Assembly: GCA_949295915.1 (NCBI GenBank)
Contig: CASFNB010000004.1
Location: 4,294-68,293, forward strand
From: an uncultured Pseudomonadota bacterium
GTDB taxonomy: Bacteria > Pseudomonadota > Alphaproteobacteria > RF32 > CAG-239
Length of the DNA stretch: 64,000 nucleotides
Reading direction: 5' to 3'
Shown here: piece by piece, positions 1 to 64,000 of the stretch
How the letters are laid out: every line of letters begins with the position of its first letter
Numbering within the stretch: position 1 is the first letter of the stretch
Program-made: the position numbers and the translations under genes
The notes under the pieces: model-generated
Databases searched by the model: none
What the model was told of the DNA's origin: nothing
Seen by the model: the letters and a program-made list of their open reading frames with translations, nothing else

Positions 1-1067
1 ATTTTCTCGGCTAAGTTATCTTTCCCCAAATTATGTAAGGTTTTGAATATATCAAGAAGGTTATCTGTTTCTGACTGTTTTTGAACGGACGTTGACAGCA
101 AGTCTTTCAAAACATCAAGGATGGACGGCAAATTTTGCGTCAACTTTCTACTGGCACTTAATTCTTCCAAATGGGTGGGTAAAACGGAATCTTCTATATG
201 AATATTTTTTATTTCCAATAGAACGTTGCTTAAATTTTCTAATTTTATGGGTTTATCGGGCAAAAAATTACCTAACGTTGTGCGTAACGCTAAAAGTTTG
301 CTGTCCGGATTGGAAAATGCCGTTCCCGTCATCAAGGCATTTTTTAAGGGTAAAAGCTCGTTTTTTATTTGGAAAACAAAATGCTCTATATCTGCTGCTT
401 GCGGTTTTTGACGCCCGAAATTTTCCGTAAAATTTTTCATCACCAATTCTATGCGGTGCATGGCATTTTTTATGGTATTTCCCTCGGCAATTTTTACTGA
501 CGCGCTATTGGCTTCCAAACGCAAATTAACGCTGATTTCTGACTTTTGAAAATTATCTTCCAACACCTGTCCGACCATGTTCGGAAGATGCAACTTTGTG
601 CTCATATTTTTTAGCATTGCCCCGAGCTTTAACGGATGAAACTCGGAAATATTTTTATTTGTAGAAATATTCAAAAGCGGTGATGTGGTGTCTATGTCTT
701 GTATCTGCTGCGGCTGACGAACAACTTTTTCATTATTCACTGACACCAATTTTATGTCTGCCTGCCCTTTTTCATTGATATTATTTATTTTTATCTGAAT
801 GTTTCCACCTTGCTCTTGCGGTAATTTAACCGGTGCTTCCAACTTTATTTCTACCGGAATTTTTTGCCCAGAAACATCTATTCCCGCCTTGATTTCGCTT
901 CCGAAATCCAGTCCTTCCGTCATCAATAGTTCCAACAGATAGCTTTGCCCCGGTTTGAGGGTAATTTGCACCTCCGTCGGCAAGTTTGGAATATTGCCGG
1001 AAACCCCACTTTCCGTTCCGGAGATATTGCCGCTTGGATTGCTTAACGGTGGAATAACATTATCCAT
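1..1067 (-). CDS. Hypothetical protein, runs off the window start (partial); last visible gene of the flagellar class II operon
   Basis: Manual translation from ATG at 1067 (MDNVIPPLSNPSGNISGTESG...LHNLGKDNLAEK) stays open to base 1; overlaps the flhG stop by 8 bp; absent from the ORF track. Confidence 0.8.
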   Translation of the reverse strand, partial: MDNVIPPLSNPSGNISGTESGVSGNIPNLPTEVQITLKPGQSYLLELLMTEGLDFGSEIKAGIDVSGQKIPVEIKLEAPVKLPQEQGGNIQIKINNINEKGQADIKLVSVNNEKVVRQPQQIQDIDTTSPLLNISTNKNISEFHPLKLGAMLKNMSTKLHLPNMVGQVLEDNFQKSEISVNLRLEANSASVKIAEGNTIKNAMHRIELVMKNFTENFGRQKPQAADIEHFVFQIKNELLPLKNALMTGTAFSNPDSKLLALRTTLGNFLPDKPIKLENLSNVLLEIKNIHIEDSVLPTHLEELSASRKLTQNLPSILDVLKDLLSTSVQKQSETDNLLDIFKTLHNLGKDNLAEK

Positions 1068-1872
1068 TGGCAAGCAACCTCTTGGCGATAGCGATAACAT
1101 CTTCCGATGCTTCCGATGTCGGATAGCGATTGATTATCGGCGTTTGGTTACGAATGGCATCTCGCACACGCGTATCGCGACGGATGATTCCCAACAAAGG
1201 CGGATTTATCTTCAAAAAATTGTTACATGCCTTGAGCAAAGTATCATAGGTTCTTTGTCCCTCTCTCAGCGAATTGGCTTGATTGACAACTAAACTTATC
1301 TCACTCTTGGGATATTGCATGGTCATGATTTTGATAAAAGCATAAGCATCGGTCAATGAGGTGGGCTCATCCGTACATATAACTATTATCTTTTCCGCCA
1401 TTCCCGACAGAATACGCACCGGCTTTTCAACCCCCGCACCCATATCCAAAATCACTTTATTGTACGAAGACGCCAACAAGGACAAATCTTCTCCTAAAAT
1501 TTGCAATCTGCCAATCGGCATTGAAGCCAAACCTGCCGAACCGGAGCGTCCGGCAATAATGTCAAAATGTCCTTTCGAGCATTGTTGCACAACTTGGTTT
1601 AAGGTTACTTTACCGGCAACAACACTGCCTAAATCATACTTCGACATCAGCCCTAACTGAATGTCAATATTCGCCAACCCCAAATCACCGTCAAACAACA
1701 AAGTTTTTTGTTTGAGCAAGCTCAAAGCATGCGCCAAGGTTATGGAAAACCATGTCTTTCCGACACCGCCTTTGCCAGAGGCGACGGCTATCATATTACG
1801 CCCTTTTCTAACGCTACGACTTAGCGGTGCGCGTGGCATAACTTTTAATTCTTCCGTTGTTTGATTTTCCAT
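1060..1872 (-). CDS. flhG: MinD/ParA-family flagellar number regulator FlhG/FleN
   Basis: Deviant Walker A SGKGGVGKT, DGDLGLANID, DMGAG, EPTSLTDAYA; directly downstream of flhF. Confidence 0.9.
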   Translation of the reverse strand: MENQTTEELKVMPRAPLSRSVRKGRNMIAVASGKGGVGKTWFSITLAHALSLLKQKTLLFDGDLGLANIDIQLGLMSKYDLGSVVAGKVTLNQVVQQCSKGHFDIIAGRSGSAGLASMPIGRLQILGEDLSLLASSYNKVILDMGAGVEKPVRILSGMAEKIIVICTDEPTSLTDAYAFIKIMTMQYPKSEISLVVNQANSLREGQRTYDTLLKACNNFLKINPPLLGIIRRDTRVRDAIRNQTPIINRYPTSEASEDVIAIAKRLLANG

Positions 1873-1886
1873 TGCTTTCTTCCCAT

Positions 1887-2849
1887 TTATTCTTCACATA
1901 AAATAAGTTTGGCTAATGATTTTTCATTTATTTCCGCTAAGCCGTTTGCTATTGATGCTCCGACGCTTCCGGCATAATAACCCAAATCACAGCAGGCGGC
2001 AACTGACAATACCGTACCGATGCGGCGCGTTAAATCTAACCTTGTCGGCAAAAGATATTGTGCGCCCATATCCATAAATATCTCACCGATTTCTACGGCT
2101 TCCATTGTATTGCGTCCTGCATCCAAAGTTAAAATTTTTTGCCCTTGCACAATATCACAAAATTCGGCAACGCGAGAAACTTCTTTTTCAATAAAAGGAT
2201 TAATCCCCGGCGTATCTATCAAAACCAAGCCATATTTATTTTTGCATTCCTTGACCTTTTGTGCCAATTCTGCTTTGTCCTTGCAAAAATAAAAATCTAC
2301 ATTCAAAATTTCGGCAAAGGCTTCCAACTGTTTATTGGCACCGGCACGCACATTATCGGTGCTGATGATGCAGCTTGAAATTTTATGCAGTTTGGCTTGG
2401 GTTGCCACTTTGGCAATGGCAGTTGATTTTCCGCTCCCCGGTGTGCCCATAAACAATTTTACCGGATGACGCATATCTAAAATATCAGTAAATACATATA
2501 ATTTGGCAAGTGTTCTTTCTAATACCGATTTTTCATCTTTTTGCGAAAGTTCTCTACTTTCTTGTCTTGCCGTGGCTAAAATTTTTCCGGCAACGACATC
2601 TATCACATCATGATATTCCAAACATTCTCTTAAATGTTGTTCTTCAAATATCTGTGTCGAAGAAAGTGTTTCTATCTTTTCTTCTTCATCAAAGAAAAAC
2701 TCTTCTTTTTCATCGATAGCCACAGATACACTGATTTTGCCGTCTTGTGTCTTGTCTGAAGAAATGATGATGGCATCATCGCCTAACTCTGACTTGATTT
2801 GCGCCAGAGCTTCGGTCATGTTTGCGGCGATAATCTGCTTTATTTTCAT
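1887..2849 (-). CDS. flhF: Flagellar SRP-type GTPase FlhF (short form)
   Basis: N-terminal MKIKQIIAANMTEALAQIKSELGDDAIIIS, GTPGSGKST, DTPG, TRLD; lies between flhA and flhG. Confidence 0.85.
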   Translation of the reverse strand: MKIKQIIAANMTEALAQIKSELGDDAIIISSDKTQDGKISVSVAIDEKEEFFFDEEEKIETLSSTQIFEEQHLRECLEYHDVIDVVAGKILATARQESRELSQKDEKSVLERTLAKLYVFTDILDMRHPVKLFMGTPGSGKSTAIAKVATQAKLHKISSCIISTDNVRAGANKQLEAFAEILNVDFYFCKDKAELAQKVKECKNKYGLVLIDTPGINPFIEKEVSRVAEFCDIVQGQKILTLDAGRNTMEAVEIGEIFMDMGAQYLLPTRLDLTRRIGTVLSVAACCDLGYYAGSVGASIANGLAEINEKSLAKLILCEE

Positions 2850-2858
2850 GTCTTAGCC

Positions 2859-4961
2859 TCAAATTTGACCAACGGTTTTAATCTTGGCTTTGGGGTGAAT
2901 TTCATTTTGTGACATGACCACCGTCATCGGGCGGAAACGCTCAATAATCGAGCGAACAAACGGTCTGATATTGGGGCTGGTGAGCAACACCGGATTTTCA
3001 CCCTTAGCTGCCAAACCTTCAATAACATCTCTCACCTTGGTAATGAAGTTTTGCAACGTGCTCGGTGCCATAGCTAATTGTCTGTCATCCCCCTCCCCGA
3101 TGATTGACTCGGCAAAAGCCTGTTCCCAAGACGGAGACAAGGTTACCAAAGAGATAACGCCAAACTCGTTAGCATAGGCATTGGACAATTGGCGGGACAA
3201 ACGAGTGCGAACATGCTCGGTTATCATCATCAAGCTACGGGTGGTGGTAACTGCTTCGGATATGCCTTCTAAGATGGTCGGCAAATCGCGAATCGAAACA
3301 CGTTCTTGCAACAGATTTTGCAATATGCGTTGAACCGCTCCCAAGCTAACTTTGTTCGGGATAAGTTCTTTCACTAATTTTTGTTGTTCTTTATCCAACT
3401 CATCAAGAAGTTTTTGCGTTTCGGCATAGGACAACAATTCGGGCATATTATCTTTTACCAACTCGGTAATATGTGTGGTTACAACCGTTGACGGATCTAC
3501 CACCGTATAGCCCCTGAACATGGCTTCTTCTCGATAAGACTGATCTACCCACATGGCTTTCAAGCCAAAAGTCGGCTCGGTCGTATCTTCTCCGGGGAGG
3601 TTGATTTTCTCTCCTCTGGGATCCATAACCAACAACTGTGTCGGTCGCAATTCTCCCCGTCCGGCTTTAACTTCTTTGATGTAAATGTTATATTCGTTCG
3701 GCGCCAACTGCATATTATCCTGAATGCGAATCGAAGGCATGACAAAGCCTAATTCAGATGCCAATGCTCGGCGCAATGCCTTAATTTGATCGGTTAATTT
3801 TTTATTGGTTTCTTCATTAATCAAGGGCAACAAGCCATAGCCGATTTCCAAACGAATCAAATCTATGCGCAGAGCGGTGGAGATTGGTTCTTCCGCAGCT
3901 TTGGCTCCGACTTGTTTTTGCTCTTGCTCCATCACCTCTTGAGCTTGCGCCTGAACTTCTTTTTGCCGCTTATCCAAATAATATGCCGTGCTTCCGGTTA
4001 ATGCCGCCAACATCACAAACGGAATGGCCGGTGTACCGGGCAGCATACCTAATGCCAAAGCCAAAAATGCCGACATGCCCAGCGCTTTCGGATAGTTGGC
4101 AACTTGGTCAAACAATACTTTATCCGTGGCATCGGTCATACCGGCCTTGGAAACCAAAATACCGGCAGCAACCGAAACAATCAATGCCGGAACTTGGGAA
4201 ACCAGACCATCACCGACTGTCAACTGTGTATAAGTTGAACCGGCTTCGGCAAAGCTTAAATCATTTTGCACCATACCGATTATTATTCCGGCAACTATAT
4301 TGATAAATGTAATCAGTAAACCGGCTATGGCATCTCCTCTGACAAATTTGCTGGCACCGTCCATGGCTCCGTAAAATGAGCTTTCTTTAGATAAATCTTC
4401 ACGGCGTTTTCTGGCTTCATCTTCATTTATCAAGCCCGAAGATAAATCGGCATCAATTGCCATTTGTTTACCGGGCATGGCATCCAAAGCAAAACGAGCG
4501 GCAACTTCGGCTATACGTCCGGAACCTTTGGTAATGACAACAAAGTTTACCAAGACCAAAATGGCAAATACAATCACACCAATGACAAAGTTGTTCCCCA
4601 TGATAAAGCCACCGAAAGCCTTAATGACCTCTCCGGCAGCATCGGGACCGGTATAACCTTCGGATAAAATCAAACGCGTTGATGCCAGGTTCAATGCCAG
4701 ACGATACATGGTGGTAATCAACAATACCAACGGGAAAGCACTAAATTCGGTCGGCTTTTCAATAAAAATAGCGGTCATTAAAACCAAACAAGACATGGTG
4801 ATGGACAAGGCTAAAGCAATATCCAATAACCATGCCGGCATCGGCATAATCAAAATCACCAACATCAAAATAATTGACAATGCAAAAAGCAAGTCGCCGC
4901 GTTTGGTGGCTCCAACCAGCATCTCTTTGAATGATTTATTACCGAATAAATTATTTTGCAT
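2859..4961 (-). CDS. flhA: Flagellar export gate protein FlhA
   Basis: ITKGSGRIAEVAARFALDAMPGKQMAIDADL, FYGAMDGASKFVRGDAIAG; 700 aa. Confidence 0.98.
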   Translation of the reverse strand: MQNNLFGNKSFKEMLVGATKRGDLLFALSIILMLVILIMPMPAWLLDIALALSITMSCLVLMTAIFIEKPTEFSAFPLVLLITTMYRLALNLASTRLILSEGYTGPDAAGEVIKAFGGFIMGNNFVIGVIVFAILVLVNFVVITKGSGRIAEVAARFALDAMPGKQMAIDADLSSGLINEDEARKRREDLSKESSFYGAMDGASKFVRGDAIAGLLITFINIVAGIIIGMVQNDLSFAEAGSTYTQLTVGDGLVSQVPALIVSVAAGILVSKAGMTDATDKVLFDQVANYPKALGMSAFLALALGMLPGTPAIPFVMLAALTGSTAYYLDKRQKEVQAQAQEVMEQEQKQVGAKAAEEPISTALRIDLIRLEIGYGLLPLINEETNKKLTDQIKALRRALASELGFVMPSIRIQDNMQLAPNEYNIYIKEVKAGRGELRPTQLLVMDPRGEKINLPGEDTTEPTFGLKAMWVDQSYREEAMFRGYTVVDPSTVVTTHITELVKDNMPELLSYAETQKLLDELDKEQQKLVKELIPNKVSLGAVQRILQNLLQERVSIRDLPTILEGISEAVTTTRSLMMITEHVRTRLSRQLSNAYANEFGVISLVTLSPSWEQAFAESIIGEGDDRQLAMAPSTLQNFITKVRDVIEGLAAKGENPVLLTSPNIRPFVRSIIERFRPMTVVMSQNEIHPKAKIKTVGQI

Positions 4962-4978
4962 GGTTCTTGTTTTTTATC

Positions 4979-6316
4979 CTATTGTTTATCCGTTTCTATC
5001 TCAAAACCTTCTTCTTCATATTGTTTGAGTTTGTTGCGCAAGGTGCGAATCGATATTCCTAAAATTTGTGCCGCTACCGTTCGATTTCCTAAAGTATGTT
5101 TGAGCGTATCTATAATCAAATTGCGCTCCATGGAGGCAACAGTTGTGCCAAACTGCGGCGTAATAGTCGGGTTTACCGTCGTTTCGTTTGTGCTCTCCGA
5201 TTTATTGATAATGGAATCAACATCATCCAAAATGATGGCATCTTCTTCAATTTGTTCACCGGGGCTTAATAAAACGGCACGATGGATGGTGTTTTCCAAC
5301 TCTCGAACATTACCGGGCCAAAGATAATTTAACAATTTTTCTTCTGCGGCTTGTGTCATCGGTTTCATCGGTAATTCGTTCAATTCGGAATATTTTTTTA
5401 CAAAGTGCTTTGCCAAAACCACAATATCTCCGGGGCGGTCTTTTAATGCCGGAATTTGAATATTTACCACATTCAAACGATAATACAAATCTTGGCGGAA
5501 GGTTCCGTTTTTCACGGCTTCGGTTAAATCACGGTTTGAAGTGGCAATAATACGCGTGTTTACTTTGATTGGCGCTTTGCCGCCGATGCGGTCAATCTCT
5601 TTTTCTTGAATGGCGCGCAACAATTTGGCTTGAATACCGATATCCATTTCCGAAATTTCATCAAGAAGCAAGGTTCCGTCCTTTGCCTCTTCAAATTTAC
5701 CGATACGACGGGCAACGGCTCCGGTAAAGGCGCCTTTTTCATAGCCGAACAATTCTGATTCCAACAAAGTTTCGGGAATGGCGGCACAATTTACGGCAAC
5801 AAATTTTTTGTTGGCACGTTTGGAGTTATCATGAATGAAACGTGAAAAAATTTCTTTACCTGTTCCGGATGCACCGGTCAGCAAAACACTTGCTTCAGAC
5901 GGGGCAATCTGTTTTGCCATTTTTAAAACGGCTTCAGTCTTTTTATCTCCATAAATTAAGGCATGATTTTCTCGGGTGGCTGCTGCCAAAACCGCACCTA
6001 TCAACTCCGGATCCGGCGGAAGGGGGATATACTCCTTGGCTCCGGCTTTGATGGCTTTGACGGCTAAGGTCGGATCATTGGCAACACCGCAAGCAACAAC
6101 CAAAACATTAATGCGCTCGCTTTCCAATGATTTGATAAAACGGTAAATATCTAATTTGACATCTATCATCACCAACTCAACAGATTTACCCGAACGCAGT
6201 ATTGCCAATGCAGAATCTTCATTATCTGCCAAAGAAACATGCCCGCCCTGTGCTATGGCTATTTTACTGGCAGCTCCGATTTGTCCTTCCAATGTTCCGA
6301 CAATGAGTAATTCCAC
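4979..6316 (-). CDS. flbD: Sigma-54-dependent flagellar activator FlbD (atypical receiver, AAA+, Fis-type HTH)
   Basis: GASGTGKE, ESELFGYEKGAFTGA, LLLDEISEM, WPGNVRELEN, C-terminal HTH; position in the fliF operon. Confidence 0.9.
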   Translation of the reverse strand: MELLIVGTLEGQIGAASKIAIAQGGHVSLADNEDSALAILRSGKSVELVMIDVKLDIYRFIKSLESERINVLVVACGVANDPTLAVKAIKAGAKEYIPLPPDPELIGAVLAAATRENHALIYGDKKTEAVLKMAKQIAPSEASVLLTGASGTGKEIFSRFIHDNSKRANKKFVAVNCAAIPETLLESELFGYEKGAFTGAVARRIGKFEEAKDGTLLLDEISEMDIGIQAKLLRAIQEKEIDRIGGKAPIKVNTRIIATSNRDLTEAVKNGTFRQDLYYRLNVVNIQIPALKDRPGDIVVLAKHFVKKYSELNELPMKPMTQAAEEKLLNYLWPGNVRELENTIHRAVLLSPGEQIEEDAIILDDVDSIINKSESTNETTVNPTITPQFGTTVASMERNLIIDTLKHTLGNRTVAAQILGISIRTLRNKLKQYEEEGFEIETDKQ

Positions 6317-6338
6317 TTTTCTATCCCTCTTTCTTTAT

Positions 6339-6692
6339 CTATTTAGTGGCTTTGACAACCTCTGTCATGGTAATGCCTAATTTATCGTCAACCACAACAA
6401 CCTCACCTCTGGCAACCAGATTGTTGTTCACATAAATATCTATTGCTTCGCCGACTTTTCTATCCAGCTCAATGATGGCGCCTTTATTTAAGCTCATTAA
6501 TTGGCTGACTTTCATTTTGGTTTTGCCCAATACGGCTGAAACCTTAACCGGTATATCATATACCGCTTCCAAATCATTGACTGAACTCGGAATATTGAAA
6601 TTATCCATATCTTCCTGAGTGCGCAAAATCGGCTCTTCATTATCTGCACCGGCATCTTGCATTTCATCTAACTCTAAATTTTTATCTACCAT
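6339..6692 (-). CDS. fliN: Flagellar motor switch protein FliN
   Basis: DIPVKVSAVLGKTKMKVSQLMSLNKGAIIELDRKVGEAIDIYVNNNLVARGEVVVVDDKLGI. Confidence 0.95.
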   Translation of the reverse strand: MVDKNLELDEMQDAGADNEEPILRTQEDMDNFNIPSSVNDLEAVYDIPVKVSAVLGKTKMKVSQLMSLNKGAIIELDRKVGEAIDIYVNNNLVARGEVVVVDDKLGITMTEVVKATK

Positions 6693-6703
6693 ATTCCCCT
6701 CTT

Positions 6704-7477
6704 TTAGTCTTTGCTTGTATTAGCTTCAAATATTTTATCCGTTTTGTCCAGCATTTTTGTGCTGTTTCGCTCAACTCCGCCATTTTCCCATTCTACTCTG
6801 CAATCGGAAACCTGCATCTTTTCATCCTTATGTAAAGATATTTTTCCTTCATAATCATGAATATTGGCTAAACGAGCAATTTCTTCCTGAACATACGGGA
6901 TTGTTTCCGGATGAAAATAAAAAGCCAATTTACTTTCGTTCTTAAACTGAGAAAAATTCTTTTCCAAAAAACTTTTCACCAATTTTTCTGCTTGCGTCTT
7001 TTCTATTACCGGAATCAATTTATGTATAATTTCCTTACTTAAAGAAATGATTTGATTATTTTCTGCTTTGTCCCGCGAATCCATATCTGCCGATAACATC
7101 ATCAAATGATTGTTAATTTCGCTAAGCAATTTGTTGCGCTCTGCTTCTTGTTCCGACTTGGCTTGTTTATAACCGGCTTCATACCCTTCACTTCTTGCCT
7201 TATTTTCTTTTTCGGCGACTTCTTCTTCCGTATATGTGATTATATCTTCAATAATCTCGGGGGCAGGCTCCTTCTCCGGCTCTTTTTCCGGCTCGGGAAC
7301 AATCTCATGAACAATCTCCGGCTCTGCTTGTTCTTCTTGAGGCTCTTCCTCTGCCTTATCTTCTTCGATCGGTTCCTCCACTTCTATATGACTGTTTTCC
7401 CAATCTTCCGAAAACGGATGGTTATCTTCATCTAAAATGAAGTTATCAAATGCAAATTTTTGATATTTTACCATCAT
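6704..7477 (-). CDS. fliH: Flagellar assembly protein FliH
   Basis: Between fliG and fliN; acidic Pro/Glu-rich N-terminus, GYEAGYKQA repeat, CRVEWENGGVER. Confidence 0.8.
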   Translation of the reverse strand: MMVKYQKFAFDNFILDEDNHPFSEDWENSHIEVEEPIEEDKAEEEPQEEQAEPEIVHEIVPEPEKEPEKEPAPEIIEDIITYTEEEVAEKENKARSEGYEAGYKQAKSEQEAERNKLLSEINNHLMMLSADMDSRDKAENNQIISLSKEIIHKLIPVIEKTQAEKLVKSFLEKNFSQFKNESKLAFYFHPETIPYVQEEIARLANIHDYEGKISLHKDEKMQVSDCRVEWENGGVERNSTKMLDKTDKIFEANTSKD

Positions 7478-7492
7478 TCGTTCCCGTTATTT

Positions 7493-8515
7493 TTAATAAA
7501 TCAATTCATCATTCTCTTTACCTTCACTAATGACAATCTCTCCGGCATTGGAAAGTTCTTTAGTGGTGGTAACAATGTATTGTTGAGCCTCTTCAACATC
7601 GCGCAGACGAACAGGTCCCATGGCTTCCATATCTTCTTTAATAATTTTACCGGCACGCGTCGACATATTATTGAAGAACAAGTCTTTTATGGTATCTGAT
7701 GCACCCTTCAAAGCTATTGCCAATTTATCTTTATCAACATTGCGTAACAATACCTGAATGCCTTGAGAATCAACACGGATGAGATCTTCAAAGGTAAACA
7801 TAAGAGATTTAACACGTTCGGCACTCTCACGGTTACGCTCTTCCAATGCTTCCATAAAGCGTGTTTCCGTGTTGCGATCCAATGAATTGAAGATATCGGC
7901 AATAAGTTCGTGAGAATCGCGACGAGAAGATTTGGATAGGTTGCTCATAAACTCTTTACGCAAAGTTTTTTCCAAGCCATCCAATACTTCTTTTTGAACC
8001 GAATCCATCCTGAGCATACGCATAACAATTTCCATGGCAAAGTTTTCCGGTAACAGAGCAATAACTTTGGCGGCATGTTCGGCTTTTATCTTAGACAAGA
8101 TAACGGCAATGGTTTGCGGATATTCATTCTTGAGGTAGTTGGCTAATACGTGTTCATTAACATTACCCAATTTATCCCACATGGTACGTCCGGCCGGGCC
8201 TCTGATTTCTTCCATAATGACGGAAACTCGGTCTTTATCCAAGGCTTTAGACAACAGACGTTCCGTACTTTCGTAAGTACCCATCAACATACCGCTGTTT
8301 GATGCACGTTCGACAAACTCATCAAACAACTGTTCAACAATATTGGAATTCACCTTTCCCAAGCTGGCCATGACTACGGAAAGCTCTTTGATTTCTTCAT
8401 CATCCATTAAAGAAAATAAAGATGAAGAACGTTCTTCATTTAAGGACAACATTAAAATAGCCGCTTTTTGCTGTCCGGTAAGTAAATTATAATCATCTAT
8501 CACATTTTGCTTCAT
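7493..8515 (-). CDS. fliG: Flagellar motor switch protein FliG
   Basis: LTGQQKAAILMLSL, YLKNEYPQTIAVILS, MFTFEDL, NMSTRAGKIIKEDMEAMGPVRLRDVEEAQ. Confidence 0.98.
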   Translation of the reverse strand: MKQNVIDDYNLLTGQQKAAILMLSLNEERSSSLFSLMDDEEIKELSVVMASLGKVNSNIVEQLFDEFVERASNSGMLMGTYESTERLLSKALDKDRVSVIMEEIRGPAGRTMWDKLGNVNEHVLANYLKNEYPQTIAVILSKIKAEHAAKVIALLPENFAMEIVMRMLRMDSVQKEVLDGLEKTLRKEFMSNLSKSSRRDSHELIADIFNSLDRNTETRFMEALEERNRESAERVKSLMFTFEDLIRVDSQGIQVLLRNVDKDKLAIALKGASDTIKDLFFNNMSTRAGKIIKEDMEAMGPVRLRDVEEAQQYIVTTTKELSNAGEIVISEGKENDELIY

Positions 8516-8532
8516 TTTATTTTCCTTAAACT

Positions 8533-10161
8533 TTAGTTTCCGTCACTGGAATATAACCAACTACGAATGATACTGACTGCCGTCTCAGGATTTTTCTCAA
8601 TAATATCGTTAATTTTTTTCAAAGAAGAAACTTTAACGCGACCATCGACCTTATTCAAGTTGACCAACTCATCCAAATCAGCATCGTTATCATTTAAGAA
8701 ATTAGACAACAGCAAGTTATCATCATCGGCATTTTCTCCTAAGAGTTTGCTATTTGAGCCCAATTGAGAGGCATTATCAAACGCATTGTTGATTAACGGA
8801 CGAATGACAAGCAAAATTACAAGTATGGCAACTATGGCAACACCCAAACCTTCGGCTATTCTCATTAATTCTGCCTTGGTAAAGCCCATAATCAAAATTT
8901 CCGGTGCTTTTTCAACTTCGTTCTCAATTGATGCAAAGCGGATATTCTCAACTTCTACCATATCTCCGCGATTGGCATCAAACCCGACGGCAGACTTAAC
9001 CAATGATTTTAATTGTTCCATTTCTTCTACTGTTCGCGGACGATAAACCATATTACCTTCGGCATCCTTCTCATATACACCATCAACCATAACGGCTACC
9101 GTTAGACGCTTGATTTCTCCATTGGTTTTGACTTTGTTTCGTACCGTTTTGGAAATTTCATAATTTACGGTTTCTTCCGTTTTTGAATTTTGAGAAACAA
9201 TGCCACTATTTTGCGTTACCGTGTCTCCGTTGGGAATATTTTGCGACACCGTTACAGGGCTTTCGTTTTCGTTAGAAATTCCACTTTCACTTATTGTTTG
9301 CATGGAGCGGGCCACTTGAGAGTCCGGATCATAAATCTCTTCATTGGTCACAACCTGATCAAAGTCCATTTCCAAGTTAACTCTTGCTTTGGCTTTGCCT
9401 TGACCGACAGCCTTTTCCATCAACTCTTCTACACTTTTGGTCATTTTACGTTCTTGCTCAAGACGCAAAACTTCATTGGTGGCATTGTCCAAACTTTGTT
9501 TATCTTCATTATCGTTGGTTAAAAGCTTACCCGTACTATCAACGATTGATACGTTTTTGACATCAAGCTTCGGAACTGCCGCTGCCACTAACTTTTGGAT
9601 AGATTGAATTTCTTTTAGATCCAATGTTCCGTTTATTGTTTTTATTACAACAGAGGCTGAGGGCTGTTGTTCTTCTCTTGAAAACATTTCTCTTTTCGGC
9701 AAAACCAAATGAACGCGCGCACTTTTAATGTTATCAACAGAGCGAATCGTCCGCGCCAATTCTCCTTCTAAAGCGCGAATCAAATTGATATTTTGCACAA
9801 AATTGGTTGTTCCTAAAGCATCGGTATTATCAAAAATTTCGTATCCGACATTAGATCCTTTGGAGGCCAATGCCAATTCTGCCGTTTCTACACGCATTTT
9901 ATTGACTTTGTCTTGCGGGACTAAAATTTCCGCTCCGTTTTTGGTTAATTTGTATTTGATATTTTCTGCCTCCAATCGGGAGACAATCTGCTTGGCATCT
10001 TCCAATTCCAAATCCGTATAGAGGACGGAATATTCTACAGAATTTACCTGCATGACTATATATGTAAAAAAGCTAATCAAAAAAATGACTATCGCTGCCA
10101 AAGATATTAATCGTCCCGGCGATAAATTTTTAATACCTTGCCAAAAGTTATTCACTTGCAT
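8533..10161 (-). CDS. fliF: Flagellar MS-ring protein FliF
   Basis: Two TM segments, GYEIFD, RALEGELARTI, SARVHLVLPKREMF, RLTVAVMVDG. Confidence 0.97.
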   Translation of the reverse strand: MQVNNFWQGIKNLSPGRLISLAAIVIFLISFFTYIVMQVNSVEYSVLYTDLELEDAKQIVSRLEAENIKYKLTKNGAEILVPQDKVNKMRVETAELALASKGSNVGYEIFDNTDALGTTNFVQNINLIRALEGELARTIRSVDNIKSARVHLVLPKREMFSREEQQPSASVVIKTINGTLDLKEIQSIQKLVAAAVPKLDVKNVSIVDSTGKLLTNDNEDKQSLDNATNEVLRLEQERKMTKSVEELMEKAVGQGKAKARVNLEMDFDQVVTNEEIYDPDSQVARSMQTISESGISNENESPVTVSQNIPNGDTVTQNSGIVSQNSKTEETVNYEISKTVRNKVKTNGEIKRLTVAVMVDGVYEKDAEGNMVYRPRTVEEMEQLKSLVKSAVGFDANRGDMVEVENIRFASIENEVEKAPEILIMGFTKAELMRIAEGLGVAIVAILVILLVIRPLINNAFDNASQLGSNSKLLGENADDDNLLLSNFLNDNDADLDELVNLNKVDGRVKVSSLKKINDIIEKNPETAVSIIRSWLYSSDGN

Positions 10162-10285
10162 TCCCCAATTACAAAGCTCTTCGCTCTCAAAAAAATAAAA
10201 ATACTTCCCTTTCGTTATACATAACTGAATTTTTTATTTAGTTAAATGATATTTTAAAATATTCACAGCTTATCCGCTCTCATAT

Positions 10286-10312
10286 AAAAAAGCCTCGCTT
10301 TTCGGCGAGGCT
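10286..10312 (-). terminator. Intrinsic terminator after flgE
   Basis: Minus strand AGCCTCGC-cgaaaa-GCGAGGCT followed by TTTTT. Confidence 0.8.
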
Positions 10313-10340
10313 AACTTTAGGAAGAATGTTTTTACCGCAA

Positions 10341-12587
10341 TTAAATTAATGATGTTAATTCTTGCAACATTTCATCTGCGGTGGTGATGATTTTTGTTGA
10401 AGCAGAATATGCTCTCTGCGTTACAATCATGTTGGAGAACTCGGTTGCCAAATCCACCGTCGAAGTTTCCAAAGCATTGGCGCTGATTTCTCCGGCGCCG
10501 TCAACCCCGGCTTGTTTCAACAAAGGCTGACCCGATGCGTCCGTTTCAATCCAAGCATTACCGGTTAGAGCACTCATTCCGTTTGGATTGGTAAATGTTG
10601 CCAATGGTAAAATTGCTATCGGGCGTGTCTCTCCGTTATCAAACAATGCCGTTACTACACCATTCTCGCTGACACTTACTCCTGAGTAACTGCCATATTT
10701 GGCTCCGTCTTGTTTGATATAGTTGGTTGTAAAGCTTCCAGCCAAATTAGTCAGACCATCTGTGGTACCGGTATTTCCCATACTTAATTTAACCGTGGTT
10801 CCGTTGCCGACACTGCCATCCATATTTTGTGCTCCGTTGGCCCATTGTATGGACATATCTTCTACATAGAAATATTTTGGCGTGCCATCAGAATTGAAAC
10901 GAACAGCCGGAACCATCGAACCTTGTTCTACATCCAAATCGTTTGTCGTAAAACTATCGGATATTGTATATTCTGCCGCTGCAACATTGGCTCCTTCAAC
11001 CCATGCGCCGCCATTATTTCTTAATTCGCCTACAACTCCGCCTAGATTATTCATATTGACCGTGATATCTCCTCCCGTAGAGCTCGGCATGATTTCCAAG
11101 CTGCTGCCACTGGCTACAAATCTGTCCGGCTCCGTTATGTTGGCTTGAATGGCTGCTTCTATCAAACTTACCAATTGTACCGTATCTATATTACCGTCAA
11201 CTGTGGCTTGTGATAAATCAATCTGCGTACTGTCGGCCGGTGTATTGGCAACAAACGTAAAAGTAGTTCCGTTTATAGTAAAGGTGTTATTGGTGTAATC
11301 GCCCGGCGTTGTAGATGTAAAGTCAAAACGTGCCGTATTTTTAATATCTTGGTCAATTTCCGGAATTTCAAAAACACCTGTCGGGATTCCCGTAGCCAAA
11401 ACCGGATTGGCTGCCGATTGCAAGCATGCTTGTGTCTTGCTGGCATCTACCGTTAATGCTGCTCCTGCTTGCGATTGGACAATTTGAATCGAATCGCTGG
11501 TGGCGCTGAATCTGTCTGCGCCGGGCATGTTTGCTTGAATAGCATTATTAAAAGCTTTGATAAAGTCGGTAACCGACGTAATGCCGTTTTGAATATCTAC
11601 TTTGATATGAACATTATCTGCGTCTCCTACTATTGCCGGAGTTGCCGTATTCAAAAAGTCAAAAATATAATTCGTTCCCGTACTCTGGTCGGTAATGGTT
11701 ATGCTTGAGCCATTGGCCGGAATTGTTTTAAATTCCAGTTGTCCGGCAGCATAGTAAACATCTGCCGTTCCGCCATCACTGACTTCTTTGTTACCGGTCA
11801 ATACCAAATTGGCCGCACCCGAAGGCATATCAACACTCATTCCCCAAGAGTTTGTACTTTCTTTGATGAAGTTGATACTTAAGTTACTCGAGTTGCCCAA
11901 GCTATCATAAATCAATGCTGAAATTGAACGATAACCTCCGGCATCCGGTGAGGTCGGATCATATATCGGATCATCTGCCGGCAAATTGGCTCCAAAACTT
12001 ATTTGTTGCGTCGGTGTTGCCGTACCGCCTATGGTCGACAAATTAATCGGCTTTAAGTTATTACTATCTACAATATTATCGTTGATATAAACGGTTGAAC
12101 CATCACTGGCGTAATATGCTTTCATATACATAACTCCGCCTATCTCTATGGTTGATGCCGTTGCCGTCCCATCCCACGGAAGCAATGACCATCCCTGTGC
12201 ATAAAATCCTCCGGTGTTTTTTAAATAGCCGGTTACATCCACACTAAAATCTCCGGCTCTGGTATAGGCCCAAGCATCTCCTTCTTGCGGATTAGCGGCT
12301 TGGTTTACTACAAAATAACCACTGCCCGAAATTGCTATAGCCGTTGATGAAGATGTTGAGGATAATAATCCCTGAACATCTACTCCTTGCTTGGAAACGG
12401 GTTGTACGCCGCCGGGGGAATAAAAGTTTGATGATGTTTGTTTTGTTACCAAGGTTTGAAAAGAAACGCTCGTTCCTTTATATCCTACCGTATTTACATT
12501 TGAGATATTATCGGAAATTGCACCCATCGCATTCGATTGGGCGGCCATTCCCGAAATACCTGATTGCATTGCTCCAAAAAGACTCAT
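10341..12587 (-). CDS. flgE: Flagellar hook protein FlgE, long form (748 aa) with a large central insertion
   Basis: ISDNISNVNTVGYK, YTRAGDF, LETSTVDLATEFSNMIVTQRAYSASTKIITTADEML; follows flgD. Confidence 0.95.
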   Translation of the reverse strand: MSLFGAMQSGISGMAAQSNAMGAISDNISNVNTVGYKGTSVSFQTLVTKQTSSNFYSPGGVQPVSKQGVDVQGLLSSTSSSTAIAISGSGYFVVNQAANPQEGDAWAYTRAGDFSVDVTGYLKNTGGFYAQGWSLLPWDGTATASTIEIGGVMYMKAYYASDGSTVYINDNIVDSNNLKPINLSTIGGTATPTQQISFGANLPADDPIYDPTSPDAGGYRSISALIYDSLGNSSNLSINFIKESTNSWGMSVDMPSGAANLVLTGNKEVSDGGTADVYYAAGQLEFKTIPANGSSITITDQSTGTNYIFDFLNTATPAIVGDADNVHIKVDIQNGITSVTDFIKAFNNAIQANMPGADRFSATSDSIQIVQSQAGAALTVDASKTQACLQSAANPVLATGIPTGVFEIPEIDQDIKNTARFDFTSTTPGDYTNNTFTINGTTFTFVANTPADSTQIDLSQATVDGNIDTVQLVSLIEAAIQANITEPDRFVASGSSLEIMPSSTGGDITVNMNNLGGVVGELRNNGGAWVEGANVAAAEYTISDSFTTNDLDVEQGSMVPAVRFNSDGTPKYFYVEDMSIQWANGAQNMDGSVGNGTTVKLSMGNTGTTDGLTNLAGSFTTNYIKQDGAKYGSYSGVSVSENGVVTALFDNGETRPIAILPLATFTNPNGMSALTGNAWIETDASGQPLLKQAGVDGAGEISANALETSTVDLATEFSNMIVTQRAYSASTKIITTADEMLQELTSLI

Positions 12588-12612
12588 TTTTCTTCTCCTA
12601 AAGTTTTTTTAA

Positions 12613-13401
12613 TTATAAACTGAAATAACTTTGGGTTTCTTCCTCAGGCGAGGTTGTTTCTTCTCCTCCGGAATTATCTCCGTCCTCTGTCCCTTCATTT
12701 CCCGTTCCCGGGGTTTTATCAAAATAATCATCGTTGCGTATCGTAACAATATCGCCTAATTGTGCCGTAACGGCATCTCCCAATCCGACATAGATGTTGT
12801 TTTGATCGCTGGCTACTCCCGTTACTTTGCCGAATATCGTCGTCGTTACCGAGGCCGCCGTATCTCCGCTTGCAACCGTCGTCGACACGGAAATCTGATA
12901 CGCTCCGTCTTCCAGTTGATTTCCGTTCGAATCTTTTCCATCCCAGTTAAATTCATGAGTTCCCGACATTTTCTCTCCGCTTTGCGTATAAACTATCTTG
13001 CCGTTCATATCTTTAACCACTATCGTTGTTGATAAGACATCTTTATCCAAAGTATAAGTTGCTTTAGCTTTTCCGCCTTCAAGAGGCATAACATCGCCCA
13101 AAACCTGAACCGTTTTACCAATGTATGAAACAGCTTGAGCCCCTAAATTGGCAATACTTAAAGACATCATGGTATCTAATTTTTCGTTGGTCTGAATTGC
13201 CTGTTCTACCGACGAATATTGCACCAACTGGTTGGTAAACTCTGCCGTATCCATCGGATCCATCGGATCTTGATATTTTAATTGTGTTGTCAACAACTGC
13301 AAAAAAGTGTTCATGTCAGCAGACAATTGTTGCGAACTACTGTTTGTCGAATTTGTTCCGTTGGTATAATATCCCGTAATTCCACTGATATCTGTTGTCA
13401 T
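12613..13401 (-). CDS. flgD: Hook capping protein FlgD
   Basis: FLQLLTTQLKYQDPMDPMDTAEFTNQLVQYSSVEQ, WDGKDSNG. Confidence 0.97.
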   Translation of the reverse strand: MTTDISGITGYYTNGTNSTNSSSQQLSADMNTFLQLLTTQLKYQDPMDPMDTAEFTNQLVQYSSVEQAIQTNEKLDTMMSLSIANLGAQAVSYIGKTVQVLGDVMPLEGGKAKATYTLDKDVLSTTIVVKDMNGKIVYTQSGEKMSGTHEFNWDGKDSNGNQLEDGAYQISVSTTVASGDTAASVTTTIFGKVTGVASDQNNIYVGLGDAVTAQLGDIVTIRNDDYFDKTPGTGNEGTEDGDNSGGEETTSPEEETQSYFSL

Positions 13402-13420
13402 GGCTTTTCTCCTTTAAAAT

Positions 13421-15067
13421 TTAAACCCTGATGTTCAGTCCGCGTTCTGCAGACCAGTTTTGATTGGCTGCTTCTGCCATTTCAACATCAGACTGAGCTT
13501 CTTGCTCAAAAACTTCACCAATAAAATTGCGAAGTTGTGCACTCTGTTCTTGAGCTTGATTTCCTTCATTTCTATAGCTAAAACTCAAACTATTACCGTC
13601 GGTTTGAAAACCGGCGTCGTTAAATGCTTTTTCCAAAACTTGCGCATCTCTTTGCAAGGCTTCCATAGTTTCCGGACGACTGGATATGATATGTGCTTGC
13701 AATTTGCCGTTTTTGATTTGCATTTTAATTTCAATATGACCAAGCTCTTCAGGTTTCAGGCGCACATCAATTGTATCCACGCCTTTTACCGCAGATTTGG
13801 TTATATTAACTTTTACTTGCTCCACAGCTTCTTTGCTCATGCCTTTATAAACATCATTCAATGATGTTTGATTGCTTTTTCCGGCATTTTCGGCTTTTAC
13901 TGACGCTAAGAACTCAGAACCGCTGACAATGGCTTGGCTCGTTCCGGCTGCTGAAGAGGCTTGTTTTACTTCTGTTACGGCAATATTTTGTATTGTTTTA
14001 TTACTTTCGTCTGCAACTGTTGCCATGTTTTGTGAAGCTGCCGTATTGAGAGCAAGATTAACATTACCGTTTGCTGTTTTGGTTTGAGACAGACTGTGAT
14101 GCGAATTTGCTTGTTCTTCAGGAACATTCTCCGCATTTTCAACAACTTCTTGTAAAGACAATACATCTTTTACCAAATCTTTATTTTCCAAATGGGAAAT
14201 TTTTTCCTCTTTCACCGTCACATCAACTTTTACGGATTTATCCGCCAAAAGAGCCTCAAGCGGAGTTTTTTTCTCTCCGTTTTCCGATATATTTACTTCT
14301 TCAACTGCAATATTTTCCATTCCACCTGTCTGCGAAGAAAGTATTTTTTTCGTCGAAACTGATGCTTGCTCTACGGCATTCTCCAAAATCGGAGACATTT
14401 CCGCCACTTCTATTGGGGCTTCGGACGACAAGGCGGAGACTATTTGTGCCAATTGGGCACCGTTAACCTCTGCTTCTTGCATTGTTTGCGGATTTATTAT
14501 CTTAAAACTGTCTTGAGCAGACAATTTTTCTAAAGACAAATCAGAAAGCTCCAAAACATTTCCGTCTTTATCTACGATCTGCATATCCATAGAAAGCATA
14601 CCCTTTGGCAATTCCTCCAATGTCGGCACGATATCGCTTTCGGATACAACTTCTTCTACCGGGGTCACCCCTTCAAGGCAAGTTACCTGCATCGGCAGCA
14701 ATAACTCTTGGGATGAAGCTTTATTTTCTTTCTTTTCCTCATCCTTTGTGTCATTTTCCTTTACCGTATCTTCTTTTTCTTTTGCTTCCGCTTTCTCTTT
14801 TTCCGGCATCTTTTCTTTTTCAGCCTTATTCTTATTTTCCGGCTTATCTTGAGCGGAAACTTTTTCTTTATCTTCTTTTCCGGGGGATTTTACCGCATCT
14901 TTTTTAGAAACGTTTTCATCGATGGAAGTTACAAGCGACAAATCCGAAGTATTTTTTTTCAAAATACCGGCAAAACTCTCGCCGTCCGCACCCAAAAAAT
15001 TGGTCTGCGATATCAGCTTGTTAAACTGGGCAACGACATTCATTTTATTTAATTCATTAACTTCCAT
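13421..15067 (-). CDS. fliK: Hook-length control protein FliK
   Basis: Low-complexity N-terminus; C-terminal IDVRLKPEELGHIEIKM...ETMEALQRDAQVLEKAFNDAGF; upstream of flgD. Confidence 0.9.
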   Translation of the reverse strand: MEVNELNKMNVVAQFNKLISQTNFLGADGESFAGILKKNTSDLSLVTSIDENVSKKDAVKSPGKEDKEKVSAQDKPENKNKAEKEKMPEKEKAEAKEKEDTVKENDTKDEEKKENKASSQELLLPMQVTCLEGVTPVEEVVSESDIVPTLEELPKGMLSMDMQIVDKDGNVLELSDLSLEKLSAQDSFKIINPQTMQEAEVNGAQLAQIVSALSSEAPIEVAEMSPILENAVEQASVSTKKILSSQTGGMENIAVEEVNISENGEKKTPLEALLADKSVKVDVTVKEEKISHLENKDLVKDVLSLQEVVENAENVPEEQANSHHSLSQTKTANGNVNLALNTAASQNMATVADESNKTIQNIAVTEVKQASSAAGTSQAIVSGSEFLASVKAENAGKSNQTSLNDVYKGMSKEAVEQVKVNITKSAVKGVDTIDVRLKPEELGHIEIKMQIKNGKLQAHIISSRPETMEALQRDAQVLEKAFNDAGFQTDGNSLSFSYRNEGNQAQEQSAQLRNFIGEVFEQEAQSDVEMAEAANQNWSAERGLNIRV

Positions 15068-15106
15068 TTTTTTATCCTAGTAAATGATTGACCTTAGAGC
15101 TAAACA

Positions 15107-15122
15107 TGCAAAATGTGTGCCA
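15107..15122 (-). promoter_or_regulatory. Sigma-54 (-24/-12) promoter of fliK-flgD-flgE
   Basis: Minus strand TGGCACACATTTTGCA = GG-N10-GC, about 40 bp upstream of the fliK ATG. Confidence 0.85.
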
Positions 15123-15141
15123 AAAAAAAATAAGCGCACAC

Positions 15142-15180
15142 AAAAAAAAGAGGTTTCATTTTTTTGAAACCTCTTTTTTT
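15142..15180. terminator. Intrinsic terminator downstream of flaF
   Basis: AAAAAAAGAGGTTTCA-tttttt-TGAAACCTCTTTTTTT. Confidence 0.8.
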
Positions 15181-15194
15181 GCCTTTATTAAAAA

Positions 15195-15569
15195 CTATTC
15201 TTGTGTACTTGCCCCCTCAGCCAAACCTCTTGCAATATTCATATTAATATTTATCAACACATCTAAGCTTTCAGGTTTGGGGTCTGCCACAATTTCCAAA
15301 GTATGTTTAAAAACAAACATTGCCAAAGACAATAAATTTTGGCGCAATTCATGAGGCTGCGGCGATGTATTGTCCCCTATTGATCCGGCAATAATCGTCC
15401 AAAGACGGCGATTTTTATCCAAAGCCTCATTCAGGTCGCCGCGTTGTTTTTCCCAGTTTTCTTTTATTTGATTGAGCCTTGATGCCGTTTTAATCAGCGC
15501 TCTGCTTTCAAGTTCAACCTGATTCATTCCGGAAACTTCTGTTTCGGCATACCTTTGCGATATATTCAT
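15195..15569 (-). CDS. flaF: Flagellin biosynthesis regulator FlaF
   Basis: ELESRALIKTASRL, ALDKNRRLWTIIA, LRQNLLSLAMFV, LININMNIARGL. Confidence 0.9.
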   Translation of the reverse strand: MNISQRYAETEVSGMNQVELESRALIKTASRLNQIKENWEKQRGDLNEALDKNRRLWTIIAGSIGDNTSPQPHELRQNLLSLAMFVFKHTLEIVADPKPESLDVLININMNIARGLAEGASTQE

Positions 15570-15680
15570 GCTTTCCCTCTAAAAAAACATTAGACCATTA
15601 TTAAAATCTTTTTTAACATTATTTGGTTAAATTATTATAAAAGAGATAAGTTATTATATAAAATTTTAGGATAAAACACA

Positions 15681-16619
15681 ATGAACAAGTATATTTTTTT
15701 ATTGGTTTGTTTTTGCTTTAGCTTATTGAACACAATAAACGCCGCCGCTCAAATGAAAAATATAACCAATCTGGCAAAAAGCAGCGAAGAAATTCGTGTG
15801 ACCGGATATATGAATTATCCGCCCGTCAGTTTTGTTGAAAAATATTATTACGGGAAAAGCCAAAAACTAAGTTACCTTTTTCGTTCCGTTTTTGAAGATA
15901 TTATGGATGAGCTTAAACAAAACAGTAATCTGAAAATTACTTATCTCTATTCTCCAGACACTACGGACAGCAAATATCTTGCCGATATTAATACCGGTGA
16001 AATCGATATTTTTTTGGGTGCCTATTATGATACTCAAAAATTTCAACGTGTAGAGCTGATTTATCCTTCCATTTTGAACAATCCGGTCACGATTGTAACC
16101 ATGCCGGAAACATCTACAAAAATTAAAAATCTGGCTCAACTCAAAAATATGAAAGGCGCCGTTTGTACTCAAGATAAATTTTCTGATTTTGTGACAAAAC
16201 AACTCAAAGAATATAATCTTGAATATATTGAAACGCCTTATCAGTTATTTGAAAAACTTTATACCGGAGAAATTGATTTCGTGTTCATATCGCAATATTT
16301 TGGCATTGTTGAAGCCTCAAAACTAGGTATTCGCGACTATTTAAGCTTTTCCAAACAAATTGTTTGGAACATGCCTTTGTTTATAGGAATATCTCAATTT
16401 TCTCCGAATCGAAAATTTTTATCACAAAAATTGTCCTCCTATTCAGAACGTCCCGACAGCAAAGTCAAAATAGAAAAAAAATTACAAGACATGATCCGAC
16501 AAATTGAACTGCAAAACAGAGGTATCATCCCTCCCGCATATGTCAAACAGGAAAATACGAACCAAGCGACATCATCTCTTGACCTTTTGAAAGAAGAGGT
16601 TAAAATTCTGGAAGAATAA
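15681..16619 (+). CDS. Exported solute-binding protein family 3-like protein
   Basis: Signal peptide; GYMNYPPVSF, GEIDIFLGAY, LKNMKGAV, LYTGEIDF. Confidence 0.6.
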   Translation: MNKYIFLLVCFCFSLLNTINAAAQMKNITNLAKSSEEIRVTGYMNYPPVSFVEKYYYGKSQKLSYLFRSVFEDIMDELKQNSNLKITYLYSPDTTDSKYLADINTGEIDIFLGAYYDTQKFQRVELIYPSILNNPVTIVTMPETSTKIKNLAQLKNMKGAVCTQDKFSDFVTKQLKEYNLEYIETPYQLFEKLYTGEIDFVFISQYFGIVEASKLGIRDYLSFSKQIVWNMPLFIGISQFSPNRKFLSQKLSSYSERPDSKVKIEKKLQDMIRQIELQNRGIIPPAYVKQENTNQATSSLDLLKEEVKILEE

Positions 16620-16636
16620 ATTATGGGATTAAGAAA

Positions 16637-17302
16637 ATGGTTTTATTAATTCAACATCCGGTTTCTCCGCACAGCCGAAAGATAAGAATCGGCATGAGTG
16701 AGAAAAAGATGCTCTTTATTTTGCGTAATGAAGAGCCTTGGAACTTGTCTCAAGACGTGTTTAAGCTTAATCCGGCGGGAGAATTGCCTATTTTTCTTAA
16801 TGACGGGATGGCTTTGTGCGGACATAATGCCATTATGGAATATTTGGAAGAAACTAGCCGCGAGGTAAAACTCATGCCGGAAACTCCCAAAGAACGTGCC
16901 GAAGTGCGCCGTCTGGTTGAGTGGTTCGACAATAAATTTTATCGCGAAGTTTATCGCAATATTGTTTGCGAAAAAGTGCATAAACGGTTTTCTCAAGGTC
17001 TGCCGCCAGATTCAAAAATTTTAAAAATCGGCTTAAACAACCTCAATTTTCATATGGAATACATTGACTGGCTGATTGAAAGAAGAAATTATATTGCCGG
17101 AGAAGATTTAACTTGGGCAGATATTGCTGCTGCCGCACATCTTTCCGTTATTGACTATTTGGGAGATATTCCTTGGGAGGGATATCGCAATGCCAAATTG
17201 TGGTATTCCAAAATAAAATCCCGCCCCAGTTTTAAAGATATTCTTAAAGACGGCATTAAAGGGATTTTGCCGTCAAAACACTATGCTGATTTGGATTTTT
17301 AG
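16637..17302 (+). CDS. fzlA: Glutathione S-transferase-like protein, probably FtsZ-binding FzlA
   Basis: HPVSPHSRKIRI, LNPAGELPI, AIMEYLEE, RRLVEWFDNKF, LSVIDYLGDIPW, KSRPSF. Confidence 0.65.
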   Translation: MVLLIQHPVSPHSRKIRIGMSEKKMLFILRNEEPWNLSQDVFKLNPAGELPIFLNDGMALCGHNAIMEYLEETSREVKLMPETPKERAEVRRLVEWFDNKFYREVYRNIVCEKVHKRFSQGLPPDSKILKIGLNNLNFHMEYIDWLIERRNYIAGEDLTWADIAAAAHLSVIDYLGDIPWEGYRNAKLWYSKIKSRPSFKDILKDGIKGILPSKHYADLDF

Positions 17303-17312
17303 AAAGTATACC

Positions 17313-17783
17313 ATGAAACAAAATATTTTTACGACATTGCTTTTATGCTCTGTTTTGTGCGGATGTTCTTTTTATGATGATGAACCGCAAGGACAAATTG
17401 TTTATCACTGGGCAAAAGAGAATACCGGCGTGCAAAAGTTTTCCAAAGACCATTCCGAATGTATGCGCGAAGCTGAACCTACCCGCTGGGTTCCTGATGT
17501 ATCAAGCTGGTTCTATTCCGAAGAAGCAAAACTAAACATCAGAGCCGATTGGCATGCCGGTAAGGGAATTTGGGCATCTTATGTTCCATACGTCGGTGCA
17601 CAGCCTTTAATTGTCAACTCTTTGCGTGACGATAGTGAAGTCAGCCCCAAAACATATCGTGAATGTATGGAAAAAAGAGGATATTGGCACCGCAATGCCA
17701 ATATTCCTGAAATTACCAATATCTATGTATATAAGCCGCAACGCGTTTTACAGAACAAACCTTTTGATCGAGGCGATTTATAA
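17313..17783 (+). CDS. Hypothetical lipoprotein
   Basis: Preferred start ATG 17313 (track start 17283 overlaps the upstream gene); lipobox LCGC; paired Cys DHSEC...YRECMEKRGY. Confidence 0.7.
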   Translation: MKQNIFTTLLLCSVLCGCSFYDDEPQGQIVYHWAKENTGVQKFSKDHSECMREAEPTRWVPDVSSWFYSEEAKLNIRADWHAGKGIWASYVPYVGAQPLIVNSLRDDSEVSPKTYRECMEKRGYWHRNANIPEITNIYVYKPQRVLQNKPFDRGDL

Positions 17784-18542
17784 TTTGCATATTGACGCTA
17801 AAGATTTTTTCATTTCGGCAATATCCATATCTCTGCCCAAGCGATGATTTCCGCCTTTGATGATTTTAACAATGACATCATCAGAACTTAAACACTTCAT
17901 GATTTTAAACGGCTTATCCGGCATAACGTTTTTATCTTCGCTCCCCTGCAACAAATGCACCGGACAGTCTATCTGAAGCGATCCTTGCAGCAATAAATTA
18001 TCTCTTGCCGTATCAAAAATTTTGGAAGTGAAAATGTAGGTAAAATCTTTCATCGGAAAGAATATTTTTCCCTTTTCTTTCATTTCTGTTTTTTGCTCAG
18101 GCGTAAATATATATTGTTCAATATCGAACGTAAAATCAGGAGCTGCAGCCAACCCTATTACGCCTTTTACTTTTTGCGGACGTTCTTTTGCAGCAATTAA
18201 ACTCAACCACCCGCCCAAAGAAGAGCCAACCATCACGACAGGACCGTCAACCACTTCATCTAGCACTTCCAAGACCTGATTTTTCCATATGTTAAAATCT
18301 ATGTTTTCATAATTTGCTTTATCACTTCCGTGTCCGGCAAGTTCGAATCGGCAAAAGCTCAAATTATTTTCTTCACAAAATGTTTTTAGCTCTTCGGGTT
18401 TTCTGCCCCAAGGGTCTGAGAAAAGCCCATGTATGTAAACAACGGTCAAACATGCAGAGTTTTTGTGTGTTTTCAAAGATTTTTCTTGGCTTAATTCTAT
18501 TTTGGCTGTAAATTTTGCTTTAAATGTGTGATTTTGTATCAT
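17778..18542 (-). CDS. Alpha/beta hydrolase
   Basis: YIHGLFSD, GHGSD, nucleophile elbow GSSLGG, LLQGSEDKNV, GGNHRL. Confidence 0.85.
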   Translation of the reverse strand: MIQNHTFKAKFTAKIELSQEKSLKTHKNSACLTVVYIHGLFSDPWGRKPEELKTFCEENNLSFCRFELAGHGSDKANYENIDFNIWKNQVLEVLDEVVDGPVVMVGSSLGGWLSLIAAKERPQKVKGVIGLAAAPDFTFDIEQYIFTPEQKTEMKEKGKIFFPMKDFTYIFTSKIFDTARDNLLLQGSLQIDCPVHLLQGSEDKNVMPDKPFKIMKCLSSDDVIVKIIKGGNHRLGRDMDIAEMKKSLASICKL

Positions 18543-18587
18543 ATAAACACTCCTGTATTTTATTTTATAGAGGATTTTAGAGAGAAA

Positions 18588-19742
18588 ATGGAAAAAGGTA
18601 AAGATAAAAAACCGGTCGTTTTACAAGTGTTACCCGAACTTGAAACCGGCGGCGTGGAACTCGGTACAATAGAAATTGCATCCGAACTGGCAAAGCACGG
18701 TATCAAAAATTTTGTTGCTTCCAAAGGCGGTCGTATGGAACACGAGTTGCAAAAACTCGGCGTACCTCATTTTACACTCAATTTGAAAAGCAAAAATCCC
18801 TTTACCATTCTCAAAAATGCCAAAAAACTTGAAGCTTACATCAAAGAAAACAATATTAATATCGTTCATGCTCGTTCCCGCGCGCCGGCTTGGAGTGCTT
18901 ATTTGGCGGCCAAAAAAGCCGGTGTGCACTACATGGCAACATTTCACGGCACTTACGGCTTGGGACCTTGGGGAATTAAAAAAATTTACAACAAAGTTAT
19001 GGTTATGGGTGAACGCGTGATTGTTATTTCCAACCATATCAAAAATCATGTTTTGAAAAACTATAAGGTTGATGAAAGTAAATTGCGCCTTGTCTTTCGC
19101 TGTGTTAATTTAGAACGTTTTTCCCCCGAAGCCGTCAGTCAGGAACGAATGATTCAAAAGGTTAAAGAATATAATATTCCCGACGATAAACCGGTTCTGT
19201 TCCTGGGGGGCAGAATCACCAAATGGAAAGGACAGCATTTGCTGATTGAAGCCCTCTCCAAAATGAAAAATCAAGATTACTACTGCATTATTGCCGGTGA
19301 TGAACAAGGTCGTGAAGAATATTTCAAAGGATTGATGGCTTTGGCAAAAAAACTAAATCTCGGCAACAAAGTCGGCATATACGGCAAAGTTTTGGATATG
19401 CCCGCTGCCATGATGGTTTCCGACGTTGTGCTCTCAACCGCCATCGAGCCGGAAGCCTTCGGTCGCATAGCCATTGAAGGACAAGCCATGGGTAAGATTG
19501 TGGTTGCTTCAAACATCGGTGGATCCCTCGACTCCGTTATCGACGGCGTTACAGGAAAACTCTATCAATATGACAATCCCCAAGCTTTGGCCGATGCGCT
19601 TGATTGGGCTCTGGCTCTTTCTATGAGCGAAAAGAAAAAAATTTCGGCTGCGGCTCAAAAAAATGTAAGAGAAAACTTTACCAAAGAAATAATGTGTGAT
19701 AAGACTATTAAAGTTTATGAAGAGCTTTTAGCAGAAAAATAG
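18588..19742 (+). CDS. Glycosyltransferase family 4
   Basis: Preferred start 18588; LPELETGGVELGT, HARSRAPAW, GRITKWKGQ, EPEAFGRIAIEGQAMG. Confidence 0.9.
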   Translation: MEKGKDKKPVVLQVLPELETGGVELGTIEIASELAKHGIKNFVASKGGRMEHELQKLGVPHFTLNLKSKNPFTILKNAKKLEAYIKENNINIVHARSRAPAWSAYLAAKKAGVHYMATFHGTYGLGPWGIKKIYNKVMVMGERVIVISNHIKNHVLKNYKVDESKLRLVFRCVNLERFSPEAVSQERMIQKVKEYNIPDDKPVLFLGGRITKWKGQHLLIEALSKMKNQDYYCIIAGDEQGREEYFKGLMALAKKLNLGNKVGIYGKVLDMPAAMMVSDVVLSTAIEPEAFGRIAIEGQAMGKIVVASNIGGSLDSVIDGVTGKLYQYDNPQALADALDWALALSMSEKKKISAAAQKNVRENFTKEIMCDKTIKVYEELLAEK

Positions 19743-19839
19743 TTTTTCTGCGGTTTGATGAAGGATGCCATTGCCTTTATGAAACTTGATATTTTTTAAT
19801 GGCGTGATGATTAATTAAATAAAAAAAGGATATTTTAAT

Positions 19840-21771
19840 ATGGTTGCGATTAAATTGCCTGACGGCAGTATGTTAGAGATGGAAAGCGGGGTCAATGGTT
19901 TTGACATCGCAAATAAAATCAGTTCTGGTTTGGCTAAAGCCGCTTTGGCTATCACCGTTAACGGAAAGACACAAGATTTAAGCACTCCTATCACTACCGA
20001 CGCAACCGTGACTATCATCACCGGCAAGGATAAAGAAGGCTTGGAAATTTTGCGTCACTCCTGCTCTCACGTTATGGCTCAGGCTGTTAAAGAGTTGTGG
20101 AAAGATGTTCAAGTTACAATCGGACCGGCTATTGAAAACGGTTTTTACTATGACTTTGCGCGCAAAGAACCGTTTACAACCGAAGATTTTGCTAAAATTG
20201 AAGCTAAAATGCACGAGATTGTTAAACGTGACGAAAAGTTGGAACGCATTGTTATGCCGCGTAACGAAGCCATCAAATTTTTCAAAGACAAAGGCGAACA
20301 CTATAAAGCCGAAATCATTGAAGATTTGCCGGAAGATGAAACTATTTCTCTTTATCGTCAAGGTGACTTTACCGACCTTTGCCGCGGTCCGCACGTGCCC
20401 TCTACCGGCAAAATCGGCGATGCTTTCAAATTGATGAAAGTTGCCGGTGCTTATTGGCGCGGTGATGCAACAAAAGAAATGTTGCAACGTATTTATGCTA
20501 CCGCTTGGGCTTCTAAAAAAGATTTGGATGAATATTTGAAAATGATGGAAGAAGCCGCTAAGCGCGACCACCGCAAACTCGGCAAAGAAATGGATTTGTT
20601 CCACTTTGAACCGGAATATGCTCCGGGTGCCGTTTTCTGGCATGACAAAGGTTACAAAATCTATCGTAAATTGATTGAATATATGCGCAGACGCCAAGAA
20701 AATAACGGTTATATCGAGATCTGTACGCCGCGTGTTATGGACAGATGCTTGTGGGAAACCTCCGGTCACTGGGATAAGTATGGTGCTCATAACTACTCCG
20801 GTCAAACCGAAGATAAAAAATGGTTCTGCATTAAACCGATGAACTGCCCCGGTGGTTTGCTCGTTTATAAACAAGGTATTAAATCTTATCGTGATTTGCC
20901 GCTCCGTGTGGCTGAATTCGGTAAAGTGAACCGTTATGAAGCCTCCGGTGCTTTGATGGGGTTGATGCGCGTACGTGAATTTACACAAGATGATGCACAT
21001 ATCTTCTGCACTCCGGAACAAATGGAAGCAGAATGTATCACTACTTTGAAACTGATTTTGGATATTTATAAAGATTTTGGCTTCAAAGATGTGAAGATTT
21101 ATCTTTCTACTCGTCCGGACAGCATCTATCGAATCGGCTCCGATGAAATTTGGGATTTGTGTGAAAATGCTCTGGCTCATGCTTTGGAAAGCCATGGTTA
21201 TAAATATGAAATCAACCCCGGAGAAGGCGCTTTTTATGGTCCGAAACTCGAATTTATCTTGAAAGATGCCATCGGTCGTGAATGGCAATGCGGTACAATT
21301 CAAGTTGATATGAACTTGCCGCAACGTTTTGATATTTCTTATATCGGCGAAGATGGAGAAAAACACCAACCGGTTATGTTGCACCGTGCTTTGTTTGGTT
21401 CTATCGAACGTTTCCTCGGAATTTTGATTGAAAACCACGCCGGCAAATTACCGCTCTGGCTCTCTCCGGAACAAGTTGTCGTTTGCCCGATCACCAGCGA
21501 TATGGACGATTATGCCGAAGAAGTTACCAAACTTTTGAAGGCAAACGGACTTTATGCAAAATCTGATTTGCGTAACGAGAAAATCAGCTACAAAGTTCGA
21601 GAACACTCGGTTGCCAAAATTCCGGTTATTGCCGTTGTCGGCGCCAAAGAAAAAGAAGACAGAACAGTTACGGTTCGTCGTATCGGTTCTGACAAACAAG
21701 AGATTGTTAAACTTGATGACTTTATCAAGGCTTTGGTTGAAGAAGCCAAGATGCCGTCTCAAGACAAATAA
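19840..21771 (+). CDS. thrS: Threonine--tRNA ligase
   Basis: TGS domain, RHSCSHVMAQAV, DLCRGPHV, RDHRKLG, KPMNCP, GAFYGPK, HRALFGSIERF. Confidence 0.99.
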   Translation: MVAIKLPDGSMLEMESGVNGFDIANKISSGLAKAALAITVNGKTQDLSTPITTDATVTIITGKDKEGLEILRHSCSHVMAQAVKELWKDVQVTIGPAIENGFYYDFARKEPFTTEDFAKIEAKMHEIVKRDEKLERIVMPRNEAIKFFKDKGEHYKAEIIEDLPEDETISLYRQGDFTDLCRGPHVPSTGKIGDAFKLMKVAGAYWRGDATKEMLQRIYATAWASKKDLDEYLKMMEEAAKRDHRKLGKEMDLFHFEPEYAPGAVFWHDKGYKIYRKLIEYMRRRQENNGYIEICTPRVMDRCLWETSGHWDKYGAHNYSGQTEDKKWFCIKPMNCPGGLLVYKQGIKSYRDLPLRVAEFGKVNRYEASGALMGLMRVREFTQDDAHIFCTPEQMEAECITTLKLILDIYKDFGFKDVKIYLSTRPDSIYRIGSDEIWDLCENALAHALESHGYKYEINPGEGAFYGPKLEFILKDAIGREWQCGTIQVDMNLPQRFDISYIGEDGEKHQPVMLHRALFGSIERFLGILIENHAGKLPLWLSPEQVVVCPITSDMDDYAEEVTKLLKANGLYAKSDLRNEKISYKVREHSVAKIPVIAVVGAKEKEDRTVTVRRIGSDKQEIVKLDDFIKALVEEAKMPSQDK

Positions 21772-21787
21772 TTTCAAAAATCAAAAC

Positions 21788-21821
21788 AAAATAAAGCCTC
21801 TTTTCAGAGGCTTTATTTTTT
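21788..21821 (+). terminator. Terminator after thrS
   Basis: AAATAAAGCCTC-ttttca-GAGGCTTTATTTTTT. Confidence 0.8.
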
Positions 21822-21901
21822 ATGGCATTATTTTTGCATAACAATATTTTAACACTTATTGTGTTATATAAAAATATATTCATTTATTAAGGATTAAAAA
21901 T

Positions 21902-22132
21902 ATGGCAAATTTTAGTGAAGATGCTATTCGCGAAGCAGCTTATTACATTTGGAAAAACGGTGATAAAAAATATGATTGCGGCATGGACAACTGGAATGCC
22001 GCCATCAACCAATTGCGTGCGCAAAATGCCGCTGCCGTTTTGAAGCACGGACAAATGTATGGCACCACAAAAAATAACCAAAAAAATATCCTTAGAGCCG
22101 CAAGTTTATTGAAAAAAACATCCGTTCGATAA
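21902..22132 (+). CDS. DUF2934-like small protein
   Basis: IREAAYYIWKNG...DNWNAA motif; AAGGA RBS. Confidence 0.65.
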   Translation: MANFSEDAIREAAYYIWKNGDKKYDCGMDNWNAAINQLRAQNAAAVLKHGQMYGTTKNNQKNILRAASLLKKTSVR

Positions 22133-22170
22133 AAAGTGTTCATATTTTTGCAAAATTTCTAAAATAATAC

Positions 22171-22199
22171 TGGACAAGAAAAAAAATATGCTCTATAAA
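22171..22199 (+). promoter_or_regulatory. Sigma-70 promoter of tRNA-Phe
   Basis: TGGACA-N17-TATAAA, 16 bp upstream of the tRNA. Confidence 0.7.
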
Positions 22200-22215
22200 C
22201 ACTTTCGTGATTGAT

Positions 22216-22270
<55 letters not shown>

Positions 22271-22291
<21 letters not shown>

Positions 22292-22336
22292 TCTCTTAAA
22301 AGAAGTTCCGTTAAGGAACTTTTTTTTTGTTTTAAA
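22271..22336 (+). repeat. Direct repeat copy 1: tRNA-Phe 3' end (from the T-loop) plus terminator
   Basis: CGATCCCGTCCCCGAGCACCATCTCTTAAAAGAAGTTCCGTTAAGGAACT(n)GTTTTAAA; matches 22537-22600 except T-run length (9 vs 7). Confidence 0.95.
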
Positions 22337-22536
22337 CGTATCGGGATTGAACAGCCGACACGAGCGTGGAGGCGCCGGAGGAAAACAAACAATTCTGCGA
22401 ATTGTTTGTTGACGACGGGCTCGACAAGGTTAAACTTGCAGACGAGCGGCAGCGTTGGCTGGCAAGTTTTAGCTTGGCGGTGACCGAAGCGAAGTTGTTG
22501 AGCTTATATAGATAAGCGAAACTTACGCAGCAAGAC
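22337..22536. mobile_element. 200-bp palindrome-rich non-coding element at the tRNA-Phe 3' end
   Basis: Flanked by att-like direct repeats; GC-richer than its flanks; three internal hairpins; no integrase nearby. Confidence 0.6.
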
Positions 22537-22600
22537 CGATCCCGTCCCCGAGCACCATCTCTTAAAAGAAGTTCCGTTAAGGAACTTTTTTTGTTTTAAA
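22537..22600 (+). repeat. Direct repeat copy 2 (attR-like tRNA-Phe 3' fragment plus terminator)
   Basis: Duplicate of 22271-22336. Confidence 0.95.
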
Positions 22601-22602
22601 TT

Positions 22603-22647
22603 AAAAAAGAGCTGTTCAAAGTTTTCACTCTGAACAGCTTGTTTTTT
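22603..22647. terminator. Terminator hairpin downstream of the membrane-protein gene
   Basis: AGCTGTTCA-loop-TGAACAGCT flanked by A and T runs. Confidence 0.65.
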
Positions 22648-22943
22648 TAGTTTTGTTGCTCTTTCAAATATTTTCTTTCCGGAATCTTAATTATGTACCA
22701 TGAAAGCCAACATCCGAGGATAAAGCAAATTATGGCTATGATACCTTTTAATATACTTTGGTAAAAAGCCCCGATAACTGTTGCCCCGACACTTGTACAC
22801 AAACCAATAATCAATACCCCAAGCAAAGGATTGGTTATCAAAGCTTCTCTACCTTTGTACTTATTCGGAGAAACATTAATGGCGGCATATAGTGCCCCAA
22901 CAATAGCAACGCAAATCATTGCAATAACAAATCTCACTTCCAT
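22647..22943 (-). CDS. Small hypothetical membrane protein (3 predicted TM helices)
   Basis: 98 aa with three hydrophobic segments. Confidence 0.65.
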   Translation of the reverse strand: MEVRFVIAMICVAIVGALYAAINVSPNKYKGREALITNPLLGVLIIGLCTSVGATVIGAFYQSILKGIIAIICFILGCWLSWYIIKIPERKYLKEQQN

Positions 22944-23079
22944 AATATATCTATTTTAATAGTTAACTATAGAAAAATTTAATCTGCTTCTTGCCTTTTT
23001 GCAATATTTTATTTGCTTGAAATTTTACAACTTTTTTGCTATTTTGTTTTCCGCTGTTTAATATTAAAAATTTTTTATT

Positions 23080-23901
23080 ATGGCTTTACAATTATTAAAT
23101 TCAAAATTCAGACGTATTCTGACCAAAGAAAGTGACAAATGGAATCCCAACGGACCATGGCGTCTTCCCTCTTTTGCTTACACATCTGAGCATAAACTGG
23201 CTTTTTTGGAGCGAGAGCATTATCTGTTGGGCTCTTATTCTTTCGGCGGTATGATGCATGATGTAGACAAACTTTTTATGTATTTGAATCCTTTTCTTAA
23301 GGAAGAGGAAATTCAACAAATTCATAGAAATAGTCAACCGCATCACATTAACGAAATGCAAAAAAAAGTTAAGCATTTAATGGAAATGTATATCGATTGG
23401 GATTGCGCCGCAATTACCAAACCGGACAAACCTCTTGATGCTTATGCTACCTTACTGCATTTTTACCAAGAACAAATCATGCTTATGTTTCCTATTTGCT
23501 TGGCGATTTCTCCCGATAGAGTTTCTCCTTTTGTTATGGATTTGGATAAAAAAAGAAAAAACGGATATTCGGCTTATCTGTTCCAATCAGAAGAATATAA
23601 CCGACAGTGGTATCAAAAAGCGCGTTTTTGTATGGCAACTATTGCTCTGAGCAAAGAGATGAATATTGCAAATATCGTTAACGGAAACATTCATGAAATG
23701 GAGCCTCGCGAACTGTTTTATTTTTGCCTTGCAATTATGGCTCAACGCCGCAAGCAAAAAATAAACCAAGAAAATGTGCAAAAAGTTTTGCAAGAAAAGT
23801 ATGAATTATTCAAAGGATATCAATCTTTTAAATGTGCAAAAGATATTGAGCCGATAAAGCATGATTACAAAGCATTGAGTCCAAACCCATTTTTCATTTA
23901 A
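23080..23901 (+). CDS. Hypothetical protein with an HD-superfamily/DUF5662-like N-terminal domain
   Basis: Motif series EHK...HDVDK...HRNSQPHH...EMYIDWDCAA. Confidence 0.55.
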   Translation: MALQLLNSKFRRILTKESDKWNPNGPWRLPSFAYTSEHKLAFLEREHYLLGSYSFGGMMHDVDKLFMYLNPFLKEEEIQQIHRNSQPHHINEMQKKVKHLMEMYIDWDCAAITKPDKPLDAYATLLHFYQEQIMLMFPICLAISPDRVSPFVMDLDKKRKNGYSAYLFQSEEYNRQWYQKARFCMATIALSKEMNIANIVNGNIHEMEPRELFYFCLAIMAQRRKQKINQENVQKVLQEKYELFKGYQSFKCAKDIEPIKHDYKALSPNPFFI

Positions 23902-23918
23902 GTCTGAATGAAATTTTG

Positions 23919-23957
23919 CAAAGCTCATGCAATCTTAAACATGAGCTTTGTTTTTTT
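23919..23957 (+). terminator. Intrinsic terminator
   Basis: CAAAGCTCATG-loop-CATGAGCTTTG-TTTTTTT. Confidence 0.8.
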
Positions 23958-24041
23958 CATAATTTTAATGACATATTAAGATTTTTTTTATTAAATATTT
24001 TTGTTTATTATAACATTTATGAGGTTTTTGATTAAAAAGTT

Positions 24042-25370
24042 ATGGAATCCGTATATAGAGATGTAATTTATTTATTTTTTGTTTTCTTTTTAGTTTTTGC
24101 TAATGCCTTTTTTGTGGTTTCCGAATTTGCCATTGTAAAAATTCGCCGTACAAAATTGGAAGAGTTGGCTCATTCCGGCGATAAAAGAGCCAAAACAGCT
24201 CTTAAAATTAACGCTCGCTTAAACACTTTCTTGAGTGCAATCCAACTCGGTATTACTCTTGCTTCCTTGGGCTTAGGTTGGATCGGTGAGCCTGCCGTTT
24301 CTCATCTTTTGGAAGATATGTTTGCCGACTTTTTCGGTGATAAGAAAATTTTGTTGCACTCGGTCAGCTTTGGAGTAGCTTTTGCTTTTATTACCTTGTT
24401 ACACGTGGTCTTAGGCGAGCTGGTTCCTAAATCTCTGGCTATTCAGGATACTGAACGTTATGTCCTAAGAATCGCTAAACCTCTGTATCTTTTTAACCAA
24501 GTTTTTGCACCATTTATTTGGGTATTTGACCATGTAACAAATGCCATTTTGCACCTCATGGGAACTCAAGTTTCCAATGAAAATGATGATGCTCACTCCG
24601 AAGAAGAAATCAAACTTATTATTGATGCTTCGCAAAAAGGCGGCGTTATTGATGATACCGAACGCGGTATCATTCAAAATGCTATTGATTTCTCTGAAAT
24701 TTTAGCTCATGAAGTGATGATTCCGAGACAAGACATTAAATGCTTGTACAAAGGTCAAACTTATGATGAAGCTTTAGAATTTGTAAAAAACAACAATCAC
24801 ACACGTTTTCCGCTTTGTGATAAAGATAAAGACCATATCTTGGGTATGATTCACATTCGTGATATGCTGGAATTTAATCCGCAGAACGGAGAGCAATATG
24901 TTTTGAAAAAATTGGCTCGAAAGGTTCTTTTTGTTCCTGAGAATAAATCTATTTCCGATATTTTACATGAAATGATGAGCAAGCGTATTCACATGGCTGT
25001 TGTGGTTGATGAATATGGCGGTACGGCTGGTTTGCTTTCAATGGAAGATATTTTAGAAGAACTTGTCGGCGAAATTCAAGATGAACATGATGAAGAAGAA
25101 GCTCCGATGAAAAAACTCAAAGACGGTGTTTTTGAGTTTGACGGAACATATTTGATTGAAGATGCTTATACCGATATGAGTTTACCTTTACCTGAATATG
25201 AAGAAAGTACTATCGGCGGCTATGTCTTTGGGTTGCTCGGGCGCGTTCCGAATGTCGGAGACAAAGCTGAAGACTTTTACTGTACTTATGAAGTTTTGGG
25301 TATTAATAATATGCGCATTACACGTGTTAAAGTCTCGGTTCGATATTCTATTTCCGATGATGAAGAATAA
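24042..25370 (+). CDS. Hemolysin-family/CNNM-CBS-CorC protein (Mg2+/Co2+ transport)
   Basis: NAFFVVSEFAIVKIR, QLGITLASLGLGWIGEP, GELVPKSLA, CBS pair with VVDEYGGTAGLLSMEDILEELVGEIQDEHD, CorC domain. Confidence 0.92.
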   Translation: MESVYRDVIYLFFVFFLVFANAFFVVSEFAIVKIRRTKLEELAHSGDKRAKTALKINARLNTFLSAIQLGITLASLGLGWIGEPAVSHLLEDMFADFFGDKKILLHSVSFGVAFAFITLLHVVLGELVPKSLAIQDTERYVLRIAKPLYLFNQVFAPFIWVFDHVTNAILHLMGTQVSNENDDAHSEEEIKLIIDASQKGGVIDDTERGIIQNAIDFSEILAHEVMIPRQDIKCLYKGQTYDEALEFVKNNNHTRFPLCDKDKDHILGMIHIRDMLEFNPQNGEQYVLKKLARKVLFVPENKSISDILHEMMSKRIHMAVVVDEYGGTAGLLSMEDILEELVGEIQDEHDEEEAPMKKLKDGVFEFDGTYLIEDAYTDMSLPLPEYEESTIGGYVFGLLGRVPNVGDKAEDFYCTYEVLGINNMRITRVKVSVRYSISDDEE

Positions 25371-25376
25371 TGTAAC

Positions 25377-25411
25377 AAAAAAACTCCTCTGAAAATTCAG
25401 AGGAGTTTTTT
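25377..25411. terminator. Bidirectional terminator between convergent genes
   Basis: AAAAAAACTCCTCTGA-aaa-TTCAGAGGAGTTTTTT type inverted repeat. Confidence 0.8.
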
Positions 25412-25422
25412 ATATTTTCATT

Positions 25423-26643
25423 TTATGATTTTAGATCCCTAATAACTTCCAACATTTCATCGGCAACCGTAAAAGCACCGGAATTCATGCCGTAGGCTCT
25501 TTGAATGACAACCATCTTGCTAAACTCGGTTTCAACATTGGCGGTTGATTGTTCCAAAGCTTGAGGTTGCAGATAATCTCCGCCATTATCTATCAAGACC
25601 GCATTACCGCTGGCACCGTTGGCTTCAAACAATGTTCCTGAAATTGAGGTCAAGTTATCCGGTGCGGCAAAACTGCTTAAAGCTAATTTGGCTAAATTGA
25701 CAGTTTGACCATTACTGTACAAAGCTGAAATTATGCCACCTTCACCAATTGAGGCTGACTTGAAAACACCGCCTTCTTTACCATCTTGTTTTATACTGGT
25801 GATTCCGCTACTTCCTGCATATTGAGTCATATTCTCTATATTTACGGAAACCGTATTGGAGCTTCCGTCTGCCCAAGCTACATTGATATTAAAATCTGTC
25901 GGGCTTAACAGTTTTCCGTCGCTTGAAAACAAAACTTCTACAGGCTCTACCGTTGTGACGGTTGCGCCTTCCATCTCAAAAGAAAGCGTCCATGTGTTGG
26001 CTTTATCTGCTACTTTATTAAAAACCATACTCATATTGGCTCCATTATTATTTGGACCGTAGACCATAATGCCGTAGCTACTGCTTTCAACGCCATCAGC
26101 CGGAACATTTGCTCCGATTTGCACTTCCGTTGTCGGTGTTGCCGGTATTTCTTCAAGATAATCCAAAACTATATCTTCTATTGAAGTGCCGAAACTACCA
26201 TCTTCATTGGCTATATATCCTTGAACCCGCATTCCGTTGTTAGCTACAAGATAAGGTACTCCGCCTGATGTCTGTATGCGGAAATTTCCGGCTCTGGTAT
26301 AATATTCTTCTCCCGAGTAGCTGTCTCTCACGGTAAAAAAAGCATTGGTATTTCCATTTATCGCAACATCAAAATTACCGCTTGAAGAAACGACTTGTCC
26401 CTGCGATGAAACGAGAGTTCGGTCATAATATCCTACTCCGTTCGTATCAACTCGAGAAGATGACAAACCGCTTGCCGCGCTTCCCTTAACAACAGGAGCC
26501 GATCCCAGCAACGTATAAAACATGGTTTCACTTGACTTATAGCCTACCGTATTAATATTGGCGATGTTTGTACTCACGGTTTGTAAAGCGTGTGACTGTG
26601 AATCCATTCCGGTTACAGACGGGGTAAATATGCTTAATGCCAT
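25423..26643 (-). CDS. flgE: Second flagellar hook FlgE-family protein (406 aa), stand-alone
   Basis: Start 26643 preferred (AGGAG RBS, sigma-54 site upstream); VSTNIANINTVGYK, YTRAGNF, LEQSTANVETEFSKMVVIQRAY. Confidence 0.85.
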   Translation of the reverse strand: MALSIFTPSVTGMDSQSHALQTVSTNIANINTVGYKSSETMFYTLLGSAPVVKGSAASGLSSSRVDTNGVGYYDRTLVSSQGQVVSSSGNFDVAINGNTNAFFTVRDSYSGEEYYTRAGNFRIQTSGGVPYLVANNGMRVQGYIANEDGSFGTSIEDIVLDYLEEIPATPTTEVQIGANVPADGVESSSYGIMVYGPNNNGANMSMVFNKVADKANTWTLSFEMEGATVTTVEPVEVLFSSDGKLLSPTDFNINVAWADGSSNTVSVNIENMTQYAGSSGITSIKQDGKEGGVFKSASIGEGGIISALYSNGQTVNLAKLALSSFAAPDNLTSISGTLFEANGASGNAVLIDNGGDYLQPQALEQSTANVETEFSKMVVIQRAYGMNSGAFTVADEMLEVIRDLKS

Positions 26644-26673
26644 AATTCTTCTCCTAACTTTCTCATCAATCCA

Positions 26674-26689
26674 TGCAAAAAGCATGCCA
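26674..26689 (-). promoter_or_regulatory. Sigma-54 promoter of the second flgE
   Basis: Minus strand TGGCATGCTTTTTGCA = GG-N10-GC, 30 bp upstream of the ATG. Confidence 0.85.
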
Positions 26690-26903
26690 AAACTCTTTTA
26701 TTCTTTTGGTTGTTTTATTCAGCCTCTCACAACCGGCTTTTACAAATCTTTAAAGATATGCACATTTTTGATAAAAAATTGCGTTTTTTCTCATTTTTTT
26801 AGTCATTTTTGCTTTTTTTTGATTATTTTTGTTGTATTTTTGCAAAATACGAGGTATGAATCTTTTTGAATTTTTTGTATTAACATTAGAGAGAAAAAAC
26901 AAA

Positions 26904-27389
26904 ATGGCTAATCCATTGGATACTAAAGTTATCAGCAAATTGGCTGAAATTCTTGATAAAAGCAATTTAACCGAACTCGAATATGAAGATGAAACTTGCA
27001 GAATTTGCTTGACTCGTGAACAAAACGTTGTTCCCGCTCCGGCTTTTGCTCCGGTTGCTCAACCGATGCCGGTTGCCGCTCCCGTTGCAGCCGTTGCTCC
27101 TGCTCCGACTGCCGGAACTCCGGCTCCTACCGCTGACCAAGATTTTTCAAAACATCCGGGCGCCGTTAAATCTCCTATGGTTGGCGTGGTTTACTTATCT
27201 GCCGATCCTAACTCTCCGAACTATGTTAAAGTTGGCGACAGCGTTGCCGAAGGCGACACCGTTTGCTTGATTGAAGCCATGAAAACTTTTAACCCCGTTA
27301 AAGCTCACAAAGCCGGTAAAGTTACTAATATTCTCGTTTCTACCGGTGATCCGGTTGAATATGGCGAACCTTTAGTCATTATTGAATAA
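26904..27389 (+). CDS. accB: Acetyl-CoA carboxylase biotin carboxyl carrier protein
   Basis: VKSPMVGVVY, biotinylation motif EAMKTFN; start 26904 preferred. Confidence 0.95.
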   Translation: MANPLDTKVISKLAEILDKSNLTELEYEDETCRICLTREQNVVPAPAFAPVAQPMPVAAPVAAVAPAPTAGTPAPTADQDFSKHPGAVKSPMVGVVYLSADPNSPNYVKVGDSVAEGDTVCLIEAMKTFNPVKAHKAGKVTNILVSTGDPVEYGEPLVIIE

Positions 27390-27417
27390 TATTTCCGCCA
27401 ACTTTGAGGATTTTAAT

Positions 27418-28764
27418 ATGTTTGAAAAAGTTTTAATTGCTAACCGTGGTGAAGTTGCCTTGCGTATCCATCGTGCTTGTCGCGAAATGGGAATCCGCAC
27501 CGTGGCCGTTCACTCAGAGGCAGATGCCGATGCCATGCACGTGCGTTTGGCTGACGAAGCCGTTTGTATCGGACCGGCTCGTTCTACCGACTCATATTTA
27601 AATATGTCGGCTATTATCTCTGCCGCTCATATTACCGGTGCAGATGCCATTCACCCCGGTTTCGGTTTCTTGTCCGAAAGTGCCGATTTTGCCGAAATGG
27701 TTGAAGAACACGGCATCACTTTTATTGGTCCCAGACCCGAAATTATGCGCATGATGGGTGATAAAATTACTGCTCGTGAAGCATCCATTAAAGCCGGTTT
27801 GCCGGTTGTTCCGGGATCTCCGGCTTTGGAAAGCGTTGAACACGCTATTGAGTGGGCTCACAAAATCGGTTATCCGGTTATTGTTAAAGCAAAAGATGGC
27901 GGCGGCGGCAAAGGTATGAAAACCGCTTTCAACGATGAAGAAATGAAAGAAGCCTACACCATGGCTAAAGCTGAGGCTAAAAATGCTTTCACCAGTGACG
28001 TGGTCTATATGGAAAAATATTTGCAAAAGCCTCGTCATATTGAAATGCAAGTCTTGGCCGACAACTATGGACATGTCGTTCATTTGGGTGAACGCGATTG
28101 CTCTATTCAACGTAATCACCAAAAAGTGATTGAAGAGACTCCTTCTCCTGCTTTGAACCAAAAACAGCGTGAAGAAATCGGCGAAATTGCACGCCACGCT
28201 GCCGAAGTCCTCGGTTATAACAATGCCGGTACTATGGAATTTTTGTATGAAGACGGTAAATTCTATTTCTTGGAAATGAACACCCGCTTGCAAGTAGAAC
28301 ACCCTATTACCGAAGCTATCAGCGGTATCGATATTGTTAAAGAACAAATCAGAATCGCCAGCGGTGCCCAACTCGGATACACTCAAAAAGATATTCAATT
28401 TAGCGGCCATGCCATTGAGTGCCGTATTAATGCCGAAGATCCCGAAACATTTGCTCCTTGGCCGGGGAAAATCACCGAGTGGCATGCGCCGGGAGGTTTA
28501 GGTGTTCGCGTGGACTCTGAAATCTATTCCGGCTACAGAATTCCGCCATTCTATGATAGTATGATTGCCAAACTTATTGTTCATGGAAAAACTCGTAATG
28601 CAGCTTTGATGCGCTTGCGTCGTGCTTTGGAAGAATTTGTGATTGATGGTGTTAAAACCACTATTCCCTTGCACCAAGAAATTATTTCTCAACCTGATTT
28701 TATTGATGGGCAATATAATATCCATTGGTTGGAAAAATTTATGGCTTCAAAGCACAAAGCTTAA
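27418..28764 (+). CDS. accC: Acetyl-CoA carboxylase biotin carboxylase
   Basis: MFEKVLIANRGEVALR, HPGFGFLSE, GGGGKGM, ERDCSIQRNHQK, EMNTRLQVEHP. Confidence 0.98.
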   Translation: MFEKVLIANRGEVALRIHRACREMGIRTVAVHSEADADAMHVRLADEAVCIGPARSTDSYLNMSAIISAAHITGADAIHPGFGFLSESADFAEMVEEHGITFIGPRPEIMRMMGDKITAREASIKAGLPVVPGSPALESVEHAIEWAHKIGYPVIVKAKDGGGGKGMKTAFNDEEMKEAYTMAKAEAKNAFTSDVVYMEKYLQKPRHIEMQVLADNYGHVVHLGERDCSIQRNHQKVIEETPSPALNQKQREEIGEIARHAAEVLGYNNAGTMEFLYEDGKFYFLEMNTRLQVEHPITEAISGIDIVKEQIRIASGAQLGYTQKDIQFSGHAIECRINAEDPETFAPWPGKITEWHAPGGLGVRVDSEIYSGYRIPPFYDSMIAKLIVHGKTRNAALMRLRRALEEFVIDGVKTTIPLHQEIISQPDFIDGQYNIHWLEKFMASKHKA

Positions 28765-28778
28765 ATTCAGCTTCTCAC

Positions 28779-28812
28779 AAAAAAAGCAGTTTCAAAAGAA
28801 ACTGCTTTTTTT
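28779..28812. terminator. Bidirectional terminator
   Basis: AAAAAAAGCAGTTTC-aaaa-GAAACTGCTTTTTTT. Confidence 0.8.
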
Positions 28813-28828
28813 GTGTATTTATATAATT

Positions 28829-29452
28829 TTATGCTTTTTTCGGCGTAACCGGAGCATTAACCTTTTGGCGCAAATCTTTAATCAAAGCTTCAACATTTCC
28901 GCCATTATTTTTAATAAACGCCGTATATTCGTTACGCGCGGTAATGGCTAAGCTAACATTTTCAATGATGATATCAACGATTTTGAAGTTATCGCCATTT
29001 TGTTTTACTCGCCAAACAACTTTGGCCGGAGCTCCTTCTCCCATATCCACTGTGGAATTTATAAAAACTTGATTCTTTGAGGCAGATGGTGTTGATCCGG
29101 TAAAGACAAACGACTTTCCTTTGAACTCATCAAAACGAGCTGACCATGTTTTGATATTCAATTCTCTATAGACTTGGATAAAATCTTTTCTTTGTTGCGG
29201 GGTTGCCGTACGCCAATAGCGCCCCAAAACAAATTGTCCGATAAAGTCTAAATCAAGAGCCTGATTAAACAGCTTTTCAAATCTTTCATCTTTTACTTTT
29301 TGAGAAACATTGGCGTTGATAATTTCTTCAATACCGTGACTGGTAACTTCGCGCACAAAAGCATCTGCTTTTTCTACGTTGACATCTGCTTTAGCACCGG
29401 TTGCAAACATTAAGCCCAAACTTAAAATTGCGGCAAAAACATTCTTTTTCAT
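28829..29452 (-). CDS. mlaC: Phospholipid-binding periplasmic protein MlaC/Ttg2D
   Basis: Signal peptide; IGQFVLGRYWRTATPQQRKDF, KIVDIIIENVSL; adjacent to mlaA. Confidence 0.85.
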   Translation of the reverse strand: MKKNVFAAILSLGLMFATGAKADVNVEKADAFVREVTSHGIEEIINANVSQKVKDERFEKLFNQALDLDFIGQFVLGRYWRTATPQQRKDFIQVYRELNIKTWSARFDEFKGKSFVFTGSTPSASKNQVFINSTVDMGEGAPAKVVWRVKQNGDNFKIVDIIIENVSLAITARNEYTAFIKNNGGNVEALIKDLRQKVNAPVTPKKA

Positions 29453-29464
29453 TCCTCAGTCTCC

Positions 29465-30235
29465 TTAAATTTCCATATCATCCACTTCTTCTTCAATTTC
29501 AAAATCGAAATCATATGAAGCTTGGCTTTCTTCTCCGCAAGAATTTAACTTGCTCTTATTTTGCATGTATGCTGATTTCATTGTCGTATAAAAATCGACG
29601 GAATTTCGCTGTAAATCATTGCCCAAATCTAAATAAGCTTCTCTGTTGACGATTGTTTTAATTGCTATATATCCGGCATATGCGTAGTAACCATCTTCAT
29701 GATCTTCCGTTAACCAGTATACCGGATTGGTAAAGGAATCTGCTATTTCTCCGGTAAAAGCTCGGGGAGTTGTCGAACCTATAAACGGTAAAACTAAATA
29801 TGGTCCTGATGGAACGCACCATTTGGCTAATGTTTCTTCAAAACCGTCGGGATGATGTTCCAATCCCCAAGCTGATGCCACATCAAACGTGCCGCCCAAA
29901 CCCAAGGTCGAGTTTATGACAAATCTGCTCACACTGGTACCCGAACGCGTAATTTCTCCTTGCAAAATTTGGTTAACTGCAGAAATTGGTTCTTTTATAT
30001 TGCTGAATGCGCTGCGAACTCTTTCTCTGACTGCCGGTGTTGTGATGGCACGATACCCCTCGGCTACCGGTTTTAATATATATTTGTCGAGTTGCATATT
30101 AAACTCAAACATGGCGCGATTAAAAGATTCAAACGGATCTTCCGAATCATGCTTATCTATATTGGTTGCAGATGCACATGATGCCGTCAAAAATACAGTA
30201 GCAGAAGCTACTGAAAACAGAGTACTCTTTTTCAT
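29465..30235 (-). CDS. mlaA: VacJ/MlaA lipoprotein
   Basis: DPFESFNRAMFEFN, RFVINSTLGLGGTFDVA, GPYLVLPFIG. Confidence 0.92.
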   Translation of the reverse strand: MKKSTLFSVASATVFLTASCASATNIDKHDSEDPFESFNRAMFEFNMQLDKYILKPVAEGYRAITTPAVRERVRSAFSNIKEPISAVNQILQGEITRSGTSVSRFVINSTLGLGGTFDVASAWGLEHHPDGFEETLAKWCVPSGPYLVLPFIGSTTPRAFTGEIADSFTNPVYWLTEDHEDGYYAYAGYIAIKTIVNREAYLDLGNDLQRNSVDFYTTMKSAYMQNKSKLNSCGEESQASYDFDFEIEEEVDDMEI

Positions 30236-30363
30236 AATTTTCTATTTACCTTTTACGGTTTAATATTATTTCGTTTTCAATATAACATCAAATTATTTGA
30301 AATCAATATAATTTTGTTTATAATCAGCATGTTTCAGATGATTTCTTTTTAAGGAGGTTTACT

Positions 30364-31119
30364 TTGAATTTCTTTCATATTTCTGATTTACACTTCAATC
30401 CTACGGACAAAAATGGTATAAAAAATATAGAAAAAATTTGTAAAAGTATTTCCGATTATAAACAAAAGGGTGATGTTCTCCTTATCTCGGGAGATATATT
30501 GAATAAAGATTTTTCTGACTACCAACCTATTTTTAACAAAATATTTGCATTGGATATGCCTTTTTTATGTTGTACCGGAAACCACGATAAATCGGCTCAA
30601 TTAATTGATGCCTTGGCGGGCTTATATCCGGAGCACCCTCTTCCTTTTAATGAAAGAAAGTTGGACTACGTTTGCAATGTTTTTCCTCTAAAAATCATCA
30701 CTCTTGACAGTTTTAAAGAAAACAACCCCGGAGGAGAAATTTTACCAGAGCAGCTCTCCTTTTTGGAAAATGGACTGATTATAGCCGACAAACCCGTCAT
30801 TATTATGATCCATCAATTTCCGCTTGATGCCGGATTGGACTTTTTTGATGTAAAAACCGGCGCAGCTTGGCGACATGATTTTGTTCATCTTGTCTCAAAA
30901 TATACCGATAAAATTAAACTCGTCGCTTGCGGACATTTGCACAATTCTGTTGTTTCTCATATTGAACAAACGCCGGTTATTTCCGCCTTTAGTGCTAACT
31001 GGCAAGCCGATCTTGATTTTATGCCATTGAATAATCTAAAAAATATTTCTCGTCCGGTCGGATACTATATCCACCGCTATGACGGCAAAAAAATTTTTTC
31101 TTATGCCGTTACACTCTGA
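30364..31119 (+). CDS. Calcineurin-like metallophosphoesterase (CpdA/GpdQ-like)
   Basis: ISDLH, SGD, GNHD, CGHLH; TTG start with AAGGAGG RBS. Confidence 0.85.
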   Translation: MNFFHISDLHFNPTDKNGIKNIEKICKSISDYKQKGDVLLISGDILNKDFSDYQPIFNKIFALDMPFLCCTGNHDKSAQLIDALAGLYPEHPLPFNERKLDYVCNVFPLKIITLDSFKENNPGGEILPEQLSFLENGLIIADKPVIIMIHQFPLDAGLDFFDVKTGAAWRHDFVHLVSKYTDKIKLVACGHLHNSVVSHIEQTPVISAFSANWQADLDFMPLNNLKNISRPVGYYIHRYDGKKIFSYAVTL

Positions 31120-31213
31120 TTTGTTACATTGTGTAATCTTTTGTGTTTTGCATTGTGAAAAAAAATAACTTACTATCCGAATCAGTTAAAAACAACATTA
31201 GAGGATTTATATT

Positions 31214-32374
31214 ATGACAAATAAACCAAATAAGCCGATTAATCTTTTTGATGTTCAAGCTTCTCAAAAAGTTATCGGTCAAGAAAATTTCTTAAACGCT
31301 TTTCAAACTATTTTAAACCACGGAGGCTATGCTCAAGGCCCAGAAACAAAAGAATTGGATGAAAAACTTGCTAACTTCTGCGGCGCAAAATATTGCTCTA
31401 CTTGCGGTTCCGGTACCGACGCTTTGACCTTGGCTTTGATGGCTTGGGATATTAAAGAAGGTGACGCTGTTTTCGTTTCTTCTTTCACTTTTGTGGCTTC
31501 TGCCGAATGTGCTGCTATTGTCGGTGCTACTCCGGTATTTGTTGACTCAAAACCCGATACTTATACCATGGATCCTACTGATTTGCAACGCGCTATAGAC
31601 GAAGTTAAAAAAGAAGGAAAACTCACCCCGAAAGTCGTTATCCCCGTTGATATTTTCGGTTCTCCGTGCGAGTATAATGAAATCATCAAAATCGCTCACG
31701 CCAACGGCATGAAAGTTCTTTCTGATGCTGCTCAAAGCTTTGGATCTGTTTATAACGGAACCAAAACAGGTAATGTAACCGATATGACCGCTACATCTTT
31801 CTATCCAACCAAACCTTTAGCCGGATATGGCGACGGCGGCGCCGTTTTCTCCAACACAAATGAAGAAAACGAAATGGTTAAATCTTGCCGCGTTCACGGT
31901 ATGAGCCCGCAAGACCACTATGATAATGTTCGCTTAGGTATGACCGGGCGTATGAATACTTTTCAAGCTGCCGTTCTCTTGCAAAAACTTAAAGTTTTTG
32001 AACAAGAATTGAAAGATCGTTACACCATTGCCAAAAGATATGACAATGAACTCAGCTCTTATTTTGGCAAACAACGCATTTTGGATAACTGCCAATCTGC
32101 TTATGCCCTCTATACCATTTACTGTGAAGATAGAGATGAATTGATGGCTTATCTCAAAGAAAACGGCATCCCTTGCGGGGCTTATTATCCGCGTCCGATT
32201 CACACTCAAACCGCTTATGCAAAATGGAATACTCGCAGTTTGCCTGTTTGTGAAAAACTTTCCAAGACCGTCCTTTCTATTCCGATGCATCCGTATTTGG
32301 ATAGTGACGTTCAAGACTATATCATTGAAACTATGAATAAGTTTGCTGAAAATAAAATGAAAAAAGCTGCTTAA
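31214..32374 (+). CDS. DegT/DnrJ/EryC1/StrS PLP-dependent sugar-nucleotide aminotransferase
   Basis: SGTDALTLALMA, DAAQSFG, SFYPTKPLAGYGDGG. Confidence 0.92.
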   Translation: MTNKPNKPINLFDVQASQKVIGQENFLNAFQTILNHGGYAQGPETKELDEKLANFCGAKYCSTCGSGTDALTLALMAWDIKEGDAVFVSSFTFVASAECAAIVGATPVFVDSKPDTYTMDPTDLQRAIDEVKKEGKLTPKVVIPVDIFGSPCEYNEIIKIAHANGMKVLSDAAQSFGSVYNGTKTGNVTDMTATSFYPTKPLAGYGDGGAVFSNTNEENEMVKSCRVHGMSPQDHYDNVRLGMTGRMNTFQAAVLLQKLKVFEQELKDRYTIAKRYDNELSSYFGKQRILDNCQSAYALYTIYCEDRDELMAYLKENGIPCGAYYPRPIHTQTAYAKWNTRSLPVCEKLSKTVLSIPMHPYLDSDVQDYIIETMNKFAENKMKKAA

Positions 32375-32402
32375 GCTATATTTCATATCATAGTTCAGTG
32401 AG

Positions 32403-32432
32403 AAAAAGCTACCTTAATAAGGTAGCTTTTTT
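32403..32432. terminator. Bidirectional terminator
   Basis: AAAAAGCTACCTT-aat-AAGGTAGCTTTTTT. Confidence 0.8.
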
Positions 32433-32551
32433 GTTGCATTAGCTTCAAAAATTGTTTTCAGCTTGTCTTAAGCTTTTTATTTATTGATAAATCATAAGTT
32501 TTTGTCTGCTGAATTTTTCTGCTCTAATTTTTGTTTTATGCTTACTGAAAA

Positions 32552-33709
32552 TTACTTTATTTTTTTCTTATTTTGTTTTTCTATACCTTTATCAATATAT
32601 TGACGAACATTCTGACCAAATGTTTGGCGGATATAAACTGTTATATTACTCGGTTTTTCTTTATAGGCTTCTGCCTCTTGTTGTGCCTGCAATAACTCTT
32701 CCATTTTCAGACCTTTTCGTAATGTATCTCGCCTTTCGGCGGCACCTTCTGCTCCTCGTACTGACGCTATATTAAACAATATATGTGATTTATATATATT
32801 TTTTGGATATTTCTCTCCATTTGCCAAAATATAACCTAATTCCATCATGGATGGGACATTCCCTTGCTTGACCGCCAAGTCAAGAACTTTTACTCCATTC
32901 CCATAGTTTTGCGGTGTGCCGTCTCCGTTCATATACATGCCGGATAAAATAAACATTGCCTCATCATAACCGGTATTGGCAGCCCTTTTTATAAGTTCAA
33001 AAGCTTTCAGATTGTCTTTTTCTACCATAAAACCCTTATAATAAGCATATCCCAACATAAAATCTGCTGTCGGATTTTTGGTCGTTGAGGCTTTTTTAAA
33101 TAGTTCTATGGCTTCTTGTGGGCGATAAAAATCACCTTGTTCGGAAAGATAAATAAAACCCAGATTGACCATTGCTTCGGTGTTTCCGAGTTCCGCCGCT
33201 TTTGAAAACATTTGTGTCGCCTTTACAATGTCTCTCGCCGTACCTATACCGCTATAATATAAACTTCCCAGATTATTGATTGCTATATTATCATTTTGAT
33301 TTGCCGCCATTTCATAATATGTAAATGCCTGCTTATAATTCGGCTCCACTTTTGTTGCCTCATCCCCATACAAATACATATATCCCAATGACATTTGAGC
33401 ATTCAAATCGCCAGAGGTGGCCATTCTCTGCAGTTTTTGCAATACTGATTCCTCTACTGCTGTTTCTGTTTGAACTTTGGATATTGGCTCTTTTTCTTTT
33501 TGTCTCCAAAAATTTAAAAATGAGAATATTCCCTTATCCTCAGTTAAAGAAGATTTTTCTTGCTTTTCTTGCGGCGTTTTCTCTTCTGAATTGACGGTAA
33601 CAACACTATCCCCCGTCAAGCTCAAAACTGCATCTTGCGCGTAGGCTGTTGACTGTGCAAGAACTACTCCTAATAAAAGTAATGATGTTTTTTTCATGAC
33701 TTTTCCCAT
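32552..33709 (-). CDS. Exported Sel1-like repeat protein (six repeats)
   Basis: Signal peptide MKKTSLLLLGVVLAQSTAYA; repeats such as AQMSLGYMYLYG...AFTYYEMAANQ and AINNLGSLYYSGIG. Confidence 0.9.
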   Translation of the reverse strand: MGKVMKKTSLLLLGVVLAQSTAYAQDAVLSLTGDSVVTVNSEEKTPQEKQEKSSLTEDKGIFSFLNFWRQKEKEPISKVQTETAVEESVLQKLQRMATSGDLNAQMSLGYMYLYGDEATKVEPNYKQAFTYYEMAANQNDNIAINNLGSLYYSGIGTARDIVKATQMFSKAAELGNTEAMVNLGFIYLSEQGDFYRPQEAIELFKKASTTKNPTADFMLGYAYYKGFMVEKDNLKAFELIKRAANTGYDEAMFILSGMYMNGDGTPQNYGNGVKVLDLAVKQGNVPSMMELGYILANGEKYPKNIYKSHILFNIASVRGAEGAAERRDTLRKGLKMEELLQAQQEAEAYKEKPSNITVYIRQTFGQNVRQYIDKGIEKQNKKKIK

Positions 33710-33716
33710 TTTTAAA

Positions 33717-35504
33717 TTATCTTCCGATATCTAACGTATTTATTATCTTACTCATTTGTTGTTTATTATGATAATAACTGTTTTTTCTGGCAAGTATTTT
33801 TTGTTGGACAAGAAGCGTGTTTTTTTCCAAATTTTCCAGCATCTCCAACTCATCTTGCTTTGGCTGAACTGTGGGGAACGCTCTTTCGTTAAAAGCATTA
33901 TCCTTAAACATTGCACTTATTTTTTCTTGATTTTCTTTTTTGCTAAAATATGTTGCTTCCGTTCCCGCTATTCTACCATTATATTTTGGCAAAATAAATT
34001 CTGCATAGCGATTGAACAAATCATCCAACTGAGCTTTGGTTATAACAAGTCCCAAAGATTTTAATTCTTTATCGGTAACATTAAATTTTTGCTTCATATC
34101 AAATGCTTTGAACGGACGATACATAAAATTATCTTGGATAAACTTTGCTACAATTCGATGAATCTTTTGTTCCTTGCGGCTAATCGGATTGATGCTTTGG
34201 GCGTCAAAATCTTTGCCATTTGCTCTTTTGGCATCTTCCAAGCGAAAAGCTTTATCTAACACTTGTAAGTTGGCTTCACGGATTTTTTGTTTATTTACCC
34301 TTTGAGCTTCCATTTGTTTTTCAAGGATACGCATTGCAACAATTTTTTTATCCCCTTCGGTTAAATAGCGTCCTTTATTTTCTTCCCAAAAACGGGTTCC
34401 GTTGTTTTGCGTATTTTGGCGACTTATCAGCAAAATATTATCATTTCTGCTTTCATTATTTTCAACGCCGGCATAAATATCGTGCGTGATAACATCTCCT
34501 TCATAGAGTTTTGTTATTTTAATTTGAACCTCGATTTTTACACCATCTAAAGTTAAATAAAGTCTTTTTTCACGATAGTTTTTAGTTTCATAGGCACTGC
34601 TTACATTTTGATTACCATGAAATGTATCTTTAATTTCTTTTGTATTAACGGCATATTGAGGATCATTGGCAAAAAGCTGTAATGATTCTTCCGTATCTTG
34701 ATAATATTTACGGCAGATGGTAAATCTGAAAATGTCTTTTAAGCGTTCATGCGGCAATGAAAGTTTATCTATCTTCTTTTGAATTTTGGGTTCTGCTTCT
34801 TTCAACGCATTTACATATTCTTCTGTTCCTTGCGAATATTTTTTTGCAAATTCTGCTTCATATGCCGCTCTTATTTTTTTCAGGTCTTTTTGATACTGTT
34901 CATAATATTTTCCGCCGCGGGAAATTAGGTTGCCTTTTGAGTCATAAACCGGCATTTTGATTTTATCTATGGCTCGGCGAATATCTTTCATTCCCGGCAT
35001 AATCAAATCGAGCGGATTATCACGAAAATCATAAAATCTTAAGCGCATTGACGTAAACGGCGTAATATGCTTGGTTTGATACTCTTTGTTTTTAGGCATA
35101 TTGCGGTAGGTTGAAGAAACAACATTTTCTTCAATTTTTCCAGTATGCAGATCTATGGCATTGATTTCATCAGGAGCAATTTCTTCTCCTAATTCTTCCA
35201 ATTTTTTTACCTTTTCCGAACGATACTCTCGCAAAATAGAATGGCTGATTTTTTGCACCATGTCATTGATAATTTTGGAAGGATTTGAACAAATTTTTCT
35301 CAAATATTCTGCGGCAACGGAATCTATCATACCTTTTTTCTCGGCAGTATTGATATATTCAAAATTATAGGCATTAATTTTCTGTTGCAGATTATTAATT
35401 TCTTCTGCACTCAAATATTCAATATCTTTTGCCTTTATTTCCAACCTTTTATCATTTTGGAAAGCATCATCAATTTTTGCAATCAGTTCTGCATATTTTG
35501 CCAT
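33717..35504 (-). CDS. Hypothetical 595-aa protein with a RelA/SpoT synthetase-like nucleotidyltransferase domain
   Basis: Ordered motifs MKDIRRAIDK (aa 172-181), LKDIFRFTI (255-263), NYRE (309-312), IEVQIK (324-329), THDIY (340-344). Confidence 0.65.
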   Translation of the reverse strand: MAKYAELIAKIDDAFQNDKRLEIKAKDIEYLSAEEINNLQQKINAYNFEYINTAEKKGMIDSVAAEYLRKICSNPSKIINDMVQKISHSILREYRSEKVKKLEELGEEIAPDEINAIDLHTGKIEENVVSSTYRNMPKNKEYQTKHITPFTSMRLRFYDFRDNPLDLIMPGMKDIRRAIDKIKMPVYDSKGNLISRGGKYYEQYQKDLKKIRAAYEAEFAKKYSQGTEEYVNALKEAEPKIQKKIDKLSLPHERLKDIFRFTICRKYYQDTEESLQLFANDPQYAVNTKEIKDTFHGNQNVSSAYETKNYREKRLYLTLDGVKIEVQIKITKLYEGDVITHDIYAGVENNESRNDNILLISRQNTQNNGTRFWEENKGRYLTEGDKKIVAMRILEKQMEAQRVNKQKIREANLQVLDKAFRLEDAKRANGKDFDAQSINPISRKEQKIHRIVAKFIQDNFMYRPFKAFDMKQKFNVTDKELKSLGLVITKAQLDDLFNRYAEFILPKYNGRIAGTEATYFSKKENQEKISAMFKDNAFNERAFPTVQPKQDELEMLENLEKNTLLVQQKILARKNSYYHNKQQMSKIINTLDIGR

Positions 35505-35568
35505 GTCTCACCTTTTTGTCTAATATAGCAAAGGATTATACATGATTTGTATATTTAATGCAAACAAA

Positions 35569-35616
35569 AAAAGCTCTCGCCATTGCTGACGAGAGCCCTT
35601 TTGATATATTTATTGT
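35569..35616 (-). terminator. Terminator after flagellin 1; 48-bp identical copy at 37167-37214
   Basis: Minus strand GGGCTCTCGTCAGCAATGGCGAGAGCTTTT. Confidence 0.85.
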
Positions 35617-35621
35617 TGTTT

Positions 35622-37013
35622 TTAGAACAATTGCAATACTGATTGCGAAGCTTGTGATGCCAAGCTCAAGGAGTTGATTGCAAGTTGTTGTCTGGTTTGC
35701 AATGCCAACATATTGGCTGACTCTTCATTCATATCGGCCAAGGTCAAGTTATCGGCACCTTCCGTCAACACGTTAATCAAATTATCGGTAAACTCTTCTC
35801 TTGTTTGTACGATTGAGTAGTTGTTACCGAAATCTGATGCCATGGTACGCAATTTGCTGACAGCATTTTCGACCTGACTGATTGATGTATCAATATCACT
35901 ATCTTTTTGCCAATCGTTTTTAACTACTGCCATACCTAAGCCTTCAGAACTACCATCTACACCTTTTACTTCGATTTTTGATGTACGGTCTTCATTGAAG
36001 ATTACGGTCAAATCGTTTTCTTGCAGCAAGTTAATACCTTTATAACCGGCATCTTTGGCCAAAGAGTCGATTTGAGACAAAATCTCGTTAAACTGTTTGG
36101 CATAATCTACACGCTCTTCGGTGATTGTAGTTGCGTCACCGGCTTTCTTTGAACCGGTTAAGCCCAACTCATCCAAAGCATCTGCTTGTGTCGGGTCTTT
36201 AGCAAAGATTCTGAATTCCAAGTTTTTGGCTGTAACGGAAACACGTTTACCATCAGCTACGGCTGCAACACCGCCTTGTCCATTTAAAGCGGCAGCAATA
36301 GTCGCTGAGTTTGCTCCGTTACCGGTTCCAGTTAATGTAACTTCAACAGCGGCACCAGTTGTATAAGCCATTCCGTTTGATCCGTCTGCTTTTGCACCGT
36401 TTACCCAAGAAATAGCCGAGCCGTCGGTTGATGACACACTAACAGATTTCCCGTTTAATTCAGCATTTAAACCCAATGCTTGCAAATCTGTTACGGCGCT
36501 TTGAGCGATTGCATCCGCATTATCGCCTTTTAAGGTGATTTCATGGCCTTCACCATCAGGCGTATAGACCATGAATTTTTTATCTTTGGATTCGTTTGTA
36601 AAATCAATCGTGAATTTACTCAAGTCGGTACGTGAATCGACAATAACGGTTCCGCTGACGCCTTTGGTAATTTCATCAGAAGTGATTGCATATTTATCAT
36701 AATTTGAAGCAACATCACGAGCTGAGTTAGCAATAGCTTTGGCTTGTTCGGCAAATGAAGTAATGGTTTCAATTGCTTCGTTGGCAGCTTTAATGGTTTG
36801 AACACCTTGTCCCATGCTGTCCAACAATGCGCTCAAGTCATCGGCGCGGTTATTTAAGGATTGTGCTGTGTAATATGATGACGGGTTATCGATTGCTGAG
36901 TTTACTTTTTTACCCGTTGCAAGGCGTTCTTGTGTCATATCCATCAAACTTTGGGTGGATTGTAATGATAACAAGTTTGAACGCATGCTTGCTGTTAATG
37001 ATATATCTGCCAT
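35622..37013 (-). CDS. fliC: Flagellin 1 (463 aa)
   Basis: MADISLTASMRSNLLSLQ...ERLATGKKVNSAIDNP; C-terminus LTLADMNEESANMLALQTRQQLAINSLSLASQASQSVLQLF. Confidence 0.93.
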   Translation of the reverse strand: MADISLTASMRSNLLSLQSTQSLMDMTQERLATGKKVNSAIDNPSSYYTAQSLNNRADDLSALLDSMGQGVQTIKAANEAIETITSFAEQAKAIANSARDVASNYDKYAITSDEITKGVSGTVIVDSRTDLSKFTIDFTNESKDKKFMVYTPDGEGHEITLKGDNADAIAQSAVTDLQALGLNAELNGKSVSVSSTDGSAISWVNGAKADGSNGMAYTTGAAVEVTLTGTGNGANSATIAAALNGQGGVAAVADGKRVSVTAKNLEFRIFAKDPTQADALDELGLTGSKKAGDATTITEERVDYAKQFNEILSQIDSLAKDAGYKGINLLQENDLTVIFNEDRTSKIEVKGVDGSSEGLGMAVVKNDWQKDSDIDTSISQVENAVSKLRTMASDFGNNYSIVQTREEFTDNLINVLTEGADNLTLADMNEESANMLALQTRQQLAINSLSLASQASQSVLQLF

Positions 37014-37045
37014 TGTTTTTCTCCCATATACTGTGGTTAAGTTCT

Positions 37046-37072
37046 CTTGTAAATGTTTTCTTACATTACAAG
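37046..37072 (-). promoter_or_regulatory. Conserved 5'-UTR hairpin of flagellin 1
   Basis: CTTGTAATGT-aagaaa-ACATTTACAAG; homolog with compensatory change at 38660-38685. Confidence 0.6.
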
Positions 37073-37138
37073 ACTTATTGTATCACAAAAAATATACCTT
37101 TGCAAGTTTTTTGTGATTTGCATAAAGTTTAGACACTA

Positions 37139-37158
37139 ATTTGTTAATTTTTTGATAA
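37139..37158 (-). promoter_or_regulatory. CtrA-like box upstream of flagellin 1
   Basis: TTAT-N7-TTAAC; 19/20 identical to 38753-38772 at the same distance from the ATG. Confidence 0.5.
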
Positions 37159-37166
37159 TTTAAATT

Positions 37167-37214
37167 AAAAGCTCTCGCCATTGCTGACGAGAGCCCTTTT
37201 GATATATTTATTGT
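37167..37214 (-). terminator. Terminator after flagellin 2 (duplicate of 35569-35616)
   Basis: 48-bp identical repeat. Confidence 0.85.
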
Positions 37215-37221
37215 GTTGTTT

Positions 37222-38628
37222 TTAGAACAATTGCAATACTGATTGTGAAGCTTGTGATGCCAAACTCAATGAGTTGATTGCAAGTTGTTGTCTGGTTTGC
37301 AATGCCAGCATATTGGCTGATTCTTCGTTCATATCGGCCAAGGTCAAGTTATCGGCACCTTCCGTTAACACATTAATCAAATTATCGGTAAAATCTTCTC
37401 GAGTTTGTACAATTGAGTAGTTATTACCGAAATCTGAAGCCATGGTACGCAATTTGCTGACAGCATTTTCGACCTGACTGATTGATGTATCAATATCAGC
37501 ATCTTTTTGCCAATCATTCTTAACTTGAGACATGCCCAAACCTTCAGAACTACCGTCTACACCTTTTACTTCGATTTTTGATGTACGATCTTCATTGAAG
37601 ATTACGGTCAAATCGTTTTCTTGCAACAAGTTAATACCTTTGTAGCTGGCATCTTTGGCCAAAGAGTCAATTTGAGACAAAATCTCATTAAACTGTTTGG
37701 CATAATCGATACGCTCTTCGGTCACTTCTTTAGCATTTCCGGCCTTTTTGGAACCGGTAATACCCAAAGTATCAGCTGCGCCACCAAAAATTCTGAACTC
37801 TTTATTGGCATCTTTTGAATATATAGAAACTGATTTTCCGTTAGCTTCGGCAACGACCATATTTCCGGCACCATCAGTTGTATCGTTCAAAGCAGCAGCG
37901 ATTGTAGCAGAGTTTGCTCCTTTAGAAGCATTTAAGTTAACTTTCTTTGCTGCAGAATCAGATGCTGTTAAGCCACCTGTTCCATCTGCTTTGCTTCCAT
38001 TTACCCAAGAAATATCAGAACCATCGGTTGAAGAAACGGTAACCGTTGCGCCATCTTCACCGATTTCAGCATTCAATCCCAATCCTTGCAGAGCCGTTAC
38101 AGCTTCTTGAGCTGCCAATTTTGCTGTTGTTGCACCACCGCTCAAAGAAACTTCTTGACCTTCTTGATCGCCAATATAAACGGTAAATTTCTTACTTGCA
38201 TCTGATGTTGCTGTAAATGTGATATCAAAAGTGCTCATATCCGTACGGCTATCAACATAGATATCGCCGGTTACGCCCTTTTCAATTTCTTTAGAAGTGA
38301 TTGCATATTTATCGTAATTTGAAGCAACATCGCGTGCAGAGTTTGCGATAGCTTTTGCTTGTTCTGCAAATGAGGTGATGGTTTCGATGGCTTCGTTGGC
38401 AGCTTTAATGGTTTGAACACCTTGTCCCATGCTGTCCAACAATGCACTTAAGTCATCGGCGCGGTTATTTAAGGATTGTGCTGTGTAATATGATGACGGG
38501 TTATCGATTGCTGAGTTTACTTTCTTACCCGTAGCAAGGCGCTCTTGCGTCATATCCATCAAACTTTGGGTGGATTGTAATGATAATAAGTTTGAACGCA
38601 TACTTGCTGTTAATGATATATCTGCCAT
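37222..38628 (-). CDS. fliC: Flagellin 2 (468 aa)
   Basis: First ~110 aa identical to flagellin 1, near-identical C-terminus, divergent middle. Confidence 0.93.
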   Translation of the reverse strand: MADISLTASMRSNLLSLQSTQSLMDMTQERLATGKKVNSAIDNPSSYYTAQSLNNRADDLSALLDSMGQGVQTIKAANEAIETITSFAEQAKAIANSARDVASNYDKYAITSKEIEKGVTGDIYVDSRTDMSTFDITFTATSDASKKFTVYIGDQEGQEVSLSGGATTAKLAAQEAVTALQGLGLNAEIGEDGATVTVSSTDGSDISWVNGSKADGTGGLTASDSAAKKVNLNASKGANSATIAAALNDTTDGAGNMVVAEANGKSVSIYSKDANKEFRIFGGAADTLGITGSKKAGNAKEVTEERIDYAKQFNEILSQIDSLAKDASYKGINLLQENDLTVIFNEDRTSKIEVKGVDGSSEGLGMSQVKNDWQKDADIDTSISQVENAVSKLRTMASDFGNNYSIVQTREDFTDNLINVLTEGADNLTLADMNEESANMLALQTRQQLAINSLSLASQASQSVLQLF

Positions 38629-38659
38629 TGTTTTTCTCCCATATACTGTGGTTTATTTT

Positions 38660-38685
38660 CTTGCAAATGCTTTTCTCATTGCAAG
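38660..38685 (-). promoter_or_regulatory. Conserved 5'-UTR hairpin of flagellin 2
   Basis: CTTGCAATG-agaaaag-CATTTGCAAG. Confidence 0.6.
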
Positions 38686-38752
38686 GGTTAGTTTATCATT
38701 AAAATCTGTTTCAGACAAGATTTTTTTTATGATAGGTATAATTATAACGTGT

Positions 38753-38772
38753 ATTTGTTAATTTTTTAATAA
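38753..38772 (-). promoter_or_regulatory. CtrA-like box upstream of flagellin 2
   Basis: Minus strand TTATTAAAAAATTAACAAAT. Confidence 0.5.
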
Positions 38773-38790
38773 CGCGTATTTATTTTATCT

Positions 38791-38827
38791 AAAAAAAAGA
38801 CTCCCATCTTTCAACAGGAGTCTTTTT
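38791..38827 (-). terminator. Terminator after flagellin 3
   Basis: Minus strand AAGACTCC-tgttgaaagatg-GGAGTCTT followed by a T-run. Confidence 0.75.
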
Positions 38828-38843
38828 AGAAATTTTGCTCGAC

Positions 38844-40256
38844 CTAAAACAACTTCAAAACTGCTTGGGATGCTTGTGATGCCAAGCTCAAGGAATTGAT
38901 ACCGAGTTGTTGTCTGGTTTGCAATGCCAACATGTTGGCTGATTCTTCGTTCATATCGGCCAAGGTCAAGTTATCGGCACCTTCCGTTAACACATTAATC
39001 AAATTATCGGTAAAATCTTGACGTGTTTGAACAATGGAATAATTATTACCGAAATCTGAAGCCATGGTACGAAGCTCTCTGATTGCGCTTTCGACTTGAG
39101 AAATGGCAAAATCGATATCGGAATCTCTTTGCCAATCATTTCTTGCGGCAGATAAACCCAAACCTTTGGCACTGGCATCCACACCTTCAACTTCCAATTT
39201 TGAAGAACGATCTTCATTGAAGATTACGGTCAAGTCATTTTCTTGCAACAAGTTGATGCCTTTGTAAACAGAATCTTTTGCTACATTATCAATTTGAGAT
39301 AAAATCTCATTAAATTGAGCTGCATAGTCAATGCGTTCTTGTCTAACTTCGCTGGCAATACCGGCCGACTTATCCTGAGCTCCGCCCAATGCTTTCAATG
39401 CGGCTTGATTTTTTTCCACATCATCAGCAAAAATACGGAATTCCAAATCTTCTGCCGTAATAGCAACCATTTTACCATCCGGATTTGCAACAATACCGAT
39501 ATCTCCGGCATCTTCGTTTGCTTGGTTAATTGCAGCGGCAATGGTTGCAGAGTTTTGCCCTGTGCTATCAGGCTCCAAAGTAACGACCATAGCATTTTCT
39601 GTTGCTGCCTGCAAACTATCTGCCCCTTTGGTCCATGAGATGGCTGTACCATCAGTAGAAGAAACGTTAATTGTACTTGCATCTTCATCCCAGCTGGCAT
39701 TCAAGCCCATACCTTGCAAATCTGTGATAATGGACGCCGCAATATCCGACTCATCTCCGCCAGCATCTGCAATTGTTGTGATAGTTTTTTGAGTGCCGTT
39801 TTCCAGGTAGACGGTAAATTCTTTTTCAAAATCATCTGCTTGGATTTCTAGATCAAAAGCGGTTAAATCCGTGCGGGTATCCAAGATGATTTCACCATCA
39901 ACCGGTTTAGTCACTTCATCAGTGGTAATGGCATATTTATCATAATTGCTGGCAATATCGCGGGCTGAGTTTGCAACTGCTTTTGCTTGTTGAACGAATG
40001 AGGTGATTGTTTCAATACCTTCGTTTGCGGCTTTAATGGTTTGAACACCTTGCCCCATGCTATCTAACAAAGCATCTAAGTCATCTGCTCGGTTGTTTAA
40101 GGATTGTGCCGTATAATATGACGACGGATTATCTATTGCCGAATTGACTTTATTTCCCGTTGCCAAACGTTCTTGTGTCATATCCATCAAGCTTTGCGTA
40201 TTTTGCAAAGATAACAAATTAGAACGCATACTTGCTGTTAATGATATATCTGCCAT
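38844..40256 (-). CDS. fliC: Flagellin 3 (470 aa, more divergent paralog)
   Basis: Same conserved termini; acidic variable region. Confidence 0.93.
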   Translation of the reverse strand: MADISLTASMRSNLLSLQNTQSLMDMTQERLATGNKVNSAIDNPSSYYTAQSLNNRADDLDALLDSMGQGVQTIKAANEGIETITSFVQQAKAVANSARDIASNYDKYAITTDEVTKPVDGEIILDTRTDLTAFDLEIQADDFEKEFTVYLENGTQKTITTIADAGGDESDIAASIITDLQGMGLNASWDEDASTINVSSTDGTAISWTKGADSLQAATENAMVVTLEPDSTGQNSATIAAAINQANEDAGDIGIVANPDGKMVAITAEDLEFRIFADDVEKNQAALKALGGAQDKSAGIASEVRQERIDYAAQFNEILSQIDNVAKDSVYKGINLLQENDLTVIFNEDRSSKLEVEGVDASAKGLGLSAARNDWQRDSDIDFAISQVESAIRELRTMASDFGNNYSIVQTRQDFTDNLINVLTEGADNLTLADMNEESANMLALQTRQQLGINSLSLASQASQAVLKLF

Positions 40257-40362
40257 ATTTTAATCTCCTTCTTGCGGATAAAATTTACCTTTTGTTAATA
40301 TTCAATACTAATTTTTTTTATTTATCAGCATTTTTGTATATTTATCCACAGGATATAAGAAA

Positions 40363-40761
40363 TTACTCTTCTCCACGAAGCATTTTGCCAAACTGTTCAT
40401 CTTCCTTTTTTACCAATTGCATGGCACTCTTAATGGCACCGTAATAATCTGCATTGATAATATTGTCATTCACCATGGAAACAAAAGGAATAAGGCTCGG
40501 CGCGGCTTTTTGCAAATCTCTTACATATTCCAAGTAAAGAGCATGGAGCTTTTCCGGTGTGCGCGACAGATACATTTGTTGCACGATAAAATATATTCTT
40601 TTGCAAGGGGTATTTGCTTCTTTTTCTCTTAAAATGTATTTTTCCCTTAAGATTGGTACATTTCCTTCAATATAAAAACGGGTACGGTCTCCGTCGTTGG
40701 TGATGATAGACTCACCGATAATGATGCTTTCATGAGGTTTTAATTCTATTTTTAAAGGCAT
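40363..40761 (-). CDS. flbT: Flagellin mRNA regulator FlbT
   Basis: MPLKIELKPHESIIIG, VPILREK, ANTPCKRIYFIVQQMYL, YYGAIKSAMQLVKKE. Confidence 0.92.
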   Translation of the reverse strand: MPLKIELKPHESIIIGESIITNDGDRTRFYIEGNVPILREKYILREKEANTPCKRIYFIVQQMYLSRTPEKLHALYLEYVRDLQKAAPSLIPFVSMVNDNIINADYYGAIKSAMQLVKKEDEQFGKMLRGEE

Positions 40762-40889
40762 TTTCTTTCCTCCATTTTACTCTTTTTTAACAAAACTGTG
40801 AACAGTATATAATTATTTTATTTCTTTTTGCAAATCTTTATTTGCGAAGTGTGATTTTATTAACCTCTTTTTATTATGCGAGTCTGTGA

Positions 40890-41312
40890 ATGGCCATTCA
40901 ACCTAAAAATTTTGATGATGCAGAAAAAAGTGTTTATATGAGAGCCCTCTCGTTTATGCTTTCTTTAGATAAGAAAAACACGGTTGAAAAATTTGACTTT
41001 CTTAAAATTCAAGCCTTGCGTTGCGGATTTGACGGTAGAAAAATCAAAACAAGATCAACCGACAAAAGCTCTGATATTGCTTTGGCTCTTAATAAAATTG
41101 ACAATATTGCGATTAGACGTTATATCCTTCTCAACATGATTATGCTGACAATCGCCGGTCATGAGCTCTTAGATACCGAGGTGGATACCATCTACGGAAT
41201 CGGAACAAAAGCCGGAATCAGCGTGGATAAAATTGATGACTTTTTCCTTTGGGCTGCTCGAGGCGTGGAATGGCAAGTCGAAGGAATGCGAATCGTTGAA
41301 GAAGACTTATAA
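40890..41312 (+). CDS. TerB-like (tellurite resistance B fold) hypothetical protein
   Basis: Helical pattern YILLNMIMLTIAGHELLDTEVDTIYGIGTKAGIS; 3 bp from uup. Confidence 0.45.
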   Translation: MAIQPKNFDDAEKSVYMRALSFMLSLDKKNTVEKFDFLKIQALRCGFDGRKIKTRSTDKSSDIALALNKIDNIAIRRYILLNMIMLTIAGHELLDTEVDTIYGIGTKAGISVDKIDDFFLWAARGVEWQVEGMRIVEEDL

Positions 41313-41315
41313 AAT

Positions 41316-43127
41316 ATGACTAGTGAACCGCCGATTTATGCAATTAAAGGAGCCGAGCTGAGTTTCGGCTCCAATCATTTGTTTACAAATGTTGACCTAT
41401 ATATTAACCGCGGAGATAAAATTTCTCTGGTCGGACGTAACGGCTCAGGAAAATCGACTCTGTTAAAAGTGATTTCCGGCGTGCTTGAACCTGATAACGG
41501 CGAAATTTTTATTCAGCCCGGAATCAAAATTGCCTATATGCCTCAAGAGCCTGACTTTTCTCAATATCATTCCCTTAAAGAAATGATCCTTTCCGGATTG
41601 CCCGATAACGGGAAAGGACAAGAATATAAAGCCGATATGCTCATTCAACAATTTAACATTATCGGTGATGCGTCCCCAAAATCTGCTTCCGGAGGAGAAA
41701 GACGCAAGGCCGCATTGGCAAAAACTCTTATCAATGAGCCAGACATTCTGCTGCTTGACGAGCCTACCAACCACCTTGATATTGCTACTATCGAAACTCT
41801 GGAAAATATCATCAAAAATTTTGCCGGTGCGGTGGTGGTTATTTCTCACGACAGAATGTTTTTGAATAACATTTCGCAAACAACATTTTGGCTCGACCGT
41901 GGAATCATGCGCCGCAACAACAAAGGCTTTAAGTTTTTTGAAGAATGGCAAGACCAGGTTATTGAACAAGAAATCATCGAGCAAAAAAATCTTAATAAAA
42001 AATTGGAAGAAGAGACGGAATGGCTGCATAAAGGCGTTACGGCTCGTCGTCGCCGCAACCAAGGAAGACTGCGCCGTTTGCAACAACTTAGAATCGAGCG
42101 CAAAGAACAAATCAAACAAATCGGCAATATCAACCTCAATGTCGAAGAAGGCGATTATCGTTCCAAATTGGTGATTGAAGCCAAAAATATTTGCAAAGCT
42201 TTTGGTGACAGAATCATTGTTAAAGATTTTTCAACCCGCATTATTAAAGGAAACAAAATCGGTATCGCCGGTCCAAACGGCGCCGGAAAAACCACTTTAA
42301 TCAAACTCTTAACTAAAAGACTCGAACCCGACTCCGGTTTCGTCAGAATCGGTAAAAATTTGGAAGAAGCTTACTTTGACCAAAATAGGCTAACGCTTGA
42401 CCCGAAAAAGACTCTTTGGCAAACGCTTTGTGATAAAGGCGACCATATTTTGGTGCGCGGACAATATCGTCATATTATTGCTTATCTTAAAGACTTTTTG
42501 TTCCGTCCCGATCAAGCGCATTGTCCGGTTTCTGCCCTTTCCGGCGGTGAAAAAAACCGTCTTATGTTGGCTAAGGCCTTGGCTCAACCCTCAAACTTTT
42601 TGGTTTTGGATGAACCAACCAATGATTTGGATATGGATACGCTTGATTTGCTGCAAGAGGTTTTAAGCGACTATGAAGGGACCATGCTCATCGTCAGCCA
42701 TGATCGCGACTTTTTGGACCGAGTGGTTACATCCGTTATCTATATGAAAGGCGATGGCACCGTTTTTGAAAATGCCGGCAGCTATTCGGAAATTTTGGAA
42801 AAAATACACACTCAAAACAAACCCGAAAGCAAAGATAATAAAAAAGCTCCCAGTAAACCCGTTGCTGCCGAACCTCGTCCGAAAAAAACGGCAAAACTCA
42901 GCTATAATCAGCAAAGACTCTTAGAAATTTTGCCGCAAAAGGTTGAAGATTTGGAACAAAAAATTGCTCTTACCGAGCAAAAACTCGGCGATGCCGATTT
43001 GTACAACTCTAACCGTGCCGAATTTGAAAAATTGAGTGCAGATTTGCTCAAATTGAAAGACGAAATGGAAAAAGCCGAAAATGAATGGCTGGAAATCCAA
43101 GCCTTAAAAGATGAACTTGAAGCTTAA
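41316..43127 (+). CDS. uup: ABC-F family ATPase Uup
   Basis: GRNGSGKST, SGGERR, LLLDEPTNHLD, GVTARRRRNQGR, GPNGAGKTT, LSGGEKNR; C-terminal KLSYNQQR coiled coil. Confidence 0.9.
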   Translation: MTSEPPIYAIKGAELSFGSNHLFTNVDLYINRGDKISLVGRNGSGKSTLLKVISGVLEPDNGEIFIQPGIKIAYMPQEPDFSQYHSLKEMILSGLPDNGKGQEYKADMLIQQFNIIGDASPKSASGGERRKAALAKTLINEPDILLLDEPTNHLDIATIETLENIIKNFAGAVVVISHDRMFLNNISQTTFWLDRGIMRRNNKGFKFFEEWQDQVIEQEIIEQKNLNKKLEEETEWLHKGVTARRRRNQGRLRRLQQLRIERKEQIKQIGNINLNVEEGDYRSKLVIEAKNICKAFGDRIIVKDFSTRIIKGNKIGIAGPNGAGKTTLIKLLTKRLEPDSGFVRIGKNLEEAYFDQNRLTLDPKKTLWQTLCDKGDHILVRGQYRHIIAYLKDFLFRPDQAHCPVSALSGGEKNRLMLAKALAQPSNFLVLDEPTNDLDMDTLDLLQEVLSDYEGTMLIVSHDRDFLDRVVTSVIYMKGDGTVFENAGSYSEILEKIHTQNKPESKDNKKAPSKPVAAEPRPKKTAKLSYNQQRLLEILPQKVEDLEQKIALTEQKLGDADLYNSNRAEFEKLSADLLKLKDEMEKAENEWLEIQALKDELEA

Positions 43128-43693
43128 GCGCAGGCTTTTGTCAATAGTTTGATTATTCCTTCCAACTGCGGTTCGACTAACTGTCTTTCTTGAGGTGATA
43201 TTTTTTCAACGTTCAAATTTCTTCTCTGAAGATCTGCCGCACGGCGTAAGGTTGATGCAACTTTCGAATCTTCTGCATTGTCAGCACCATCTTGCATCAG
43301 GCGTTGTTTTTTTAATACTTCTCTATCGCGAAGAATGGTCAATATGATGACTCGCAATCGCGTATTAATATGTACAAATCTATTTACATCCCATCCGCGG
43401 CGACGTAACCATGCTGACAATTTGCTATCGAGCTGGTTGCTTCCGTCTGTTGTGTCGTATGATAACTCTGGGATTTGAGGCCCATGCTCATATTCTTCAC
43501 AATATTTTATCCATGTTCGTAAAAAAGCCTTTAACTCTTCCGATGAAATTTGTACCGAAACAGATACTTGATTCTTTGGATAATGCGGGGCAAATTTTTC
43601 ATTTTCTATATGATAAACGGCTGAAGCAATAATGCACAGAGCAACCGTAAAAATTGCTAAAATTATGTATATATATTTCTTTCGAATTTTCAT
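43124..43693 (-). CDS. Hypothetical membrane-anchored/exported protein
   Basis: Start 43693 preferred (MKIRKKYIYIILAIFTVALCIIASAV); the longer track start overlaps the HAD gene. Confidence 0.7.
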   Translation of the reverse strand: MKIRKKYIYIILAIFTVALCIIASAVYHIENEKFAPHYPKNQVSVSVQISSEELKAFLRTWIKYCEEYEHGPQIPELSYDTTDGSNQLDSKLSAWLRRRGWDVNRFVHINTRLRVIILTILRDREVLKKQRLMQDGADNAEDSKVASTLRRAADLQRRNLNVEKISPQERQLVEPQLEGIIKLLTKACA

Positions 43694-43694
43694 G

Positions 43695-44588
43695 CTACCA
43701 GCGCAAATTGGAAATGACATAATCCGGCGAGGTGTCAAAACTGTTTGAAAGCTCTCTGGTTTTGGCAACATCGGGAATGTAACCTTCGCCCAAAAAATTA
43801 ACATGAACGCCTTTGCTAACCAAAGCGGCATGAATGCCTAACAAATTGGCACCTTTTATATCTGTTGTCATATTATCGCCAATCATCAATATTTTGGCTT
43901 TGTCCATATCAGCATGGTCTTCGATTACGTATTCCATGATTTTGACATCGGGTTTGCCAACGGTGATAATTTTTCCTCCCAAAACGGCATATTGTTCCGC
44001 AATTGCCCCCGCTGCTAAACAAACTTTACCATCCTTATACGTAGAGGTATCGTTACCGGCACAAACAAACGGAATTGCCAAGCTGGCAGCGTGTTCGAGC
44101 TCTGCTCGGTAAGTGTCGGTTGTATCATCTAAAGAAGCAACCTCACCCATATATATAAAGTCTGCTTTACTGATGTCGCTTACTTTTTCATAATCCAAGC
44201 CGCTAAAAACACCGTCATCTTCTTGACTCCCCAATTGATAATAGCGGGCACCGAGAGCAGCATATATGCCTTGTTTGGCTTTTAAATGATAATGCAAAAT
44301 TTCGCCGGCTGTGATAATCGAATCAAACAAACTCAACGGGACTCTGTTTTCATGCAACAATCTGGCAACGGCTGCAACTCTTTTAGAGGTGTTGCTCAAC
44401 AAAATGATGTGCTTGCCTGATTTTTTCAGATTAACAAGCGCAGTAATTGCTTCAGACTTAACTGAAGAGCCGTCTGTTATAACGCCGGAAAAACCAACGA
44501 TAAAAACTTCATAATTGTCTATTATTTTCAAAATATTAACGATGGGTTTTATCATTTTCATTTTGTTATCGTCCCAATCATAAAACAT
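43695..44588 (-). CDS. HAD-superfamily class IIA hydrolase (TIGR01459-like)
   Basis: LLSNTSKR, IITAGE, GKPD, MIGDNMTTDIKGAN; motif I reads VGFSGVI instead of DxxGV. Confidence 0.8.
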   Translation of the reverse strand: MFYDWDDNKMKMIKPIVNILKIIDNYEVFIVGFSGVITDGSSVKSEAITALVNLKKSGKHIILLSNTSKRVAAVARLLHENRVPLSLFDSIITAGEILHYHLKAKQGIYAALGARYYQLGSQEDDGVFSGLDYEKVSDISKADFIYMGEVASLDDTTDTYRAELEHAASLAIPFVCAGNDTSTYKDGKVCLAAGAIAEQYAVLGGKIITVGKPDVKIMEYVIEDHADMDKAKILMIGDNMTTDIKGANLLGIHAALVSKGVHVNFLGEGYIPDVAKTRELSNSFDTSPDYVISNLRW

Positions 44589-44664
44589 TTGCGCAAATTC
44601 TCTTTGAAACTAGTATATTTACATACCAATTTCAAGCAAATAAACAAAGTTTTTAGCTATTTTT

Positions 44665-45867
44665 TTAAATTTTGTCGTATTGAGTCAAAGCTTGCGGGAA
44701 AGGCTTTAAGACTTGCCTTAAAACGCCTTTAAGTTCTGATATGCAAACCCCGTAATTGGTGATGGGGACGCCTGCCTGCTCACACTTATTAATGCGCGAC
44801 AACATTTCTCGGCGATTGTGCATACATCCGCCACACTGAACCACAAGTTTATATTCTGCCAAATCAGCCGGAAAATCGTGTCCGGCAACGTGATTGATTA
44901 TTAAATCCTTGCCGGTTTTCTTTCTCAATAAATTTGGAATTTTGACACGTCCGATATCATCTTCAATCGCATGGTGAGTGCAAGATTCTGCAATCAATAC
45001 TTTATCTCCGTCTTGCAAATTTTTAATAGCGGCTGCACCTTCAACCAATTTGACAATATCACCTTTCATACGCGCAAATAAAATGGAGAATGTCGTGCAG
45101 GTTATATCTTCCGGTGTATTTTTTACCATAAAGTCCACCACTTGCGAATCGCAAACCACCAAGGATGGCGGCGTTTTCATATTTTCCAGCGCTTTTATAT
45201 ATTCATTTTCTTTGACAACCGTTACGATTTGGTCATTGTCCAGCGCATCGCGAATCGACTGAACTTGCGGCATTATCAAACGCCCTTTCGGCGCTTCTTT
45301 GTCTATCGGCACCAGTAAAATTATGTTTGATTGCCTTGGCGCTAAATCTCCCAAAATCGTCGGCTGATTGATGAAATCTTCAGGGCAAACTTTTATCAAC
45401 TCGGCTTTGAGTTTACTCAAGATGGTATCTCTTGAGCTCAAATCCAGCGCATTGACTTTTATCCCCTCGCCGTCACAAGAAAATTTATCGGCTTTATTAA
45501 AAATTTTTATCAACGGTAAATTTCTGTTTCCTGCCTCTTTGATAATTTCTTCCTCATATTTGCCGATATTATTTCCCTCGCAAATAAGCAAAACAATATC
45601 ACTTCTGTCCCATACGGATTGAGTTTTTGCCAAACGTTTTTCACCTAAATCGGTTTCATCTCCCAGCCCTGCCGTATCCAGCCAAGTAATCGGACCTATC
45701 GGTAATAACTCCTGATTTTTTTCAACTATATCCGTCGTTGTTCCTTCTTTAGCGGAAGTAATGGAAACATCTTGACCGGTTATCAGATTCAAAAAGCTTG
45801 ATTTTCCGGCATTTACTCTGCCCATGAGGGCTATGTGTAATCTTAAAGCTTTGGGCGTACTTAACAT
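44665..45867 (-). CDS. hydF: [FeFe]-hydrogenase H-cluster maturation GTPase HydF
   Basis: GRVNAGKSS, GTTTD, DTAG, NKAD; ESCTHH, CGGCMHN, TNYG. Confidence 0.93.
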   Translation of the reverse strand: MLSTPKALRLHIALMGRVNAGKSSFLNLITGQDVSITSAKEGTTTDIVEKNQELLPIGPITWLDTAGLGDETDLGEKRLAKTQSVWDRSDIVLLICEGNNIGKYEEEIIKEAGNRNLPLIKIFNKADKFSCDGEGIKVNALDLSSRDTILSKLKAELIKVCPEDFINQPTILGDLAPRQSNIILLVPIDKEAPKGRLIMPQVQSIRDALDNDQIVTVVKENEYIKALENMKTPPSLVVCDSQVVDFMVKNTPEDITCTTFSILFARMKGDIVKLVEGAAAIKNLQDGDKVLIAESCTHHAIEDDIGRVKIPNLLRKKTGKDLIINHVAGHDFPADLAEYKLVVQCGGCMHNRREMLSRINKCEQAGVPITNYGVCISELKGVLRQVLKPFPQALTQYDKI

Positions 45868-46619
45868 CTTTTTTCCTGACTTAATTTTTTTATAACTTCA
45901 TTCGCAATCGTTAAACCAAAAATGGCGGTAATTGTCGGCAAAGAGCCTAATGTGTGGCGCTTTCTGCCGTTTGGCGGTGTGTTTTCGGCAATCTCATCGG
46001 CTTCTATCATCGCATTTTCGGGTAAATCTATTTGCTCATCGGAATAAACGCAATCAATTTCATTTATCGTTACCCCTCTTCTTTTCAGACGTTTTCTGAT
46101 AAACTTGGATAGGCTGCAATTTTTGGTTTGGCTTAAATGTCCGAACTTGATGCAAGACGTATCCGTTTTCAACGCCGCTCCCATGGAAGATATGAAAGGA
46201 ATCTTCTGCATCCATAAGGCTTCCATCAAACAACATTTGGGATTTAAGGCATCAATGGCATCAACCACAAAATCGGCTTTATATTGTAGCAATTCCGGCA
46301 AGGTTTCGGCATTGACAAACAGCTCTTTGGTTTCTACCACACAATCAGGATTAATGTCTAAAACTCTTTCTTTACCGACTTCCACTTTCTTACGTCCGAC
46401 CGTACTATGCAGAGCCAAAATTTGGCGATTGATATTGCTTTCATCAAAGACATCAAAGTCCACCAAAATCAAATGTCCGACACCGGAGCGCGCCAAAGCC
46501 TCGACCACATAACCCCCGACAGCACCGACACCCACGACCATTACCGTTGCCTGTTGCAAGCGTTTTATTCCCTCTTCTCCCAACAACAATGAGGTTCGCA
46601 AAAACTGCTCTTTTACCAT
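45861..46619 (-). CDS. tcdA: tRNA threonylcarbamoyladenosine dehydratase (ThiF/E1-like)
   Basis: GVGAVGGYVVEALARSGVG, DFDVFDESNINRQ, VVDAID, SSMGAA, GSLPTITAIFG. Confidence 0.88.
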   Translation of the reverse strand: MVKEQFLRTSLLLGEEGIKRLQQATVMVVGVGAVGGYVVEALARSGVGHLILVDFDVFDESNINRQILALHSTVGRKKVEVGKERVLDINPDCVVETKELFVNAETLPELLQYKADFVVDAIDALNPKCCLMEALWMQKIPFISSMGAALKTDTSCIKFGHLSQTKNCSLSKFIRKRLKRRGVTINEIDCVYSDEQIDLPENAMIEADEIAENTPPNGRKRHTLGSLPTITAIFGLTIANEVIKKLSQEKRC

Positions 46620-47359
46620 GCTTTGATAAACTCCAGTGAATTTTGATAAATTTGTTCGCCCAATTTTTCCATATTTTCTTTTTTCTCTTCAGCTATTGCT
46701 TTCAATATTTGCGGTAACTCTTCAATACCACTTTCTTTTCCTTTGACCTGAGATTGATAAGGTCCGTCGGTTTCCAGCAAAATCTTATCATTAGGAATCT
46801 CCCTTAATGCACTTAAAGTTTTTTTGCTTTTCAACAGCCCTCCCGAAAAGGAAAAATAAGCACCATATTTTACGGCAATTTTTGCTTGTTCTGCCGAACC
46901 TCCGAAAGAATGCAAAACAAACTTTTTCGGCATTTTGCCCCACAATTCATCTAACCAGTCAAAACTCTTGACTGCGTGTATCAACAGCGGGCGGCGGAAT
47001 TTTTGGGCTAACTCTATATGTTTTATAAAGACCTCTCTTTGCGGCTCTGCTTCCGGATTTTTCAGTTTATCCAGCCCGCATTCTCCGACCAACGCATTGG
47101 GAAATTGCTGCAACATTTCTTCCAATGTGGATAGCCAAATTGCACTTCTTTTATCCAAATACCACGGATGCAAGCCAAACGCCGGAAGCACTTTCTGCGG
47201 ATTGGTTTGAGATAAAATTGCCACTTTTTCCCAATCTTCTTCCGTTGCCGAAACACAAAGCAATTTTTGCACACCGAATTTGGACATTTCTTCTATAATA
47301 TCCGTTGCACATTTTTGCTTATAATCTTGCAAATGTATATGAGTGTCGATAAACTGCAA
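46613..47359 (-). CDS. tatD: TatD-family metal-dependent hydrolase/DNase
   Basis: IDTHIH, GLHPW, VGECGLD, LIHAV, LHSF, LLETDGPY. Confidence 0.88.
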   Translation of the reverse strand: MQFIDTHIHLQDYKQKCATDIIEEMSKFGVQKLLCVSATEEDWEKVAILSQTNPQKVLPAFGLHPWYLDKRSAIWLSTLEEMLQQFPNALVGECGLDKLKNPEAEPQREVFIKHIELAQKFRRPLLIHAVKSFDWLDELWGKMPKKFVLHSFGGSAEQAKIAVKYGAYFSFSGGLLKSKKTLSALREIPNDKILLETDGPYQSQVKGKESGIEELPQILKAIAEEKKENMEKLGEQIYQNSLEFIKAW

Positions 47360-47414
47360 TATGATTTTTCCTCATCGAAAAATTGGTTCATTCTGGAAAG
47401 GATATTAGAAAATT

Positions 47415-48506
47415 ATGCATATTTTGACAAGACCAATTTTAGAAATCAATCTCAAGCATTTGCTTGAAAATTTCCACCAACTTGAAAAGCTCGCCGAGCA
47501 CTCAATCCCTGCCGCCGTGGTTAAAGACGACGCTTACGGACTTGATGCCAAAATCATTGCCAAAACACTTTATGAAAAAGCAAATTGCCGTAACTTTTTT
47601 GTCGCTCACGGTATTGAAGGTGAGAGAATTCGCCCCTTTGTGCCTGAGGCAAATATTTATGTTTTGCAAGGTATCGGCGAAGATAGTTTTGAACATTTTA
47701 GCAAAAATAAACTCATTCCGGTTATCAGTACACCGCAAATGTTTGCTTATTGGAAACAAAACCGCATTGAAGGGATTAAGCCGGTTATTCATATTGAAAC
47801 AGGTTTGAATCGCCTCGGATTCAGAGAAAAAGAACTGGAAGCTTTAAGTGATGCCGACAGAGCCGAATTTTCAATCGTTATGTCTCACTTGGCTTGCGGT
47901 GATGAAAAAGACCACTTTATGAACAAACATCAGTTGGACAACTTCATACGCCTTAAAAACAAATATTTTCCGAACCTCCCCGGCTCTCTTTCGGCTTCCG
48001 ACGGTGTGTTCCTCGGGCGTGATTTTCAACAAGATATTGTCCGCTTGGGGGCGGCCATGTATGGTATCAACACCGCGCCGTATCGTGAAAACCAAATGAA
48101 AAATGTTGCCTACATCAAAGCACCGGTTTTGCAAGTGGAAGACTTGCCGGTCGGTGAATTTGTCGGCTATTCTGCCACTTATCGCGCCAACTCGCCGCGC
48201 AAAATTGCCATTGTTTCGATTGGTTACGGCGACGGTCTGCCGCGCTCTCTTTCCAACGTGGGCAAAGTTTTCTTCAAGTCCCCTGACGGAAAACTCTTTG
48301 AAGCACGCATTATCGGTCGTATGTCGATGGATAATGTGATTTGCGATGTAACCAATGTGGAAAATTTGCAAGTCGGCAACTTAGCCTATTTTGCCGATGA
48401 TTTTTATACCCTTGACGATATGGGGCGCGATGCCGGTACAATTTCTTATGAAATTTTATCCCGCATCGGCAAAAATACGCGCTACATCAGAAAATATATT
48501 GATTAA
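47415..48506 (+). CDS. alr: Alanine racemase
   Basis: AVVKDDAYG, HIETGLNRLG, MSHLAC, VRLGAAMYG, VGYSATY, GYGDG, IGRMSMD, ISYEIL. Confidence 0.95.
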   Translation: MHILTRPILEINLKHLLENFHQLEKLAEHSIPAAVVKDDAYGLDAKIIAKTLYEKANCRNFFVAHGIEGERIRPFVPEANIYVLQGIGEDSFEHFSKNKLIPVISTPQMFAYWKQNRIEGIKPVIHIETGLNRLGFREKELEALSDADRAEFSIVMSHLACGDEKDHFMNKHQLDNFIRLKNKYFPNLPGSLSASDGVFLGRDFQQDIVRLGAAMYGINTAPYRENQMKNVAYIKAPVLQVEDLPVGEFVGYSATYRANSPRKIAIVSIGYGDGLPRSLSNVGKVFFKSPDGKLFEARIIGRMSMDNVICDVTNVENLQVGNLAYFADDFYTLDDMGRDAGTISYEILSRIGKNTRYIRKYID

Positions 48507-48546
48507 AAAAAGCAAAGCTCCTCAGATGAGGAGCTTTGCTTTTTTT
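48505..48546. terminator. Bidirectional terminator
   Basis: AAAAAAAGCAAAGCTCCTC-agat-GAGGAGCTTTGCTTTTTTT. Confidence 0.85.
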
Positions 48547-50449
48547 AATGAGTTTTAGTATTAACGGCTTGATATACATTATTGAAATCTACCGGATTAC
48601 TTAAGTCTAATGTTTTTCCTTTTTTATTGTTATCGGCTGTAACTTCACCTTTTTTATCCAACTCTACCGATTCATTCAAATCATAGTCTTTTTCATGTCC
48701 CATACTGGTATCTACCGCTTCCAAAGGAACACTTGATTTCGGAGTTTTCGGCTTTTCTACCGGTGTTTCTTCTTCAATAACAACTTGTTTACGAATGGTA
48801 TCTCTAACAATAACCGGTTCGCCTTTAATAGTATCTCCCGGAATATAAACAGGCTCACCTTTAATAGTATCTGGCGGCAAAACCTTAACTTCTTGTACGG
48901 CTTTGGGCAAAATGGGTGATTTTTTAGTCGGAGTTTTCTTAACCAGAGTGGGCTTTTTCTTAACAACCGGTTTGGGTTTCGGTTTATTTTGCTCTTCACA
49001 GTCTTTTTTACCTTGAGCCAAGCCATCCATATAACCATCATTATATTTTTCATCAATCAAGCGAGAAACCTCATCGCAATCGGTCATGCTCTTCTTATCG
49101 ACCTGTTCTTGCAAGTCTTTGACGTTCTTTTCAAGTTTTTCTTGGTTTTGGCAACTACGAATGCCCATAAAACCTAATAAAGCAATACCACCGACGACAA
49201 CGGCATCTCGAACTTTTTTCCACCAAGAACGACTAGGCGCTTCTACCGGTTTCTTTTCTTCTTTTGGTGTTTGAACCGGAGGAATGTTACCACCACTGTT
49301 TCCGCCATTATTCACATAACCTTGGTTATTTCCTTGTCCGCCCAAAACAACCGGTATCGGCGCAATCACAGAGCTGTTTTCGTTCTTCTTTTCTTGCGTC
49401 ATTTGCGGGGCGGAAACACGTTCCGTTCCTGCGTTATTTACAAAAGCGGCAGCACCGGCTGAACGTGTTTGGTTATTATCTCTTTCTTGTTCGTTTGTGA
49501 CTTCAATATTGCTCATGTCATACAGATTTTCTGCCAACATGTTGATGGTATCAATGTCTTTGACATCTTTTACCATATCTTTCAAAGAGGCAAAGTCAAA
49601 ACCTTCCGGCAAATTGCCAATCGGCTCCATATTATTTTTAGCGCAAGCAATCAAAATTTTGTTGCGCAAAACCGGATCTTTCACATTATCTTTAATGCGA
49701 ATTTTAGCTTTCGGATTTGATGTTTTGGCTTTTTTGATAATCAAATCATAAATGGCATAAGGTTCTGCATTATTTTCTTTTTTAACAACATCAAAACCTT
49801 TATTACCATGGTCAATTCCGGTAAAAACGGTTTTATTGTCTTTTTGAGCTTCAACTTTCAAGCTATTGTCTTTTAAGGCTTGAACAATATAGCTTATGCC
49901 ACTTTTATTATCATTAAAGTTACCCCAAAATTCTTGAGACTTTTTAACATCATCGCTCAAGTTTGAAGTATTATTGCTGATTTCTTTGCTAAAATTGCGG
50001 TTAGCTTCTTGACCGATATTGTATTGTTTTCCAAGGCTCAATTGGCTCAGACGAATAACGTGGTTATCAAGCAAGAAATCCATCTCGCCTTTAGTCAATT
50101 CATCAAAATGATATTGTCCGTTTGTTTCTACGGCGCGGCTCATGATTTCTTCGGCGTTATAGAGTTTGTTTTTGATACGCACGCGAATTTCTTTGTTATA
50201 TTCATTGCGCGCATCTAATGCCAAAGCCTTTTCTTCTTCGGTATACTGGTTGCTGTTTTTAATTTCTTCATAGGTGCGATTGTTGATGACAATACCCAAC
50301 ATATTGTCATATTGCACTGAAAGGAGACCGGCAGCTTTGACGGCCTTACGCAGATTGTTCAGCTCGACAGTATTCATTTTGACAATACTGTCACTGTTCA
50401 ATACTGCTTCAAGCTCTTCTTTAGTCATTTCGTTAAAATTTTGTGCCAT
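48545..50449 (-). CDS. Hypothetical bitopic membrane protein (634 aa) with an LPD7-like segment and Pro/Lys-rich tail
   Basis: TM AVVVGGIALLGFMGI; DHG...YDLIIKKAK...IRIK...KILIACAKNNMEPIG; DTIKGEPV repeats. Confidence 0.75.
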   Translation of the reverse strand: MAQNFNEMTKEELEAVLNSDSIVKMNTVELNNLRKAVKAAGLLSVQYDNMLGIVINNRTYEEIKNSNQYTEEEKALALDARNEYNKEIRVRIKNKLYNAEEIMSRAVETNGQYHFDELTKGEMDFLLDNHVIRLSQLSLGKQYNIGQEANRNFSKEISNNTSNLSDDVKKSQEFWGNFNDNKSGISYIVQALKDNSLKVEAQKDNKTVFTGIDHGNKGFDVVKKENNAEPYAIYDLIIKKAKTSNPKAKIRIKDNVKDPVLRNKILIACAKNNMEPIGNLPEGFDFASLKDMVKDVKDIDTINMLAENLYDMSNIEVTNEQERDNNQTRSAGAAAFVNNAGTERVSAPQMTQEKKNENSSVIAPIPVVLGGQGNNQGYVNNGGNSGGNIPPVQTPKEEKKPVEAPSRSWWKKVRDAVVVGGIALLGFMGIRSCQNQEKLEKNVKDLQEQVDKKSMTDCDEVSRLIDEKYNDGYMDGLAQGKKDCEEQNKPKPKPVVKKKPTLVKKTPTKKSPILPKAVQEVKVLPPDTIKGEPVYIPGDTIKGEPVIVRDTIRKQVVIEEETPVEKPKTPKSSVPLEAVDTSMGHEKDYDLNESVELDKKGEVTADNNKKGKTLDLSNPVDFNNVYQAVNTKTH

Positions 50450-50585
50450 TTTTTCCCCCGAAAAAATATTGTTGTCTCAAAATTAGCTGTACTTTACCAT
50501 ATTTTTTTCATAAAAACAACTGCTTTTTTGTCAAATTTGACGAAAAGCCTGTTTTTTTTATAATTGTCAAAAAACTGTAACATTT

Positions 50586-53500
50586 TTACCTATCATAGCC
50601 TTGATTTTGCCGATTGTATGTATTGGAGACTTGTTTTTGTTGTTCTCCGGTCTTAACTATTCCACCGTTTTCATCTCTCTCTAATCCGTATTTTGATAAA
50701 GCTTTATTGTTTTTATCAATAAACTCTTGTGCGCCCTCTATCTTTTCTCCGGCAGCCAATCTTTCCGACAAATCATTTGCAATAACTGAGTTTTGCAGCA
50801 AAATATTAGCCTTAGTTGCAACTATTGACGCATTATAATGCCCCTTTTGTGCTTGTTCTTCCTTTATTAATTCCGCTTTTACAACATTAAGCGAAGCTGA
50901 ATCTTTTTCGGTAGAAATTTGTACATTATCTCCTATTACCGGTTTACCTTCAATCATGCTATAATTTATGATACCAATCTTACTTTCAACATTGTAATGT
51001 TGTACCTCATTGTTTGCAGGTGCAACAGTCTCGACTTGCTCCTCGGAAACCGGTTGCGCTTGTTCTGCTTCCTTACTCGGATTCAGCATATCTTTCACAG
51101 AATGTATCAACTCGCTGTTTTCGACTTGGCTTTGCCCCGGTAAACGCTCTTGAGCTGCCAAATCCAAACCTAAACCTTTTTTGACGCCCTTTTCATCTGC
51201 TTTGCTAATTTCTTCTTGTTTTTGTATGTCCTCGCGGTTTTGTTCGTTGGTTTCTACCCTGTCTTGCAACTGGGTTTCAAGAGTGTGTGCTTTATCATAC
51301 ATTCCCTTGATGTTCAATAAATCTTGCGCTTCTTTAGGTAATGATGACATATCTTGCGGCAGATTATTAACGTCTATGCCCATTGCCGCCAAACTCTTAT
51401 TAACTTGCTCTTCACTTATTCCAAATTTATTTTCTACTGTTTCATAGGCTCGGTCAAAACCTCCCAATGCTTTTTCATCTTGCTTGATTTGATCTTTTAA
51501 CTCCGAATCTGCCTCTTTCAGCTTTCTTTGTTCCAAGTCTAAGCTTTCTTTATCAAATTTTTTCTCAAGCTCGGCAACTTCTTTTTGTAATTTGGCATTA
51601 TTGGGATCTTGCTCTAACGCTGCGTGGGCGGCATCTAACTTGGCTTTGGCTTCCAATACATCTTCTTTGGCATGGCGCATTCTACGGCTATCGTCTTCAT
51701 TTTGTTGCGTTGCCTCCGCAATTTCTTGATTTTCGCCCTGTGCATGTAACGTAGCAATTTTTGTTGCCAAAGCGTTACCATCTCCGTTGGCCATAGCATC
51801 TTTGATATCCTGCAAATGAATCTTTGCCAAACCTTCAACAGAGGCTCTGATTTCCGGATTGTTCATATCTTCGCCTTTGCTGATGATATCCATAATGGCA
51901 GCATAAGCTCTTTTATCATCTGCTGACATTTCCGGTTCTTGTTGTTGATGGGAAACAGGTTCTTGATCTTTAGCCTCACTCCGTGCTGCCTCTTCCACCG
52001 CTTCTTTGGCGGCAGCTTCTTTGGCCAAATTTTCATAATAGGCTTTCAAGTCAGAATCTATAATATGACCGTTTGCATCAAATTCTCTGGTAGCCAAACC
52101 ATGAATAGCTTTGAGTTGCTCATCATTGAATTTGCCGTTCTCCATCATCTCTTTTAACTCGGCTGACGAATGCCACTCTCCATCGTTCAAAAGAGCATTA
52201 ACTTTTGCCGGATCGGCATCCATCAAACGACCTAACTGTGTTTCATTGGCTGTTGCCCAACCTTGTCCGTGATCTACATCATACACATCGGCTATACCAT
52301 CGCCGTCTTTATCTTGCATAATTTCTTGCGCTGCTTGAAAATCTTGCGGATTCATAGCAATGTATTGTTGCATTTCCATTGGATTCATATGAGCAATTTC
52401 ATCCGGATGCAAGCCCATATGCTCTAATGTTTGCGCCATTTCTGCCGGTGTCATTTGAGCTGTAGGCGTCGACATTTCGACATGGGAGCTTTCTCCAGTA
52501 ACATTCGCTTGAGCCTCTGCTCCGCCAAAGGTTTCCGTTACATAGTCTTTGACATCATTAATAGCTTCCGATGCCTCTGCCGAAAACTCTCTTCCGGCCA
52601 AGACACCGAGTAAAGCCATACCGGATTGTTTCCATTCTCCTCTTGACTTTTTAAAATCTACAGATGCGCCCTCGTTATCTTTTTTTACATATTTTTTATA
52701 TAATCCGCTTGCGGTATGCAAGAAGGCCGGTCCGGCATGCTTAACGACCATCAAACTTCTGGATACAAACGCTAACTTGCTTTTGGCATCTGCATTTTCG
52801 CTGTTAAAACCTAAGGCAGCACCGCCTAAGGAAGCAACCGTTGTGGCACATGTAAAACCCACTTTAAACTTGTTTTCTTTGAAATATTGTCCAAATGTTT
52901 TTCCTTGAGATTTTGCCTCTTTTCTCATGGTGTACAAAGTATCGTATGCACCTTTGACGGCAAGGGCGGCAAATACTATCGGCGCATTGGAGCCGGCAAT
53001 GGCACTCAACGCACCATATTTGGTGACATTATAACCAACCTTGGCTAAATTTACCGTAATATCTCTAGTGACAGTATACCATTTTCCATAGCGTTTGGTC
53101 ATGTTATCATCAAACGCTTTAATTTTATTTGTCATTTTTTGAACGACAGGAATGGATTTTACTTTATTTTGAACTTTGTCCTTCAAATTTTCTGACTGAA
53201 CCGAGCTATTGGCGGCAACGGCACGGACTGCCGTTAGGTTTGCTTTTTGCGGTTTTTCTACTGCTTGGGCAAATTTTGCGGCAATTTGTTCTTTAGTCAT
53301 GCCTTTTTGAAAATCTGAGGCAAAAGCTGCTGCAACAACATTTCTTTGTAAAGCTTCCTTGAAATGCTCATAATAAAGCTTTTTAACATCTTCCGGATTG
53401 CCGTTGCCTGCCGCACGAGCATAAGTTTCAGCTTCCAACTGTGCGGCTTCGATTAAACTCAAGCGAGCATTATTTTGTTCTTCTTCTGATAATTCTTTAC

Positions 53501-54821
53501 CGTTATCATCCGTGAAGGTTAAATTTTTAAGAGCCGTTACTTCATCTTCAAATTCTTTATTCACCAAGTTGCCGTTGCCATCAATTGACAAAGGATGCGG
53601 TATATTATCCAAAATTTTATCATTGGCTTCTAATTGCTCCGGTGTGATGTTACCGACACTGACTTCCGTTGTGTCTTGTGTTTTATTGTTTTCGGTCGCG
53701 TTGCCTTTTTTATCTGTCAACGTATCTAATCTACTTATGAAACTTGCTATTGCATCTTTATATTTAGGATCCGCAGTATTCATTAATGTTTCTGCCAAAT
53801 TTCTTGCGGCTTCTCTATCAGCTTCCGGAATATCCTCAAGATTATTTGTATATTTTGACAAATATTCAAGCCCAGAATTAATGGCAAACATTTCATCCAT
53901 CGCATCATTTGCATTAAAATTCCATTTTTCCTTACGAGCTTTGGTTGATGATAAAATAGCGTTATTCAACCTTTCCGGTTCTGATTCTTCTTTAGATCCT
54001 GTTTGATTGGCTTCTAATTGCTTATCTTTATCGGCCAAGCTTTTTTGTGTGGCTTGTCCCGTTCTTATGGCTTTGGTTATTTCATATATGTCTATTTCTT
54101 CTTTCGGATGCCCCTGATTCCATAATTTTTGAATATTATCCAGATAGGGATTATTGCCAAACGTATGTTTTATTATCTCCTCTTTATCATCCAATGCCGT
54201 TTTAAAACCATTCGCCTGCGCATATGCCAATAATTTGTCCAATTTGGCTTCGGCTTCTTGCCCTTCTTTGACTCTTTGTTCTTTTATTTTTCTTATTGAG
54301 TCTTCTTCTTGTTGCTTATCTTGAGCTTTATTTTCCGCTTCATTTTCCCCTGTTTCTTGTACTGCTTCTTGTTCTTTATTATTTAATATTTCTTGTTCAT
54401 ATTCAGCACCGGCATCTAAAGCGATATCCAAATCTTCTTTGCTGTATGACGGATCTTTCATCATGGCTTCTAAGGCGGCTTCATTAAGCTGTTCAGGTGT
54501 TAAAGAAGCTTTTTGAGCTTGGGCTTTGGCCAAAACTTCTTTTGCCATATCTGCTTGGACAGAAAAGCTACTAACGGCACCTGCCATGGCAATAACATTA
54601 TCCAAGTCGCCCAGTTCAAAGCTTTCTAACTGACTATAAGCTTCCAAACGTGTTCTCATTTCAGATACGACTATTCCCGTTGCGGCTTTGTCATCTTCCG
54701 TTGCGTTTTCTTTACTGCTTTCTGCTTGCAAGAGCTTATTCATACGCAAAATTTCGGCATCGGAAAGTTTATCTACATCGAAAACTTTATTTTGAGCTTC
54801 TTCTAATGTCATTTCAGCCAT
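50586..54821 (-). CDS. Giant acidic alpha-helical hypothetical protein (1411 aa)
   Basis: Start 54821 preferred (GAGGTG RBS); coiled coils, central hydrophobic helices, DKDGDG motif. Confidence 0.85.
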   Translation of the reverse strand: MAEMTLEEAQNKVFDVDKLSDAEILRMNKLLQAESSKENATEDDKAATGIVVSEMRTRLEAYSQLESFELGDLDNVIAMAGAVSSFSVQADMAKEVLAKAQAQKASLTPEQLNEAALEAMMKDPSYSKEDLDIALDAGAEYEQEILNNKEQEAVQETGENEAENKAQDKQQEEDSIRKIKEQRVKEGQEAEAKLDKLLAYAQANGFKTALDDKEEIIKHTFGNNPYLDNIQKLWNQGHPKEEIDIYEITKAIRTGQATQKSLADKDKQLEANQTGSKEESEPERLNNAILSSTKARKEKWNFNANDAMDEMFAINSGLEYLSKYTNNLEDIPEADREAARNLAETLMNTADPKYKDAIASFISRLDTLTDKKGNATENNKTQDTTEVSVGNITPEQLEANDKILDNIPHPLSIDGNGNLVNKEFEDEVTALKNLTFTDDNGKELSEEEQNNARLSLIEAAQLEAETYARAAGNGNPEDVKKLYYEHFKEALQRNVVAAAFASDFQKGMTKEQIAAKFAQAVEKPQKANLTAVRAVAANSSVQSENLKDKVQNKVKSIPVVQKMTNKIKAFDDNMTKRYGKWYTVTRDITVNLAKVGYNVTKYGALSAIAGSNAPIVFAALAVKGAYDTLYTMRKEAKSQGKTFGQYFKENKFKVGFTCATTVASLGGAALGFNSENADAKSKLAFVSRSLMVVKHAGPAFLHTASGLYKKYVKKDNEGASVDFKKSRGEWKQSGMALLGVLAGREFSAEASEAINDVKDYVTETFGGAEAQANVTGESSHVEMSTPTAQMTPAEMAQTLEHMGLHPDEIAHMNPMEMQQYIAMNPQDFQAAQEIMQDKDGDGIADVYDVDHGQGWATANETQLGRLMDADPAKVNALLNDGEWHSSAELKEMMENGKFNDEQLKAIHGLATREFDANGHIIDSDLKAYYENLAKEAAAKEAVEEAARSEAKDQEPVSHQQQEPEMSADDKRAYAAIMDIISKGEDMNNPEIRASVEGLAKIHLQDIKDAMANGDGNALATKIATLHAQGENQEIAEATQQNEDDSRRMRHAKEDVLEAKAKLDAAHAALEQDPNNAKLQKEVAELEKKFDKESLDLEQRKLKEADSELKDQIKQDEKALGGFDRAYETVENKFGISEEQVNKSLAAMGIDVNNLPQDMSSLPKEAQDLLNIKGMYDKAHTLETQLQDRVETNEQNREDIQKQEEISKADEKGVKKGLGLDLAAQERLPGQSQVENSELIHSVKDMLNPSKEAEQAQPVSEEQVETVAPANNEVQHYNVESKIGIINYSMIEGKPVIGDNVQISTEKDSASLNVVKAELIKEEQAQKGHYNASIVATKANILLQNSVIANDLSERLAAGEKIEGAQEFIDKNNKALSKYGLERDENGGIVKTGEQQKQVSNTYNRQNQGYDR

Positions 54822-54963
54822 AATACACCTCAAATTTATCTTTTTGTTTTATTATAGCGCATTTTTAGACTAATTACAATATTTTTTTTGTCTATTTTTT
54901 TCGATATAATAAAACTGTAACTTTTGGGTTGTATTCTATTCTATCAATGGTTAAAAAAAATAT

Positions 54964-54995
54964 AAAAAAACGCCGTTTTCCACGGCGTTTTTTTT
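54964..54995 (-). terminator. Terminator after ileS
   Basis: AAAAAAACGCCGT-tttcc-ACGGCGTTTTTTTT. Confidence 0.8.
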
Positions 54996-55012
54996 GTTTC
55001 TTGCTAATAAAA

Positions 55013-58000
55013 TCAAGCTACTTTGGCGTCAAAGCAGATGTTTTTGCCTTCAATCTCGGCATTGGTCCCCTGATTTTGGGCTTTTTCAAACTTAACAGCC
55101 AAAACCTGCTCAGCTACATAAGCCTTATTTTCGTCCAAAGCTTGAGCCAATTCGGCATCTTCGGTTTGGTAGCTCAACTCAATGCGGTCAGAGATGTTGA
55201 AGTCTTTATCTTTACGCAAGGTTTGAACCAAACGAACAAAGTCGCGCGCCATTCCTTCGCGGCGCAAAGCATCAGTTACATTGGTGTCCAAGGTAACAAC
55301 GGCTTTGTTATCGGCAAAGGCTTGTCCTGCAACGCCTTCTTTCATATTCAAACGAACTTCAAACAAGTCTTTGGTCAAGGTTTGGCCTGCAATATTCAAC
55401 GTGCCGTCTGCGTTCAATTCCCATTGTCCTTGTTTGTATGCACCCATAACAGGTCCCATATCTTTGCCCAAAGCCTTTCCTAAAAGCGGGGTATACAAAT
55501 ATACGCTTTTCTCGGCATAGTTTGCCAAGTTATTGTCTAACTTAACTTCTTTGACGTTCAATTCATCTTTGATGATGTCTTGATATTGCGTGCCGATAAA
55601 GTCTAAGTCTTTACCAACCACGGTCAAGCTTTGCAACGGTAAGCGGTTGCGCAAGTTCTTTTCTTCACGAATGAACTTAGCGGCAGAGCACAAATCTTGC
55701 AGGAAGTCCATTTCTTTAACCAAAGCATCATCCAATTTGATTTCGCTCAATGTCGGATAATCGGTCAAGTGAACAGACTCTTCGCCTGTCAAAGTTTTGA
55801 AGACATATTCTGACACAAACGGCATCAACGGCGCCACAATCTTACTCAAGTTTACCAAAACCGTATATAAAACATCAAAGGCTTGCGTATCCCCTTCCCA
55901 GAAACGATCACGGGTGCGACGGATGTACCAGTTGTTCAAAATTTCCATAAAGGAAGTGACTTCATTTGTTGCCATTGCCACATCATAAGTATCAAGTCCT
56001 TGTTTAACAATTTGGCTTAATCTCTTCAATTTTGACAAAATGTAATTATCAATCGCCTCGTTTGAAGAATATACCTCTTTTGCCTTATAGCCTTCGGCAT
56101 TGGCATATAGTGTGAAGAAGTAAAAAGCATTCCACAGCGGTATCAAGGCCGCGCGTGCGGCTTTGGCAATTTCTTTTCCTTCTTTATCAACGGCTAAGTT
56201 GCCGCCTTTTAATACCGGAGAAGAGACCAAGAACCAGCGCAAAACATCGGAACCGATTGTTTCCAAAACCTCGTTCGGGTCAGGATAGTTTTTCAAACGT
56301 TTCGATAATTTTTGTCCGCCTTCTGCCATCAACAAACCGGTGCAGATACAGTTCTTAAATGCCGGACGATTGTGCAAAGCGGTAGACAATACGGTCAAGG
56401 TATAGAACCAACCTCGGGTTTGGTCCATGGCTTCGACAATGAAATCTGCCGGAAAATGGCTTTCAAACCATTCTTTATTTTCAAACGGATAGTGCACTTG
56501 CGCATAAGGCATTGAGCCGGATTCAAACCAGCAGTCAAACACATCCGACACACGGCGCATCATGGTTTTTCCTGACGGGTCGTCGGGGTTCGGGTAAACC
56601 ACCTCATCAATATACGGCTTGTGCAGGTTTTTAACCTCAAAGCCGGTTTTTTCTTTAATCTCAGCAACAGAACCAAAAACATCTACTCTCGGGAATTGCG
56701 GGTTATCAGATTTCCATACCGGAATCGGCGTTCCCCAGAAACGGTTACGCGAAATGGACCAATCTCGGGCACCTTCCAACCATTTACCGAAACGACCATC
56801 TTTGATGTGCTCCGGAACCCAATTTATCTCTTGATTATTCTTTACCATTTCACCTCGGAAATCGGTTACACGAACAAACCATGAAGACATGGCTTTGTAA
56901 ATCAACGGGGTATCCGTTCTCCAGCAGAAGGGATAAGAGTGGGTATATTGTTCTTTTTTAACAAGCAAACCATTTTCTTTTAACCATTGCATAATCGGCT
57001 CGTTGGTTTCAAAAACTTGCTTACCTTCATAATCGGGAACTTCGGAAGTGAATTTACCCGCCTCATCAACCGGACAAACAACCGGAAAATTCTCATCATA
57101 TGCGCGGCAGGCATCAAAGTCATCTTGACCGAAACCGGGGGCGATATGAACAATACCGGTACCGTCTTCGGTTGAAACAAACTCTCCGCTTAATACTTTA
57201 AATGCACCTTTGTCTTTCAGATGTTTGAAATAGGGGAACATCGGCTCATAGCTCATGCCGACCAAGTCTTTACCTTTCAAACTACCGACTTTGGTTGCGT
57301 GCTCTAATTGTTTTTTGTATCTGCCGAGCAGAGCTTCTGCCAAAATATATTTTTGTCCCTCTTCTTCCATAACGGCATAGTCAATATCCAAGCCGACGGC
57401 AAGCATTAAGTTTGAAGGCAAAGTCCATGGGGTGGTTGTCCAAACCAAAATGTTCATGCCGTTTTCCAGTTTGAACATAACGGTTATGGCGTTATCGGTT
57501 TTATCTTGATAGCCTTGGTTAACCTCAAAGTTGGACAATGGAGTTTCAGCTGCCCAAGAATATGGCAAAACGCGATAATCTTCATATACCAAACCTTTTT
57601 CATAAAGTTGTTTGAAATTATTGATAACACTTTCCATAAAGGGCAAGTCCATGGTTTTGTAATCATGGTTGAAATCCACCCAACGACCGATGCGTTTGAA
57701 CATTTCAACCCAAATACCGGAATATTTCAAAACATCGGAACGGCAAAAGTCATTAAATTTTTCAACGCCGAATTGTTCAATTTGTTTTCTACCAGATACG
57801 CCTAATTGTTTTTCGGCAGACATTTCTGCCGGCAGACCGTGGCAGTCCCAACCCAAACGGCGTTCAACTTTTTTGCCGTTCATGGTTTGGTAGCGAGCAA
57901 CCACGTCTTTAACATAAGAAACCATGATGTGGCCATAGTGCGGTGTACCATTGGCAAACGGAGGACCGTCATAAAATACGAATTCAGCAGCGCCGTCGCG

Positions 58001-58111
58001 ATTGTGGACGGATTTTTCAAATGTGTTATCTTCTTCCCAGAATTTTAAAATTTCTTTTTCGACTTCTACAAAGTCAGGCTTTGCCTTTACATCAGCATAG
58101 AATTTTGTCAT
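55013..58111 (-). CDS. ileS: Isoleucine--tRNA ligase, type 2 (eukaryote/archaea-like clade)
   Basis: DGPPFANGTPHYGH, GWDCHGLPAE, WTTTPWTLPSN, DWSISRNRFWGTPIP, DCWFESGSMPY, KLSKRLKNYPDP; start 58111 preferred. Confidence 0.97.
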   Translation of the reverse strand: MTKFYADVKAKPDFVEVEKEILKFWEEDNTFEKSVHNRDGAAEFVFYDGPPFANGTPHYGHIMVSYVKDVVARYQTMNGKKVERRLGWDCHGLPAEMSAEKQLGVSGRKQIEQFGVEKFNDFCRSDVLKYSGIWVEMFKRIGRWVDFNHDYKTMDLPFMESVINNFKQLYEKGLVYEDYRVLPYSWAAETPLSNFEVNQGYQDKTDNAITVMFKLENGMNILVWTTTPWTLPSNLMLAVGLDIDYAVMEEEGQKYILAEALLGRYKKQLEHATKVGSLKGKDLVGMSYEPMFPYFKHLKDKGAFKVLSGEFVSTEDGTGIVHIAPGFGQDDFDACRAYDENFPVVCPVDEAGKFTSEVPDYEGKQVFETNEPIMQWLKENGLLVKKEQYTHSYPFCWRTDTPLIYKAMSSWFVRVTDFRGEMVKNNQEINWVPEHIKDGRFGKWLEGARDWSISRNRFWGTPIPVWKSDNPQFPRVDVFGSVAEIKEKTGFEVKNLHKPYIDEVVYPNPDDPSGKTMMRRVSDVFDCWFESGSMPYAQVHYPFENKEWFESHFPADFIVEAMDQTRGWFYTLTVLSTALHNRPAFKNCICTGLLMAEGGQKLSKRLKNYPDPNEVLETIGSDVLRWFLVSSPVLKGGNLAVDKEGKEIAKAARAALIPLWNAFYFFTLYANAEGYKAKEVYSSNEAIDNYILSKLKRLSQIVKQGLDTYDVAMATNEVTSFMEILNNWYIRRTRDRFWEGDTQAFDVLYTVLVNLSKIVAPLMPFVSEYVFKTLTGEESVHLTDYPTLSEIKLDDALVKEMDFLQDLCSAAKFIREEKNLRNRLPLQSLTVVGKDLDFIGTQYQDIIKDELNVKEVKLDNNLANYAEKSVYLYTPLLGKALGKDMGPVMGAYKQGQWELNADGTLNIAGQTLTKDLFEVRLNMKEGVAGQAFADNKAVVTLDTNVTDALRREGMARDFVRLVQTLRKDKDFNISDRIELSYQTEDAELAQALDENKAYVAEQVLAVKFEKAQNQGTNAEIEGKNICFDAKVA

Positions 58112-58321
58112 TTGCCTATACCTTAAAATATTTAAATTAACGGATTTTGTTTTGATTGAGTGTTTTTTGATTATGTGCAAGAAAGTATATCCCCTAAGGG
58201 ATAATAACGGATATGATTTGTATATTAAAATTGCACATTATAAAGAATCTTTCAAAAAATTTATTTTTTCTGTGGGGTAATTTAGAACAGGAATCCTTGC
58301 GAGTCAAGAGGTTATAAAAAC

Positions 58322-58352
58322 AAAAAAAGCAGGTCTTTTACAACCTGCTTTT
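58322..58352 (-). terminator. Terminator after the lipoprotein gene
   Basis: AAAAGCAGGT-loop-ACCTGCTTTT. Confidence 0.75.
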
Positions 58353-58367
58353 ACAAAATTCTTTTTC

Positions 58368-58805
58368 TTATTCAGCAATCAAAACGAACTTATATTGTTT
58401 ATCATACTCTTTCACCAGCAGAGTTGCCGAATAGCGGCTCTCTACAATGATGTCAATATTATAAATAAACTGTTCGTTAAAAGAATATTCCCACGGCTCT
58501 TCTTCGTAGGAAATATTCCAAATGCTTTTTTCCGCATTTCCGGGAGCAAAGACCAGCTCCCCGCCTTTTATTAACGGAAAACGAACGGTTATCCGTTCAA
58601 ATCCGTTATCTTTTACAGTTATATAATAACTGCCGGCAATTCCGTTGTCCGGCGAAATTTTTATATAACTAATATTATCTTCCGTATACATGATATACGG
58701 AGTTTCCTCTTTAGGTTGGATGTTATCCAACTCATCACTACAAGAAGATAACACTAACGCTGTTCCGCAGAGCAGCAAAATAAAATAAAAATAAAAAGTT
58801 TTCAT
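58368..58805 (-). CDS. Hypothetical lipoprotein
   Basis: MKTFYFYFILLLCGTALVLSSC lipobox; beta-rich mature part. Confidence 0.7.
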   Translation of the reverse strand: MKTFYFYFILLLCGTALVLSSCSDELDNIQPKEETPYIMYTEDNISYIKISPDNGIAGSYYITVKDNGFERITVRFPLIKGGELVFAPGNAEKSIWNISYEEEPWEYSFNEQFIYNIDIIVESRYSATLLVKEYDKQYKFVLIAE

Positions 58806-58839
58806 AATTAATTATATTTGGTTAGAATTTATTTATAAC

Positions 58840-59350
58840 ATATTTTGAAGCTTGCTTCAAGCATCGCCGCACTTCTAAAGATTAATTTCATAAAACTGCA
58901 ACAAAAAAGAGGAAGGCTCTCACGAGTATTCCTCTTTACAAAGTTTCTGTACCATTTGTTGTTTTGGCAAATCACCTTTTATGGCGATTTAAGCAAGCTA
59001 AAACTACTTTCACAAGCAGCATAAATAGTATATGATTAAAAAGTTGCTGTTCAATAAATAATTAAAGAGCGGCTTTCACAAGTGGCTCTTTACGTTTGAT
59101 ATGGGATGAAACGTGTCTATATATTTATTGTAGCTTTTTCTTAAGAAAAAAGAGGGAAGAAAGCTGTCGATCGTTTAAATATATGCCGTTCCAATTTGAC
59201 CGTTTTTCACAAAACAGTTTTCATTGAGCATATTCTTTATAAAATTTTAAGCTATGGAAAAGAAAAATTCAAACGAACCAACCGCAATTCTTTCCCCCCA
59301 AAAAATATATTATGGAAAAAAAATAATTTCTAAAAAATTGTAAACCGTGC
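58840..59350 (-). ncRNA. Putative structured RNA / long 5' leader with four GUGA-capped hairpins
   Basis: GTGA-loop hairpins at 59200-59217, 59063-59092, 59003-59020 and 58906-58937; G-U pairs favour the minus strand; no ORF of 60 aa or more. Confidence 0.5.
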
Positions 59351-59352
59351 TC

Positions 59353-59380
59353 TATATAGCATAGTTTTTTTTATTGTCAA
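59353..59380 (-). promoter_or_regulatory. Sigma-70-type promoter upstream of the structured region
   Basis: TTGACA-N16-TATATA with an extended TG; resembles the alphaproteobacterial CTTGAC...CTATAT consensus. Confidence 0.6.
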
Positions 59381-59402
59381 CTACTTTTTTGTAAAAAATT
59401 GT

Positions 59403-60512
59403 CTAATCTTTATTCGGTAACCAAATTTCCCCTCCGACCATAGGTTCTCTCACACCTGTTGTTGTGGGAAAACTAATCGGCAGGCAATATAATCTGCGTG
59501 CTGCCAAAAAGGCCATCGTTTGCGCTTCCATGGTATCGGCGCGCCATCCTAATTGTCCTGCCGGTATGACCTCAATATCGGGTAACTTGGCTCGCAAAAA
59601 GCGCATTAAGGTTGGATTTTTGGCTCCGCCGCCGCAAACAATCAATTGTGACGGGCGGCTCGGAAAATATAACGCCATCGAATAGGCTATCGCCTCTACC
59701 ACAAATTCGGTTACGGTGGCCGCGCCATCTGCCAAGCTCAATCCTTCAAGATGTTCAAGTTTGTCTTTAAATAAATTTCTATCTAACGATTTCGGCGGAT
59801 ATTTTGCAAAAAACTTATGCCGCATTAAGTTGACCAAAACTTTGTCATTAACCTTTCCGCTTATCGCCAACTTACCGTCATAATCCATATGTAAACCGGC
59901 ATGATAAAAAACCCAATCGTTGATTTGAGCATTTCCCGGTCCGGCATCAAAAGCCATCAACTCTCCGTTATCTCCTACCCATGTCAAATTAGATACGGCT
60001 CCGATATGCGCAATGCCAACCGGCTTTTTGAAGTTATTTACCATTGAAGCATAATAAACCGGAACGAGCGGCCCGCCCTGCCCGCCGGAAAGTAAATCGG
60101 CCTGAACAAAATGATTGACTACCTTAATTCCTGTTAAATTAGCCAATTGTTCCCCGTCTCCCATTTGATAGGTGAAATGTTGCGCCGGATTGTGGTATAA
60201 AGTATGTCCGTGAAAGCCTATGACATCTACTTTGCCGTCGGCAAAATCTATCATCTCTTGCGCAACAGCGGCATGAGCTCTCGTCAGTTTGTCTTCCAAG
60301 GTTTGAAATTCTGCCGCCAAACTTGCCGTTTCCGGACGTTTGCTTGCCAAATTTTGCAAACGCTCTCTGATATCATCATCATAAGGTTCGACGCGACTGC
60401 GCTCAACTTCATAGACATCAACCCCGTCAGTCACTATCAATGCCGCAGCAATGCCGTCTAAAGACGGACTGCTCATCAAACCTAAGGCTCTTATTTTTTT
60501 TATTGTATCCAT
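59403..60512 (-). CDS. anmK: Anhydro-N-acetylmuramic acid kinase homolog (degenerate motifs)
   Basis: GFHGHT, GGQGGPLVP, FDAGPGN, PPKSLDRN, CGGGAKNP, EAQTMAFLA. Confidence 0.85.
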   Translation of the reverse strand: MDTIKKIRALGLMSSPSLDGIAAALIVTDGVDVYEVERSRVEPYDDDIRERLQNLASKRPETASLAAEFQTLEDKLTRAHAAVAQEMIDFADGKVDVIGFHGHTLYHNPAQHFTYQMGDGEQLANLTGIKVVNHFVQADLLSGGQGGPLVPVYYASMVNNFKKPVGIAHIGAVSNLTWVGDNGELMAFDAGPGNAQINDWVFYHAGLHMDYDGKLAISGKVNDKVLVNLMRHKFFAKYPPKSLDRNLFKDKLEHLEGLSLADGAATVTEFVVEAIAYSMALYFPSRPSQLIVCGGGAKNPTLMRFLRAKLPDIEVIPAGQLGWRADTMEAQTMAFLAARRLYCLPISFPTTTGVREPMVGGEIWLPNKD

Positions 60513-60591
60513 AAATTTACCGAATCTGTTGCACTATTATAATTATATGTTAATATGCGTTAAAAATCTATTATAAATAAGGAAAGGAAAA

Positions 60592-61842
60592 ATGACACAA
60601 TTTAAATCTCAATTTGTTAACCTAATGGTTGAACGCGGTTTTTACAATCAATGCACAAACGAATCCGGCTTTGATGAATATTTGTACGAATGCGAAAAAA
60701 GCGGAACGCCAGCTGTGGGTTATCTGGGATCCGACCCAACGGGCGACAGCTTGCACGTCGGGCATATTGTGCCCTTGATGATGATGCGTTGGTTCCAAAA
60801 ATGCGGTCATAAGCCTTTGACTTTGGTCGGCGGTGCAACGGCCAGAATCGGCGATCCTTCCGGTAAAGATAAGTTGCGCCCGTTTCTTTCCGAAGAAACT
60901 TTGGCTCATAACATTGAAGGTTTGAAAAAATCTTTCTCCAAATTTTTGAAATTCGGCGATGGCAAAACCGATGCTGTGATGGTTGATAACTGGGACTGGT
61001 TCAAAGATATTAACTATCTTGCTTTCCTGCGCGATATCGGTACTTATTATTCCGTTAACCGCATGTTGACCATGGATAGCGTTAAATCTCGTTTGGACAG
61101 AGAACAACCCATGTCTTTCTTAGAGTTTAACTATATGCTCCTCCAAGGTTATGACTTCTGCGAACTCTACCAAAAATATGGCTGTCGGGCGCAAATTGCC
61201 GGTTCTGACCAATGGGGTAACATCACTTCCGGTACAGAACTCGGTCGCCGTAAGTATGATGTGGAACTCTTTGGCTTTACCAGCCCGATTATCACCGATT
61301 CAAACGGCAAAAAAATGGGTAAGTCCGAAGGTAATGCGGTTTGGATTAATGAAGAAAAACTCCCCTCTTACGACTACTACCAATATTTTCGTAATATCGG
61401 AGATGCCGAAGTGGGTAAATGTTTGAGAATCTACACCGATTTACCGATGGATGAAATCAGACGCCTCGAAGCTCTTAAAGACAAAGAAATCAATGAAGCT
61501 AAAAAGATTTTGGCTTATGAAGCTACCAAAATTTGTCGCGGAATTGATGAAGCAAATGCTGCGCAAGAAACTGCCGTTAAGCTTTTTGAACAAGGTTCTG
61601 CCGGAGGTGAGTTGCCGAGCATTTCCGTTAACGGTGATATTTCGGTTCTTGATGCCTTTTTGCAAATCGGCTTTGTGGCAAGCAAAGGCGAAGCGCGCCG
61701 TCTGATTAAGCAAGGCGGCCTGAAGCTCAATGATGCCACAGTCTCGGATGAAAATTATGTCATCAAAGCTACCGATTATATCAACGGAGAAGTTAAACTC
61801 TCGCAAGGTAAAAAGAAGCATGGCCTTCTTAAATCGGCATAA
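60592..61842 (+). CDS. tyrS: Tyrosine--tRNA ligase
   Basis: GSDPTGDSLHVGH, YMLLQGYDF, QIAGSDQWGNI, KMGKS, C-terminal S4 domain. Confidence 0.99.
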   Translation: MTQFKSQFVNLMVERGFYNQCTNESGFDEYLYECEKSGTPAVGYLGSDPTGDSLHVGHIVPLMMMRWFQKCGHKPLTLVGGATARIGDPSGKDKLRPFLSEETLAHNIEGLKKSFSKFLKFGDGKTDAVMVDNWDWFKDINYLAFLRDIGTYYSVNRMLTMDSVKSRLDREQPMSFLEFNYMLLQGYDFCELYQKYGCRAQIAGSDQWGNITSGTELGRRKYDVELFGFTSPIITDSNGKKMGKSEGNAVWINEEKLPSYDYYQYFRNIGDAEVGKCLRIYTDLPMDEIRRLEALKDKEINEAKKILAYEATKICRGIDEANAAQETAVKLFEQGSAGGELPSISVNGDISVLDAFLQIGFVASKGEARRLIKQGGLKLNDATVSDENYVIKATDYINGEVKLSQGKKKHGLLKSA

Positions 61843-61846
61843 TTTG

Positions 61847-61874
61847 AAAAGGTCGGAAATTTCCGACCTTTTTT
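61847..61874 (+). terminator. Terminator after tyrS
   Basis: AAAAGGTCGGAA-at-TTCCGACCTTTTTT. Confidence 0.85.
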
Positions 61875-61945
61875 GTATTTACATCACTCCTGTTTTATGG
61901 TATTTTCTTCCTCAAGAAAATTATAAATATTAAAATTATTATATT

Positions 61946-62650
61946 ATGAAAATTACAGACATTATTGACCGCATTGCGGTTGCAGGCGACCGCGTGGTTT
62001 TGTTTTTGCCCAACGGCTTTGAAATTAATCTTGATTTGGCTTTGGCTCACGGAATAGCAAACGGAATGAGCATTGAAGCTGAGTTTTGCCAAACATTGCT
62101 GTTGAGCCTCACCATCAACGGGAAAGTGATTTTTGCTAAGAAAAAAGAAGAGCTTTTACCGGAAATGGAAGTCTTGCAAAAAAAATTAACCATTGAAGCC
62201 GAAGATGAAAAAAGGACAGAAATCAATCTGGAATCTTCTCGTCGGGTAAAAAAACTTTTGCCGCTTTTCAGAACGAGGATAAATGTTCTTTTGCTAAATA
62301 ATAAAAGTTTTATGCAGCCGAAAGACTGGATAAAAGAGCTAAAATCCGCAGAAACCTTGCAAAATGTGTATTTATATTTCAAAGAACAGGGTTTTCTTGA
62401 AAAATGTACATTCCTCGGTTCCGGTATGCTGCAAAAGCTCTATCCGGACTATGGAAAGTTAGACAAAGCTATGGCACAAAATGTTTTTGTGCTTTTTAAC
62501 GCGTTGCTGCAAGATTTGGCTAACGGAATTAATCCCGAAGATGAAAATTCTGTTGAGGCAAATATTTTAACAGCGCGGTTATTGAAAGTACCGAATGTTA
62601 TCGGCGAAGAAGTCAGAGTAATAGATTTGGCTACTATCGCCGAAATTTAA
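61946..62650 (+). CDS. Hypothetical protein
   Basis: 234-aa ORF followed by its own terminator; no motif recognised. Confidence 0.7.
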   Translation: MKITDIIDRIAVAGDRVVLFLPNGFEINLDLALAHGIANGMSIEAEFCQTLLLSLTINGKVIFAKKKEELLPEMEVLQKKLTIEAEDEKRTEINLESSRRVKKLLPLFRTRINVLLLNNKSFMQPKDWIKELKSAETLQNVYLYFKEQGFLEKCTFLGSGMLQKLYPDYGKLDKAMAQNVFVLFNALLQDLANGINPEDENSVEANILTARLLKVPNVIGEEVRVIDLATIAEI

Positions 62651-62658
62651 ATTATCCC

Positions 62659-62698
62659 AAAATCCTTTTCTTTAAACTCCAAGGAAAAGGATTTTTTT
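62659..62698 (+). terminator. Intrinsic terminator
   Basis: AAAATCCTTTTC-loop-GAAAAGGATTTTTTT. Confidence 0.75.
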
Positions 62699-62771
62699 AT
62701 TGTCAAAACGCTTGATATTTTAATTTAATATTCTTAAATTTATAGAAGTGATTTTATGAAAGGATTGTTAG

Positions 62772-63224
62772 ATGCAAGATAATTTGCCCGAACTGCGCGA
62801 TATTCATCTTCCCGAAGGGGTGTCCGCCTTTCCGATTGCTTATGGTTGGTGGTTTATACTTGCCGGAATCGTCCTTTTATTTTTACTCATACAATTTATT
62901 CTTTATCTCAGGCGCTATAGCAAAGCGCGCTATGCCTTAAAACTATTGAAAGAAATTTCTGCCGAAAATATCGTTGATGCGGCTAAAGAAATGTCGGAAA
63001 TCTTGCGGCGAATCTGCGTCTTCAAATATAAAGAAGCAGCTGCGCTCCTCGGTAAAGATTGGATTGAGTTTCTGAATAAAAACAGCAAAATGCCAATTGA
63101 AGACAAAACCGCCGAACTCTTAATTAATGCGCCTTATATTCCTAATGAAAGCAGCACGTATACCCATGATGACTTGGAAGATTTGCGTCGCTTCTGCCAA
63201 AAATGGATAGGAGAAAATCTGTGA
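62772..63224 (+). CDS. DUF4381 family protein
   Basis: LPELRDIHLPEGVSAFPIAYGWW, LRRICV, LLGKDWIEFLN; precedes a VWA gene. Confidence 0.85.
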   Translation: MQDNLPELRDIHLPEGVSAFPIAYGWWFILAGIVLLFLLIQFILYLRRYSKARYALKLLKEISAENIVDAAKEMSEILRRICVFKYKEAAALLGKDWIEFLNKNSKMPIEDKTAELLINAPYIPNESSTYTHDDLEDLRRFCQKWIGENL

Positions 63225-64000
63225 ACCATTTTGCTTATCCTTCCGCCGTCTTTTTACTCATTCTACCGCTTATCTTTCGCTATCTTTTACCAGCCGTAAA
63301 AGGTTTGCACGGTGATGCTTTGAAAATTCCGTTTATTGAAGATTTGCAAAAAATTGCCGTTAAATCAGGAGGAATCTGGGGGGCTCAGCTTGGTAAAAAA
63401 TCTTCTGCTTTGGGCTTGTGGGGACTTTATCTGATTTATATTCTTTTAGTGATTGCCGCGGCACGTCCGCAATGGGTGAGCGAGCCTATTCCCATGCGCT
63501 CGGAAAGTCGCGATATTATGCTGATTATGGATATTTCAAACTCCATGCTTGAGCCCGATTTTGCCATTGGTAATCGGCGCATCAATCGTCTTTCTGCCGT
63601 TAAGAAAACAGCATCAGACTTTATTGACAAACGAACGGACGACCGCATTGGCTTGATTTTGTTTGGCACGCAAGCCTATTTGCAAGCCCCGCTCACATAT
63701 GACAAAAAATCGGTACAAGATATTCTCTGGTCCATGGATGCCGGTATGGCCGGAAACTCAACCTCCATCGGTGATGCTATAGGTTTGGCGCTGAAAAATA
63801 TTAAAGATGATGATAAAAAAGAAAAAATTTTGGTGCTTTTGACTGATGGCGAAAATAACGACGGCTCACTTTCCATGCCGGAAGCCATTAATCTTGCCAA
63901 AAATGAAAATGTGAAAGTTTATACAATCGGGGTGGGCGCCGAAGCTGCGTTTATCGACTCTTTTTTCGGTATGAAAATCGGATTGGGCAACAGCGGTCTT
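63221..64000 (+). CDS. batA: BatA-like VWA-domain protein (partial, runs off the window end)
   Basis: GTG start overlapping the DUF4381 stop; AARPQW, MIDAS DISNSM, DRIGLILFG, TSIGDAIGLA, LLTDGENN; absent from the ORF track. Confidence 0.85.
   Translation, partial: MNHFAYPSAVFLLILPLIFRYLLPAVKGLHGDALKIPFIEDLQKIAVKSGGIWGAQLGKKSSALGLWGLYLIYILLVIAAARPQWVSEPIPMRSESRDIMLIMDISNSMLEPDFAIGNRRINRLSAVKKTASDFIDKRTDDRIGLILFGTQAYLQAPLTYDKKSVQDILWSMDAGMAGNSTSIGDAIGLALKNIKDDDKKEKILVLLTDGENNDGSLSMPEAINLAKNENVKVYTIGVGAEAAFIDSFFGMKIGLGNSGL

Follow-up and report, generated by a model that had tools for sequence, protein, structure and literature searches.

RelA/SpoT homologues (RSH enzymes) have central roles in bacterial stress signaling, toxin-antitoxin biology, phage defense, and interbacterial warfare, and surveys of these proteins begin with the Pfam RelA_SpoT model or with iterative searches seeded by known members. 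The RSH-like protein considered here, encoded in a window of 64,000 nucleotides of DNA from an uncultured alphaproteobacterium, is supported by sequence profiles and structural models as a far-diverged relative of the RelA/SpoT family of alarmone synthetases, one that goes unrecognized in standard domain searches.

By structure and by sequence profile, the protein best matches the small alarmone synthetases (SASs) RelQ/SAS1 and RelP/SAS2 (YjbM and YwaC; PDB 5DED, 6FGK, and 6EWZ). They share with the RSH-like protein the order of the secondary-structure elements, the Mg-binding aspartate, a Tyr-Arg pair aligned to the stacking one, the E-x-Q-x-(R/K) strand, the H..Y helix, and the long helix that follows the catalytic core. 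In contrast, the RSH-like protein is three times larger, with an N-terminal region of 105 amino acids, an insertion of 65 amino acids, and a C-terminal region of roughly 165 amino acids. It departs from RelQ in having a glycine in place of R46, an arginine in place of S52, a post-aspartate arginine shifted by two residues, and an arginine or lysine in place of the motif-3 histidine. It also falls below the Pfam RelA_SpoT threshold and comes with a secreted Sel1 partner.

The toxSAS proteins (FaRel, FaRel2, PhRel, CapRel, and Tas1/Apk1) likewise have a stand-alone synthetase domain and no hydrolase domain, and CapRel carries a fused extra domain. The RSH-like gene differs from these in having no adjacent antitoxin, immunity, or SAH gene and in being vertically inherited in one lineage, whereas its product has no PAAR/Rhs/MuF domain, lacks the C-terminal pseudo-zinc-finger antitoxin domain of CapRel, and gave no PADLOC match for five members of the family. 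The long RSH enzymes (Rel, RelA, and SpoT) have a homologous synthetase domain, and the top fold matches include RelSeq and SpoT, but the HD, TGS, zinc-finger, and ACT/RRM domains of long RSH enzymes were not found in the RSH-like protein with Pfam. Exported alarmone synthetases (EASs; SaEAS, VpEAS, and AaEAS; PDB 8VX3; PMC12691689) share the RSH fold, with SaEAS among the matches, and an extracytoplasmic association, which here lies in the flagellar neighborhood and in an operon partner that is secreted. The EAS export domains are LXG/WXG, PAAR/Rhs, MuF, XopAD, and DUF4157 (PMC12691689), whereas neither a known export domain nor a signal peptide is present in the RSH-like protein. Among roughly 600 EASs, none is described as linked to flagella (PMC12691689).

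Gene, operon, and neighborhood

The open reading frame of the RSH-like protein (Table 1) is a real gene. It has an ATG start and the Shine-Dalgarno sequence AAAGGTGAGAC, and it encodes a protein with an overall pI of 9.2 and two cysteines in total, with the motif residues occupying nucleotides 34473 to 34988. The residues listed in the preliminary description of this DNA (K173, R177, K181, D257, R260, T262, N309-Y310-R311, E325, Q327, H341, and Y344) all stand at the places given there. That description also rightly put the gene right behind a flagellin array, as the three genes immediately upstream, in the same orientation, encode flagellins, and rightly saw no adjacent HD hydrolase or small antitoxin gene, of which the ORF list and domain searches of the neighbors show no sign.

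TABLE 1 Features of the RSH-like locus and regions of the encoded protein, in window coordinates
Feature	Coordinates	Strand	Basis
Sel1-repeat protein, 385 aa, Sec signal peptide	32552..33709	minus	Pfam Sel1, E = 9e-39
RSH-like gene, 595 aa, stop codon included	33717..35504	minus	ORF list
C-terminal region, family-specific, aa 431-595	33720..34214	minus	Conserved blocks, no domain match
RSH-synthetase-like core, aa 106-430	34215..35189	minus	Domain model, Foldseek, profile, hhalign
Variable insertion, aa 186-250, short strand and helical hairpin	34755..34949	minus	AF2 model, alignment
N-terminal all-helical region, aa 1-105	35190..35504	minus	AF2 helices 4-105, pLDDT 83-93
Predicted sigma-70-like promoter of the two-gene operon, TTGCAT-17-TATAAT	35535..35564	minus	Consensus scan only
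Intrinsic terminator of the last flagellin gene	35567..35602	minus	16-bp stem, then T run
Three flagellin genes	35622-37013, 37222-38628, 38844-40256	minus	ORF list and domain search

The RSH-like gene lies within a large flagellar gene region and is separated from the last flagellin gene by the terminator of the latter, with an equivalent hairpin in the orthologous loci. The promoter arrangement is the same in the orthologous loci; the scan itself listed the predicted promoter as TTTGCA-18-TATAAT. A flagellin-type leader was considered and rejected, as the upstream regions of the flagellin genes share no sequence with that of the RSH-like gene. The string TAGACAAAA, which occurs upstream of the RSH-like gene and of two large uncharacterized ORFs, was considered as a shared regulatory motif and is not evidence of coregulation. 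In the two large ORFs, it takes the place of the −35 hexamer and is therefore most simply a promoter-like or 5′-untranslated region (5′-UTR) string.

A co-oriented gene for a Sel1-repeat protein, missed in the preliminary description, starts 7 nucleotides past the stop codon of the RSH-like gene. The relatives of this protein in the PDB include the Sel1-repeat proteins 6ok3, 4bwr, and 1ouv, and all Sel1 partners have signal peptides and a conserved KGIFSFLNF motif. The RSH-like gene nearly always has a secreted Sel1-repeat protein as its partner, and the two stay together in three different neighborhoods, namely, after the flagellin genes, after FlaF-like/ABC-F genes, and after Alr. From their arrangement, the RSH-like gene and the exported Sel1 gene are read as an operon with its own predicted promoter. 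The earlier label of "orphan" is misleading because this conserved operon partner exists. Another candidate partner, a 241-amino-acid ORF upstream of the homologue in a related locus (L020), was rejected since it has no relative in any other locus.

Homology to RelA/SpoT synthetases

Searches of Pfam, NCBIfam, PADLOC, and PHROGs gave no significant match for the RSH-like protein, and neither did phmmer against the PDB with the single sequence or a close-homologue profile. The Pfam RelA_SpoT search (PF04607; gathering threshold of 27 bits) that the preliminary description had proposed as a check returned no match to the window protein even at an E value of ≤10, and among 33 distant homologues, the model matched the correct region below threshold in 2 (E values of 0.073 and 0.61).

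Structure prediction and profile comparison gave a different result. The first 47 Foldseek matches in the PDB to the full-length AF2 model (pLDDT 78.7) are all RSH synthetases. The same holds for the top 36 matches to a domain model of residues 106 to 382 (pLDDT 90.4, pTM 0.80), with probabilities of 0.97 to 1.0 and E values around 1e-3. These include RelSeq, SAS1/RelQ, RelP, SpoT, SaEAS, and FaRel2, and the first unrelated match after the RSH run has an E value of >0.2. The TM-scores to RSH structures are low (TMt of 0.35 to 0.41). In a library of viral structures, the matches include phage RelA/SpoT and Tas1-like proteins.

A profile of 51 sequences searched against PDB sequences found YwaC/SAS2 of B. 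subtilis as its best match (E = 0.0017), and this match puts D257, N-Y-R, E-x-Q-x-K, and H-x-x-Y on the SAS motifs. Alignment with hhalign to RelQ, Rel, RelA, and SpoT gave a P value of 9e-4, which became 1.1e-4 once the variable insertion was removed; K173, R177, and K181 then pair with K48, S52, and K56 of RelQ. Every motif is aligned by hhalign (P = 1e-4) in the register that had been proposed earlier from the letters of the sequence, and the RSH fold, on which the earlier reading was to stand or fall, is what Foldseek returns for both models. The homology thus rests on several weak, concordant signals, given the lack of a significant match to a curated model and the low TM-scores. The reading as an RSH-like enzyme is supported because three remote-homology tests agree on the RSH synthetase fold. 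Fold, profile, and hhalign also concur, with the catalytic Asp and Glu intact, on the divergent RelA/SpoT-type synthetase domain named in the preliminary description.

Domain architecture

The modeled core runs from a strand through the helix with K173, R177, and K181, the strand with D257 and R260, and a further helix, and it continues with the strand with Y310 and R311, the strand with E325, Q327, and K329, the helix with H341 and Y344, and a long helix at residues 383 to 428. The insertion separates the Lys/Arg helix from the Asp strand and has two helices in the AF2 model (residues 199 to 222 and 228 to 246), so that the helical insertion of about 65 residues described earlier between motifs 1 and 2 appears as a hairpin. 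Conservation within the core is lowest here, and the insertion varies in length, being shortened or nearly absent in P0044, P0046, and other homologues.

The core is flanked by long extensions, which are both specific to the family, in agreement with the preliminary description. The N-terminal helical region is kept in distant homologues, and its start (MAKYAELIAKIDDAF), which is modeled as a helix, has no hydrophobic core and no signal peptide. The C-terminal region is basic, with a pI of 9.65 for residues 383 to 540, which span most of it, and has a variable tail that usually ends in an arginine. It has conserved blocks at residues 451 to 480 (NFMYRPFKAFD) and no sequence match in Pfam or the PDB. 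Just upstream of it, the NLQVLDKAFRLEDAK block (residues 406 to 430) is part of the long helix of the core.

Motifs, conservation, and distribution

In 51 homologues with identities of 17 to 92%, the residues K173, R177, K181, D257, R260, and E325 are invariant, including D257, R260, and E325, on whose conservation the preliminary description had staked its reading (51/51). In the same set, down to 17% identity, conservation reaches 90% or more at Q327, K329, T340, H341, and Y344. The 32 close homologues show no variation at the listed residues other than H341, for which conservation is about 90%. The alignments indicate that the motif pattern is not a product of chance.

D257 aligns, with both hmmsearch and hhalign, to the Mg2+-coordinating aspartate (D72 of RelQ, D264 of RelSeq, and D90 of FaRel2), and E325 aligns to the catalytic glutamate (E139 of RelQ and E323 of RelSeq) in the EIQIRT strand. 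The departures from E-x-Q-x-R-T in this strand are a lysine for the arginine (K329) and an isoleucine for the threonine. Y310 and R311, which are invariant in the 32 close homologues, align to the Y-R of G-Y-R-S; in the G-Y-x-S-x-H motif, the glycine is replaced by Asn309 and the histidine position is held by Arg/Lys314. In the R-x-K-x3-S-x3-K helix, Gly171 takes the place of the first arginine and R177 that of the serine (S52 of RelQ). The serine-to-arginine change in motif 1 and the lost motif-3 histidine are thus as described earlier. The arginine five residues after the aspartate (D-x4-R; R77 of RelQ) is absent, with T262 at the aligned position, and the invariant R260 lies two residues before it in the same strand. 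These departures (Gly171, Arg177, R260, and Arg/Lys314) could change or abolish the chemistry. Predictions for SASs assign Mg2+ coordination to the conserved aspartate and stacking on the acceptor to the conserved tyrosine, and the substitutions D90G and Y128A abolish the activity of FaRel2 (bioRxiv 10.1101/2021.04.30.441581). Enzymes that modify tRNA and those that make nucleotides cannot be told apart by a sequence signature (bioRxiv 10.1101/2021.04.30.441581).

A word search retrieved 36 homologues, and 46 clusters at 50% identity were found among 1.8 billion representatives. The genome matches to the family are all uncultured gut Alphaproteobacteria MAGs, and the gene is syntenic across related loci. 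HMM searches of all ORFs gave one member of the family per locus, and two unannotated ORFs of the window, of 634 and 1,415 amino acids, were rejected as paralogues on this ground. A related MAG (locus L020) has a separate long RSH of 715 amino acids; with this and the absence of HD, TGS, and ACT domains, the earlier view that the protein is not a housekeeping Rel is borne out.

Alternative explanations

That the motif match is a coincidence and the protein unrelated to RSH enzymes is highly improbable. Such a reading could draw on the missing curated HMM match, the low TM-scores, and E values of only about 1e-3 to 1e-4, but four independent tests give the same family in the same register, and the residues that they align are the invariant ones. 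It is also very unlikely that the protein is a dead member of the RSH fold that serves as a nucleotide sensor, a scaffold, or a flagellum-associated factor. Invariance of D257, E325, and the putative stacking residue Y310 down to 17% identity would be unusual for a pseudoenzyme, even though the protein departs from the canonical motifs at several places (Gly171, Arg177, Arg/Lys314, and the displaced Arg260) and the gene mostly adjoins flagellin genes.

The genomic context does not favor the toxin and exported-effector readings, which remain minority readings. The protein is unlikely to be a toxSAS-like toxin or antiphage enzyme that is held off by its own N- or C-terminal domains, as in CapRel, and that, when triggered, would pyrophosphorylate tRNA 3′ ends or make (p)ppApp. 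Its neighbors are flagellin and the 385-amino-acid Sel1 protein, with no small antitoxin or hydrolase; PADLOC does not recognize the five family members searched; and the gene is single copy and syntenic in one lineage, neither patchy nor in a mobile island. The large extra domains could autoinhibit the core, and the basic character of the protein and of its C-terminal part would suit RNA binding, but the C-terminal region has no cysteine and no similarity to known antitoxin domains. FaRel2 and Tas1-like proteins among the fold matches speak for a toxSAS, as does a divergence faster than that of several neighbors (30% identity versus 51% for the Sel1 partner and 82% for the flagellin N terminus). 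Export is a quite unlikely explanation, in which the enzyme and the Sel1 protein would be a two-part module, extracytoplasmic or directed at the host; lacking a classical signal, the enzyme would exit by flagellar type III export or another route and act outside the producer or in another cell, where it would make a nucleotide resembling an alarmone or pyrophosphorylate a new type of acceptor. The position directly after the flagellin array in a large flagellar region, a secreted operon partner that resembles the host-interacting Sel1 proteins 4bwr and 1ouv, and the existence of exported alarmone synthetases that can work extracellularly (PMC12691689) all fit this explanation. The gene, however, has its own sigma-70-like promoter, a terminator stands between it and the flagellin genes, and the pair is also found away from flagellins. 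The protein itself has no Sec signal peptide and, in Pfam, no LXG, PAAR/Rhs, MuF, XopAD, or DUF4157 domain, and its N terminus is a confidently modeled helix rather than the disordered stretch that flagellar export substrates typically have.

Proposed function

On balance, the gene probably encodes a lineage-specific, divergent RSH pyrophosphokinase that is cytoplasmic and regulated and that forms, in an operon with Sel1, a domesticated signaling module. For this reading, we infer a catalytic activity, an acceptor, a cytoplasmic location, and a regulatory role, as follows. The protein would be a Mg2+-dependent pyrophosphokinase that binds ATP and moves its β,γ-pyrophosphate onto the 3′-OH of an acceptor. 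The helix with K173, R177, and K181 would be the ATP-binding site, D257 would hold the Mg2+ ion, Y310 would stack on the acceptor base, and catalysis would fall to E325, Q327, and K329. A purine nucleotide is the most probable acceptor, and the product would then resemble (p)ppGpp or (p)ppApp. The N-terminal helical and basic C-terminal regions most likely regulate or target the enzyme, which carries no export signal and probably stays in the cytoplasm.

A single sigma-70-type promoter would transcribe the RSH-like gene together with that of the Sec-exported Sel1-repeat protein. The pair is vertically inherited in uncultured gut Alphaproteobacteria, usually just after flagellin genes, and a domesticated signaling module is therefore more likely than a mobile toxin. 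This module may be linked to the envelope, to motility, or to physiology that faces the host. It counts against the proposal that no obvious route of contact exists between an enzyme in the cytoplasm and a partner in the periplasm.

Significance

The family is not seen by the models with which RSH surveys begin and yet keeps the catalytic constellation, and the known RSH repertoire is therefore incomplete. What is new is the architecture together with the conserved exported Sel1-repeat partner, beside flagellin genes, in a family from abundant, uncultured human-gut Alphaproteobacteria. Identifying the product and the trigger of the enzyme could uncover a second messenger or a pyrophosphorylation acceptor of a new kind, and it could also link nucleotide signaling to the envelope, to motility, or to the host interface. 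If the export reading were true, this would be the first enzyme of the alarmone synthetase fold tied to the flagellum.

Conservation of the RSH-like protein

The gene for the RSH-like (RelA/SpoT homologue-like) protein is preceded by the Shine-Dalgarno sequence AAAGGTGAGAC, and the residues listed for its product in the preliminary description (K173, R177, K181, D257, R260, T262, N309-Y310-R311, E325, Q327, H341, and Y344) were confirmed in position. A word-indexed search retrieved 36 relatives, all of them unnamed and lacking any relevant Pfam domain, and no more than 46 clusters emerged when 1.84 billion cluster representatives were searched exhaustively with a profile. Two database relatives (P0022 and P0025) join about half of the protein (78 to 98% identity) to PF18075 or PF00590 domains and are probably assembly or gene-calling chimeras rather than real fusions. 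All of the listed residues are invariant in 32 full-length close homologues, except for H341 (∼90%). In a 51-sequence alignment with identity down to 17%, K173, R177, K181, D257, R260, and E325 are the sole invariant core columns, and conservation reaches 90% or more at Q327, K329, T340, H341, and Y344. This conservation shows that the motif match did not arise by chance and that selection on the pattern is strong.

Fold and remote homology

Single-sequence and close-family searches of Pfam, NCBIfam, PDB sequences, PADLOC, and PHROGs returned nothing for the RSH-like protein, and four more sensitive tests were mutually concordant. RSH synthetases filled the first 47 places among the PDB matches of the full-length AlphaFold2 model (pLDDT 78.7); these include the small alarmone synthetase (SAS) SAS1/RelQ (5DED), RelSeq, FaRel2 (8PU4), SpoT (7QPR), RelP, and the exported SaEAS (8VX3). 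A confident model of the domain (amino acids 106 to 382; pLDDT 90.4, pTM 0.80), built on a wider alignment, gave only RSH synthetases among its top 36 matches (probability 0.97 to 1.00, best E = 8.6e-4), with unrelated folds starting at E > 0.2. Its TM-scores to RSH structures are modest (TMt 0.35 to 0.41), a level that fits a distantly related protein carrying a large insertion and additional strands. In a viral structure library, phage RelA/SpoT and Tas1-like proteins were among the matches. The 51-sequence profile, compared with all PDB sequences, matched best to Bacillus subtilis YwaC (SAS2/RelP; E = 0.0017), with the RelQ-type SAS 3L9D and SaEAS lower in the list. Using hhalign, the family aligned with a small set of verified RSH sequences (RelQ, two streptococcal SAS, Escherichia coli RelA, B. 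subtilis Rel, and the long RSH of a related MAG) at P = 9e-4, or P = 1.1e-4 with the variable insertion cut out. Of 33 distant homologues, 2 showed a Pfam RelA_SpoT match below threshold at the expected place. These signals are individually weak but concordant, and they support the RelA/SpoT-like structure and enzymology proposed in the preliminary description: homology to the RSH fold is very likely, and catalytic activity is fairly likely.

The proposed motif correspondence holds in the same register in all alignments. K173, R177, and K181 align to RelQ K48, S52, and K56, D257 to D72, N-Y310-R311 to G-Y-R, E325-x-Q327-x-K329 to E139-x-Q-x-R, and H341 to the histidine of the next helix. In RSH enzymes, Mg2+ coordination is predicted for the conserved aspartate and stacking on the acceptor for the conserved tyrosine, and mutating either abolishes FaRel2 activity (bioRxiv 10.1101/2021.04.30.441581). 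In contrast to canonical RSH domains, the first arginine of R-x-K is replaced by Gly171, RelQ Ser52 by Arg177, the motif-3 histidine by Arg/Lys314, and the arginine of E-x-Q-x-R by Lys329. Whereas RSH enzymes carry an arginine five residues past the aspartate, the RSH-like protein has T262 in register and the invariant R260 two residues earlier, which may lie on the same face of the strand as the canonical position. Because it fails the Pfam threshold and two motif positions, the protein was filed as a new divergent family in the RSH synthetase superfamily, and it is more than an ordinary new RSH member.

Conservation within the core is lowest in the insertion of ∼65 residues (186 to 250; a short strand and a helical hairpin) between the first helix and the aspartate strand, of which some homologues have a short form or none at all; this places it outside the catalytic scaffold. 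Helix 383 to 428 is long, contains the highly conserved block NLQVLDKAFRLEDAK, and is probably the counterpart of the long helix at the C terminus of SAS enzymes. The N-terminal helical region (1 to 105) and the C-terminal region (about 431 to 595) are family specific, with no detectable relatives in Pfam and PDB sequence searches; the latter is basic (pI 9.65 measured on residues 383 to 540).

Genomic context and the Sel1 partner

Features of the window and of related loci
Feature	Coordinates	Strand	Remarks
DegT, metallophosphoesterase, MlaA, MlaC, after Sel1 gene	28829-32374		Same in L005-type loci
Sel1-repeat protein, 385 aa	32552-33709	-	Pfam E = 9e-39; starts 7 nt past RSH-like stop codon
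RSH-like gene, 595 aa	33717-35504	-	ATG start; ORF list
5'-UTR string TAGACAAAAAGGTGA	35505-35530	-	Just ahead of RSH-like start codon
Predicted sigma-70-like promoter	within 35535-35564	-	TTGCAT-17-TATAAT, consensus match; downstream of terminator
Strong intrinsic terminator of last flagellin gene	35567-35602	-	Stem GGGCTCTCGTCAGCAATGGCGAGAGC
Flagellin	35622-37013	-	
Terminator stem after a second flagellin gene	37167-37198	-	Identical stem
Flagellin	37222-38628	-	
Flagellin	38844-40256	-	
140-aa ORF divergent from FlbT	40890-41312	+	No Pfam match; syntenic in all related loci (57-89% identity); probably a divergent FlaF
235-aa ORF	43124-43831	-	No Pfam match; beside ABC-F gene in related loci (30-74% identity)
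634-aa ORF	48545-50449	-	No Pfam match
1415-aa ORF	50586-54833	-	No Pfam match
L020 family member, 458 aa	L020 8019-9395		24% identity; between unknown 241-aa ORF and fmt
L020 housekeeping long RSH, 715 aa	L020 13078-15225		3.7 kb from family member
Same four genes as in first row, order reversed	L001 11108-14732		L001-type; DegT and phosphoesterase on other strand

The reported position behind a flagellin array was confirmed, with three paralogous flagellin genes directly upstream on the same strand and, beyond them, FlbT and a FlaF-like ORF. The flagellins have near-identical N and C termini and differing central domains, which points to recent tandem duplication with central-domain divergence. 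The RSH-like gene is not simply flagellin read-through, since it follows a terminator and has a predicted promoter of its own; orthologous loci show the same order of terminator, promoter, and 5' UTR. The string TAGACAAAAAGGTGA is conserved in orthologues (loci L001 to L022 compared) and recognizable in the distant members L006 and L022. GC content is 0.35 over 32000-36000, which holds the operon, versus ∼0.40 in most of the window.

The partner gene encodes a clear Sec signal peptide, a low-complexity linker, and then a KGIFSFLNF motif common to all partners; among solved structures, its relatives are Sel1-repeat proteins that gut or mucosal bacteria secrete (6OK3, E. coli 4BWR, and Helicobacter pylori 1OUV). 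The pair is present in all orthologous loci recovered and also occurs with distant family members (24 to 30% identity where measured) in three different neighborhoods: after flagellins in L006 (with L007 carrying the pair on a short contig), after a FlaF-like gene and ABC-F in L022, and after alanine racemase in L021. The partner is absent beside two distant members (L020 and L023). The conserved unit is a two-gene operon, for which flagellin adjacency is frequent and not obligatory, and the earlier term "orphan" was wrong in that this partner exists. The view that the protein is not a housekeeping Rel was borne out, since the related MAG L020 also encodes a normal long RSH.

All 13 genome matches come from MAGs of uncultured Alphaproteobacteria or proteobacteria, and several of the record names point to human gut collections (UMGS, MGYG-HGUT, and Hadza); each locus carries one family member. 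The RSH-like protein diverges somewhat faster than several neighbors (51% identity versus 81% for FlbT and DegT; in another comparison, 30% versus 51% for the Sel1 partner). The gene reversal in L001-type loci is a local rearrangement beside the conserved pair.

The whole window is chromosomal and includes a large flagellar set (FlhA, FlhF, a sigma-54 activator, FliG, FliF, FlgE, FlgD, and FliK) amid housekeeping genes, among which HydF points to an anaerobe. The 634- and 1415-aa ORFs have no relative among the related loci compared, and both are preceded by a T(A/T)GACAAAA string in a position resembling that of a −35 element.

Proposed activity and role

The best-supported reading of the sequence is that the RSH-like protein would be an active Mg2+-dependent RSH-type pyrophosphokinase. 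In this reading, the Lys/Arg helix (K173/R177/K181) would bind ATP, D257 would be the metal ligand, Y310 would provide stacking for the acceptor base, and E325, Q327, and K329 would take part in catalysis; the enzyme would move pyrophosphate to a 3'-OH. Because no signature separates tRNA-modifying from nucleotide-making RSH enzymes (bioRxiv 10.1101/2021.04.30.441581), the acceptor is not readable from sequence; by default it would be a purine nucleotide, and the basic character of the C-terminal region is compatible with RNA instead.

A domesticated, regulated enzyme is favored over a classical toxSAS module, a defense-island enzyme, or an exported synthetase of known type, given single-copy, syntenic inheritance in one lineage. 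Among the ORFs of the window, the gene has no antitoxin or hydrolase neighbor, five family members gave no PADLOC match, and sequence and Pfam analysis found no signal peptide or secretion-system domain in the protein; the "toxin" and "exported effector" of the preliminary description remain unsupported. Known export routes of alarmone synthetases are Sec, T7SS, T3SS XopAD, MuF, eCIS, and T6SS, the flagellum not being included (PMC12691689). That the enzyme itself exits the cell is a minority reading, kept alive by the obligate-looking association between an enzyme that appears to be cytoplasmic and a Sel1 protein that is periplasmic or secreted. The RSH-like protein and its relatives represent an RSH family of uncultured gut bacteria that has been overlooked and that has a new architecture and a new partner.
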